A stretch of DNA of 64,000 nt from positions 44,826,001 through 44,890,000 of the forward strand of contig NC_134477.1 in assembly GCF_964194025.1 (NCBI RefSeq). Reading direction: 5' to 3'. Both the position numbers and the translations under genes were made by a program. Every line of letters begins with the position of its first letter. The first letter of the stretch is position 1. Below the pieces are notes generated by a model that was not told the DNA's origin, did no database searches, and saw nothing but the letters and a program-made list of their open reading frames with translations. This DNA is from Convolutriloba macropyga (taxonomy: Eukaryota). This document shows, piece by piece, positions 1-64,000 of the stretch.

Positions 1-199
1 TTGAAGTTACAACCACCTCAAAAATAAAAAAAAAATTCAAAATTATGTAAGAATTCTCACTTTTATTTTAAAATATATATAAAAACTACAAGTCATTCTC
101 AGACCTTTTTATCTCCAACTTTGAGATACAACAGATTTTAAATTGTTTCCTGAATTACAGCAAACATTTGATAGAGTAAAAAAGAACATACGGATAGAA

Positions 200-600
200 A
201 ACTCCTCCTTGCAACGCCAAACTCAGAAAAACCCTTTTATATCCTCTGCGAAGCCTCCAACTACGTCGTTGGAGCTGCACTCCTACAAAAAAATCAATTT
301 GTTAAAATCGAATTAGTATTAGCAAACTCTCGTCTATTTTCAACCACAGAACTTAGACTTTCCACCATTCTTCGCGAATGTTCAGCTATCATCTATGCAC
401 TCTCAGAATACGAGTTCCCTTTCCAAGGATCTAAATACCCAAATGTGTTATACACTGATCATAAACCAATTTTTTTTATTCACACAAAAGAAAAAGTCAA
501 ATCTATAAATTTGGTTTATTCTTTTGTGTGAATAAATTTCACTTAATTCTAATGAAATTTCCGAACTTACACATAGTTTGGACAGAAGGGAAAAACCTTT
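200..600 (+). pseudogene. pol: Ty3/Gypsy RNase H domain (frameshifted)
   Basis: Manual translation: ILCEASNYVVGAALLQ...ANSRLFSTTELRLSTILRECSAIIYALSEYEF...VLYTDHKPI, matching the DAS..G / E..A / TDH RNase H motifs (D to E change). Confidence 0.85.
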
Positions 601-1228
601 CACTTCCAGAATTACCCTGCCGCTCACTAACGACTACAACACAAGACGAACACCGTCTTCGTACAGTTAAAATACCCGATGAGATTAAATTCTTTATCAC
701 ACAGTATCAAAATACAAAACCTATACAGTGTCAATACGCTGTATCAGAAGAATACATTAATTCAATATCTACAGACACTCATGTAGAATCACCACATGTA
801 GAATCTCCACACTCTCTAACCTATCTACAGATGAAGGACAATTATTTCAAAGTACAACTAGAAAATGATCTTTACCTTCCAGTTTCATATTACGAATTTC
901 AGACCAAAGCACAATCTTTAGATAATATACAACAACAAAAAATACAACAATTTGTAGAAATCTACTCACTCCCAGAAATTTAATCTATCATAAAACACAC
1001 GGATGTTACACTGAACACAAATAAAACAGAACCCTTCACACAATTTAATCACGGCAAAAATTATGCCGAATTAATCAATATTAGAAAATTTTCACTTCCA
1101 CCAATGGTTGACTTCATCCCAAAATCTCCAATTCTCTATAAATACTTCTACGAAGAACAAACAGAAATAAATGATATGCTTCTCTGTGAAACGCAACAAC
1201 AAGACCCAGTTCTCAGACAATTTCTATT

Positions 1229-2787
1229 TTGGAAACGCTACAAAAATTTTCCCCCACCCCTTCACTAACTATACGAGCGAATAAAGGATTACTAAACTAT
1301 TATAGACGTTTCCAAAATTTAAGCATTAACGAAAGCAATAATCTCTTTTATTACATACAAGAAACAACGTCACCCAAAATTTGTCTAACACTCTCTCTTC
1401 TCCTAGTCATGTTTAACAAAGCTCACTCTCATGATCTTTCGGGACACCCTGGTCGTGAAAAAACACACGCAGCAATCACAGAAAATTACTATTTCCCGAA
1501 CATTAACACTTGGATGGCAATACTTATACAATATTGCTTGAATTGCCAAACTAGCAGATCCATGCCAAACCTCATAATGGCACCACAACAGCCATTTTTA
1601 GAAGTTTCACCATACTTCAATCATCGTATTTCAATGGATACAAAAGGTCCAATCTCATCGTCTTCTGACGGGAACTCTTACGTCTATGTTATTGTAGACG
1701 CATTTAAACACTATGTTGTACTCCACCCTTCTCCCAAAAATGATGCCACTCAAGCACTCACAGTATTGTTTGACCATTGGATTGTCAAATTCGGAAAACC
1801 AGATACTTTGGTAACAGATAATGGAAATGAATACATTGACGGAGAATTTACACATTTCTGTCGTATATATAACGTACAATTCAAACCACGTACGCCATAT
1901 GCAAGGTCTAATGGACTCGTTGAAAACAGTAACCGCCAATTGAACACATTTCTACGCACAGTCTTAGACTCACAATATGACACTTGGTCACAGAAAGTAA
2001 AAGCATTTCCGTTTGCATTCAATTCACAAATTAGGACCAATATGAAGCTTTCACCATATGAATTTGTATTTGGTCAAAAACCAAAGAAACCTATAATAAT
2101 CAATCTATCTTCCACTACAGATAGCTTAGCGAACTGTAAACCCACAGAAAATTCATCTTGTAGTTCTTTACCTAACCATACACACACTGACCACTTAGGT
2201 CATCACCCTCAAATTAAAAAGTTACAGAAAGGAACCTTAGCACATTGGTTTCTCAATCGTGAATAGATACACTCGGAAGTTTATAATGAAGTACACAATT
2301 AATTAAACCAAAACAAACTCTTACGCACATTCATAAATCGCCGTTTCGGAACGGCGCAGCCACTTAATATAATTCTTATGTTTTAGTTGTAAATAAAGCC
2401 ACACAAATCGGAGTATCGAAAAAGATCCAACCACAGAAGATCGGACCTTACAAAATAATTGATACTCCTTCATTAGTTACTTATAAACTAGAAGATTTTT
2501 CTGGTAAACAAATCACCCGTCATAGAAGTAATATAGTACCATATTATCCCAAAGAACTTTTCGTTCAAGAACAAATGGAAAAATATTTCTCGGATAATTT
2601 ACTATTAAAACTCCATCCTAAAAGACCACCGCTTACCAAGTCGAAGTCTGTCTCGTTCAGTCTAGACAATCTAAAGGTACCATCCACAGATAACCTTCCC
2701 CCTCAGTTACCTTGTAACCCGTCCCAAATTCCCGAACTACGGAAAACTACACTAGAAGAGATAATCGTCTTCGACGACAACCAATAA
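1229..2787 (+). pseudogene. pol: Ty3/Gypsy integrase
   Basis: HHCC (AHSHDLSGHPG...CLNC), catalytic SMDTKG / TDNG / SNGLVE, and KIGPYKII (GPY/F motif) near 2440. Stops and frameshifts after 2266. Confidence 0.92.
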
Positions 2788-5535
2788 AAGACTACAGAGT
2801 CTTTATACCACAATCAAAAATTTCGGCTTCACGAGCAACGAACATTTAAAACATTCACACTTCACTATTAAATACACACCACATCACTCCTCTAGCTTTA
2901 AATAGCCGAACACAATTTAGCATAACGCGCTAAATAGCTAGTAAATATAATTTCAATAAAAATACAATTCCCTCGTTCCTTATACGAGAGGGATAATTCG
3001 GATAGTTCTTTCACCGCTCTCACCCGTAATACAATTACTCTCACTGGGAAAATTAATTAAACCCCTTAGCACAGTAAACAAAGCAAACGGACTATCTCTT
3101 CACCTGTTACCCAGCAGAACCACAAAAACCCCTCCATCAGGAAATGAAAAGAAGAGAATTACAAACCATTCCCCACGATAATAATAAAAAAGAAATTAAC
3201 TAAAATTTAAGTTAATAACCGACCCACAGGTCGGTCTGGGAACAATTCCCAAATCTCATTTTTATTGCCAACATATGACTCGGTAAATTTTGTACCCGAA
3301 CAAAAAGTCGTAATCAGGAAAAATCATATCTTCTAAAATCACTTCTCAGTCCACCGCTCTCAAAACTTAGTTGCTTCTCTTTTCTCTCTTCTTCTTTAAT
3401 GAAATTCACTCAAATATTCTAACTTCATTCTTTAAAAATTCTCTTCTCCACTCTTCTATTTCTAAACTTAGAAAACTCTCTCCCTTTCTATAAGTTTTAA
3501 AATCAATTTTCAATCTCTCCTTAACTATATGAACTGTCTCACAGTACAGTTCTTTGACTTCGTTGACATAAACGCAACAGCTCACAGAAGCTCAAAATTG
3601 TTCTGCTCACGGAAGCAACCGCAACACTCCAACTGCAAACTTTCAGTATCACAGCCTTGAAAATTCAACTCGATCTCCACGGATCAATTGACAACAATAT
3701 CCACCCACTATAGATTCAACTATTCCCTTTCAATCTCACAGTACTAAAAGCATCATTCTCGACGAATTTCACCAGGAATGCAAAAAACTTCTCAACATAG
3801 ACTCGAAGTATTGTTTAAACAAACACCTTACGTGGATTCATTTATATATATCCAAAATTTTAAAACCAAACAAGTCCGCTTTCAAGATATCTTTTACAAC
3901 CTTGTCCACATTTTATATTCACACACATGTTTTGAATGGGTTTTCTATATTAGAGACTTCAATAACGAACACATTGCTCTTTTCTATTTCCCAGGAACTC
4001 CTCAGATTGGATGAGCAATACCAACAACTTGACAAACAAATGAAAATATATATCCACACATTACCTTTTCATTTGAACGAAAAGACTATACAATTGCTGA
4101 ATTGTTGACAACTTTTTCTGCTGATTTTTTAGATCTCATCTATCTACATAATGTCACCCCACCAGAATCACCCTGCGCAGCAATCGGAGTAAGTGTACCT
4201 ACTTTAAATCTCTTAATAATTGTTATCCCCAACTCTACTGACTATAAAATTTATTAATGCGATAATTGCCCCACTCTGGGCCAAAGATTATTGTCACAAT
4301 TTCGTCCTCTAGTTAACTATTCAACACTAACTCAAGTGCTCCCCCCGTCCCAGAATCACCTAGTTGCTCAAACAGCGGAGCAACTAAACAATCTTTACCA
4401 AAAAAGTAATCATTTAAACTCTTTACTAAACCACCACATACACAGGAAACTGGGGAACACCCAAACTCAGGCATTACTACTGCCAAATCTGCAGATAGAC
4501 CTTGTACTACTGGACACTCTCCCCCACTTTACCCCACAATCGGTAAACCCATATCTCCCATCAAAATAAAACGCAAATACACCAAACGCAAACACAACAG
4601 CAACAACAAAAAACCACACAAACTTTATTGCCATACTCTGGTTGTCTCCCAACTACAACACTTCCTCCACCTACACTTATACCAGCTCCTCCACAATCAT
4701 CACAACCTGAAATACTTAATTACTCAAACACTCCACAATTCTTCACTCAATCAGTCAATTTTGCAAACAACGACAAGACTCATAGTTCAGAATTGGCGCA
4801 GCCAATTCACACTGTTTCAAATATTAATGAAACCACACATGGTATTAGCCTACTTTCTGACACTTCAATTTCTGATCCAATTGGTTCTGAATTTCTTTCA
4901 CCTACTCCATCATAAATTGCGAATAATCCTTTTAATCCACCACAAGGACCGATAACAAATATTGAACGCTTATTATCACAAGCACACTGTTATCCCTCTT
5001 TTAATATAGTCATTTCATCACCTTCGTTCCAAAGTTAATTACCGCTCAGCTTTCCGGGCACACAGCCGATTATCACTCTAAGCTCAAACTCACCTACACC
5101 AGATCCAGATCAACATTCTCTCCACTGTATTGGGAAACAACCCAATACGACACGAACTTACCCAACTCTGCCACTAAAACTAAACCCTAAGTTTATTGTT
5201 CCCCCACCCGCCCTCTTTGGAGACCATAAGAACGGTAAAAAATTACATAATTGGGCAAAACAAAGAATATCTAAGCCATAAAAGATAAAACCCGTACTAA
5301 AACAAAGAGCTAACGAATTATTAAAACACTCAAAGATCACTTTCTCTGTTGAAATTGTTGTCGAACAAGACAAACATTTTTTTCACCCACAAGCTGCAGC
5401 AGCACCAATCTTTAGAGTCAAAACTAATTCATCACCCTTTATTCGTCAAGAAATACAATACAAATTCGACAGATACACGAAAAACACCGCATGATATTTT
5501 GTCTTCTATAAACCAAACTGTGGACTTTCTTACAC

Positions 5536-8100
5536 ATGTCCACTACAACTTTAATTTTCATATTACTTGATTTATTCTTCTCATGTCCACTCACAAAAAC
5601 AACCATTTAAAATTGACCAACATAATATTTCCACACCCAAAACAGGCATACAGGATCTTGTTGTCACACATTATGATTGTTCCCCAAAGCATATCACAAA
5701 TATGCAGTTTTATAAGCTCAATAAAATTGACGAATTTAAGATCAAGCCGGCCGATTTTCAAATCATCCCCGCCCAAGTACAAATCTTTTCACAAATTCGA
5801 ACACTACAAGTACGCGCTTACGCCATACACGCTAAACTTAGCGACAAGGAAAGTTTTTGTCACAAAATCTCACAAAAAAAGGCTTTAGGTTTGATCACGA
5901 TAATTGGTATGTTAACAAAATGGAAAGACTTTTCTTTCCCACAAAAATTGAAGCTCGTAGTGAACTCGCACGCGTTGGTCTCATAAGTAAACAACACTAC
6001 CACTCTCAAATGATACAATTCGATGTACTAGACGACCCCCGCTGGCAAGCTAATATAGAAGCAAAACAAGGCCGTTTTTACTTGACCGTTATGGACCCTT
6101 CGCCCTGCAACACGGAAGCATGGTCTATAAACCACGCGATCATAATTGGATTCCTAACGCCACAGATATTTCCTGGCCTAACTGTCCCGGTAAAAACCCA
6201 GAACACGAATATCAAGTCGTCCATACACTAGGATGATCACTCCAATTAACTAACATCACCCTCACCTTTGATGTTGCCTCAGAACACCTGTAATATGGAA
6301 AAATTCGCATTAAGTGCGATTTAGAACGAGGCTACTGTCCTCCAAATCACACTAATAAAGCCAAAGTCATTTCGGAACCCGAAAACCACTGCCGTATTCT
6401 TGATGTTGGAAGATCACACGCACATAGTATTGAATTTCAAAAACAATACTTCATTTAAACACTTGAAAACAATGAAACTAATTCCAGCCACAAACACATG
6501 CCACACATTTATTCTATTCGTTTTCAGAAGCACCTTTATGATGAATCTGCACTTTCACGTATTCAGGTACTCACAAAACCTCTATAAATGTAACGAAGAT
6601 CGCCCATATTATGCCACTCAATATCAAGAAATTTTATACAATACCGAGAAGGTTTTAACTTTGTCTCGGGAAAACCGTCACCCGACTTTGATGACATACA
6701 CATAAAAGTTCCTGAAGGACCACCCTCTTTAATACCCTATACGAAAGCAAATATCCGTGATGGATATGTCATTCCACAAGAATCACAATTATACCACAAA
6801 TCAGAAAATCATGAGTTATTCAGAAAACAAAATTGGTTTGGTGCAGTTCACCCTAATGTTCAGATCGATGCAAAACTTGATAACGCGATTAGTCGAGTCT
6901 TGCTTGAGATGGTTCAAACAAGCTTAAATATTTATAAAAAACTATGTGACTTAGATCGCGATCTGAAACAAACCGCTTTTATTCTACTAAATATAATTAC
7001 CTCTCGTTGTTTATTTTATGACAGGACAGCGACACACATTCGCTACACTTAAAAGTCAAAAGGCAATTTCACTTTACAATGCAAATTTGTTTCATCACCC
7101 CTTTATGTCTTAGAAAATCAATGCTTTGAACGTATTCCTATGTACTACCAGAAAAAATTACAATTTTTCGACCAAGTCACTCAAATGACCTATCCTGGGT
7201 CTATTATAGCACCATGTAAATCCGACAATTTTGATCATCAAATCTCACTCAACGCAGACGGTGATGACACATATGGCTTAACACCCTACCCAAATAAGGC
7301 GCGAAACCCCGTTAAAACTTTCACGCATGACGAAGTTGAACACCGCTTCACCCACGCAGATTTTAACGCGCAAAAACGTGGAATATACAGTCAACACGAT
7401 TGGACTAAGAGTCAATAGATAAAATGAAATTTAACCAATTAGTCGATGATGCAGCCGAAATATTTGAAGTAGCGCAAGCAGTAAATTTTGCAGATCTTTT
7501 TTGCACAATTTTGCACAAGTACAAGCACAATTCGCACAATTATGCACTGAATATAACGATTAATTTAACAAACTCTTTATTAACGGCAAAGAATTCACCC
7601 TCCGCCGCCTTGATTGGCGTGACTTAATCAATGGCAACTACTTAAAAGATTCCCTCATAGGAATCTTTGGATACCCTCGGTACGTTTTAAGAGAAATAGC
7701 CATAATATGGACTATTTTTAATTTTTTACAGAGCATTTTTGGCCTATTTGGTAGTGCATTTAACACATGTAATTTAAAATAGCTTTTTGGGCCAATTATC
7801 ACATTGACTAAAATTATAAACTCCTAAGATTTTTTGGAGAATCTTCACAAACAATATTCCACGTACTACAATCCGATTCCAAAGAATATAAACCACCATC
7901 ACCTATAAAACGTCGTAGACATTAATTTGACAGTTGCACTCCACACTCTCAAAATGAATTGAATCTATTACACAAAAAGTTTGAAAACTTCTATAAGAAA
8001 ATCTCTTCTCCTGTAGACAATAACTCAAATAAACGACAGACTTCCACTTTACCAGCTTCTATTTATCAACGCTATGAAACACCATATGACTCTCGCACGA
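5536..8100 (+). pseudogene. env: Envelope glycoprotein, chuvirus/herpes gB-like (class III fusion protein), fragmented
   Basis: Signal-peptide-like MSTTTLIFILL at 5536; VTHYDCS; KCDLERGYCPP (~6315); LCDLDR (~6945); CKFVSSPLYVLENQCFERIPMYYQKKLQFFDQVTQMTYPGSIIAPC (~7080-7215); hydrophobic TM-like segment at ~7680-7765. The Cys spacing resembles chuviral glycoproteins. Confidence 0.7.
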
Positions 8101-9693
8101 AACCAGATTTTCAATCCTTACACTTACAAACTTTTCAACCCAATAAGCGTAAACGCTCAGGTGGATTTTCTCTTCCACGAGACTCTATTGAAAAGATCCT
8201 GACTATCAGGAAATCCAAGAAGAACTCCTTTTCAACCTTCCAAGCACTCGCCTTTAACACCCTTTTTGTTTTAGTAACTCCACTGCAGTTCCCACACACC
8301 AGGAGGGAGAATCACCTATCCCTCCAAATGTCGACCCTACGGCATACGACCTCTTCATGCTGGAGGTTGACGACATTCTGCCCTCACCGCTCACTCCACT
8401 GGTACTGGCACCTACAGTACCCGTACCAGTTTGCGAAATGCAAAAATCGGCCCTCTTCACGATGGCCCAATCTTCTCCTTAGCCACAGTCTGCGGACACC
8501 GCAATTTATGCGCGGGTGAACCCACTGCCTTCACCCGCCACCTCTTCCTCGATCTCAGGTGAACTTCACCTATACATTGACAGAGACACGAGTTCGCCCT
8601 CGATTGCGACTGGACAGGCCAGCTCGTCATAAGAGCTGGGACTTGTACAAACCTCACAGCCACCCTCACTCAACTCCAATGTACACACGGTGTCAGTATC
8701 ACATCCACCACCTCAACAAACGAGTATTCCTTCTTGGGCCGATGAAGTGGAACAATCTGGCCATTCCACACCAGAAACAGTCGTCCCTAATTGGGCCTAC
8801 TTTGGTAGGATTCGTGGATTACGACCACGATCACAGCCAATGGTTTAACCACCGCCAGTAATGCCCACACCGCACACACCACGCCCACCAGCACCCCCAC
8901 TGCGGTACGGCCCGACTATACCAACTCTCAGGCCGCAACAGCCTTTCCCTCAGCCACCCACTTATGATCGACACACGTTGACAGACAACTACCCATGTAC
9001 TGACCCCTCACCTAGGAGGCGTCCACGAGCCGCAACACACGAAATCTACCCAGTTCGTTCCTCACCAATAGAGGCTTAAAGTCACCTGCTCGTCACACAG
9101 CGAGCCCTTCACGAGGCCCACAGCCCTCATCTTTTAGCGGGGGAGCAAACCCCTTTGCGCCAACACACGGAATCCCCCACCGGTCACAGGGACCCAATTT
9201 TTGTTTGCATGAATTCACAAACCCTCTCGGCATCAGAACCTTACAAGGTATACATGTGCCAGAGAGGATCAACTACACTTCCACCCTGCCTCAAAATACA
9301 TTGAAGCCCACAGGCAGCTCCTGTTCTCTTGGACAGTTGGAGAACGAGTATGCTTAAGATGGACGGGATAAAGACCTGCGAATCGAATTTCTCCACTTCA
9401 CTCTAAACGCTCGTTTCACGGAACGATTTTGGCATCTGTCCAAGTACTCCTTTGCACCTGCAGATCGCCCAAACAATTACTTCAATACCTTCTTCACTTG
9501 CGACACTGCACCATACAAAATCTATCAGAAGTACGACTCTTTGTACTTGCGATTTGGTTTCTTGCATCCCACACAGATGGATGTAAACAACACCACCCAC
9601 AAAGTAAATAGAGTGAAGATGCTTCACACGATGCGCAACTACTTATTTGTGCAATATCACTTTCAACACACTAAACTGACATCACACCACTAA

Positions 9694-10071
9694 ATGAACT
9701 ATAGTTATATAATTCAACCCAACTATTGTGAAGGCACCCTACGTAATTTTGACCCATTCAAAGATTTTTTCATTTTCTCTCCACTCTTTGCAAAAACTAA
9801 CCTCTCCATCCTCGTCCCGTTAGAATACCTACAATGTGTAGAGGGAGGCACCACAAAATGCATTCATGGTCACACCTTCAAGCTCCTCTACAGGGTCTGG
9901 ATGGTGCACAAGTTGGATAATCGGCAGAAATCACAAGAGGAAACACAAATATTCATTCACCTCCTCGCGTTGCAACCACACTGTAACGCTGATCTGTATC
10001 CTCGTGCCATCGCTGCTTGTCTGGCGCGTGATACGGAATTCCTTGCCTTCTTCCGTGACCCAGACAATTGA
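9694..10071 (+). CDS. Accessory ORF of unknown function downstream of env (125 aa)
   Basis: ATG-initiated open frame with globular composition, on the element strand and within the biased-composition region. Confidence 0.35.
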   Translation: MNYSYIIQPNYCEGTLRNFDPFKDFFIFSPLFAKTNLSILVPLEYLQCVEGGTTKCIHGHTFKLLYRVWMVHKLDNRQKSQEETQIFIHLLALQPHCNADLYPRAIAACLARDTEFLAFFRDPDN

Positions 10072-11872
10072 GCTCCGGACTTCGAGTTCGAATATAGGAC
10101 GTAGGCCACAGTTCTACAGCACACCCTGGGCTCACAGTCCCACAGAAACTCAGAGACTCACTGCTCTCAATACTCACCTGAAAATCTTTTTTCTTCCTCT
10201 TCTTTCTACTTTCACTTTCTTCTTTCTAAAATTATAAATTGACCGTATTCTTCTCTTTTTCCACAAGACTGAAGATTAGGATCAGTTCTTTTCTTCTTCC
10301 TGCCGGTCGGGACTTACTAAAGAAGGCACTAAATTCGACATTAAAATTTAAAAGGGAAATTAGCTCACACAGTAGCTAAGCGATGGATTTCCACCAGAAG
10401 GTATGCTGGTAAATCCGACTGGTTCAAACCTTGTACCAAGTGGAGATAAACCGAAATCTCCTCGTACAAACCAGACAGAGATTACGGACTACAAGCGATC
10501 CTCCAACTGGGAACAAATCCTCACTACATTGAGGGCAGTGGGGCATACTCTAATAGGACAGACGTCACTGGACAGCACGCCTTGTAACTGGCATCCTTTT
10601 TGGTTCTACAATCAAGACGAACCTCTTCACTGGCGACACTAGTCACTACTTCACTGACAGGGATTCCAGACGTCGACACAAGTCACAACCCACTTCAGAG
10701 AGGGCACAACTCATCACTCACTTCACTCTACCCCTCAACGATGATGACACATTCAACGTATTTCTGCTACACTTCACAAATACGGATTTGAAACTCTCAA
10801 CCCCGGATGGATGTAGCATTGGAAATACTGAATGTATACCTCCAACCAATCAAAGACTGAGAAGACACTATTCTTTTTTATATAGAGAGAAATGAACTAA
10901 CTGTAGTCAGTCTATTAATTGGATACACCACTAACAGAATCAACTTACAGATGAGATCAACTAAAAAATATTTTGTCCCAACACAATCCCAACTTTTTCC
11001 CAACACAATGGAAACACAATCAACATTTGTCAGTTCAGTTAATTTCTCAGTTTCTAGCAAAAATTACCTATGAGTTCTTTTGATACCCCAAGTAGCTGCT
11101 CCACGGCTTAAAATTTAGGAAACAATTCAAACACTTTTTCACGGATCTTCCCAGAGCAGTGCTTTGAAATTATGCGCTTAAACATTATGAGGTGTGAGGG
11201 AAAGGGGTTCTTATTATGAGGTGTGAGGGAAAACAACACAAGTGTTTTGACCTCTATGGGCGTTGGAATAGATTTGCTAAACTATGAACACACGAATTCA
11301 ACCTACGGAAGTGAGTATCAGTTATTTGTTTTCATAATTTTCTGAAACATCTTTTGACGTTTAAAGTATATTCTGCTCGGACGAACAAAAAAATCAATGA
11401 ACTCAAGCCTAACAAAATTTGCATTAAAATGATAAACTAATGCTATCACTAACTATTCTTAACCAATAAATATGGTATTTTTCATATATAGATGGCAAAT
11501 AGTTGCTAATTTAATTCAAATTTCTAGCTAATTTTTAAATACTCGTGTTTTAAATTTCTGCCCACTAAAGAAAAAGTGTGTTGCATGAACAGTAGTTATT
11601 TAATTTGAATTTGGAAAGCATACTATCATTTCGATTTGATTTCATTAAACTTCAAATTTGGCTGATTTTCATTTATTCATTCTATGTCAATGAATTATTC
11701 AGCTGCTCAGAGACAAAAATGGAATTCGCGTTGATTGTCTTAATTTTGCTTCATTTGCCGTATTGAGAACGAACTTTTTTTCATGGATGCCATATAAGTA
11801 GGAATAACAATTCTTCATTTATTTACCCGATGAAATATAATCGAAAGTCACTGAATACATTGGTTTCGCTGA

Positions 11873-12913
11873 CCCGGACATAACGCCAAGTCAATTTCAG
11901 TACTGTGCAAGTCTAAATCCAAGTCTCATTTCATTACTGATTCAGAACTATGATCATGTCACTTTTTACACTTGGCAGTCTAAATCCAAGTCTGGGCTGA
12001 GACTTGGCAAGTCTAATCCAAGTCTGATTTAAGACCTGGCAAATCTAAATCCAAGTCTGATTTAAGATTTGGCAATTCTAATTTCAAGTCTGACTTAACA
12101 CTCGGCAATTCTAAATCCAAGTCTGATTTAAGACTTGGCAATTCTAAATCCAAGTCTCGGCTAGCAGAAAAAAAACGTCAAAAATAGCCGGGGAAACGTC
12201 AAAATTAGCCGAAAAAAACGTACATGTAAAAAAAGCACACTATTACCAACAGAGGGAAGCATCGGCTCCTGATTAAGCTGATATGGTGGTACAGCCAAGT
12301 TTGTATGGCCATTACTTTGACTGTTTTGGCTGGAACGGTCTTCCTCTGGGTCAACTTGTCCTCTCAAATTTGTAACATTTTTCAATGCTGTATCATAATT
12401 GGAACAAGAGGGCCTCGGATTAACATGGGCATCCTCACGGTGGTTCCTGTTTAAAGGATTTTGCCCCGAGATATGTTGTTCAACATTTGCCAAATCTGAA
12501 AAATTTGGCATTGAAAAATCGGAAAATTCGGCTCGAAACAGCTGAAAAAATGGCTGAAAACGGCCCAGAACACCTGAAATACCCTCAAAAGACCCTCCCG
12601 GATTGCTACTGACACCCAATGATAAATTTGGTATGCCCTCGGCATAATATGCCAGCACCCCGGGAAAGTGCCCAAAAAGTATTGCTAAAATCGTGGCATG
12701 TTGCGATTTTTTTTTGAATTTGAAATTTTCACTCGAAATTTTTTGAAAAGTTGGTTTTGACTTGGGAATCAACCTCCAAGTGTTATCCAAGTCTTGGTTA
12801 AGACTTCCCCGACTTGTAAAACTTGTACTTAGACTTGCCCAGTACTGGAAAACTAAATAAGACTTGGATTTAGACTTGCCTAGTACTGATGAAGACTTGG
12901 AGTTCGGTCCGGG
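11873..12913. mobile_element. Non-autonomous CMC/EnSpm-type DNA transposon (MITE-like)
   Basis: CCCGGAC...GTCCGGG termini with a ~60-bp imperfect TIR, GA on both flanks (2-bp TSD), and subterminal arrays of AAGTCTAAATCCAAGTCT and its reverse complement. Confidence 0.85.
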
Positions 12914-13164
12914 GACATTTCAGGAAGACGCATTTAAAGTGACTGACACAGAATCTTGAGAATTTTGTAATGTTTGGCTAAATTTGCTTACAAAACTTTT
13001 CTTGATTAAACTTCAAAATTTTGAGTTAGCTCAATCGTATAAACAGTTGATAGATGCGTTTAAAGTCTAGACTGAGCTCCTTGACCGAACGTCGCTATAA
13101 CCAGATCAAAATGAACGCGCAAGGGGACGTCGTGTATTACACTTCACAGGTTAGGTAAGAGGAA

Positions 13165-13820
13165 TGAACTCACGAAAGTCTGGACATTGGCAATTTTGAA
13201 CGCACGAAAGTCTGGAAATCGGCAAATTTGAATACGCGAAGTCTAAACAATGACAATTTTAAACGTCAATGTCAGCAAAAGGAAATCTCTACAACTTTAA
13301 ACGTAAACCGAAATCTGGACGGGACAAAGTGATCTGTGAACGTACAAAAATCTAAACACAGTGATCGTCGAGCAAGTCTAGAGTTGAAACACGCTCTGCT
13401 ATCTCTACTTGAAATGGATACATTAATTATAAAAATGGTGTCTAAAACCTGTGACATGAGCGCACGAAAGTCTCGGTATACAAACATTTGAACGCACAAA
13501 GAACGTACAAAAAATTTGAACACACGAAAGTCTGAACATAGGTGCTTTTGAACACGGGAAAAATGTTGAACGCACGAAGGTCCACTGAGCTCACAAAAGT
13601 CTGGACATACTCACTGTTAACTTTTAAACGCACGTAGAATGCACAAAAATTTTGAGCACTCATACGTGTTTTTGAACGTACGGAAAATGAACGAAATTTT
13701 TTGAACGCAAGTATGTCTGGTAAACGCACGCAATTTTGGAGCAGAACGCACAAAAGTCTTTACATACTCGCTTTTGAACGCACGAAGAGCGCACGGAAAG
13801 ATTTGAATACTGTACGAACG
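13165..13820. repeat. Degenerate tandem array of a TGAACGCACGAAAGTCT-like motif, probably subterminal repeats of an old DNA element
   Basis: Many diverged same-orientation copies of tgaacgcacgaaag. No convincing termini found. Confidence 0.6.
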
Positions 13821-14830
13821 TCTGTACATAGAGGCTTCTTTGTCCAGGACGGTCCGGACATATACATTTTCCATCAGGGAAGGTCAGGACATGCCTACTT
13901 TTGGTGCGGTACCTCAGCCCTGGGTTACACCAATCTGGATTATATAAAATCAATGAAATGGTTAAAACATAATAGAGTGGTCGGCTTCACATCGTTTTCT
14001 GAAAAAGACGTATGCAGTTTGAGTCAACTCGATCGTTCCTTAAAATATGAGGTGACAAGAGTTCAGTAAACATAGGCGTAAAAAATATAGGTGTCTGTAA
14101 GGAGGTCACTATAAGATTTCAGAAAATCTTTTGAATTATTTAGTCGAATTAGTCGTCTCAAAATTGGCAAGGTCTCACACAGTAAAATTGTACTTACACA
14201 GTTGGTAATTACTTTCGAGTATTCTAATCATATTGTAGGATTGGGAAATTCGGTCAACTACACGCTGAGATAGTGTCTCTGCGTCATTGGTTTAACGAAA
14301 TAGGGTTTACCTCTTTTAACATCATCTCAATTGGGCCTAATATCCTGGTTAGCAATACCAAGCTACCATTCAATAGAATTGTGTATGATTCAACTATAAC
14401 ATTGACAAGTCAGTTGCAAATTCAGTCAAGAAATTTGACTTTGAAACGGAGAATTAAAACAAACTCTGTTCGAATTGTGGTGTGGAATTTTTGCATTTCT
14501 GTTCGGAAATGTTTTTACAATTGATAGTCCTCATCTCGTTGTGGAGATCATCAGTCGGTAAGTAACACTTTTCACCAGAATCACTCTCAATCAAGACGAA
14601 ATTAGTCATCAGTTATTTCTTGCTGCTATAAACAAACACTGCATTGTTTATATATGGATGACCAAATTGTTTACAAAGAAAAGAGTACTAGAAAATAATA
14701 CTCAAACAGCGTCCTAAGTTTGACCTTCCAATTAGCATATCAAGTTTCTCCGATAGTTTTTTTTCACTATTGCCAGTAGCAAGAATCGAGTGGGGATCGT
14801 CATGTGACCAGCACCGCATTGGCTCAAATA

Positions 14831-15328
14831 TCCGGGTCGAGGTTTGGTCAAAAAACAATGTAAGAATAGCGGTGAATAGCGATAAAAAAAACTTTTTTCA
14901 CCGCAAAGCGCCCGCCTTTTTTAGCGCTGAATGCGGCGAATTTTTGTAAGATTTGCGGTGTTTAGAGTTAAAATTTTTTTTACTGCTTTCCTTTCAAAAA
15001 AATGCCGTACACGGGTTCGAACCTCTCACATCTGGCAGGTCAACAATTTCTTATTCAACTGCTCCATCTGTCACTTACTTAATTGATAGTTCCTGTGGAT
15101 TTAAGACAAGCGTTGAAATTTGCGGTGAATATTTGTAAGATTTGTGATTTTAGCGGTGAAAAATATTTTTTCACCGCAATCTGCTGGTGAAAAATTTTCT
15201 TTCACCGCTTAGCTAAGTTTTTTTCCGCTGCATTCATCGCATTGAGCGAAAATCTTACACTTTTTAGTCAAATTCACCGCAAATCTTACATCTTTTAGCG
15301 ATTTTTAGCGGTAACAAATCGACCTGGG
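14831..15328. mobile_element. CMC-type MITE (same family as 54419-54981) with an internal A/B-box cassette
   Basis: (T)CCGGGTCGA...TCGACCTGGG termini, GCGGTGAA/TTCACCGC internal repeats, and a shared TACACGGGTTCGAACCTCT core. Confidence 0.75.
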
Positions 15329-15607
15329 TTATGCAACGGTTGTAAATGCAGCAGTTGTTGATTTAATGCAGTATCAAACGGTCGCTATTTTCTCCCAAGC
15401 ATTGGGTAACAATAGCTCGGGTTGGTTTCTTAAAAAATCATATCAAATCACCAGTCTAGTGGCGTTGCCAAAATAACGTGCTCGAAAACGCAGCGTTACA
15501 ATGATCGATATCAACATAACCAAAATTAGAATGAATACTGATAGAAAGACTCTCTGGAAAAATATTTGGTGTTGCAACATTCGCATTTGTGAATACCCTA
15601 GTCGATT

Positions 15608-15775
15608 TAGGATGTTAATCTTGCAAGAATCTTGCAAGATCTTGCAAGATTATGCATAATCTTGCAAGATTTTCTTGCAAGATCTTGCAAGATTAACAAT
15701 TTTTTGCAAGATTTTCTTGCAAGATTAACATCCTCTTGCAAGATCTTGCAAGATTAACAACATATTTTGCAGATT
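15608..15775. repeat. Left subterminal repeats (ATCTTGCAAG)n / GATTAAC
   Basis: Palindromic CTTGCAAG repeated at roughly 10-bp spacing. Confidence 0.9.
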
Positions 15776-16106
15776 TTTTTTCTCTCCTTAACCTATCCTA
15801 AACAAAAAAAGCGCCTAAAAAGCCGCGGAAAACCAATCCTATCCTATTTTAGTAACAAAAAAACGTTCCTATCCTAGACCTAAGTCTTATGAGAAGAAAC
15901 TCAGGAAAGCAGATGAAATTTGAATTTAAAAGAAACAACACAAAAAAAATAAATACATCACATCGAAAAACCAATCTAGCACAAGAAAACAACAGGCAGA
16001 CGACTCCCTTCGCTGATCTTCTTTTCTTCTTTTTTGATTTTTCTTTGAGTTTTTTTTCAAACAATTTTGTTTCTTTTCATTTTCAAGTGACTGTGGTCTC
16101 GTCGTA

Positions 16107-19100
16107 GGGTGTCGTCTCCTCGTCCTCGGGTGTCACCGAATCCTGCAGAAAAAAAACTGAACAACACAGAACAGCAAAGAAATCCCAAGCGCCTAAGCGC
16201 AAGGGTACCCCCCAAACCGAGCCAAAGCACACCAGGGCAAAGCAAAGCCCAGCAGGAAACACCTAAAGCCCGCGCCGAAACCTAAGTGGGGAGGGAAAAG
16301 CGAAACGGAAGCGCAAAAAACCTAGCTCCTAAATCGGCGCGGGCAAAGGAGAGACTTCCCACCCTAACCTAAGCACCCTATGGGCAAAAGCAAAGCCCGG
16401 CAAAGCAACACCTAAGGCCTGCGTCAAAAAGCCTAGATGGGAGGGGGTACAAAGAGCAACGCAAATCCTTAATCCTAAGTGGCACAGGCAAAAAGGGCAA
16501 AGCACGTGCCCAAAACAAAGCAAAGCCTAAGAAGCGCGCAAAAAGCGGAGAGCACTAAGAGTGCCCAAAAACAGGAAAAGGGCGGAACAACACAGCTTAC
16601 CGACAAAAACCGAAGACGCGAAGTCCATGCAGAAGGGGTGACGACTCCACCACCAAAACCAAAGATCGTCTCAACCACCCAGTGCTCCTCGGGTGTCGTC
16701 TCCTCGTCCTCGGGTGTCACCGAATCCTGCAGAAAAAGAGAAAACTGAACAACACAGAACAGCAAAGAAATCCCAAGCGCCTAAGCGCAAGGGTACCCCC
16801 CAAACCGAGCCAAAGCACACCAGGGCAAAGCAAAGCCCAGCAAGAAACACCTAAAGCCCGCGCCGAAACCTAAGGGGGGAGGGAAAAGCGAAACGGAAGC
16901 GCAAAAAACCTAGCTCCTAAATCTGCGCGGGCAAAGGAGAGACCACCCACCCTAACCTAAGCACACTATGGGCAAAAGCAAAGCCCGGCAAAGCAACACC
17001 TAAGGCATGCGCCAAAAAGCCTAGATGGGAGGCGGTACAAAGAGCAACGCAAAACCTTAATCCTAAGTGGCGCAGGCAAAAATGGGCAAAGCACGTGCCC
17101 AAAACAAAGCAAAGCCTAAGCAGCGCGCAAAAAGCGGAGAGCCCTAAGAGTGCCCGAAAACAGGAAAAAGGGGGGGGGGAACGACACAGCTCACCGACCA
17201 AACCGAAGACGCGAAGTCCATGCAGAAGGGGTGACGACTCCACCACCAACACCAAAGGTCGTCTCCACCACCCAGGGCTCCTCGGGTGTCGTCTCCTCGT
17301 CCTCGGGTGTCACTGAATCCTGCAGAAAAAGAGAAAACTGAACAACACAGAACAGCAAAGAAATCCCAAGCGCCTAAGCGCAAGGGTACCCCCCCAAACC
17401 GAGCCAAAGCACACCAGGGCAAAGCAAAGCCCAGCAAGAAACACCTAAAGCCCGCGCCGAAACCTAAGGGGGGAGGGAAAAGCGAAACGGTAGCACAAAA
17501 AACCTAGCTCCTAAATCTGCGCGGGCAAAGGAGAGACCACCCACCCTAACCTAAGCACACTATGGGCAAAAGCAAAGCCCGTCAAAGCAAGACCTAAGGC
17601 CAGCGCCAAAAAGCCTAGATGGGAGGCGGTACAAAGAGCAACGCAAAACCTTAATCCTAAGTGGCGCAGGCAAAAAGGGGCAAAGCACGTGCCCAAAACA
17701 AAGCAAAGCCTAAGCAGCGCGCAAAAAGCGGAGAGCCCTAAGAGTGCCCGAAAACAGGAAAAAGGGGGGGGACGACACAGCTCACCGACCAAACCGAAGA
17801 CGCGAAGTCCATGCAGAAGGGGTGACGACTCCACCACCAACACCAAAGGTCGTCTCCACCACCCAGGGCTCCTCGGGTGTCGTCTCCTCGTCCTCGGGTG
17901 TCACTGAATCCTGCAGAAAAAGAGAAAACTGAACAACACAGAACAGCAAAGAAATCCCAAGCGCCTAAGCGCAAGGGTACCCCCCCAAACCGAGCCAAAG
18001 CACACCAGGGCAAAGCAAAGCCCAGCAAGAAACACCTAAAGCCCGCGCTGAAACATAAGTGGGGAGGGAAAAGCGAAACGGAAGCGCGAAAAACCTACCT
18101 CCTAAATCGGCGCAGGCAAAGGAGAGACCTCCCACCCTAACCTAAGCAACCTATGGGCAAAAGCAAAGCCCGGCAAAGCAACACCTAAGGCCTGCGCCAA
18201 AAAGCCTAGATGGGAGGGGATACAAAGAGCAACGCAAAACCTTAATCCTAAGTGGCGCAGGCAAAAAGGGCAAAGCACGTGCCCAAAACAAAGCAAAGCC
18301 TAAGCAGCGCGCAAAAAGCGGAGAGCACTAAGAGTGCCCGAAAACAGGCAAAGAGGGAACGACACAGCTTACCGACCAAACCGAAGACGCGAAGTCCATG
18401 CAGAAGGGGTGACGACTCCACCACCAACACCAAAGGTCGTCTCCACCACCCAGGGCTCCTCGGGTGTCCTCTCCTCGTCCTCGGGTGTCACCGAATCCTG
18501 CAGAAAAAGAGAAAACTGAACAACACAGAACAGCAAAGAAATCCAAAGCGCCTAAGCGCAAGGCTACCCCCCCAAACCGAGCCAAAGCACACCAGGGCAA
18601 AGCAAAGCCCAGCAAGAAACACCTAAAGCCCGCGCCGAAACCTAAGTGGGGAGGGAAAAGCGAAACGGAAGCGCAAAAAACCTAGCTCCTAAATCGGCGC
18701 GGGCAAAGGAGAGACCTCCCACCCTAACCTAAGCACCCTATGGGCAAAAGCAAAGCCCGGCAAAGCAACACCTAAGGCCTGCGACAAAAAGCCTAGATGG
18801 GAGGGGGTACAAAGAGCAACGCAAAACCTTAATCCTAAGTGGCGCAGGCAAAAAGGGCAAAGCACGTGCCCACAAAGCAAAGCCTAAGCAGCGCAAAAAA
18901 AAGCTGCGGCAGAACTTACCAAACAGAAGTGAAGAATCCCTCGTGCCCACCAGCCAGCCCCCAAACTGGACCTCACAAGGCCCTCCTCGTGTTGTCTCCT
19001 CGTCCTCGGGTGTCACCGAATCCTGCAGAAAAAGAGAAAACTGAACAACACAGAACAGCAAAGAAATCCCAAGCGCCTAAGCACAAGGGTACCCCCCAAA

Positions 19101-19510
19101 CTGAGCCAGAGCACACCAGGGCAAAGCAAAGCCCAGCCAGAAACACCTAAAGCCCGCGCCGGAACCTAAGTGGGGAGGGAAAAGCGAAACGGAAGCGCAA
19201 AAAACCTAGCTCCTAAATCGGCGCGGGCAAAGGAGAGACCACCCACCCTAACCTTAGCACACTATGGGCAAAAGCAAAGCCCGGCAAAGCAACACTTAAG
19301 GCCTGCGCCAAAAACCTTAGATGGGAGGGGGTACAAAGAGCAACGCAAAACCTTAATCCTACGTGGCGCAAGCAAAAAGGGGCAAAGCACGTGCCCAAAA
19401 CAAAGCAAAGCCTAAGCATCGCGCAAAAAGCGGAGGGCACTAAGAGTACCCGAAAACAGGAAAAGTAGGAACGACACAGCTTACCGCCCAAACCGAAGAC
19501 GCGACGTCCA
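16107..19510. repeat. ~590-bp tandem satellite, about 6 units
   Basis: Marker GGGTGTCGTCTCCTCGTCCTCGGG at 16107, 16691, 17284, 17875, 18462 and a variant near 18989. The ORF track shows the same repeated spurious ORFs. Confidence 0.95.
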
Positions 19511-19637
19511 TAAAGAAGACATCGACTTTTTTGTATACTTAGGGTGGTCGGTCTCCGCCTCATAGAATTTCCTTCACCAATTCGTGTACATAAACATGAA
19601 AAACAAAAGCAGCAAGAGTCAATTTCTTTTTTAAAGT

Positions 19638-19669
19638 AATCTATGTGTCCCTGCCAGATCACACAGATT
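19638..19669 (-). promoter_or_regulatory. Conserved-core hairpin HP1
   Basis: AATCTATGTG-TCCCTGCCAGAT-CACACAGATT; the single A.C mismatch is G.U on the minus strand. Confidence 0.65.
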
Positions 19670-19995
19670 GTTATTATCGTTTTTTTTTCAACACCGTATT
19701 GCATTTTAAAAGTTTGAAAACTTGCGCAAGAACATTTCTGCAAATTTACGTGATATCAATGCTGCAGCACAACTTTTATCATTGAGACTTTATGATCATC
19801 TCTTGTCATTCTCATTGGATAAATTTGAAGAGCACTTCGGCAAAAAAATGGCTTAACATTTTTCAACTTAAGATTTTTTTATTGCATAATTTAAAATATT
19901 TTCTGTACCTAATGTTTTGTACCAACTTTTGGAAAAACTTGAGTACTTGTCGTTTGCATTTATCTGCAGCTAAAAAATTTCAATTGTCAGTATCT

Positions 19996-20017
19996 ATGTG
20001 TCCCTGTCAGAGCACAT
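19996..20017 (-). promoter_or_regulatory. Conserved-core hairpin HP2
   Basis: ATGTG-TCCCTGTCAGAG-CACAT. Confidence 0.7.
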
Positions 20018-20482
20018 TTTTAATTTAAAAATTGCAGTTGGTTTTTTCCTACCGTGCTCAAAACCAGCATGCTCTTCGAAACAATATTTGAGAAAGAAGG
20101 AGAATTTTCAATTTTCGTTCATTAAAGTACGCTCTGTAATAAGACCAAATTAATTTTTGGGTAGTTATTTTATGTTTCGAATTAAACATTTATTTTTGCT
20201 TTTTACTGAGTTTTTAACTGTTTTCATTTTTTGCTTTCTTCTTGAAAACAATTTTAGGAACAGAAGGATTGAAAGAGAAACAAGCTTTTTTTGTTTTATT
20301 TTTTTTCTGTCAACTATTTTTTCTTTGTTTTTTACAAAAACTTTTATTATAGGACAACAAGAATTTTGAAAAATGTTGGTTCAAGAAACTGAATTGTTAA
20401 GATCTAGCATGCATTCCGAGAGAGCACCTAATCAATCAACAACCAATTTCTTACGTTAACATAACTTTTCAGAACATGAACA

Positions 20483-21046
20483 CTAGGGGTGAACTTCAAA
20501 TCTGGTGGTCAATATACTGAGGAACAGAGCGAGCACTCGCTTTTTGCCGTCCTCATTCAAATGCGCCAAATCATATGGAATGTTTTCTTTAAGAAAATGA
20601 ATGGGCCTCACATAACGAGGACCAACGTAATCAGTTTGCATAAAGTTTTGAAGAAAAATATTAGTCTGTTGTATGGGCTCGTATTCCGTATCTGGCCGAT
20701 TTAAAAGACCGACAAATTTAACTTCGACAGAATTTTCTTGTAGTCTCTTTGCGAAGCCACACAGCCTAGCAGCAGTTTATAAAGGAGTTTCAGGGGTCAG
20801 CAAAGGTTTGTTAGGGTGTTGTGAGATGTCATTGTCTCCTAATAGAAGTATGCAATGGGTGAAATTGGCACAAAACACTACTTCTTCGCCGTTCAAAAAG
20901 GCAGCTCGGAAACCGGGTCTGCAATGAAGAGTGATTTTATAGGGCCGGAGAACAACATCATTTTCAAGTTCGTTTTGAATCCTCACCAGGTTGCTGTCCC
21001 CGACTATAACGATTGAAGGACTAAAACACGCTTCGATTGAATACAT
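20483..21046 (-). pseudogene. SGNH/GDSL hydrolase (~187 aa, one in-frame TAA at 20777-20779)
   Basis: Block I IVIVGDSNL, block II RPG, block III LLLGDND. Read-through of the stop gives ...KFVGLLNRPD...YDLAHLNEDGKKRVL (block V DxxH), ending at TAG 20483. Confidence 0.8.
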
Positions 21047-21054
21047 TTTTTTCC

Positions 21055-21080
21055 CAAGCTGTCCCTGACAGCGCAGCTTG
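21055..21080 (-). promoter_or_regulatory. Conserved-core hairpin HP3
   Basis: CAAGCTG-TCCCTGACAGCG-CAGCTTG, between the transposase stop and the SGNH start. Confidence 0.7.
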
Positions 21081-21158
21081 ATTTATTATGATTAATTAAA
21101 CGCAAATTACGTACAGAAGCTTTCATTCAATAACAAAACAAAAAAAAGTTTCTTCATC

Positions 21159-23135
21159 TCAATTATGCTCGAATCCTTCTCTTATGACACTCACGATGAG
21201 AAAATTTTGCTCAACAAAAACTACAGTCTTGTGCTTTAAGTTACAAGTGGGAACCATTTCCATAGACCCTAAACCAAAAAGTTCGTATATTAGGCCAAAA
21301 TTATCAGAAGTACCAGTCAAATTTAAATCGCGGGCACTAGTAGCAGGTCTACCAACAGCATATGACACATCAGAAATTGAACAGTACGTACTAACACGAA
21401 AGAAACGACCGTCGCTTAATGGAATTACGCATTCTCCCAAGTTATTGTTAAGTCTGGAATAGGATAGCGAGCCAAAACATTGACCACTTTTATTGATAAA
21501 CCTAGAAAAAAAGAGGAAATATTCTTATTATCGCAAAAACGTAGAGTCTCGTTGTCTACCGTTGTCAGCCACTTGAGATATTTTTCAGCTTGATTATTAG
21601 TAGTGCAATTAATCGCAGCTTGGTGCTTAATAAACTGTTTAACTATAGCCTCTGGTTCTTTAATTGTCCCTTGAACAGCACTTAGAAGGTTGTGATTTGC
21701 AGACTCAAAACAAAAGGCCGAAAAAAGCCAAAGGCGTCCGTTGCGCCTAACCTGTTCACATAAGTGTCGCATTGTATGAAAGTTGAATGACTGCGAATCC
21801 ACTCCGTAAAGTTCTGAAAAATTACTGAAAAAAAGAGTTATGAGCTCATCTGCTGACTTATTGTGAGCTTCGGTTGCCGTTTGTTCAGAGAGCAGTCTCA
21901 TGGCTGTGCTGAGCACGCAGAAGCTTTTATACAAAACCCTACGGACGGGAATTTTTCTAAAAACAAGAGGTCCCACATGAAAAAAAAACAATTTGAGATC
22001 GAAAGCTTTCCAGAACTTGATCTCATCTAAAGACTTTATTCGGTGCAAAATATCGAAAGGTACTTTAATTTGCATCATTAAATTATTTGCTTCCTTCAAT
22101 TTTGACTTAGCTAAAGATACAAGCACTTTCGTCAAAACTTTACCTGTACCCAGAAAAACTTGGTGCATTGGATCAATTGGACAATCCCAAGGTAAATCTA
22201 AGATACTATTGAGGGGGGTTGAAGACTTAATGCCACATTTGATATCGCTCAGCTGCCCAACCGCAGGCTTTGAAATGCTCATTTTCGCGAAGTTTGAAGG
22301 GTTTTGTAACGGAAAACAGCATCCTATAATTTTGCCAAAAGCCTTTTATGAAACAATGAGGACATGAAGAGTAGCCGTTAAATTGATTCATACATAAAAC
22401 ACTTGCCGTCGCTGGCATGTCTGCGACAATGGTTCTGATACGAAAACGTATATTTCCTAAACCCTCAATAAGCATAATTGACTCGCACAAAGACTCGATT
22501 TCAAACACAATTAGGGGCAAAAGCTTATCAAAAAGTTGTTTTGATCTTCCATGCCAAAGACCTAGGAGAGAAAGATTTGAAAAAGCACCCCTTAGTCTTG
22601 GGGGCAAATTGAAAACTTGAACCCAAGTCGGCCAAACAGATAGTTTAGATGACTTGAAAGCTGATGCACCGTCTACATTTAAAACTAATTGTACCTCATT
22701 ACTTTTGAAGTTGTCCCATTGAGTAAACCAGGGGTAATCGTCTTGCCAAGACTTCAAAATATAAGTCGAATTTCGGATTAAAATTTTTTCGAGCTGCGTT
22801 TTCAGGTCCACACAAACAAACTTACCACTTTCATACACATTAGATGTAAGGGCTGTTAAAAATGGCATAGAAAGTTTAGCGAAAAGATTATTAGGTACTG
22901 GAAGTGCCTTAGCAAAAAGCTTCAACAAATCATTTTTTGCAATTTTTGGTAGCTTATGCTTATCAGACAAAGCTTCAAAGTCCTTCATGAAGCCTTCAGT
23001 TGAAAGGCTGGCTCCCTCGAACAACTCTGTTCCTTCCTCCTGCACCTGAAAAGCACAAAAGATTTCATTACCGTTATTGAACTGGGTTTGACTGTTTCTT
23101 TCTTCAACATTTTCTGTTTCAAAATTACCTAACAT
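21159..23135 (-). pseudogene. CMC/EnSpm (Transposase_21-like) DDE transposase, frameshifts near 22240 and 21510
   Basis: LVLNVDGASAFKSSKLSVWP, NLPPRLR, ADMPA...FNGYSSCPHC, PIDPMHQVFLG, WKAFDLK, FNFHTMRHL, SAFCFES motifs across three ORF pieces. Confidence 0.9.
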
Positions 23136-23489
23136 TATAGGAGTACCAAAAACGTCCGAAAGAGTTTGATCTTGAGGCGGCTGCGGAGAAACAGAAAAAC
23201 CTCTCGGAGACGAACTTGTGATCGGGTCGCAGCGAACAGGTGTACTTTTTTTTGGGGCTCAGGGATTGATCAATTTTCCTAAAAAACTGTTATTGCTCAA
23301 GTAAGATTCTCGATCAACATTTGAAGAACTCAAATTTTCGTATAGCGCGCGTCTAGGGGGCAGTTTTTCAAGTACAATTCTTCTTATTGGAGTTTCGGGA
23401 ATAGACGATTCTAAAGAGGAGAAACTTGGTGTCGTAATTAACTGTTCGGTTATTTTTTTGCGTTTTCTTACCGGCTCGGGATCGTTTGG

Positions 23490-24116
23490 ACAAGGGTCAC
23501 CATGCTCGCTTTTGTAGGGGCAGAGACAATTGATGTTAAACTTGCCAAAATAATGACGATTTTAAAAAACAGTTAATTCATCGCCCGTGCTAATATTCTT
23601 TGTGGCAACGCAAACCACTAATCTACCTTTTTGTCTGTATTCGACGTTCGACCTACAGGAAGCATTAACGAAAGAAATTGGACCTAGCATAAGCCATTGC
23701 TCATCTCTCATTTTACTGAAAAAAACTGACACCTCATTAAAACCTGGTATTATCTCCGCATCAGTAATTTCTGCCAGAAATCCTATGACACCATTTACTA
23801 CTTCACCTTTTTGAATATCAGATTTCGTATACAGACCTAATTGAACGTAGTCCTCATTTGGTAAGTAACTTACAGTTTTGTATTCAACCGAGAGCATACT
23901 TTTGTCGTACTCGTCGTCAAGGAACTTATGCACTGAGGTGATGTCGTTGTGTACTTCCCCACCCTCGATGAGAATCTTATGCGATGAAACAGTTTCTGTG
24001 TCCACCCACTTAGAAGTTAGTTGTTGATCAATTCTAGCTAGCTGTTTCCACGTCATAATGGACTTGGAAAAGTTTTTGGAGGCTGTGAAATAGTAATTCA
24101 ACAATCCCTGTGCCAT
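23490..24116 (-). pseudogene. SET-domain lysine methyltransferase, Suv4-20/KMT5-like, in frame with the transposase
   Basis: LGLYTKSDIQKGEVV...LMLGPISFVNASCRSNVEY...ATKNISTGDELTVF*NRHYFGKFNINCLC. The stop occupies the conserved Tyr position and is followed by a post-SET-like FG..N..CxC. Confidence 0.82.
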
Positions 24117-24298
24117 GAATCTTAAAAAGCATAGTTAAATTAGTCAGATAAGCTAGAATTTTATTGGGAGAGGGATAAAACAATTTTTCCTGAGATTCTT
24201 TAAAGCCTCATGACATTAAAAAATATTACGAAAATTCAATTAGATTGACATTATATTTTGAAACAAGAGGAGTAACTTAGCCAAAAAAGAAACTTTAT

Positions 24299-24320
24299 TA
24301 GCGTCCCTGTCAGAGCGCCA
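24299..24320 (-). promoter_or_regulatory. Conserved-core hairpin HP4
   Basis: TAGCG-TCCCTGTCAGAG-CGCCA; the A.C mismatch is G.U on the minus strand. Confidence 0.6.
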
Positions 24321-24349
24321 TTTATTTTCTCGTTTCTTAACAACCTAAA

Positions 24350-25211
24350 ATCAGTTTCGTAATTCAGATCATTTTTCATGCATCATCTTTGCTTTAGCCG
24401 AACCGTTGCTTTCTTTCATGAGTGCCGTACGCATTGGCAGCATCCTTTACACGTCTCAGGGCATAGAGGCTGTCCCCACAGAACCGTCTGACTGCTTCTA
24501 AAATTTATGTCGTAGGTAAAAAAAATTAAAAACTCCGAAAAAAAACTGAAGTTCGAAAAATTTCAACCTCGAAAATAACTTTCATCTTCCTCAGAGGCTG
24601 GTTCGCGTCCGTCCCTGACCGATCTTTGTGCAAACCAGCAAGTTATTTTTCGTTCCTCTTTTGATAGGATGCACCTCGTTAAAAACCTGCCGTACCCTGA
24701 GTTGTCATCGCTTGCACCACTGTAGGCCAAGAGATTTCGATTTTTATACATCAGCCGATTATTCGAGTTTTTCCGTTGTTTTTGACTCTGTTTAACGTTC
24801 TATGACAAAAAAGATTAATTTTAGTTTTAAACGTAACCAACTACGGTCAGCTTAATTGCTCTCAAGCGACAGGTTTCAAGCAAAAGGGTTTGTGGCCGGA
24901 TATCCAGTAGAGGGGTGCACACGGGGATTGCTTTATCAATTGCTCATAAAGTTCGATCGTTCACGCAAAACATCAGTCCAGGAAAAAAAGCACAAAAAGA
25001 ACAACAGGGCTAATATAATTGCTACAAACTTTGTTTGAAAGCAATTTAAAGAAGAACTTACAATTTTTCTCAATGATTTTTCAGCCCAAAGCAAAAAGTT
25101 GACTGCATCCACCTGAGCCATGTCTAATTGTGTTAGTGCCTCTTCAATTCTCTTAAGAACATTGACGGCGTTTCCATTCGGGCGAAACCTGGGTTGGTTT
25201 TGACCAGGCAT
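24350..25211 (-). CDS. Probable multi-exon cargo gene of unknown function
   Basis: ATG ORF 25211-24936 with a GTAAGT donor near 25060, pyrimidine-rich AG acceptors near 24800 and 24498, and coding-like piece 24751-24563. Exon structure is inferred. Confidence 0.35.
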
Positions 25212-25682
25212 TTTTCAACTTTTCAATTTATTCTGAAATCACATTTTGAGCAAACATAAATTCCTCTATAGACACGCACGACAAATTCAGTTGCCTTCAC
25301 TTTTGATCGAGAGCTGTTAAAAACGTTCGCCAAGCTATTATTTTATTAATGCGCGAGATGAATCATGCAAAAAATTCAAACGATAATTAAGTGGCCTCTC
25401 AAATATTGAATGAAGCATACATCAGAACAATAGGAAAGTTGGCCGCAAAACAAGTAGGTCATATTTGTATTATAGCCCCAAAATCAAAATGAATACTAGC
25501 CCCATGAGAAAAGTTTTTGTACTTTTGTCCAATGGCACGCAGCAATTGAATAAAACAGCACAAATATGAGAGCTCAAATCTTCAGTTATAAAACACGAAA
25601 TCAAAAGAACTGGCATCAAAATAGAACAAAAGAAAAAAATCCAGAAAGCCTTTTCGTTTTCAAAAGCAAGCCGTTTTTTAAA

Positions 25683-25714
25683 TGTTCTTGTGTCCCTGAC
25701 AGAGCACAAGCACA
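25683..25714 (-). promoter_or_regulatory. Conserved-core hairpin HP5
   Basis: CTTGTG-TCCCTGACAGAG-CACAAG, extendable by TGT/ACA after one mismatch. Confidence 0.7.
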
Positions 25715-25783
25715 CGTATTTCATTGTAACAGCTTTTAAGCGTCCTCTTGACTAGAATCAGTTTCAGGATTACGATTTTCGTT

Positions 25784-26278
25784 TCAAACTGACTTTCGCT
25801 TTCGTTGCATATCCACACCTTGTTGGTTTACGTACCTGAGAATATCACGGTATTTCACCTCATTTAAATCGTTTTTCAAAACACCCATCAAAGCGCTACG
25901 AAAAACTTCTGTTCGTTCCTCGTCTGCTGGTTCCCTCTCACCTATGAGCATTTTCCTTGGAGCAATGAAGTATTTTTTCCTTTCCTCGGAGGTCCAAATT
26001 TTGTTAGCAATAAGAAGAGCACGTTCACGGGGTGTGTTGCCGCCCAATCCCAAGAGATTAACAACATTATACATCAGCGATTCAACTTCGAAGGAGCGTT
26101 CGTTTTCTTCAATCGGGTCATCTCTGTTTTGCTCGGCATTTTCATGAAGCCGGTTGAGTTCCTCCATGGCTTTCCTCCCAAAGGTCTTCAATGAACGCAT
26201 CACATCTGTAGCGGCGTCCAGCCTTTTCTCAATTTTTGTCATAGCGAATTGGAACCGCTCCCAAGTGAACTCCTTCAA
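25784..26278 (-). CDS. Coiled-coil plus BEN-domain-like protein (probably the last exon of a gene beginning near 27270)
   Basis: ALLIANKIWTSEERKKYF...GEREPADEERTEVFRSAL...ILRYVNQQGVDMQRKRK follows the BEN pattern (FT.EE...G...LD...I...N..C.D.RR). An AG acceptor-like site lies at the ORF start. Confidence 0.55.
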   Translation of the reverse strand: MKEFTWERFQFAMTKIEKRLDAATDVMRSLKTFGRKAMEELNRLHENAEQNRDDPIEENERSFEVESLMYNVVNLLGLGGNTPRERALLIANKIWTSEERKKYFIAPRKMLIGEREPADEERTEVFRSALMGVLKNDLNEVKYRDILRYVNQQGVDMQRKRKSV

Positions 26279-26453
26279 AAAATTATTTAAGAGTTATTGA
26301 AAATTTCTAGAGCCAATAGTTTGTCGATTTGAGATAGCAACAAATATTTTCTTAACAATCACAATGGCCATCAGTTTACCTAACATCCTAAAAGTAATCC
26401 TAAGTGGTTTTGCAGTAATCTCATTGGTCAAAAATTATTGTTGTGGAGAAAAA

Positions 26454-26483
26454 CTTCATGTGTCCCTGTCAGAGCACATGAAG
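26454..26483 (-). promoter_or_regulatory. Conserved-core hairpin HP6
   Basis: CTTCATGTG-TCCCTGTCAGAG-CACATGAAG, a perfect 9-bp stem. Confidence 0.75.
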
Positions 26484-26498
26484 ACTTGATTTTTTGAA

Positions 26499-27150
26499 CT
26501 AAATTCTTACTTCATCCGATTGGCTTGATGACGAACAAGCTGCTCCTCCTTCTGGGGTTTTTGATTTCTTGGACTTTTTCGCCGCGCAACCGAAGTAATC
26601 CTCTACCAATGCGTCAACGAAGGGTGGTTTGTCCGCAACTGCCTCATTATCGATCACAAGTCGGCTTTGCGATGATGGTAAACCAATTTCCGGGCTGCAA
26701 CTTGGCCGATCATTTTGATTGTTGTCAATTCGATTGCTGCCCTGAGAGCTACCGCATCCTATATTGATAGCTTCCTCCCTCGCAGCAGCGCCGTTAGACT
26801 GACATAATTCACGCAGGTATTTATTGACATCCTTTTCATATCCTTGATATTTGAATTCTCCTAATGCTTTTCCTCCATGAGCATAACAGATAATATCAAC
26901 CTGATCTCCGTACATCAGAGAGACCTTCTGGGAGTTGTTATAGTCCAAAGGCCACCTTGGACTATCTGCCGGAATTTTACTAAATTTATCATCAATTTCG
27001 AAGTAAAACAAATAAAACCAGTTGGGTTTGCCATCCAACTGGTTTTATTTGTTTTACTTCGAAATTCGCAGTCGGAAACATTGAGAGCAGCGGCCTCTTT
27101 TTCGATCATTCGGGTTGATTTTTTTTGTAGCCTCTGGAAGTTGACTCATT
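26499..27150 (-). CDS. Cargo ORF/exon of unknown function (globular N-part, low-complexity C-part)
   Basis: 179-aa frame 27038-26499 ending at a GTAAGA donor-like site. An upstream ATGAG|GTAAGA near 27270 suggests a first exon. Confidence 0.45.
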
Positions 27151-27330
27151 GCTAAAAAATTTTTCGATTAGAGCATGATTAGAGCAAAAAGTTTGAATCG
27201 AGCATAATTTAAAATTGAGAAGAAACTTTTGAGTCATTTAAATATAAAACACAGAACCCAATTCTTACCTCATTGGCAGTGAAGACTAGAAAACAAAATG
27301 ACTCTCAAAATTTTGTTCTTGATGGAAACA

Positions 27331-27358
27331 AAAATGCGTCCCTGACAGAGCGCATTTT
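27331..27358 (-). promoter_or_regulatory. Conserved-core hairpin HP7
   Basis: AAAATGCG-TCCCTGACAGAG-CGCATTTT, a perfect 8-bp stem. Confidence 0.75.
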
Positions 27359-27431
27359 AATTTTTATTCGATTCTGAACGCAACCCGAATTAAATTTTTT
27401 TTTACAAGAGCACATTTTTTTAAAGATATTA

Positions 27432-27892
27432 TATACGAAACACATTTAAAACTTGTACCGCCTGTAGTAATTCTTGTGTGTGCGAGGAAAAACTTAGCTA
27501 TAATTCCAAACTGTTACTATAACAAAAACGCTTCTTTTCGACGAAAAAAAATTGTCTTAACCAAAGTTTTTCAAGTTTTTCATTTCTCGTAAATTAGATA
27601 GGATAAAGTTGGTTTTAAGATTTGTCCACATTTTACACAAGGGCATATAGGATGCCTCCGCTGTACCTCAATGGACACATCTGTTTTAAGTGGGACTCTC
27701 AGAAGAATGGACTACTTGCTTTTTGATAAGTTTTACGAGACATGAAAAAAATGAAGATCTTTGGTCAAGCCATATTTTTTCGTTGAAAGAAGAAAATTTG
27801 CACTATTAACTACTTGGATTTATCACTTAGGCTCACCTAGCACACGGAAGAAGGACTAAAAGCAGGACAAATATTAAATGCGCTCACTATAT
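27432..27892. repeat. Old inverted repeat with ~155-bp diverged arms, possibly a nested MITE
   Basis: The reverse complement of ~27440-27595 aligns by eye with ~27730-27885 (TTTACGAGA.ATGAAAAA...CTTTGGT.AAG...TAAATG). TATA on both flanks. Confidence 0.55.
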
Positions 27893-29040
27893 AATCACAA
27901 AAATGGTTTAAATAATTTTTTCGGGTTTCGGAAATTTTTTGCTTTTCGGCCTTGTCCATATTTTTCACAACTAAAAAAACGAAAATATCTTTTACTTGCT
28001 AACCGGCTAGCCTAAACAGAAGGGGGCTCTCACCTATAGAATGTAGGAAGGCAGACGACAGAAGAGAGCTGAAAAAGAGCAGCAAAACCAAGCAAGAACT
28101 GAAATAGAAATACTAAAATAAAAATGATAACAACATAAAAAAAAACAACAACAAACCAACACCGCGCGGATACCACTAACCAGAAGCTATACGCTACCAA
28201 CAATAATATTAGAATAATAATATTAATAGCGGAGGGACAGTGAAGAACAAGTCAGCCAGAAGGAAGAACACCAAATTTCCTTTGACTGAATAAAAAAAAG
28301 TGGACCAAGTTTTGGTTATTTTTCAACACTTTTTTAAGAAACATTAAACGCAACCCTTTTGTTATCTGTATACACACACATCATTAGACAGGCTCAAATA
28401 AAAAAACAGAGCCACAATGGGGTCGCTCCAAGATGATATATGGAAATTTTAAGGAACAGTACTAGTACCCAAAGTACAAATGTGATCAAAGAAAATGACG
28501 TATGTCAAACATCAGAGAAACCACCCCTGAGGGTGACACTCCCAGGGGACCCTTGAAACATTATTACAAACCTCTACAAACAGTACTACACACCTGTAAA
28601 CGATTTACAAACAGCTTTCAATGGAGTGAGTTGGCCCCATATTAAAAACATGGCCATGTACCGCTATACAGAGGCAAATTACATCAACTTGATGCCCGAA
28701 ATCGTGTATACAAACTGAGCTTGCCAGAAACTACATATAATTAGGGGTCTATATAGCCTATACACAACTCCGTAAGTACATTTTAAACACATTTCAATCG
28801 CCTCCACCGCTGTGTTACATACGACAATTTTGAGGCCAAAATAGGGGCCAAAGTACCATCCAAATATCAAACAGTAGTCGATGCGCGACCCCCTCAGTTT
28901 GGTAGTCCACTACACGACGAGCTTGGTGAATAAAACAGAACCAGATTTGCTTCACTATTCACATATTAATCAACAATTTGGTGTTTTGTACCATCGCTCA
29001 AAATGAGGCCACTTACCACCCCCCAACCCCCTATGGAGTC

Positions 29041-30500
29041 AAAATACACCATCTAGATCCACGAAAACCTACATATAACCATGGTTCATGAGTAACTACA
29101 TATAATGGGGGTTATAAATAGTCTATAGACGACACTAAAAGCACATTTTTAACACACTTTTTTCATCTCCGCAGCTTAGGTACCCCTCTATTAGGGTCGG
29201 ATGTTAGGACCCCTGTACCGGCAAAATACACTATCTAAATCACAGAAAACCTACATACAACTATGGTTCATGAGTAACTACATACAATAGGGGTTATAAA
29301 TAGCCTATAGACGACACTAAAAAGACATTTTTAACACACTTTTTCCATCTCCGCAGGTTAGGTACCCCCTCTATTAGGGTCGGATGTTAGGACCCCTGTA
29401 CCGGCAAAATACACCATCTAGATCCCCGCAAACCTACATACAACCATGGTTCATGAGTAACTACATATAATGGGGGTTATAAATAGCCTATAGACGACAC
29501 TAAAAGCACATTTTTAACACACTTTTTTCATCTCCGCAGCTTAGGTACCCCTCTATTAGGGTCGGATGTTAGGACCCCTGTACCGGCAAAATACACTATC
29601 TAAATCACAGAAAACCTACATACAACTATGGTTCATGAGTAACTACATACAATAGGGGTTATAAATAGCCTATAGACGACACTAAAAAGACATTTTTAAC
29701 ACACTTTTTCCATCTCCGCAGGTTAGGTACCCCCTCTATTAGGGTCGGATGTTAGGACCCCTGTACCGGCAAAATACACCATCTAGATCCCCGCAAACCT
29801 ACATACAACCATGGTTCATGAGTAACTACATATAATGGGGGTTATAAATAGCCTATAGACGACACTAAAAGCACATTTTTAACACACTTTTTTCATCTCC
29901 GCAGCTTAGGTACCCCTCTATTAGGGTCGGATGTTAGGACCCCTGTACCGGCAAAATACACTATCTAAATCACAGAAAACCTACATACAACTATGGTTCA
30001 TGAGTAACTACATACAATAGGGGTTATAAATAGCCTATAGACGACACTAAAAAGACATTTTTAACACACTTTTTCCATCTCCGCAGGTTAGGTACCCCCT
30101 CTATTAGGGTCGGATGTTAGGACCCCTGTACCGGCAAAATACACCATCTAGATCCCCGAAAACCTACATACAACCATGGTTCATGAGTAACTACATATAA
30201 TAGGGGTTATAAATAGCCTATAGACGACACTAAAAAGACATTTTTACTACACTTTTTTCATCTCCGCATGTTAGGTACCCCCTCTATAAGGGTCGGATGT
30301 TAGGACCCCTGTACCGGCAAAATACACCATCTAGATCCCAGAAAACCTGCAAACAACTATGGTTCATGAGTAACTACATATAGTGGGCGTTATAAATAAC
30401 CTATTAACATCACTAAATGTACCTTTTTAACATACTTTTTCCACCTCCGCAGGTTCGGTACAGATCACTATTTGGGTCGAAAATTGCGCCCCATTTACCG
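29041..30500. repeat. 182/183-bp satellite, 8 units, with A/B dimer higher-order structure
   Basis: AAAATACAC unit starts at 29041, 29223, 29406, 29588, 29771, 29953, 30136 and 30319. Confidence 0.95.
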
Positions 30501-31931
30501 GCTAAAAATCACACTCTGGTTCACAAAAGCCTATACGTGGTCCCCTGGGCCTTCAACAGCAATATATAACCTGTCATAATCTTCAAACAGAACAGAAATT
30601 GGTTCACTCAACAATGAGATATTTCAAAAATACCGTTTTGTAACATAGCCTAAATTTGACCTGGTTCGCGACGTATATTGTCAAATTTCACCCACACAAC
30701 TTCAGAAAACGCATAGGAAAACTTATGGGGCTCAACTGTGGAGATGACGAGGGTTGTAAATTGCTATAGTACATCGACAAAAACCGCTTATATAAAGGTA
30801 CCATTCGTCTGGTGAAAAAGAGGGTCAAAATTAAGCATTTTGCCTGAATTCAGGGGTTAATATTTTCTCAGCGACCAATACTACGCACTTCACCGGCGGC
30901 TCAAACAAAGAGGAGCTCTTGCTGAGTTCAACGATACCACACATGCTCAATTCCGTTCAGTACTTTTGGAGTACTTTTCAAAAGCACTCAATTTCATCGA
31001 AATTTTCGAAAATTACTCGATCCAGTACCATCAAAACCCCCGAAATCACCAATACCAGCCTTTGCAACGCAATTCAATGGCTGGACTTTTGTTGTCCGGG
31101 CCATTCTAAGAGTCACTCCTACCTATGCAACTCTTTCAAAAGTCTTCGTGACCCTGCACTACAATTTCACTGAATGTTTGTCTTTTTGCATAAAAAAAAA
31201 CGTTCAAAATCAAAGAAAAATTCATAAATTGTAAATTCGCAAAACATCTATCATCAGCATGTTAGGTGGCCAAGTGGAGGTCTAAAAAATGCTAGATACA
31301 CTGTTTTCCAACCCTTGATTGAGCGGAAACAGGAAAAACCTGAAAACAGAGAGTTTGGAGCTGACTAAACCGAACTCCCGAAACTTCAAAACTTGGACGT
31401 TTAAACCTTTTGTATGCAATCAAATGATGAAACAAATTACTTCTACTGGTCTTTTACTGTTCACTGTGTATCGATGTTATTGAGTTTTAATTATATGAAG
31501 CAGTGGTCACGGTATAACTCAAACAAAACGCTTCCGAACGTTGTTTTTTGCCAATTTCCTTTGTTAGACAACTGAAAACACCGGTATTAGCACAACCAAA
31601 AATGGTTTTCGCAAAAAAAAACACATGGTACTTCTTGCCGGTAAATTAATAGTGCCGGTTTGCCATAGAATGAGGTTGGAATGGTTCCAAGGTTAAAGAA
31701 GAGTTACAATTTCGAATTTCGCCTTGTACATATTATACCATCGAAAAGCGTTATGTTGTCGCCACAAAGAACTTATGGTCACCTTTTTTGGTCTAATAGA
31801 CCCCTGATATATATCAGATATTGATGTACAATTAGCGATTAAAATAACTGGACCCTTGTTGTTATTCCATGCGCTTCGAGTCATAGAAGCAGTGATTTTC
31901 TTGGAAAAAGTCAGACAAAACAAAATAAAAG

Positions 31932-34900
31932 CTTGGATGGATATTACTGGAGGCTTTGATATGACGTTTATCAGATCCTAACAACCTAACCACAGTCATT
32001 GAAAGCTATTTTGTGTGAGAAAAACATCAAACAACATTTTTTAATAATATTTTGTATTCTTATCACCGGTAAGGTCAAAATGAAATTTTCCGTTTAGGCC
32101 CGAGACAATGATTGTTTTAAGGCAAAAAATTGTTTTTGGGACCCCATTTCAGTTTTCCAGCTTTTGTTAGCATCAGTAGAAGTGCAGTTTTGCTACAGAA
32201 TGATTTTGGAAAGGACTGGAAGCTCAAGAAATGTGACCATTTATGAACTTCGCAATAAACATAATATATCACCAAAAAACGTTATATTATCACCATAAAA
32301 AGCCTATGATCAACTTTCGCGCAATCTAGGCCTGTTTTTCAACTCATCTGACTAATTATGAATAGAGATCGTGGTTACGGATACGTTGTGGTAGTTCTAT
32401 GTGCTTGGAGTCAGAGAAACAGCGTTTTTCTTGAAAAAAAATCAGATACAACAATAAAAAAAAAGCTCAGATGGATGTCACTGGAAGCCTCTGATATGAC
32501 GTTTATCAGGGCCTAACAAACTAGCCACAGTCATTGAAAGCCGTATTAATAAAAAATCCGTCAAGCAACGTTTTTTTTATCAGATTTTGTTTTCTTACTG
32601 CTATATCACCGGTAAGGTCAACATGAAATTTTGTGTTTAGGCCCGAGAGAAAAAATGTTTTATGGCAAAAAAAAATTGCACCCCAATTTTATTATTCCAG
32701 CTTTTTTTAAACCCCAGTAGAAGTGCCGTTTTGCAATAGAGTCATTTTGGAAAGGATCGGAAGCCCAAGAAAAGTGATCAATTACGAATTCCGCCATAAA
32801 CATAGTATATCACCAAAAACCGTTATATTATCACCACATAAAAACTATGATCAACTTTTTCGCTTGATCTAAGCCTTTCATTCAACTAATCTGGCTACCT
32901 ATGAATAAAGATCGTGGTTACGGAACCATTGTGGTGGTTCTACGTGCTTGGAGTCAGAGAAACAGCGTTTTTCTTGAAAAAAAAATCAGTTAAAGCAATA
33001 AAAAAGCTCAGATGGATGTCACTGGAGGCTTCAATATGACGTTTATCAGGGCCTATCAAACTAGCCACAGTCATCAAAAGCTGTATTAATAAAAAATCAT
33101 CATACAACGTTTTTTATAAGATTTTGTTTTCTTACTGCTATATCACCGGTAAGGTCAATATGAAATTTTTTGTTCAGGCCCGAGAGAAAAAATGTTTTAT
33201 GGCAAAAAATTTTGCACACCAATTTTATTATTCCAGTTTTCTGTTATCCTCAGTAGAAGTGCCGTTTTGCTATAGAATGATTTTGGAAAGGATTGGAAGC
33301 CCAAGAAAAGTGATCAATTACGAATTCCGCCATAAACATAGTATATCACCAAAAACCGTTATATTATCACCACATAAAAACTATGATCAACTTTTTCGCT
33401 TGATCTAAGCCTTTCATTCAACTAATCTGGCTACTTATGAATAAAGATCGTGGTTACGGAACCATTGTGGTGGTTCTACGTGCTTGGAGTCAGAGAAACA
33501 GCGTTTTTCTTGAAAAAAAAATCAGTTAAAGCAATAAAAAAGCTCAGATGGATGTCACTGGAGGCTTCAATATGACGTTTATCAGGGCCTATCAAACTAG
33601 CCACAGTCATCAAAAGCTGTATTAATAAAAAAATCATCATACAACGTTTTTTATAAGATTTTGTTTTCTTACTGCTATATCACCGGTAAGGTCAATATGA
33701 AATTTTTTGTTCAGGCCCGAGAGAAAAAATGTTTTATGGCAAAAAATTTTGCACACCAATTTTATTATTCCAGTTTTCTGTTATCCTCAGTAGAAGTGCC
33801 GTTTTGCTATAGAATGATTTTGGAAAGGATTGGAAGCCCAAGAAAAGTGATCATTTACGAATTTCGCCATAAACATAGTTTATCACCAAAAACCATTATA
33901 TTATCACCGCAAAAAACCTATGATCAACTTTTTCGCGTGATCTAGGCCTGTCATTCAACTTATCTGACTACTTATGAATAGAGATCTTGGTTACGGAACC
34001 GTTGTGGTGGTTCTATGCGCTTGGAGTGAGAGAAAGAGCGTTTTTCTTGAAAAAAAAGTCAGGTAAAACAGTAAAAAAGCTCAGATGGATGTCACTAGAG
34101 GCTTTGATATAACGTTCGTCAGGGCCTTACGAACTAGCCACAGTCGTTAGAAGCTCTGTTATCGAAAAAACCATCAAACAGCGTTTTTTATAAGTTTTTG
34201 TTTTCTTACTGCTATATCACCTGTAATGTCAATATGAAATTTTCTGTTTACGCCCGAGAGAAAAAAATGTTTTATGGCAAAAAAATTTCGCAACCCAATT
34301 TTACTTTTCCAGCTTTTTTTAAACCCCATTAGAAGTGCCGTTTTGCTGTAGAAGGAATTTGAAAAGATCGGAAGCCCAAGAAAAGTGACCATTTACGAAT
34401 TTCGCCATAAACATAGTTTATCACCAAAAACCATTATATTATAACCACAAAAAACATATGATCAACTTTTTCGCGTAATCTAGGCCTGTTATTTAACTCA
34501 TCTGAGTACTTATGATTAGAGATCGTGGCTACGGAACCGTTGTGGTGGTTCTATGTGCTTGGAGTCAGAGAAAGAGCGTTTTTCTTGAAAAAAAAAGTCA
34601 GGTAAAACAGTAAAAAAGCTCAGATGGATGTCAATGGAGGCTTTGATATAACGTTCGTCAGGGCCCTACAAACTAGCAACAGTTGTTAGAAGCTATGTTA
34701 ATGAAAAAACCATCAAACGGCGTTTTTTTTATAAGATTTTGCTTTCTTACTGCTATATCACCTGTAATGTCAATATGAAATTTTCTGTTTACGCCCGAGA
34801 GAAAAAAGGTTTTTTGGCAAAAAAATTTTGCACCCCAATTTTATTTTTTTTCCAGCTTTTTTTAAACCTCTATAGAAGTGCCGTTTTGCTATAGAATGAT

Positions 34901-37900
34901 TTTGGAAAGGATCGGAAGCCGAAAAAAAGTGACCATTTACGAATTTCGCCATAAACATAGTTTATCACCAAAAACCATTATATTATCACCAAAAAAACCT
35001 ATGATCAACTTTTTCGCATGATCTAGGCCTGTCATTCAATTCATCTGACTACTTATGATTAGAGATCGTGGTTACGGAACCGTTGTGGTGGTTCTATGTG
35101 CTTGGAGTCAGAGAAAGAGCGTTTTTCTTGAAAAAAAAGTCAGGTCAAACAATAAAAAAGCTCAGATGGATGTCACTGGAGTCTTTGATATTACGTTTAT
35201 CAGGGCCTAGGAAACTAGACACAGTCGTTAGAAGCTTTGATAATGAAAAAACCATCAAACAGCGTTTTTTATAAGATTTTCCTTTCTTACTGCTATATCA
35301 CAGGTAATGTCAATATGAAATTTTCTGTTTACGCCCGAGAGAAAAATGTTTTATGGCAAAAAAATTTTGCACCCCAATTTCATTTTTCCAGCTTTTTTTA
35401 AACCCCAGTAGAAGTGCCGTTTTGCTATAGAATGATTTTGGAAATGATCGGAAGCCCAAGAAATGTGACCATTTACGAATTTCGCCATAAACATAGTTTA
35501 TCACCAAAAACCATTATATTATCACCACAAAAAACCTATGATCAACTTTTTCGCGTGATATAGGCCTGTCATTCAACTCATCTGACTACTTATGATTAGA
35601 GATCGTGGTTACGGAACCGTTGTGGTGGTTCTATGTGCTTGGAGTCAGAGAAAGAGCGTTTTTCTTGAAAAAAAGTCAGGTTAAAACAATAAAAAAGCTC
35701 AGATGGATGTCACTGGATGCTTTGATATTACGTTTATCAGGGCCTAGGAAACTAGCCACAGTCGTTAGAAGCTTCGTTAATGAAAAAACCATCAAACAGC
35801 GTTTTTTTATAAGATTTTCCTTTCTTACTGCTATATCACAGGTAATGTCAATATGAAATTTTCTGTTTACGCCCGAGAGAAAAAATGTTTTATGGCAAAA
35901 AAATTTTGCACCCCAATTTTATTTTTCCACTTTTTTTAAACCTCAATAGAAGTGCCGTTTTGCTATAGAATGATTTTGGAAAGGATCGGAAGCCGAAGAA
36001 AAGTGACCACTTACGAATTTCGCCGTAAACATAGTTTATCACCAAAAACCATTATATTATCACCACAAAAACCTATGATCAACTTTTTCGCGTGATCTAG
36101 GCCTGTCATTCAAATCATCTGACTACTTATGATTAGAGATGGTGGTTACGGAACCGTTGTGGTGGTTCTATGTGCTTGGAGTCAGAGAAAGAGCGTTTTT
36201 CTTGAAAAAAAAGTCAGGTCAAACAATAAAAAAGCTCAGATGGATGTCACTGGAGGCTTTTATATGACGTTTATCAGGGCCTAGGAAACTAGCCACAGTC
36301 ATTAGAAGCGTTGTTAATGAAAAAACCATCAAACAGCGTTTTTTATAAGATTTTGCTTTCTTACTGCTATATCACCGGTAATGTCAATATGAAATTTTCT
36401 GTTTACGCCCGAGAGAAAAAATGTTTTATGGCAAAAAATTTTTGCACCCCAATTTGATTTTTCCAGCTTTTTTAAACCCCAGTAGAAGTGCTGTTTTGCT
36501 ATAGAATGATTTTGGAAATGATCGGAAGCCCAAGAAAAGTGACCATTTACGAATTTCGCCATAAACATAGTTTATCACCAAAAACCATTATATTATCACC
36601 ACAAAAAACCTATGATCAACTTTTTCGCGTGATCTAGACCTGTCATTCAACTCATCTGACTACTTATGATTAGAGATCGTTGTTACGGAACCGTTGTGGT
36701 GGTTCTATGCGCTTGGAGTCAGAGAAAGAGCGTTTTTCTTGAAAAAAAAGTCAGGTAAAACAGTAAAAAAGCTCAGATGGATGTCACTGGAGGCTTTGAA
36801 ATAACGTTCGTCAGGGCCTTACAAACTAGCCATAGTCGTTAGAAGCTATGTTAATGAAAAAACCATCAAACATCGTTTTTTTTATAAGATTTTGCTTTCT
36901 TACTGCTATATCACCTGTAATGTCAATATGAAATTTTCTGTTTACGCCCGAGAGAAAAAATGTTTTTTGGCAAAAAATTTTGCACCCCAATTTTATTTTT
37001 CCAGCTTTTTTTAAAGCTCAATAGAAGTGCCGTTTTGCTATAGAATGATTTTGGAAAGGATCGGAAGCCCAAGAAAAGTGCCATTTACGAATTTCGCCAT
37101 AAACATAGTTTATCACCAAAAACCATTATATTATCACCACAAAAAACCTATGATCAACTTTTTCGCGTGATCTAGGCCTGTCATTCAACTCATCTGGATA
37201 CTTTTGATAGATATCGTGGTTACGGAACCGTTGTGGTGGTTCTATGTGCTTGGAGTCAGAGAAAGAGCGTTTTTCTTGAAAAAAGTCAGGTAAAACAATA
37301 AAAAAGCTCAGATGGATGTCACTGGAGTCTTTGATATTACGTTTATCAGGGCCTAGGAAACTAGCCACAGTCGTTAGAAGCTTTGTTAATGAAAAAACCA
37401 TCAAACAGCGTTTTTTATAAGATTTTCCTTTCTTACTGCTATATCACAGGTAATGTCAATATGAAATTTTCTGTTTACGCCCGAGAGAAAAAATGTTTTA
37501 TGGCAAAAAAATTTTGCACCCCAATTTTATTTTTCCAGCTTTTTTTAAACCCCAGTAGAAGTGCCGTTTTGCTATAGAATGATTTTGGAAATGATCGGAA
37601 GCCCAAGAAAAGTGACCATTTACGAATTTCGCCATAAACATAGTTTATCACCAAAAACCATTATATTATCACCACAAAAAACCTATGATCAACTTTTTCG
37701 CGCGATCTAGGCCTGTCATTCAACTCATCTGACTACTTATGATTAGAGATCGTGGTTACAGAACCGTTGTGGTGATTCTATGCGCTTGGAGTCAGAGAAA
37801 CAGCGTATTTCTTGAAAAAAAAGTCAGGTAAAACAGTAAAAAATTTCAGATGGATGTCACGGGAGGCTTTGAAATGACGTTTGTCAGGGCCTAACAAACT

Positions 37901-37925
37901 AGCCAGAGTCATTAAAAGCTATTTT
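31932..37925. repeat. ~538-bp tandem satellite, about 11 units
   Basis: CAGATGGATGTCA marker recurs at ~32467, 33008, 33545, 34082, 34621, 35163, 35700, 36237, 36774, 37309 and 37847. Confidence 0.95.
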
Positions 37926-37987
37926 GTTCACAAAACTTGTCAAAAAACGGCAACATCATAGAGCGATTCAATAAAGGATATTTTTCG

Positions 37988-38175
37988 ATGTTAATCTTGC
38001 AAGATCTTGCAAGAGGATGTTAATCTTGAAAGCATCTTGCAAGATCTTGCAAGATTAACATCCTCTTGCAAGATCTTGCAAGATTAACATCCTCTTGCAA
38101 GATCTTGCAAGATTAACAGTTTTTTGCAAGAATCTTTCAAGATCTTGCAAGATTAACATCCTCTCTCGACTAGGG
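37988..38175. repeat. Right subterminal repeats and TIR
   Basis: (GATCTTGCAAGATTAACATCCTCTTGCAA)n ending in TCGACTAGGG. Confidence 0.9.
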
Positions 38176-38331
38176 TATAGCTCTCAGGGACGTTAACAGT
38201 ATCACAGAGTAATTTTTCCTCCTGAGCATTGGATAACAATCATTTCGGTTGGATTCTTCAACAAGTCAAATCAAGTCACCACTCTTAATCTCGTCGCTGA
38301 GAAAAATCTACTATTTTGATTTAGGTGTTCA

Positions 38332-40844
38332 CCCGGGCTGAGGTGTCAACACTAAAAAACGCAAAATTATGTAAGATTGGCTTGAGCGTAGATCTTACAT
38401 AAATTCAACGCATTCAACGCCAATCTTACATAATTTTGTGTTGAATTTTGGCGTAGATCATAAATATTTAGCGTTGAATTTTAGCGTAGATCTTACATAT
38501 TTAGCGTTGAATTTAGCGTAGATCTTACATAAAATCAACGCATTCAACGCCAATCTTACATATTTTGCGTTGAAATTTGGCGTAGATCTTACATATTTAG
38601 CGTTGAATTTTAGCGTAGATCGTACATATTTAGCGTTGAATTTAGCGTAGATCTTACATAAATTCAACGCATTCAACGCCAATCTTACATAATTTTGTGT
38701 TGAATTTTGGCGTAGATCATAAATATTTAGCGTTGAATTTTAGCGTAGATCTTACATATTTAGCGTTGAATTTAGCGTAGATCTTACATAAAATCAACGC
38801 ATTCAACGCCAATCTTACATATTTTGCGTTGAAATTTGGCGTAGATCTTACATATTTAGCGTTGAATTTTAGCGTAGATCGTACATATTTAGCGTTGAAT
38901 TTAGCGTAGATCTTACATAAATTCAACGCATTCAACGCCAATCTTACATAATTTTGTGTTGAATTTTGGCGTAGATCATAAATATTTAGCGTTGAATTTT
39001 AGCGTAGATCTTACATATTTAGCGTTGAATTTAGCGTAGATCTTACATAAAATCAACGCATTCAACGCCAATCTTACATATTTTGCGTTGAAATTTGGCG
39101 TAGATCTTACATATTTAGCGTTGAATTTTAGCGTAGATCGTACATATTTAGCGTTGAATTTAGCGTAGATCTTACATAAATTCAACGCATTCAACGCCAA
39201 TCTTACATAATTTTGGGTTGAATTTTGGCGTAGATCTTACATATTTAGCGTTGAATTTTAGCGTAGATCTTACATATTTAGCGTTGAATTTAGCGTAGAC
39301 CTTACATAAATTCAACGCATTCAACGCCAATCTTATATAATTTTGCGTTGAATTTTGGCGTAGAGCTTACTTATTTAGCGTTGAATTTTAGCGTAGATCT
39401 TAAATATTTCGCGTTGAATTTAGCGTAGATCTTACATAAATTCAACGCATTCAACGCCATTCTTACATATTTTGCGTTGAAATTTGGCGTAGATCTTGCA
39501 TATTTAGCGTTGAATTGTAGCGTAGATCTTACATATTTAGCGTTGAGTTTAGGGTAGATCTTACATAATTTTAACGCTTTCTACACCAATCTTACATATT
39601 TTGCGTAGAATTTTTGGCTTAGATCCTACAAATTTAAGTTTGAATTTTTTGAATTCCATTTCAGACCACTTTATGATTTCAAAAGTTTTTCAAGTTTTTT
39701 TTCCAAAAGTCAATTTTTTCACTGTTTCGACCCCGATACTTCACAGGTGAGAAAAGCGAAATCAGCAAAAAAACCACTTTTTAGTGCGCTTTTATAGTGC
39801 AAAATCCATTTAAGACCATTTTACGATTTCAAAATTTTCCAAGTTTTTTTTTCAATTTCACTGTTTCGACCCCTATACTCCAAAGGTGAGTAACAAGAAG
39901 TCAGAAAAAATCTTTTTTAGTGCTCTTTTATAGTGCAAAATCCAATTCAGACAATTTGAAGATTTCAAATTTTTCAAGTTTTTTTTTCGAGAAATTAATT
40001 TTTTTACTGTTTCGACCCCTATACTGCGAGAAAAATGAAGTCGCCAAAATTGAGAAAATTGAGTCGCCAATAGTCCCTCTCAATTGAAAAAAATGAAGTC
40101 GCCAAAAACAACCATTTGCTCTGTTACAGTGCGAAAACCATTTCAGACCATTTTAGGAATTCAACTTTTTTTCAAAACTTAAAAAATTTTTTAAATTTTT
40201 CCCAGTACTTCTCACATGATAAATGCGTTGAATACGTTGAAATTACGTAAGATCCCGGCTAAATTTAACGAAAAATATGTAAGATCTAGGCTAAATTCAA
40301 CGAAATATATGCAAGTTCTACGCTAAATTCAATGCATAATATGTAAGGTCTACGTTAAAATCAACGCAAAATATGTAAGATCTACGCTAAATTCAACGCA
40401 AAATATGTAAGATCTACGCTTTATAAGGATTGCGGCTCTTAAGCAAACCAAGGTACGGTGGCGCAATGGAAGAAGAGGCGACAAGTAAACACGAGGTCAG
40501 TGGTTCGAGTCCCATACCCAGAGTTCTACGCGTTGATTTTTTGTAAGATCAACGCTAAATTCAACGCAAAAGTATGTAAGATCTACGCTAAATTCAACGC
40601 TAAATGTGTAAGATCTACGCTAAATTCAACGCTAAATATGTAAGATCAGCGGCAACTAGCGTTGACAAGTTGGAAAATTCACCGCCATTTCTTACATAAT
40701 TTTGCGCTGATTGCGTTGAATTTTGTCTTTAAATTCAAAGCATTCAACGCAAATTTATGTAAGAAAATTGCGGTGAATTTTCCGACTTGTCAACGCTAGT
40801 TGCCGCTGATCTTACATAATTTTGGCCAAACTCCTCGGCCCGGG
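38332..40844. mobile_element. Non-autonomous CMC-type element with expanded subterminal repeats
   Basis: CA|CCCGGGCTGAGG...CCTCGGCCCGGG|CA (TIR, 2-bp TSD). Left arm of ~32-bp GCGTAGATCTTACATATTTAGCGTTGAATT monomers in 259-bp higher-order units (identical ORFs at 38458, 38717, 38976); inverted copies at 40225-40825. Confidence 0.9.
40452..40519 (+). pseudogene. tRNA-like sequence (Pol III A and B boxes), not an intact tRNA
   Basis: TGGCGCAATGG A box, GGTTCGAGTCC B box and a GGTACGG/CCATACC acceptor-like stem. T and anticodon stems do not pair properly. Confidence 0.6.
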
Positions 40845-41898
40845 CAATGTAGATAGATTAACTGTAATTGGACGCCAATAATTTGCAGTATAGCGTAAAA
40901 ATGTGCACCTCTTACGAGGATTGCCATAATAGACATCAACAATAGATGAATTACTCAAATAAGGGCTATACAATAACGATTAGGTGTTTTGGTTTAATTT
41001 CCGTAAGCTAGCGCTGAGTTACGTTAAATGAAGTGGTGTGAATGCTTTCCGCGGAAGATTAAATTATTTCAATACTTCATCTGAAACGAAACTTGTTCCA
41101 ATATTGGCATACATCTGAAAACCGCGGACTATATTATCCTAGATTCCAGAGGACGGTGGCAGAAGGGAAGCATGCTTTTGGGCAAGTTCAGGTGGAATAT
41201 GAATACTAATCAACAGCTTGATTGTATCATGAATTTCTCTTTCTGCTACAACAAAGTCGGTACCCTGATCTGTACCACGTTAGGGCCACAAACAACTCCA
41301 TTTGTTAGGAACAACTAAACAAAATTATGGAGTGCCGACAGAACAATGTAAGTTTCCTGGAAAAAAAACCAACTTCATCAGCTATTTCGAGAAGTTCGAG
41401 GAAGCAATTGAGAACACTAAATCCAATTAATGGCGAGTACGGATCAACCCTAATATTTCACTTCTAGCAGTTTGAGACTGAGATACTTCAATGAGATCTT
41501 TGAGATAATGCATGTCTTCGTTGAGCGAATTGGGATCGGTTATGATGCAATTGGCTTTTTGTAACTAGTGGGTATAGAAGAATTTGCAGAATGTGCGCAG
41601 TGCCGGTTGGACTGATTACAACCGAAGAGATATTTGATTGGTCCAAATTAAGTCGAGGTTCAATAGCTGAGTCTTCCTTAGATTATGCGATTAACTATTG
41701 ACTCGTCAAATAGAAAAACTCTATCAAATTGAAACAATAGAGAACGGAGTACTTAGGTGAGCACAAACCTAAATGTGGTATTTGAATCAATGCCGTTGGT
41801 TTTTGTGAGAGTTTCTCAGTGACTAAACAAATCTATGTAGCTTTTTAGGTAAACTTTTTTGAGAAAAACTCTGGCGGCGAAAACTATGGTACCGTTAT

Positions 41899-42428
41899 TG
41901 TCGTCTTCTGAATTTCTGCTAGGCTCAACAGTGAGGGGATTCTGTCGCCAAGAAGATCGATCAAATAAAATAAACCAAAGGTTTTGAATTGTTGAAGCAA
42001 GCGTTACTTTGTTACTCTGCAATTTCCCCTCTTCCACTCTTGTAGGCTGTTGCAAATTAGATTGCCTTGAAATAACTAATTCACAATGGGGCTCGTAATA
42101 TCAAATTTAGTTATATGGATAACGAATGTATGACAATCACTTGCACATCAATGGAAAGGACAAACTCAAAGACAATTTATAATAGTAATTAAACTAATAA
42201 TAACGATATCCGTGGTTCACTTCCCAAATGACTATATCAAAAACGCTCACAGTATCCCAACTGGTCTTGCAATTACAAACTTCCAGAGTTCAATCTAACT
42301 CTCAATCTCTTCCCTGCTTTTCACACTATATTCTAAAGTTTAGTCCCAATAAACCAACTACTTTTTCTCACTTGTGCGAATCCAAACTACTTCTGAAGTT
42401 CTCCCAGAATCTCCAAAGTCTGGCTCGG

Positions 42429-42466
<38 letters not shown>

Positions 42467-44817
42467 CTGTGTCACTTCAATTCATACTCCACCCATACGC
42501 TCTTATCTTAAGCAAACAAACCTTAATCTTTTAAGTAGACATTGCAACTTACACTTGAAGTTATCACATTCTGTAGGAGGGCTTTGTTTGCAATGCAAAC
42601 AAACCAATATCAAATTATGCTCTGTCATTCAACTGCTACCAACCATTGTTCAACTTTCTCCTTATCTTAAGTACACGACCTTTGGACTCTTATGTAAACA
42701 AGTCCACTACACTTTATCTCATATATGCACTTGACATGCCAATCCGTGTTTGCTTAGTAAACATTGAACGGTGCTCTGAAAAGTTCTTATTACTCTATTT
42801 CCGCTATCAAATTAAGTAGCTGCAATCAATCCCTGTCAAAAATTATGTGTTGAATGAATAACTAATCTCAACCCCAAAGCTATGAGCAATCGCCATTCTG
42901 AGCTTTCTCAGCACCTCATGCAAAATCTGCCGAAAAGTCTAATTTTCCTAACAGCCCAAAAATTTGACCTCTAGGGGTCCTCCAAAGGTCACCCGTCCAA
43001 AATGAGGGTTCAAGTTGATAAAACTAATTATTTTCATAGAAAATCTTCTTGTAGTTGCACCTACCCACAAAATTTCACGTCCTAGCTCCCTCTAGAACAC
43101 GAGCAATGACTGCGCACACTTTCCATTGACCTCCCGGATGACTCCAAATTTCAGAGCTCAATATCTCGCGAAGTAGTTGTCAAAGCAACTTTGGGTAAAA
43201 TTTTCTAATAAAAATATGGTGCCACCAATTTGCCTGCAGAGTTTCATGACCAACGGATCAGCCGTTGCCAGTCGTTTGCAATTTGAAAATTTTTAAAGAA
43301 ATCGTGGGTGCCGAAACCCCAAAAATCCGAGTTCGTCAAAACTGACCCGGGTGGTTATTTTTTGCCACTTACTGTCTCAGGTTATCATTTTAATACCATT
43401 TCAAAGTCATTCGGCCGCTCAAAAAGGCCAATTTCCGGTTTTTGGTACTCGTGTCGTCCCGAAGCACCGACTTCCGGTCGCACTCGGAAGTTGAAAATAG
43501 CACCAATCGAAAGCCCTTGAAAAATTACACTAACGCTCCAAAAATAATAAGGCTACTACTAGTACTCCACGAGCAATTTAAATTTTACATTCCGCGACGC
43601 GGGAGTGCGCTAGTTCCGTGCAGGTTGGTGTGGGCTCATATCTGACAATAAAATCGGATTCCTCGTACCCAATTTAGTCTATCCCCCAATTTTCAGGTCA
43701 ATCCAACATGAACTTTTCCAAAAAATACTATTTCAATTTAGGTGCTAATTACATTCCTGTGACAATTACCAATATACTAAAAAATCGCCATTTTACATCC
43801 TAAACTCTTCCCAAGATCATGCAAATACCTTAATTCATACGTGAATGACATAACGACTGATGAATCCTATTATTTCTGACTCAAACGGTCATATTTCACA
43901 GTAAAATAACTAAAAACCTTCAAATCACACTACTTCCGGTGTTAATAGCTTGGTGTCGGGTGGTCGGATTCACCTGCAAATTATACTCGCAATAGAAGAC
44001 CATTAGGGGTTCCTCCCATCATTGAGCAGTTATCAACCAATAACTCCTTCCCATCCCAGGGGTGGTCGGACAACTTTTTACCCAATGGTATTTGGAAAAA
44101 CTGATGACTTGCCTATTCTTATTTAAAAATTCCAATAAATTTCTCCCACAACTTTCTAAACCATTCCCAGGATCACCCAATAAATTACTGCATCAGTACA
44201 TGCTGGTACGACTGCTTTATACCGTTAATTCATCCATAAACTATCGATTTTTTTTACTTATTTATCAAAAAAACTTCGGATAACACCACTTCCCGTGCTA
44301 ATAACTCAGATCGAAAAAATTTAACCGGCCGCACCTCCCTATTATACATGGAAAACCACTAGGAAAACATCTCCACAAATTTTCAGAGTCCAATGACGAA
44401 TATAACTTACAGAGTTGAGGGTACAAGGTTTGGGTATGCCCATTATTTTGCAAATTCGAAATCGCACTTTCTAGTTACTTCAAATTGAAATTCCAATATT
44501 GATCAAAGTATTTAGTTCACTTCAAATCTTCGCTCTCTAGTTTTCTTCTAAATTTAAATCACTCATTTCGTATTTTGGCCTGATGCATAAATACGACTTT
44601 GCTAAGTAATCAAAATATACCGACAGCTTAAACCTGTTTTTGTTTATTAGTTTGTTTGTTTAAGATATATCACTCAACTCCCATCTCTGGCGCCTTCGAA
44701 ACAATAACCGCTTAAGAAAAAACGCTTAAATCAAAGACCTAATTAACCTGTCTAACTTGACCTAAATTATCTAGCTTACTTGCAGTATCCACTCATGAAA
44801 TTTTGTTGTGTTCTACA
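41899..44817 (-). repeat. 3' LTR (2919 bp), contains (CT)n
   Basis: Direct repeat of 47163-50094, preceded on the minus strand by the AGGAGGGAGGAT polypurine tract. Confidence 0.93.
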
Positions 44818-45316
44818 ATCCTCCCTCCTAGATTATTATTCTCCTGAATAATTGCAAGCCGTTATCTTGTAATCCGATTAACTTACTCCTACGTACTTTA
44901 ATAATTGTTGACCTACGGAAGTGAACCAATTTGGTTTAGCTCCGAGTTAATATAAACTAACTGCACTAAAATTTGAATAGCGGTCGATTAAATCCGATTT
45001 GAAAACACTTTCGTTTTTTCACAATTTCTACTTAATACATATTCTACTTAACTCATCAACATTGATTTTTGATCAAACTCTATAGCCTCTGACATACATC
45101 CTCCCCGTGAACCCCAAAATCACTAACGTAAAAAAACCAATATAAATATAGATCTACCAAAACTACCCATTTCCCTAAATCATACTTTTTTTTTGAAAAA
45201 TTTTCTTCCTAAGGTTGTAGTGCTTGATCAATTTGTTTTTATAAAATAGATTAACACAGTGTAGGCAAAAACTGGGTAAAAAGTCTTGAATAACTTAGCT
45301 GTCAACGTCCCTCTCA

Positions 45317-47011
45317 TCATACACTTGTGCACCTGTACATGAAAACCTTCTTCCTCTGATGCTTGAATGGATGTCCACCTCTTCTTCCACTGTAGCTGCA
45401 ATTTCTCCTGTAATCCAGCCATGACTGCTGTCTTGATGCTTCCAAATGGCTCCACTTCTCTTTCCGGCTCAACGATCGGTTCTCCAGCAGCAGCCTTGCA
45501 ATCTTCGGAAATCGTGATGCAATCCTTCTCTCCACTTTCTGCTCAACTTCGATCGAAAACCAGTTAGATTCCTCCCTCCTAGGCTGATGATCGTCATGAA
45601 CCCTACTGTGCAACACTTTAGCCATTGACTTCTGATCAAATTTCCCTGTTCTGTCAATTCCAGCAATTTAACTTTGATGCTCATCCGTTGGTTCGACCGG
45701 AAATCTACCAAATAGCTGAGTTTCATTCAATTGCAATTGCACCCATTCATCCAGCTCTTTTCCCAACTGTGCAAAATTACTTCGGTCATCTGCCACCTTA
45801 TCGTTTTGACCTTTTTGTGTTTTAGATACCAACTGCATATCAATTCCTCCCGAACTTGTGCAATTCTCCAAAGTGTCCGCAGTGCACTCAGTTGTACACA
45901 TTTGTATCTCATCAGCCACGTGTGTTGCATTGCAGAAATTGTGGTCCAAACCTCCTGTCTTTAATTCCATCAAGGCCCAGGCTCCCAACATATCGTTTCT
46001 GCTAGCTTTGACACCACCGCCAAAATTGTGTTACATTTTTGATACTCGCTATTTGTGTTACATTTCCGCATGCAACTGAGTCCAAACTCCCAGCAAAACT
46101 TGTCTCGCTCCTCGCTTCGTTGACATCAACCCCTACATTGGAAAAATCTGTATCCGAAATATCTTCAGACAAATAATCATCATCCGATTTTTCTTCACTT
46201 GGCTCCTCAGAATCCGGTGACAGTATATAATCTTCTTCCATAGCATGATGCTCATCTGGTCCACAAGATTCAACACGACGCTCAACGACTTTCATTTCTG
46301 TCGGAATTTTCCTCAAGCCGTTGTTTTCATATTCGCTTAGCGCTGTTCTAGAAATATCCTGATTTACTTGATCACAAATTTCCTCCGTAAACTCTATCTC
46401 AGTTCCAGTTTTCACTTCCTCGCCGTAACCTGGAATTTTTCCTATACTGTCACTATCAGCAATTCTCGAATCTTCCACTTCTCCAAACAGATTTTCACTG
46501 AAAGCTCCTTTTTTTGATACACCACAGCTGGACCCAATGCCAAACCCTTCAGAACTTTTGCCAGGTTGCCGAAATTTATCCATCAAATAAGTGTCAACGC
46601 TTCTTCTGGTATCAATTATCTGCTTTTGAGAATACTGCTGTTGCGTTCTTTGATCCATAGCATCACTGGTTTCAATGAAATCCGCTTTATTTCCCGCTTT
46701 CCCTCTAACAAAAAAATTGTAGCTTCTCTCATAAAAAGTGGATTTTCAGACAATCGTATGTCAAATTAATACAGAGTCTCTGTCAGTGTCCATTCTTGCT
46801 TCCCTGGAGTCAAACGCCAATAACCTCTTGGTAAATCACTTACTGCATTCGAGGCCCACCCAAACAATTTTGTAGGCAACCACTTCATCATCTCTTCTTC
46901 CGTCCATCCCAGTTTCATGCCAGTGCTCAAATAATGTTTACGCCAATCTTCCCAAACTTTGTAGCCTGGTGAAGGAAAACGCTTCACCAATTGATAACCA
47001 AACATAATCAA
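45317..47011 (-). pseudogene. gag: gag-like coding region (fragmented)
   Basis: WEDWRKHYLSTGMKLGWTEEEMMKWLPTKLFGWA resembles a Ty3/Gypsy capsid N-terminus. Acidic ORF 46658-46002 and further fragments follow. Confidence 0.6.
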
Positions 47012-47143
47012 ACTATTGTTAACCCAAATTGCAAATCTAAGTTAACTTTTGGTGTGCTCTCAGCAGTTTCTTCGACGAAAAATATCGCACGCTCTCCAAA
47101 CAATCAGAAAATAATACACAGCAAAAAGTAACAAAGAAACGAA

Positions 47144-47161
47144 GCCCACCCAGGAGCGCCA
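47144..47161 (-). promoter_or_regulatory. Primer-binding site (tRNA-Asn-like)
   Basis: Minus strand reads TGGCGCTCCTGGGTGGGC 1 nt after the LTR. Its complement GCCCACCCAGGAGCGCCA resembles animal tRNA-Asn 3' ends. Confidence 0.7.
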
Positions 47162-47162
47162 C

Positions 47163-47690
47163 TGTCGTCTTCTGAATTTCTGCTAGGCTCAACAGTGTGG
47201 GGACTCTGTCGCCAAGAAGATCGATCAAATAAAATAAACCAAAGGTTTTGAATTGTTGAAGCAAGCGTTACTTTGTTACTCTGCAATTTCCCCTCTTCCA
47301 CTCTTGTAGGCTGTTGCAAATTAGATTGCCTTGAAATAAGTTAATTTACAATGGGGCTCGTAATATCAATTCTAGTTATATGGATAACGAATGTAAGACA
47401 ATCACTTGCACATCAATGGAAAGGACGAACTCAGAGACAATTTATAATAGAAATTAAAATAATAATAACGATATCCGTGGTTCACTTCCCAAATGACTAT
47501 ATCAAAAACGCTCACAGTATCCCAACTGGTCTTGCAATTACAAACTTCCAGAGTTCAATCTAACTCTCAATCTCTTCCCTGCTTTTCACACTAGATTCTA
47601 AAGTTTAGTCCCAATAAACCAACTACTTTTTCTCACTTGTGCGAATCCAAATTTCTGAAGTTCTCCCAGAATCTCCAAAGTCTGGCTCTG

Positions 47691-47732
<42 letters not shown>

Positions 47733-50094
47733 CTGTGTCACTTCAATTCATACTCCACCCATACGCTCTTATCTTAAGCAAACAAACCTTAATCTTTTAA
47801 GTAAACATTGCAACTTACACTTGAAGTTATCACGTTCTGTAGGAGGGCTTTGTTTGCAATGCAAACAAACCAATATCAAATTATGCTCTGTCATTCAACT
47901 GCTACCAACCATTGTTCAACTTCCTCCTTATCTTAAGTACACGACCTTTGGACTCTTATGTAAAAAAGTCCACTACACTTTATCTCATATATGCACTTGA
48001 CATGCCAATCCGTGTTTGCTTAGTCAACATTGAACGTTGCTCTGAAAAGTTCTTATTACTCTATTTCCGCTATCAAATTAAGTAGCTGCAATCAATCCCA
48101 GTCAAAAATTATGTGTTGAATTAATAACTAATCTCAACCTCAAAGCTAGGAGCAATCGCCATTCTGAGCTTTCTCAACACCTCATGCAATTCCCCAGCGA
48201 AAATCTGCCGAAAAATCTAATTTTCCTCAAAGCCCAAAAATTTGACCTCTAGGGGTCATCCAAAGGTCACCCGTCCAAAATGAGGGGTCAAGATGATAAA
48301 ACTAGTTATTTTCATGGGAAATTCTCTTGTAGTTGCACCTACCCACAGAATTCCATGTCCTAACTCCCACTAGAACACAAGCAATGACCGCACACACTTT
48401 TCATTGACCTCCCGGATGACTCCAAATTTCAGAGCTCAATATCTCGCGAAGTAGAGGTCAAAACAACTTTGGGTAAAATTTTCTAGTAAGTATAGGGTGC
48501 CATCAATTTGCCTGCCAAGTTTCATGACCAACGGATCAGCCGTTGCCAGTCGTTTGCAATTTGAAAATTTTTAAAGAAGTTGTGGGTGCCGAAACCCCAG
48601 AAATCCGAGTTCGTCAAAACTGACCGGGGTGGTTATTTTTTGCCACTAACTGTCTCAAGTTATCACATTAATACCATTTCAAAGTCATTCGGCCGCTCAT
48701 AAAGACCAATTTCCGGTTTTCGGTACTCGGGTCGTCCCGAAGCACCGACTTCCGGTCGCACCCGGAAGTTGAAAATAGCACCAATCGAAAGCCCTTGAAA
48801 AAATACACTAAACCTCCAAAAATAATAAGGCTACTACTAGTACTCCAGGAGCAATTTAAATTTTACATTCCGCAGCGCGGGAGTGCGCTAGTTCCGTGCA
48901 GGTTGGTGTGGGGTCAAATCTGACATTAAAATCAGATTCCTCGTACCCAAATTAGTCTATCCCTCAATTTTCAGGTCAATCAAGCTTGAACTTTTCCAAA
49001 AAATACTATTTCAATTTAGGTGCTAACTACATTCCTGTGACAATTACCAATATACCAAAAAATTGCCATTTTACATCCTAAACTCTTCCCAAGATCATGC
49101 AAATACCTTAATTCATACGTGCATGACATAACTACTGATTAGTCCTATTATTTCTGACTCAAACGGTCATATTTCAAAGTAAAATACCTTAAAACCTTCA
49201 AATCACACTACTTCCGGTGTTAATAGCTTGGTTTCGGGTGGTCGGATTCACCTGCAAAATATACTCGCAATAGAAGACCATTAGGGGTTCCTCCCATCAT
49301 TGTCCAGTTATCAACTAATAACTCCTTCCCATCCCAGGGGGGGGTCGGACAAATTTTTACCCGAAGGGTATTTGGAAAAACTGATAAATTGCCTATTCTT
49401 ATTTAAAAATTCCAAAAAATTTCTCCCACAACTTTCTAAACCTTTCCCAGGATCATTCAATAACCTACTGCATCAGTGCATGCTGGTACGACTGCTTTAT
49501 ACCGTTAATTCATCCATAAAGTATCAATTTTTTTTACTTAAATATCAAAAAACTTCGGATAACACCACTTCCCGTGCTAATAACTCAGATCGAAAAGATT
49601 TAACCGGCCGCACATCCCTATTATACATGGAAAATCACTAGGGGAACATCTCCACAAATTTTCAGAGTGCAATGACGAATATAACTTACAGAAATGAGGG
49701 TACAAGGTTTGGGGATGCCCATTGTTTTGCAAATTCGAAATCGCACTTCTAGTTACTTCAAATTGAAATTCCAATTTTGATCAAAGTATTTAGTTCACTT
49801 CAAATCTTTGCTTTCTAGTTTTCTTCTAAATTTAAATCACTCATTTCGTATTTGGCCTGATGCATAAATACGACTTTGCTATGTAATCAAAATATATCGA
49901 CAGCTTAAACATGCTTTTGTTCATTAGTTCGTTTGTTTAAGATATATCACTCAACTCCCATCTCTGGCGCCTTCGAAACAATAACCCCTTAAGAAAGAAC
50001 GCTTACTTCAAACACCTAATTAACTTGTCTAACTTGACCTAAATTATCTAGCTTACTTGCAGTATCCACTCATGAAATTTTGTCGTGTTCTACA
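47163..50094 (-). repeat. 5' LTR (2932 bp)
   Basis: Direct repeat of 41899-44817 with scattered substitutions. Confidence 0.93.
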
Positions 50095-51289
50095 GTTATC
50101 TTGTTCCGTGCATTAAGCCGCAATTCAAGCAAATACGCTTATATTTTCAACTCCAAGTTTTTGGAGTGTGAAAGAATACCAAAGAACATATGCCGATGGG
50201 TCTTTCCGACACAAAATTGTCAAAAATTGTCTGCGATACCATTATTCAATGTTGAAACAGTTTTTCAATATTTGAAGATACAGTGTAAAGATGACATCGG
50301 AGTCGCAAGGGAACGCAGCTACTTGCCTGGAGCTACTCAAGGCCAGAAAATAAAAAGTTAATTATGTCGTTCAAACAGGTCTCCTTACAGGCTGTGTTCT
50401 GTGTATAAAAGAGGTGTTGTTGTTGTTGACAAAAGTCCCTTTCCATATTGCTTTTAACCTTCAAAGCATCTGAAACCTTATCATAGTATCATTTTTCAAG
50501 TAATCTCACCTGTTCTTTGAGTACATCTCTCACAAGATATAACAATAATGCTAAATTTGTTAATGCCATCAAACATATTATTTGAACAAGAAAAAATTTC
50601 AAATATTTGTTTTCATTTCAGACTGAAAGTTTGAAAAAAATATTGAACTTGACAGGACCAGGCCAATCAAAACTCAACCCAAACGACGAATGAAAAGCTG
50701 ACGATTCTACTCACCGGAAAAGTACTCTATCGGCCGATTGATTAACATGTACGGATTATTTATATTATGGTGAAAATGAAAAGTTGTAGTCATAGAACTT
50801 TCATAAAATTGAGTTCTATGAAGTTTAAATTCTCCGATACTTCACAATAAAGAGAGAAAAGCTACCTTTCAAGAAACTAACTCAAAAAATTTGAATTTTT
50901 GAATTTTAGGCGAGCAAAGAATTGTGAACACTTTGTAGCGGTAGAAAATCATAGATTAAAAATTTATTTTTAAAAGTTTTTTTATCGCTTGAAATGTTCA
51001 ATGCAATCCCTAAATTAATCAATGATAAGAATTTTCAACAAGATGCATCAAATCCAGCAAATAAGAACTTCACAGGTCAGCTTTGGTTCAATACTTTCTT
51101 CAATTAAATGTAGTAAACTCTTCCTTAAAAAGACCCTATTGTTTTGACATAATGTTTTTGGTGTGGAATTAGACAATTTTTCAATACAACATGTGTCTTT
51201 AGCTGATATGAAGGCAACAATTATCTCATTAAAAAAAGGAAAAACCACATCTCACTGTTTGAACGTTAGAAATCTCACTGTTTGAACGT

Positions 51290-52638
51290 GCAAACCAGCA
51301 ATTTTAACACATGCAATCTTTCTGGACTTAAAAAAGGCATTAGATACAAAAGATCATTCAATTCTCGTAGAAAAGTTGTGGAGAATGGGATTCCGTGGAC
51401 CTATCAATACCTTACTAAAAAGCTATCTAACAAACAGAAAAACAAAAAATATGTTGCGGAGATACTGAATCCTCATTTTTACCTTTAAGAATAGGTGTAC
51501 CTCAAGGCTCAATTTTGGGACCAACACTGTTTATCTTGTATGTAAACGATCTTCCGGAGGCAACAGCTAACCTAACAATGACCCTTTACGCCGATGACAC
51601 AGCTTTGATACAACTCAGTCAATCAGATCTCAGTCAGCTTGTCTTAGGCATGAAACAAACAATTGATTGGTTGGACAAAAAAAACTAACTGTGAACTTCG
51701 ATAAAACTTTTTTATTCAGTTTTCAAAAAAAGGTGGTAACAAAAGCAATCAAATATCATTTGAGAGAAATCACATTGAAAACAAAAAATCGGTGAGGTAT
51801 CTTGAAATCCTGATTGACGAAAAACTAAACTATCAAGATCATATTCAGTATTTGATTCATAAAATGAATGTATTTTGTGCTACATTCTATAAGCTGAGAA
51901 CTGTCTTACACAAAAATCAACTAATTTTTGCGTACAAAATTATGTGCAACCAATCTTACAGTATGGAGTTTTAATATATGGTACAGCTGCAAAGAGTGAC
52001 ATCAAGAAACTTAATAACAAAATCAAACATGTAGTGAGAATTGTATATGGGAAACGTAAAATTGAGTCAATTGAAAACTTCAGAATTGCAGCAAAAATTT
52101 ATAACATAGAAGAGTAACATTTGTATGAGCTATTGAGATAAGTTTTTTAAAAAAATAAGGGAGTTAAATGAGCACAGTACAAAAAATGTTTTTTTTTGGG
52201 GAACGAATGATTTAAACAAAATAAAAACACAGAGAATATGCGCAAAACACTTATAATTTTTGTGTGAAGGACAAATTAACATAAAGATCATTTCAACAAG
52301 AGCCAGAAAATTGTTGGTAAAAATACTAAAATTTCAACCTCGTTTCATTGAAGAAATAGGAAAACTGTCTGTAATAGGTTGTAAAGATTTTGCTCACCGG
52401 TTCCGTGATTACTTTATATTAGGCAGTGCTGATTTGCTAGAAGGTTTCTACTGAGTTTTTTCCTCTTCATGTTTTTCCCAAACAAATGATTGAAATAAAT
52501 CAAGACGCTAAATTTTCTGCTTCATGAGGCACCACATGACGAGGCAATACTGCCTTTTGGTGTTCTCTCGGTTCAGTAAGTGTGTATATAAAAAGTGTAA
52601 AAATATATACATTTTTTTGTTTGTCTGTTCCGAAAACA

Positions 52639-52700
<62 letters not shown>
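51290..52700 (+). mobile_element. 5'-truncated non-LTR retrotransposon (CR1/L2-like RT) with (ATT)n tail
   Basis: FLDLKKA, KSYLTNRK, GVPQGSILGPTLFILYVNDL, LYADDT and RYLEILIDEKL motifs with frameshifts; (TTA)n at ~52640-52700. Confidence 0.88.
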
Positions 52701-52701
<1 letters not shown>

Positions 52702-54418
52702 ATAAAGAGAGATATTACTTTCTTTGCACCATTTTAAGAGATTCATCTGTTGTCCTCTCAAGTTCTATACGCGCTCTAACTTGGCCAATTGGGATTTTAG
52801 AGCACCAGTCATTGTTCCCCTTTTTTTGAAAGTTTTAGTAAAGCCTAGGAAATTTAATGATCACTTGGTTTTCTCCTGATGGATAATGTTTTTTTCCTCT
52901 ATCGTAAATCTTATGAGCATTATATCATTTTTAGGTTTATATAACAGCGTATCCGCAAGTGAATGAGTTACTGCGAGCACTATTGCCTAAAAAGATGGCA
53001 TTAGCACCTTCTTTGATATCACGCGCAAAATATTAAATTATGTTAATTTTAGAGGTCGGCTGAGAACAAACAGATGAAAATTATAGAATTGCTTCAGAGT
53101 TGCTTATGTATAAGGGTTATACTTTCATTTGAGCTCCCGTGCATTTTGAGATCGCGGTGTTGGTTTTAGTTTTCAAAAATATGCGGGCAACTATAAGCAC
53201 CACGGTTTTTCCACGAAGAAGCGCCATTCTCAAATCCACTGGTTGCAAGTGCGTAAAATGCACTAGTCAATTCAGAAGCAAGCATTTTTGAGGCTATCTT
53301 GGTTTTTGTTTCTGATTTCTTAAGAGAAGTCTGAGTAGAACACTGTTTTGTTTTCACGCTACAAAACACCATGTTATCATCATGCTATAAAGCTATTCTG
53401 TTTCTTATAAAGCTAGCATGAAGTTATTGGCATTAAGAAATAACTTCTTGGCGAATTCCGAGTTACTTCTTACCCGCCGCCACAACATTATAGAATGAAG
53501 AGTTAAGAGTGGCTGCAAGGTGATTTTTATATCGGCAACTGTCTTTGATGCTAATTCGCTATACATTAAAAGGATACACAAAGTAGTCGATTACAATCCT
53601 GATATCACAACGTTATATTTATATTTAAAAAAACTTTTGCTTAAAATTATGTTGGACTGCATGTTATCAAAAACACTTAATTTACTGGTCCTCACTTTCT
53701 TAAATGGTTGGTTTCTGCAGCGAACTTAAGTCGCAGATCAAAAATGTTACTATCTAATGTTCCTACCTTCAAATCATTGCAAAAGAGTATGAACAAGCAA
53801 CGTTTCTACTGCGTCTACCAACTAATCAGCTATACTGGTATTAGATCCACTGCTCAGAACCTTTTAGTGGCAAACTGTTTCTCTCAATGAAATGAAATAG
53901 TTCATTTCGACAAATTATTTTTTTATTGGTCGAACTTGGGTGAACCCGTGAACATTGATTGGTTGGAGTTATTACTTATTAGATCGGTTAAATGCCCGAG
54001 CTGACCACCATAAATCTATCATAGATAGCATATCAAAGTCATGTATGATGCGTATGGTATCTTAGATACCATATCAAAGACAATACAAAAAACAAAACAA
54101 GGTCTCAAATGACGTATTTTGGATCGCATATTGAGCATAATTTGATATAATTTGATCTGTAAAACATACCCAAGATCTTATATGGCTTCTTAGAAAGCAT
54201 AGCATGATCATACAAGAAGTTTTGCCTTCTTTTGGATGGAATCATATATGGTCTTTGATATAGTAGCTAAGCGGGTCATCCTGGCTGACTCGGGAGCCTC
54301 CACTAGAATTTTGGGTACCTGATCTTTCACGACTTCTTCATAAATAAGTTAGAAGCTTGTTTGAAGTCATCCCTCCACTCCGTTTTCTTACAAAGTATTC
54401 CTCTACCCCTCTCTGCTA

Positions 54419-54981
54419 CCCGGGTCGAGGTTTGGCGGTGAATTCTTCTATGAAGTGTGGTGAAAAAAACAATTTTCACCGCGTATTTCTTACATATTTT
54501 TGCAGGGAATGCTGTGAATCGCGGTGAATTATTTATTTTCACCGCGTTCTCGGTATTCTTACAAAAGAGACATTTCCATACACGGGTTCGAACCTCTTAC
54601 CTCCTACATGTCTTCAACTCCTTATTCCACTCCGCCAACTATCACTTACTTCTATCATATTTCTTGTGAATTTATGTAAACCTTGGAAAACGAATGCGGT
54701 GAATTTTTGTAAGAAATGCGGTGAATTTCGTGGTGAATTTTCATAAGAAATGCGGTGAAATGTGGTGAATTGTTTTTGTTCACCGCATTCACCGCAGTCA
54801 CCGCATTTATTACAATACTTTGCCACAAAAGTCGATGCCGTGAATTTTTGTACGAAATGCGGTGAATTTCGCGGTGAATTTTTGTAAGAAATGCGGTGAA
54901 TTGCAATCACCGCATTTCGTACAAGAAATTGCCGCATTTACCGCATTTCTTTCAAAAAATCACCCAAAACATCGACCCGGT
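54419..54981. mobile_element. CMC-type MITE with an internal A/B-box cassette
   Basis: TA|CCCGGGTCGAGG...TCGACCCGGT|TA; GCGGTGAA repeats; minus-strand TGGCGGAGTGG (A box) and GGTTCGAACCC (B box). Confidence 0.82.
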
Positions 54982-55178
54982 TATAGAGAACAGAGAGTCA
55001 AGCAGTCAAGTCCAATCTGTATACCCGGGTCGAGGAACATTCTGAAAATTATTTCAGAAATTATCTGAAATGAGCTGAATTTCATTAAGAAAAACGCAGA
55101 AACCTTGAATAATAATGCGTAGTAATTATAGAAGAAATGTAATACACTTCGCAACAAACAACTGTGATTGCATTTCAG

Positions 55179-55520
55179 CAACTGATTACACGTACCTGGT
55201 TACCATCGTAACTTCTCAGGAAGCAACTGCGGGAACAAATGATGTCATAAGTATTCGTCTCCAACCAGGCGACGAAGATGTTGTCCTGAATGGAGCAAAC
55301 TTGGTAACTGACGAAGAGCTCGGTAAGAATAAACTGCAATCTCTGATCACTTTTTATCAGCTCAGTCAAGCCACCCAGGGTTAGATCTCGGCTCATGGAA
55401 ATAATTTGTAGTTCTAGTGGGAGGGGGGCAGTATTGATCATAATTACACGGTCCAGCACATAGTTAAAGTCGAGGTAGTGTATATTCATGGGTCCAGCTA
55501 GGGTGTTTTCATAGCCGGTT
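55179..55520 (+). pseudogene. PLAT/LH2-domain-like exon(s), apparently disrupted
   Basis: TTTCAG|exon 55179-55322|GTAAG encoding YTYLVTIVTSQEATAGTNDVISIRL (PLAT N-terminal pattern). A 38-nt intron follows, and the next exon contains stops. Confidence 0.55.
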
Positions 55521-56559
55521 AGGGTCGAGCATGGTGTTTTCATAGTTTGAGCAAGAGAATTGTTAATAGGAATTGATTGTTTTGTCATTTCCATTTGTTT
55601 ATTCGCATGTTTTCCTAAGGATCAAGCAGACATTCTCAAACAATACCAAACTGGCGTTGCAACAAGCAATCAGGCGCAGAAAATTGTTTGAGTTTTCCGA
55701 AAATCTCAAGAAGAATTTGACTCTTGAGTCAAAAATAGGCTGTATTACATAATTCGTAAAAAAAATGAGTTACTCTGATTTTTAAGTCATTTTTAAAAAC
55801 AAAAACTTGAAAACTTTGATCATCATAATCGCAAAATAGCACAGTTCCATGTTTTAATTAAAACCTCCTCAAAAATTGAAAATTACAGAGGAGAATTCCC
55901 GTCGACTGCGTTTTATGCAATAGCCGACACTTAAATAGCATATTAGTGAATTTTTCGTCATAGTAAAAGTTTTTGATCGAGTTAAACTCAAGAATTTCAT
56001 TTCGGTTGAACTAAAGTCCAGCGGCAAAAGCTTGGGTCGGGCTAACTTGGGTCGAACAGCAAAAAAGTCTTTTGGGCCAATCATGGCATTTCAAATAGTT
56101 GAGCCGTAAACCTTGGTATCTAAAAAAAACTACAGAAAAACTCAAGAAACTCAAAAATATCAGAAGGAAAACTTAAAGTTGAAGGCAAATGGTGTAAAAA
56201 TGCAGAACTCAGTATAGATTTCAATGCGGCAGATTTTCAAATTGTAGCAACGCATAATAAAATTGGATCTCCCTTTAGATTATGCAAAAAAGCACCTACC
56301 CTATAGTATACTAGCTTAAAAAGTTAATGATAATCATTGATAAGTTGTGTATTGATGTGAGAGCGAAGTATTAATCAACGTTTCAATTGGCGGTAAGATT
56401 TTTTTTACAAATCAGTCGGTTTATATAGCATTATGTTCCCGCAATCATAGCTTAATGGTTGTGACATCAAATTCGAACTGTAAATTTAAATCAAAAATCG
56501 GAATTTATCGGAAGTCATTCTTGACTTCCTTCACCCCTCCTTTCGGGTTGGGTGTCACC

Positions 56560-59500
56560 TAAGGGAGCCGCACGAAACCTAGCGTGTTTCGTTTTCCCTA
56601 ATCCCTTGGTGAGGACATCTGCAATCATGAGGTCAGTTCAGGTTACAAATATTTCAATTCGAGCTCACCCCTTTCTACAAGCTCCCTTATGAAGGGAAGT
56701 TTAAGTGCAAATTGTTTTGTTTTTCCATAGTGGTGGACTGTTTGCTGAGCGCTATGCATGCCTGGTTGTCGACAAAAATCTCAATAGGTTTTTGTACCTC
56801 AACGCTTAAGTCCTGCAGCAGATATCTCAAGTGAATGGCCTCCTTTGTTACCTCTACCAAGGAATTCATTTCGGCACTGCCGTTGATGTAGCAACACATC
56901 TTGAAACCTTTGTTGACCGGCTGACAACGGCTGAGCTACTACTAAATTTGAAACAATATCCTGAAGTGCTTTTCCTATGGTCTAAATTTCCTGCCCAATC
57001 GGCATCGGAGAAACACTCTAAGGTTAACTTATCTCCCCTCCTAAAAACTAAACTCTTTGACTTAGAACCTCTGAGGTATCTCAAAACTCTGCTTCCGGCT
57101 TTTCAGTGCTTTTCCGCTGGACTCTCAACAAAAGAACTTAAGAAGTTTGCTGCAAAAGAAATGTCTGGTCTACTCGAGCAAGCTAAATAATTCAAGCAAC
57201 CCACTAAATTTCTTCAATCAAAATTTTTCATGCGCCCTTGCTCTTCACTCCCCTCCTGAGGGCAGTCTTCTCTTGTTAGTTTTATTTTTGCAAGTGGTGT
57301 CTCTACTGATTTGCATCTTTCTAGTCCAAATCTCTTTAACAGTTTTTCAATATACTGTTCTTGGTTGATTTCAATGGAATTTTCCCTTTTCACAATTTTC
57401 TTTCAAAGAAACCAACAAAGATCCCTACAATCACTTATTTTGAAATCCTTAGACAGCTCATTCTTGAACCAAGAGGAGAAGTTTTCCTGAAATTCACAGC
57501 TTATTATATTATCTACCCACAAGCAAACTGCGCCTTGAAATTGTCTTTCACTTTTCTTTATGAACAAACAATTCTCATGAACCAAAGATTCAAAACCTTT
57601 AGCTACCTAAAAGTTCCTAAATGTAAGATACCAATTCCTTCCTGACTGCTTAAGACCGTAAAGATTTTTGTTCATTAAACAAACAAGAGGTTTTCTTTTG
57701 TTGTCTAATTGCTCAAAACCTTCTGGTTGTTTCATGTAAAATTCTTCAGCTATATGTGCGTTAAGATATGCCGTTTTTTATATCCATTTGTCTTATTTTC
57801 GACCCTTTTTGAACACACAAGCTCACAAGTAAACGAATTGTTGGTAACCTAGTCGTTGGTTAGTAGTTCTCATGAAAATCCTTCCCTAAGACTTGACTGT
57901 AACATTTGGCCACGAACCTTCCTTTGAATCTACTTATCTCCCCCGTCCTACCATATTTAACTCCAAAATGACATCTACTACCCACTACTTTTGCTCCATT
58001 ATCCTCAATTAGATCCCGAACTGTATTTTCGCTCAGTGAGTTATATTCGTCCTGCATTGCATTCTTCCAGTTTTCATTCTTGAGCGCCTCTTTTGCGTTT
58101 TTAAGTAACAAATTTTGATCAACAATTTCACTTAAAAAATTATTTCACTCATCTCTTTGTTTAACTCATGTTCTAGATTTGCCTGTTCAACCACTCCGAA
58201 TTAATACTTGTTCTCGTCGAATTTTGAATTCCTTGTTTTTTGAACCTTAACTTCCCAGCGATCGTTTTCTTTTCCTATCAGAAAAGATCTACTATCGAGT
58301 GCATGACCTAAGAAATTTCCCTTCTTTGCTTTTCTGTCTATTTTGTTTCTGAATTGTTTCTCTATGAAAGGGTAAGCAATACAACCGAACACTTTCATGA
58401 AACTAAGATTTGGTTTCTCACCATACATGGCTTCATGAGGGGTTTTCTTTATTGCCGAATGATAGCAAAAATTTTTAAAATAGAATGCCATGTTGATTGA
58501 ATAAGTCCAATACTTTTTCTCTAAAGAAGCCTGATCTCCTAAACATCTAGCAATTCCTACAGTGACGTCCCAGAGTTTTTGAATTTTACCATTTTCTTGT
58601 GGCGTGTACGCCGCAGAATTCTCAAGCCTGATTTCTTTTAGCCGGGCAAACTTTTTAAAGTCGTTAGCTATGTTCTCTTTTGCACCATTTGAGACCAAAT
58701 TTAACGGCTGGCCTACATCTGCACAAAATTGTTGAAATTTCTCTAGATTCTCGTCCCTTGACTTCATAAAGTAAACCCTACAAAATCTACTGAAGCTATC
58801 AACGAATCTTATCGCGTACTTGTGGCCATCTACAGCCTCGGGAGTAATAGGCCCTAAGATGTCTGTGTGCACAATGTCCAACACTGCTTGTGCTCTTGTT
58901 GTGCAATCTTTTGCTTTTGTTTGTTTCTTGTCCTTATTCAAATCACAAATCTCACATACATCTATCAAACTGTCGCTGATACGAATTCCTTCAACGTGTT
59001 CAGCTAGTTTGCTAAGGTCCGTAAAATTGTTATGACACAATCTTTTGTACCACATTTATAAGCTACTGGACAGTAGGCAGTTTTCCTTGCAAGTTTTATC
59101 AATCTCACTAAAGTCCCAAATGTAGTTTTTCTCCTGCCTAATTGGTACTCAACTCCGCTTTTGTCAATTATGCTTAGTTCTGGTCCTATCAAAACTTCAG
59201 CTCCTGCTTCTCTAAGTTTACTAATAGACACTAGACTGTGTGAACTTTCAGGTATAAACAAGGCGTTCTCCAGGATAAATTTTCTGTTAAACTGATTAAA
59301 TTTAACTAAAAATGCAACTGTACCTCGGCCACAAATCTCAGACTCTGTTTTGTATGCGTTCTGTACTTTGCCCGAGAAACTATCATCGATATCGATAAAC
59401 ATTTCCCTGTTGGTTATCATGTGACCATATGACTTGTTGCCCCTGAATCTAGCACTAGCCCTACTCCCTCATCCCCAACTGTGCATAAAAACAAACTAAA

Positions 59501-60397
59501 GTATTCTTCATCTTTAGCTAAATTCTCTTTCTCATTTCTAACGCTTCGCCTGGCATGTTTCTCAAACTTTTTATTCCTACACTCTGTAGCTATGTGTTCA
59601 AATTTATTGCAATTGTAGCACTGAATTACTTAGCTGGTACTAGGCTGTGGGTTATGAGGTTTCCGGTTATTGTTTGATCGACAGAATTTTGCAATATGTC
59701 CTAACTTATTACAGTTATGGCACCTCTTCTGCTTTGTTAGGGAGACATTTTCACTTGCGTTTTTCCTATCACTCTCTATTCTTTGCTCAGTGTCCAAGTT
59801 GATCAGATCTCGCTTCAACTCATCAAGTGACTTATCCTCACTGCCGTACTTAACAAGTGTGACAACTTTATCAAATTCGTTCGGCAGACCTTTCAGTAGA
59901 ATTGTTGCGAACATTTTTTCACTCAAACCCTCGTTCACTTGGTTAAGGTTATATTGTAGTTCCTCTGCTCTTGTTATATATTCGATTAGTCTTTCGTCGT
60001 CTCTTTTAACAAGGCTAGTGAGCTCGCGGACTAACTTTTGTAATCTAGTTCTCTCAAAGCTATGGAATCTCTTAGTTAACACATCCCACGCTTGAGCCCC
60101 ATCTCCTTTATGAGGCCTAAGATAAAGAACTGACTGCTTTTCGAGCGCCAAAACAAGCTCATACTATATTTGCATTTGTTTTTCTTTAAAATTTTCTCTC
60201 CCTTTAGCTATAGCTGCGTCTTTTTTGGCTCGTGAAGCGTTAGGGCGTGTAGAAGGGACATAATCTTCAAAAGTGCTACTACCATCAAGTACCTTGTACA
60301 ACTTAAGGACAAAAATGCGAGCTTTAAATTGCTCTGAAAAGTACAAAAAGTCTTCCTCTTTCCCACTGAATTGGATACGTTTGTTCTTAACACTCAT
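56560..60397 (-). pseudogene. Copia gag-pol (many stops and frameshifts)
   Basis: Two Zn knuckles (CHNCNKLGHIAKFC, CYNCNKFEHIATEC), integrase (HTDILGP, PQENG), RT (KGRFVAK, LWVDN) and RNase H (SDADWAG, DNQAC). Confidence 0.92.
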
Positions 60398-60442
60398 GTT
60401 TTGTCTAACCAGTCTATCAATTCAAAACAAAAATTGGTCTCT

Positions 60443-60692
60443 CTAATCAATTTATCAATTCAATATCTTTTCACTTGTTAATTTCATACAAAAACCAACT
60501 CTCAGGAGAACTAGGATTAAAAGGTGGGCAAACAAAAAGGTCCTACATGCACACACTACCCCCTTTTCTAATCAATTTATCAATTCAATACCTTTTCACT
60601 TGTTAATTTCATACAAAAACCAACTCTCAGGAAAACTAGGATTAAAAGGTCGGCAAACAAAAAGGTCCTACATGCACACACTACCCTCTTTT
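60443..60692. repeat. Tandem ~125-bp duplication in the Copia 5' UTR
   Basis: CTAATCAATTTATCAATTCAATA...ACACTACCC occurs twice in tandem. Confidence 0.85.
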
Positions 60693-62889
60693 CTATGTCA
60701 TTACTGGTCACTGAGAAACGGCCAGGCCACGTCCTTACGAGGTTCGACTGTAAAAGGTACCTCTAGGTCGGTTGTTATCCTTAGCGGAACCAAGGTTGCA
60801 ATAACTTCACAGACTCAAGGGCAGTCTCTACATGTATCGCCCCTTATTAGCATGATTATTTCTCCAAATTTTTATTAATTTTCAATCAAGTTCAACCGTA
60901 TTTGTAGAGTGTTTAGGTTTTGCGCTGCTTTACACGTTTATTAAAACGTTTTTAAATAAAATCTGAACGTTGTTCAGCAAATGAGCACTTTTTCCAGAAA
61001 AAACAAACGGTGTTCGATTAGGGTGCGCTTTTTCAGAAAAATGTCCGAACGGTGTCCGGAAATGCAAGCGCGTCACAACCAATAAGCTACCTTTTAGGAA
61101 AGTAGCTTTTTACAAATTTAGAACAATTAATGTTTTCAGTCTTGGTTTGGCACTTTGCCGGCACTCAAACAGACTCCTTCAAAACTAGGACCTGGAACTT
61201 CACCCTGCTGATCCTTGCTAGATACTCGTTTCGAATTCTCCTTTGCTCTCTCTTTTTGGCTTTTCGTCACTTTGGCCCTTTCTTGTCTCTTTGGCAGTGT
61301 TTTGTCTCTTTGCTGTTTCGTCTCTGTTTTTGTTCGGCCGCCTTGCAGAAAAAAGTTTTGTTTTTAACTGTGCGTTTGGCTGGGCACAGTAACCTGACAA
61401 GCTGTGTATTGATGTGAGAGAGAAGTATTAATCAACGTTTCAATTGGCGGCAAGATTTGTTGCAAATCAGTCGGATTATATATCATTATGTTCCCGCAAT
61501 CATGGCTTAATGGTTGCTACATCAAATTTGAACTGTAACTTTTAAATCAAAAATCGGAAATTATCGGAAGTCATTCTTGACTTCCTTCAATCATCATAAA
61601 CATTGAAATATTAAAATGTGAGTTTTTTTAAAAAAATATATTACATCAATTTGATCAAAATTGAGTCCACGTTTTGAAATCGTAAGCTTCAGCGTCCTTT
61701 TGACACCAATTCTGGTTTTTTTTACAATGCAACTGGATTAACTTTGATTGAAAAATCCTAAATAATGTCATAGATAATAATATTAATATCCTAAATCCAT
61801 TGAGACTAATTTCGTAATAATGTCGTGCTCTAAATCATTGTCAGTTGCTTTTGCTATATGTTTAACACCACTGGCACTGGCTATATCTTGGGTCGAAAAT
61901 TTTTGTTCAGTTTAAAATTTTTCTTATCAATTGATTAGTACCGTTTTTGGCCTGCTTAAAGTGTCTCTGTTACTGTCGCAAAAAAAAGTTGGGTTTGAAC
62001 AACTACAACTACTGACATCTTTGGAGTTTTGTTTATTTTTCTTCAACCAGCTGAAAAAAAAACAAAACAATGATGCTGGTTAATGTGCGTTTGTACATGA
62101 TGCTCCGACCAGAGCTCATTTACATTTATGACCTAATTGTCCACCTAAGGATGAGATAATTAAAAATAGATGTTTGAGTTTAAAAACGTTACAAAACGGA
62201 ACTACTAGTTGAATTGCATAATACCATGTCTCCTTACAGCACTCACAAGATCTACCATTAGAAAGACTGCGAGGAAAAAACAAACACAAAAATAGGCAAG
62301 AGCAAAAATTTTTCAGCGAATGTGTTAAAGAAGAGGGAAAGAAACACAAATATTGATCACTCACAAAAATTTATAAAGACGCATATTGTCCAGAAAACAA
62401 AACATGAGTTGCGACATGACATCACGGAATGAAGAGTTTTTGAATTACAAAGAAATTAGATGGAACCTCTCAATGATTAGAATAAATTACAAGCTGACGA
62501 AAAAAACAAAGACTGAAAGGTATAAAAAGTTTTTTGAAGGAACAATATCGTAAACTTTTATAGTATTTGACATAAATTGAATGCATTGATTAACATAATT
62601 CATTCAATCTTCAATTAGAAGCCTGTGAGAGCAGTCATCATGTTACGACTACATGAAAAAAGGGCAAAGATAGCAAATTCAAAAAATTTTGAGGGAAAAA
62701 AGTGTCGAATCCAAACAAAAAAAAAGTGGTGAAAGTTTTTCTAATCTGATATAAATTTTTTAGCAGCAATTGGATTCATTTTTTAATAATATGACTTTAA
62801 TGACTTTAATAATATAAAAATTCAACAAGTATGAACAAATATAATAAAACCACGAAATTTTTAAGAAATCACATTATATCAACAATGTT

Positions 62890-64000
62890 GAATTTTCAAT
62901 AGCTTTCAACGGAAGACCAAAAAATGTGCTAAGTTATGCCTTAATGAGAAAGCAAAGATGTTTGTCAATCATAAGTCATCAGAAGAACATCACAATAAGT
63001 CTTGTGAATATGAAGACAACAACAAATACATGCAAAAACCAAAAATTCAGAAGAAAAATTCAAAAAGAAAGTGTTGAAGGCATTCAAACTCTTCGCCGTT
63101 GTCTGAAATTTTTATATATAATCCATTGGACGTCTTCTATAAGCCAATGGGAACCATCAATATTATGATAAAGAGATAAGATTTCAAAAAGAACCAAATT
63201 TTGAAAAAAACAATCCGAAATCTTTTGAAGTTATAATAAATCTCATGGCATTGAAGTCATAAAGCAATCAGTTAGCAAATAGAACCGCTTACCATATTAA
63301 TTTAATTGCAGTTAAATGAAAGGGGTTCCTGTCATCACTGAGACTGAAATATAGTTCTTGAAAATATGTTTGATAAGGGTTATTGTCCAAAGAAGTCTTT
63401 GCAGCCATTAAAATCAATAGCTCTCAACGGAAGTCAATAAAAACGCAAAATTAAGCCTCGATGAGGAGATAAGGAAATTTGTCATTCTTATGACATCAAT
63501 AGGATATCACAATAAGTTTTTTCTGATTATGAAAACAACAACAAAAGCAGGCAAAAACCAAAAGTTCAGTAGAAAAGTGCAAGAAAGTGTGTAAGCCACA
63601 TAAACCATAATTCTTTTTTTTCTAAAAAGTTTATCCATTACCTATTGCCCGTTTTCTCTATGCGTCTGAGAATTATCATTTTTAGAAATTTGTGATAAAT
63701 TTTTGAAGTAAACCAAAATTATAAAAAAGCCAAAAAATAAAAAAAAATTATGCTAACTTATGGCATCGAAGTCATAAAACCAATAGATAGAAGACAAAAC
63801 CATTATACAGATTCATTTTAGTTGCAGTAAAACACGATGGACGTCATGTCATTACTGAGACTGACTTACTTTGCACGAAAATAAAATTTAAGGTTGGTTA
63901 ATGTCCGAAAAAAGATCTAAAAACCTATATTTAAGGTCTTAACAACCAATAAAATCAAGATTTTTAAACTTAAGTGAAAAAGTACACTACCTTATGCCGC
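62890..64000. repeat. Degenerate ~517-bp tandem repeat
   Basis: CAATAGCT.TCAACGGAAG at 62897/63415, ATGGCAT.GAAGTCATAAA at 63245/63760, GTCAT.ACTGAGACTGA at 63331/63848. Confidence 0.65.

What the first reader, a model, noticed from the sequence alone, without database searches (positions are those of the whole stretch)
19638..27358. Seven hairpins with a conserved 12-nt core and co-varying stems punctuate the transposon gene cluster
Seen: the core TCCCTG(A/T/C)CAGAG (minus strand CUCUGWCAGGGA) occurs 7 times in one orientation, at 19648, 20001, 21062, 24304, 25693, 26463 and 27339. Each core is closed by a G-C pair, and the stems differ in sequence yet stay complementary (AAAATGCG/CGCATTTT, CTTCATGTG/CACATGAAG, CTTGTG/CACAAG, CAAGCTG/CAGCTTG, ATGTG/CACAT). 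The A.C mismatches in HP1 and HP4 become G.U pairs on the minus (coding) strand. All copies are non-coding: one before the first ORF, one in each gap between successive ORFs (HP6 possibly intronic), and two after the last. I did not notice the motif outside this element. Inference: differing but complementary stems point to selection on structure rather than simple duplication. Candidates are an RNA signal for processing, export or translational control of a polycistronic transcript, a binding site for an element-encoded protein, or (more speculatively) ssDNA cassette-junction sites. I know of no such described system in CMC transposons.
Basis: partly seen in the sequence, partly recalled or inferred. 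Interest (0 to 1): 0.92.

Follow-up and report, generated by a model that had tools for sequence, protein, structure and literature searches.

The report
Conserved RNA hairpins after transposon genes
A giant jumping gene in this trans-splicing animal carries the same small hairpin just after almost every one of its genes; selection has kept it across old branches of the family, and it most likely works in the RNA to mark where each message ends or is cut from a multi-gene transcript.

Summary
Seven hairpins share the core GCUCUGNCAGGGAC on the coding (minus) strand, all in one orientation, where 0.02 exact cores are expected by chance.

Eight further copies or paralogues of this SET-transposase CMC/EnSpm element carry the same hairpin at the same gene junctions. 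Their transposases are down to about 56-65% identical. Across subfamilies the stems differ in sequence but still pair: 82.6% of cells are paired and the covariation score is 0.58 against 0.19 when shuffled or slid.

Comparison refines the fold. It has a one-base bulge, a covarying pair inside the "core" (U-A, G-C, A-U, G.U), an invariant U.G pair and a G-N-N-A-G loop. G.U outnumbers A.C 20 to 4, so the structure belongs to the sense strand. A covariance model found 20 more hairpins in three unseen loci, all on the coding strand, and nothing convincing elsewhere.

Hairpins lie up to about 134 nt after the stop codons of four reading frames. They are often preceded by AAUAAA, and the downstream genes start just after splice acceptors.

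Best reading: a new, family-specific RNA stem-loop that marks cistron 3' ends in an operon-like transposon. No RNA data could be obtained, so the mechanism is inferred. There is no Rfam match, and I found no description in the literature or in earlier notes of this scan.

The parts
27328..27361 (-). HP7: hairpin in the leader, about 55 nt upstream of the acceptor-like site before the first ATG exon of ORF-A. AATAAA and ATTAAA lie just 5' of it, and a TATA-like gtatataat lies about 80 nt upstream.
   Evidence: Core exact. Model R1 39.5 bits. MFE -11.9, z -3.8. Context.
26452..26485 (-). HP6: hairpin in the ORF-A/ORF-B intron. Its core starts 23 nt after the stop codon that ends ORF-A if the intron is retained.
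   Evidence: R1 39.9 bits. 8-bp stem. MFE -15.1. The GAA|gtaaga donor and ttgaag|GAG acceptor are in frame. Stop distance.
25682..25715 (-). HP5: hairpin with its core 78 nt after the ORF-B (BEN-like) stop codon.
   Evidence: R1 38.7 bits..
24293..24326 (-). HP4: hairpin with its core 77 nt after the ORF-C stop codon. AATAAA ends 4 nt before the core. The stem contains a G.U pair.
   Evidence: R1 35.9 bits..
21051..21084 (-). HP3: 'type II' hairpin (core GCGCUGNCAGGGMC) with its core 84 nt after the transposase stop and ending 14 nt before the SGNH ATG at 21046. AATAAA lies 13 nt upstream of the core.
   Evidence: R1 33.8 bits. The type II core sits at this junction in every subfamily that has the hairpin.
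19990..20023 (-). HP2: first of two hairpins after SGNH, 469 nt after its stop. ATTAAA lies 11 nt upstream of the core.
   Evidence: R1 33.8 bits..
19637..19670 (-). HP1: last hairpin, with core GAUCUGGCAGGGAC (A at the bulge position, as in subfamily D) and a 9-bp stem with one G.U pair. It lies just before the 588-bp satellite array.
   Evidence: R1 34.9 bits. MFE -13.9, z -4.0; here RNAfold itself gives the bulge plus 5-nt-loop fold.
26499..27038 (-). ORF-A (context). In this copy it is broken by a 32-nt inverted duplication.
25784..26278 (-). ORF-B (context). It is BEN-like by language-model features and is joined in frame to ORF-A by the intron that holds HP6.
24397..25211 (-). ORF-C (context). 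It has three conserved exons: 25211-24939, 24799-24566 and 24504-24397.
21159..24116 (-). SET-domain / CMC (DUF1258, Transposase_21) transposase gene (context). It is broken by stops in this copy.
20483..21046 (-). The start ATG GDS block is visible, but no Pfam hit was obtained here.

Best explanation
The hairpins are a new, family-specific cis-acting RNA stem-loop on the sense transcript of a giant SET-transposase CMC/EnSpm transposon.

Fold (shown by comparison): a variable lower stem of about 5-9 bp; the closing G1-C14 pair; a one-base bulge at position 2; a covarying pair between positions 3 and 13; a C4-G12 pair; an invariant U5.G11 pair; and a G-N-N-A-G loop.

Placement (shown): one hairpin in the leader, then one shortly after the stop codon of each reading frame. 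This includes the stop that ends ORF-A when its intron is retained. One or two further hairpins close the cluster.

Mechanism (inferred): the gene cluster is transcribed like the host's spliced-leader operons, and each hairpin defines the 3' end of the upstream message. An A-rich, AAUAAA-type signal lies 5' of the hairpin and a U-rich tract lies 3' of it. The exposed loop dinucleotide (C/A/U)-A sits where cleavage would be expected. Each downstream cistron then begins at its own acceptor.

A hairpin-binding factor, from the host or the element, probably reads the bulge and loop. That would place all the element's messages under one control, as the histone 3' stem-loop or iron-responsive elements do.
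For: Real and non-random.

Same hairpin at the same six junctions in subfamilies A, B, C, D, E and F (transposase about 56-65% identical across subfamilies), with unrelated stems.

Covariation on 34 hairpins: 82.6% of cells paired against 60% shuffled; covariation score 0.58 against 0.185 (0 of 500 shuffles reach it); slid partners score at most 0.19.

Pair 3-13 inside the core: U-A 22, G-C 7, A-U 1, G.U 1, U.G 1, unpaired 2. The thermodynamic alternative fold fails in 9-10 of 34 sequences.

Strand: G.U 20 against A.C 4 in the inner stem, p=0.0015, plus the invariant U.G pair. All 38 + 20 model hits above 23 bits are on the coding strand.

Out-of-sample prediction in three new loci.

Purifying selection: 3.3% differences in hairpins against 10.4% in the +/-120-nt flanks, odds ratio 0.30, p=9e-10.

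Placement: distance from stop codon to core runs from -6 to 134 nt for ORF-A (unspliced), ORF-B, ORF-C and the transposase wherever a hairpin is present, apart from one outlier of 209 nt (ORF-A in L002).

AATAAA or ATTAAA starts 10-22 nt before the core in 10 of 36 hairpins, against 4-7% in controls. There is an A-rich block 5' and T enrichment 3'.

A polypyrimidine-AG acceptor lies 2-21 nt before most of the ORF-C and SET-transposase ATGs that could be read. The host uses spliced-leader trans-splicing and operons according to earlier notes of this scan, which I did not test.
Against: No RNA evidence exists. The only runs that hold the element behave like DNA, with even depth and no splice joints. 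So transcription, polycistrony, trans-splicing and the position of 3' ends are all inferred.

Canonical AAUAAA is absent before most hairpins in subfamilies C, D, E and F.

Where AAUAAA is present, the hairpin sits on the expected cleavage zone and sometimes pairs with the hexamer. That could equally mean it suppresses the site.

The leader hairpin has no upstream gene to terminate.

The hairpins after SGNH lie 169-4469 nt from its stop.

Subfamily E lacks detectable hairpins after ORF-B and ORF-C.

Sister clades G/H/I/J lack this hairpin and show no significant general post-stop hairpin. So it is not indispensable for this gene layout.
Confidence: 0.5

Rival explanations
1. The hairpins are protein-binding RNA elements that do not direct cleavage. 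They would form a shared post-transcriptional 'regulon' tag, comparable to IRE/IRP or Rev-RRE. The tag would recruit one factor to the leader, intron and 3' UTRs of the element's transcripts to control stability, export of intron-containing RNA, translation or escape from nonsense-mediated decay after each stop codon.
For: The bulge-plus-conserved-loop design is typical of protein-binding hairpins (fold). Copies occur in a leader and an intron as well as after stop codons. Sister clades carry other fixed loops on variable stems, GGUAGC in L003 and L005, in leaders and introns rather than after stops. This hints at clade-specific recognition. AAUAAA is not universal.
Against: No RNA-binding domain was recognised in the element's proteins. 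The tight link to stop codons and the A-rich/U-rich flanks are more specific than this model needs.
Confidence: 0.25
2. The hairpins are intercistronic elements that recruit the spliced-leader snRNP or protect the downstream RNA after upstream cleavage, as the nematode Ur element does. They would serve the downstream cistron rather than the upstream one.
For: The hairpins lie between each stop codon and the next acceptor. One sits in the leader before the first acceptor. The host has operons according to earlier notes.
Against: The distance to the next acceptor or ATG varies from about 15 to about 1000 nt, whereas the distance to the upstream stop is short. The UAYYUU motif that defines the Ur element is not significantly enriched after the hairpins: 5 of 36 against 6.5% in controls.
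Confidence: 0.1
3. The hairpins act at the DNA level. The conserved quasi-palindromic core would be a double-stranded binding site, for example for the element's BEN-like proteins, acting as a boundary or insulator between genes. The complementary flanks would be incidental or would favour cruciform formation.
For: The core contains CTGNCAG. ORF-B is BEN-like, and BEN proteins bind short DNA motifs (general knowledge). The sites lie at gene boundaries.
Against: Double-stranded binding does not explain stems that differ in sequence yet stay complementary. It does not explain the 20:4 excess of G.U over A.C on the coding strand or the invariant U.G, which would be A.C on the other strand. It does not explain the 3-13 covariation around a bulge or the strict co-orientation with the genes.
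Confidence: 0.08
4. The hairpins are a mutational by-product. Template-switch events at a small quasi-palindrome would extend it outward and create complementary flanks without any selection on structure.
For: Such events do happen here. This copy carries a private 32-nt inverted duplication in ORF-A that makes a near-perfect long palindrome.
Against: The hairpins are retained at orthologous junctions through the divergence of subfamilies (transposase about 56-65% identical). They evolve three times more slowly than their flanks. They show wobble-preserving changes and a strand-biased G.U excess. They keep an asymmetric core with a bulge.
Confidence: 0.04
5. The hairpins are single-stranded-DNA recombination sites that delimit mobile gene cassettes, like integron attC sites.
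For: The hairpins are co-oriented between co-oriented genes, and the structure is strand-specific.
Against: Gene order is identical in every subfamily examined, so there is no sign of cassette shuffling. No tyrosine, serine or HUH recombinase gene was recognised among the conserved genes of the cluster. Conservation sits in the apical part with variable stems, the reverse of attC.
Confidence: 0.02

Closest known systems
Histone mRNA 3' stem-loop (SLBP site; Rfam RF00032)
   Same: Both are a short conserved stem-loop placed a few tens of nucleotides after the stop codon of every member of a gene set. Both have an A-rich 5' flank. There is even a partial sequence likeness (5' arm GCUCU, 3' arm AG.G.C).
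   Different: The fold differs. The histone element has a 6-bp stem and a U-rich 4-nt loop. This hairpin has a bulge, a covarying 3-13 pair and a GNNAG loop on a variable lower stem. There is no Rfam match even at E<=10. AAUAAA often precedes this hairpin, whereas histone messages are not polyadenylated.
'Hairpin rule' of giant viruses (Mimiviridae, Marseilleviridae; PMC3058096, PMC5413956)
   Same: Both are mobile or viral genomes in which a palindromic hairpin follows each gene and is tied to transcript 3'-end formation.
   Different: As I recall the literature, the viral hairpins have no conserved loop or core and are processed by viral enzymes in a cytoplasmic factory. Here the apical 14 nt are conserved and the element is a nuclear DNA transposon. 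3' ends at the hairpins are not yet shown here.
Ur element of nematode operon intercistronic regions (context: PMC7668243)
   Same: Both are a stem-loop located between cistrons of a spliced-leader-resolved operon.
   Different: As I recall it, the Ur element is a loosely defined stem-loop followed by UAYYUU and positioned relative to the downstream trans-splice site. This hairpin has a fixed core, is positioned relative to the upstream stop, and UAYYUU is not enriched after it.
Iron-responsive elements and similar bulge-plus-loop protein-binding hairpins (IRE, MS2/PP7 operators, boxB)
   Same: The design is shared: variable helix, single bulged base, short upper helix, conserved loop. Multiple copies occur in untranslated regions of co-regulated messages.
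   Different: There is no sequence relation. The IRE needs a C bulge and a CAGUGN loop. The binding partner here is unknown.
Bacterial REP/BIME elements and integron attC sites
   Same: Both are co-oriented imperfect palindromes that punctuate genes of one transcription unit.
   Different: They are prokaryotic and depend on RAYT or IntI enzymes, or act as exonuclease barriers. attC conserves the outer boxes rather than the apex. No such enzyme gene was recognised here and gene order is fixed.

Membership tests
Histone 3' stem-loop (RF00032) | Match to the family covariance model | tested here: not met
   No Histone3 hit at gathering score or at E<=10 on 19500-27500.
Histone 3' stem-loop (RF00032) | 6-bp stem closed by a 4-nt U-rich loop | tested here: not met
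   Comparison supports a bulge, a 3-bp upper helix and a GNNAG loop. The histone-like register fails in 9-10 of 34 sequences.
Histone 3' stem-loop (RF00032) | Position shortly after the stop codon, at the mRNA 3' end | tested here: inconclusive
   The distance from the stop is short, but RNA 3' ends could not be mapped.
Giant-virus-type 'hairpin rule' 3' ends | A hairpin follows each gene | tested here: met
   A hairpin follows ORF-A (unspliced), ORF-B, ORF-C, the transposase and SGNH in most subfamilies.
Giant-virus-type 'hairpin rule' 3' ends | Mature transcripts end at the hairpin | not testable with these tools
   No RNA run holding the element was available. X1-X4 behave as DNA.
Nematode Ur element | Stem-loop followed by a UAYYUU motif | tested here: not met
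   UAYYUU occurs within 40 nt in 5 of 36 hairpins against 6.5% in controls, which is not significant.
Nematode Ur element | Fixed position upstream of the downstream trans-splice site | tested here: not met
   The distance from hairpin to next acceptor or ATG ranges from about 15 to about 1000 nt.
Integron attC-like ssDNA sites | Associated site-specific recombinase | tested here: not met
   Only SET and DDE-type transposase domains were recognised, and no recombinase family was hit.
Integron attC-like ssDNA sites | Variable cassette content or order between sites | tested here: not met
   The same gene order is found in all 12 related loci.
Iron-responsive element | C bulge five pairs below a CAGUGN loop | tested here: not met
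   The bulge base varies (C 25, A 8, U 2, G 1) and the loop is GNNAG. There is no Rfam IRE hit.
Canonical polyadenylation site | AAUAAA/AUUAAA 10-30 nt upstream of cleavage, with a U/GU-rich downstream element | tested here: inconclusive
   The hexamer is enriched (10 of 36 against 4-7%) and starts 10-22 nt before the core, with T enrichment downstream. It is absent in most hairpins of subfamilies C-F, and the cleavage sites are unknown.

The most novel reading that the evidence does not exclude
The element runs its own RNA 'punctuation' system. A dedicated factor that recognises the bulge and loop of the hairpin would define or cut the ends of every message of a polycistronic transposon transcript, largely independent of the host's ordinary signals. 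Hairpin loop and factor would co-evolve, which would explain why sister clades carry other fixed loops (GGUAGC; GCAACUGAGGUAC) on variable stems. This would be a transposon counterpart of the tRNA punctuation of mitochondrial transcripts or the giant-virus hairpin rule, in an animal nucleus.
Probability: 0.25. Interest if true: 0.9.

Novelty: new variant of a known kind. Interest (0 to 1): 0.72.

Why it matters
I found no description of multi-gene DNA transposons in animals that carry their own conserved RNA structural signals, and how such elements express five genes from one compact cluster is open. Here a 34-nt stem-loop shows textbook covariation, a strand-specific wobble signature and fixed synteny, and it predicts new copies in unseen loci. 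It offers a concrete handle for asking how a giant transposon organises its transcripts in a host that uses spliced-leader operons. If RNA ends map to the hairpins, this would be the first hairpin-defined gene punctuation in a nuclear animal mobile element. It would also yield a compact, portable processing or regulatory tag. If they do not, it is still a new structured RNA family with an unknown binding partner.

Tried and rejected
1. Rfam gave no family at gathering score over the whole window. At E<=10 the only hits were weak miRNA-like matches, which are caused by an unrelated 32-nt inverted duplication in ORF-A.

2. RNA evidence could not be obtained. Both run searches returned the same four runs of unknown kind. 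When laid on 20900-26899 they show even depth over genes and spacers and no joints, so they behave as DNA. The run tools are now exhausted.

3. A scan of JGI metagenome contigs for an 18-nt form of the core gave 57 single hits in GC-rich contigs. None has a second hairpin, and most score 18-26 bits. I judged them to be chance matches.

4. Homologue searches with the transposase and the SGNH gene returned only ENA assembly proteins. No transcript-derived entries came back that could show UTRs. The exhaustive representative search led to one more locus of the same assembly, L069, which has no such hairpin.

5. The histone stem-loop reading was rejected on fold and on Rfam.

6. The Ur-element reading fails because UAYYUU is not enriched.

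7. A general "any hairpin after each stop" rule in the distant subfamilies L003-L005 was tested by sliding-window folding and is not significant.

8. Language-model look-alikes for ORF-A and an ORF-C exon were uninformative.

9. The core-like 14-mer at 24611-24624 lies in a conserved coding exon and has no stem, so it is not part of the set.

10. Literature searches found no description of such hairpins in CMC/EnSpm elements.
Full report
**What is in the window.** The + strand 12-mer TCCCTGNCAGAG occurs exactly five times, where dinucleotide shuffles give 0.02. Two further copies differ by one base. All seven are in one orientation, between 19.6 and 27.4 kb. They lie inside the gene cluster of a large CMC/EnSpm-type transposon whose genes run on the minus strand:
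- ORF-A
- ORF-B, which is BEN-like by language-model features
- a three-exon ORF-C
- a SET-domain/transposase gene, matching SET, DUF1258 and Transposase_21

That agrees with the palindromic TCTTGCAAGA arrays I see at 15.6 and 38.0 kb. Read on the coding strand the core is GCUCUGNCAGGGAC. The sequence directly flanking each core pairs over 4-9 bp, whereas only 2.8% of random positions in the same DNA give 4 bp or more. Each 38-nt piece folds better than its shuffles, with z from -2.3 to -4.0. Rfam has no match.

**Related copies.** A protein search with the transposase found paralogues in two ENA assemblies. I fetched twelve loci and grouped them by pairwise identity of the transposase:
- subfamily A: window, L001, L009
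- B: L002
- C: L006
- D: L007, L010
- E: L011
- F: L008
- more distant G, H, I, J: L003, L005, L004, L069

tblastn with the window's reading frames shows the same gene order in all of them. In subfamilies A to F the same core is present on the coding strand at the same junctions:
- before ORF-A
- between ORF-A and ORF-B
- after ORF-B
- after ORF-C
- after the transposase
- once or twice after SGNH

A few positions are missing in E and F. The stems at corresponding junctions of different subfamilies are unrelated in sequence but still complementary. The junction after the transposase always carries a distinct subtype (GCGCUGNCAGGGCC and its variants). The hairpins are therefore old, and they are orthologous position by position.

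**Structure.** An ungapped alignment of 34 hairpins (A1) was scored against an explicit structure.
- 82.6% of cells are standard pairs, against 60% when partners are shuffled.
- The covariation score is 0.58 against 0.185, and 0 of 500 shuffles reach it.
- Sliding the 3' partner by 1-3 columns gives at most 0.19.
- The two pairs next to the core pair in 100% and 94% of sequences, with five and three pair types.

Comparison also corrects the picture of an unpaired 12-nt loop. Position 3 pairs with position 13 (U-A 22, G-C 7, A-U 1, G.U 1, U.G 1, unpaired 2). Position 2 is a bulge that may be any base. C4-G12 and U5.G11 follow, and the loop is G-N-N-A-G with G6, A9 and G10 invariant. The fold that RNAfold prefers for the commonest core (a 3-nt loop with A13 bulged) fails in 9-10 of 34 sequences and shows no covariation.

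**Strand and selection.** In the six stem pairs nearest the core, G.U occurs 20 times and A.C 4 times (p=0.0015; base composition alone predicts about 55:45). The invariant U5.G11 would be an A.C mismatch on the other strand. The structure therefore belongs to the coding-strand sequence, which most simply means the sense RNA.

A covariance model built from A1 recovers its 38 training-family hairpins and reports nothing on the opposite strand in 233 kb; its five extra hits, all of 18 bits or less, also lie on the coding strand of related loci. Applied to three loci that were not used to build it, the model finds 7, 8 and 5 hairpins, again all on the coding strand and at the expected junctions.

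Between close relatives (A against A, D against D), hairpins differ at 3.3% of positions and the surrounding +/-120 nt at 10.4% (odds ratio 0.30, p=9e-10). The stem changes seen are mostly C-G to U.G or G-C to G.U. A purely mutational origin is real in this genome: the window's ORF-A carries a private 32-nt inverted duplication. It does not, however, explain the retention, the slow change or the strand bias.

**Placement.** The distance from the stop codon of the upstream reading frame to the core is short wherever a hairpin is present:

| Upstream frame | Stop-to-core distance (nt) |
|---|---|
| ORF-A read into its intron | 2-23 (one outlier of 209 in L002) |
| ORF-B | -6 to 78 (in L007 the stop lies inside the core) |
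| ORF-C | 13-77 |
| Transposase | 44-134 |
| SGNH | 169-4469 |

By contrast, the distance from a hairpin to the next ATG ranges from about 15 to about 1000 nt. The hairpins therefore belong to the upstream reading frames.

AATAAA or ATTAAA starts 10-22 nt before the core in 10 of 36 non-redundant hairpins, against 4-7% in controls (p from 2e-4 to 8e-7). The hexamer-bearing hairpins are mostly in subfamilies A and B. An A-rich block precedes the stem and T is enriched downstream.

ORF-A ends at a donor (GAA|gtaaga) and ORF-B begins at an acceptor (ttgaag|GAG). The two are in frame, and protein conservation runs up to that acceptor. HP6 is therefore intronic in the fused message, and it follows the stop codon of the unspliced short form.

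Most of the ORF-C and SET-transposase ATGs that could be read are preceded at 2-21 nt by a polypyrimidine-AG acceptor. According to earlier notes of this scan, the host uses a spliced leader and has operons. I did not test this.

**Interpretation.**
- Shown: a family-specific stem-loop, under purifying selection for pairing on the sense strand, fixed at the end of each reading frame of the element.
- Inferred: the cluster is expressed like a host operon, and the hairpin takes part in defining each upstream 3' end. The arrangement of A-rich signal, hairpin and U-rich tract puts the exposed loop where cleavage would be expected. The base before the invariant A9 is C, A or U but never G.

A conserved bulge and loop on a free-sequence helix is the usual design of a protein-binding RNA hairpin. 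A trans-acting reader is therefore likely, but its identity is unknown. None of the element's proteins shows a recognisable RNA-binding domain.

The main weakness is the complete lack of RNA data. The four runs that hold the element have even depth and no splice joints, so they behave as DNA. Other weaknesses:
- AAUAAA is not universal.
- The leader hairpin has no upstream gene.
- Where AAUAAA is present, the stem can overlap it, which would also fit suppression of that site.
- The distant clades G-J keep the same gene layout without this hairpin.

**Other loop types.** L003 and L005 carry another hairpin on the coding strand, with the fixed loop GGUAGC and variable 5-9-bp stems. It occurs twice upstream of ORF-A, once in the ORF-A/ORF-B intron and, in L005, once in an ORF-C intron. 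GGTAGC sites in the other loci almost never have stems. L069 has GCAACUGAGGUAC in a 91-bp tandem array and once as an isolated hairpin with a different stem. The L069 evidence is weak, because the array copies are duplicates. Together these hint that the "fixed apex, free stem" design recurs with clade-specific loops. That would fit co-evolution with a specific reader, but this is a lead, not a result.

**Comparison with known systems.** The closest analogues in how they work are:
- the histone 3' stem-loop (same placement; different fold; no Rfam match)
- the giant-virus hairpin rule (a hairpin after each gene, but without a conserved apex)
- the nematode Ur element (a stem-loop in operon spacers, but its UAYYUU motif is not enriched here)
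- bulge-loop regulons such as IRE

The hairpin is a member of none of them. Integron-like cassette sites are excluded by the fixed gene order and the lack of any recognised recombinase. Literature searches and the notes of this scan gave no earlier description.

**Verdict.** Interest is 0.72.

Noticed in passing
window 26990-27070: This copy of ORF-A carries a private 32-nt insertion that is the inverted copy of the adjacent sequence. It creates a near-perfect palindrome of about 27 bp, breaks the reading frame and draws weak miRNA-precursor hits from Rfam. It is absent in L001 and L009. It looks like a template-switch inverted duplication.
   Followed up: yes
L003 5664, 5766, 7213; L005 5535, 5588, 6980, 8154 (coding strand): The distant subfamilies carry a second hairpin class with a fixed GGUAGC loop and variable 5-9-bp stems. 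It lies in the leader and in introns rather than after stop codons. GGTAGC sites in the other loci almost never have stems.
   Followed up: partly
L069 7284-7931 and 14332-14360: The motif GCAACTGAGGTAC occurs in eight copies of a 91-bp tandem repeat upstream of an intact 1006-aa SET-transposase. It also occurs once downstream as an isolated hairpin with a different 8-bp stem. It shares CUG..AGG..AC with the main core.
   Followed up: partly
window 24994-25046: In the laid contigs a stretch of about 50 nt reaches a word depth of 12,000-120,000, against 25-500 for the rest of the element. Many unrelated loose ends flank it on both sides. A very abundant short repeat or low-complexity tract is embedded between ORF-C exons.
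   Followed up: no
window 24611-24624: A core-like 14-mer (GATCGGTCAGGGAC on the coding strand) lies inside the conserved second exon of ORF-C and is also present in L001. It has no flanking stem and appears to be coding sequence.
   Followed up: partly
L007 7370-7383: In subfamily D the ORF-B stop codon (TGA) lies inside the hairpin core itself, so the reading frame ends within the structure.
   Followed up: no
window 57607 (minus strand): A GGTAGC loop closed by a 10-bp stem lies near long minus-strand ORFs at 58201-59055 and 59630-60151. It may belong to another element of the GGUAGC-hairpin type.
   Followed up: no
window 16086-19518, 29028-30578, 31905-37977: Three tandem arrays (periods of about 590, 183 and 537 bp) lie between palindromic TCTTGCAAGA arrays at 15.6 and 38.0 kb.
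   Followed up: no
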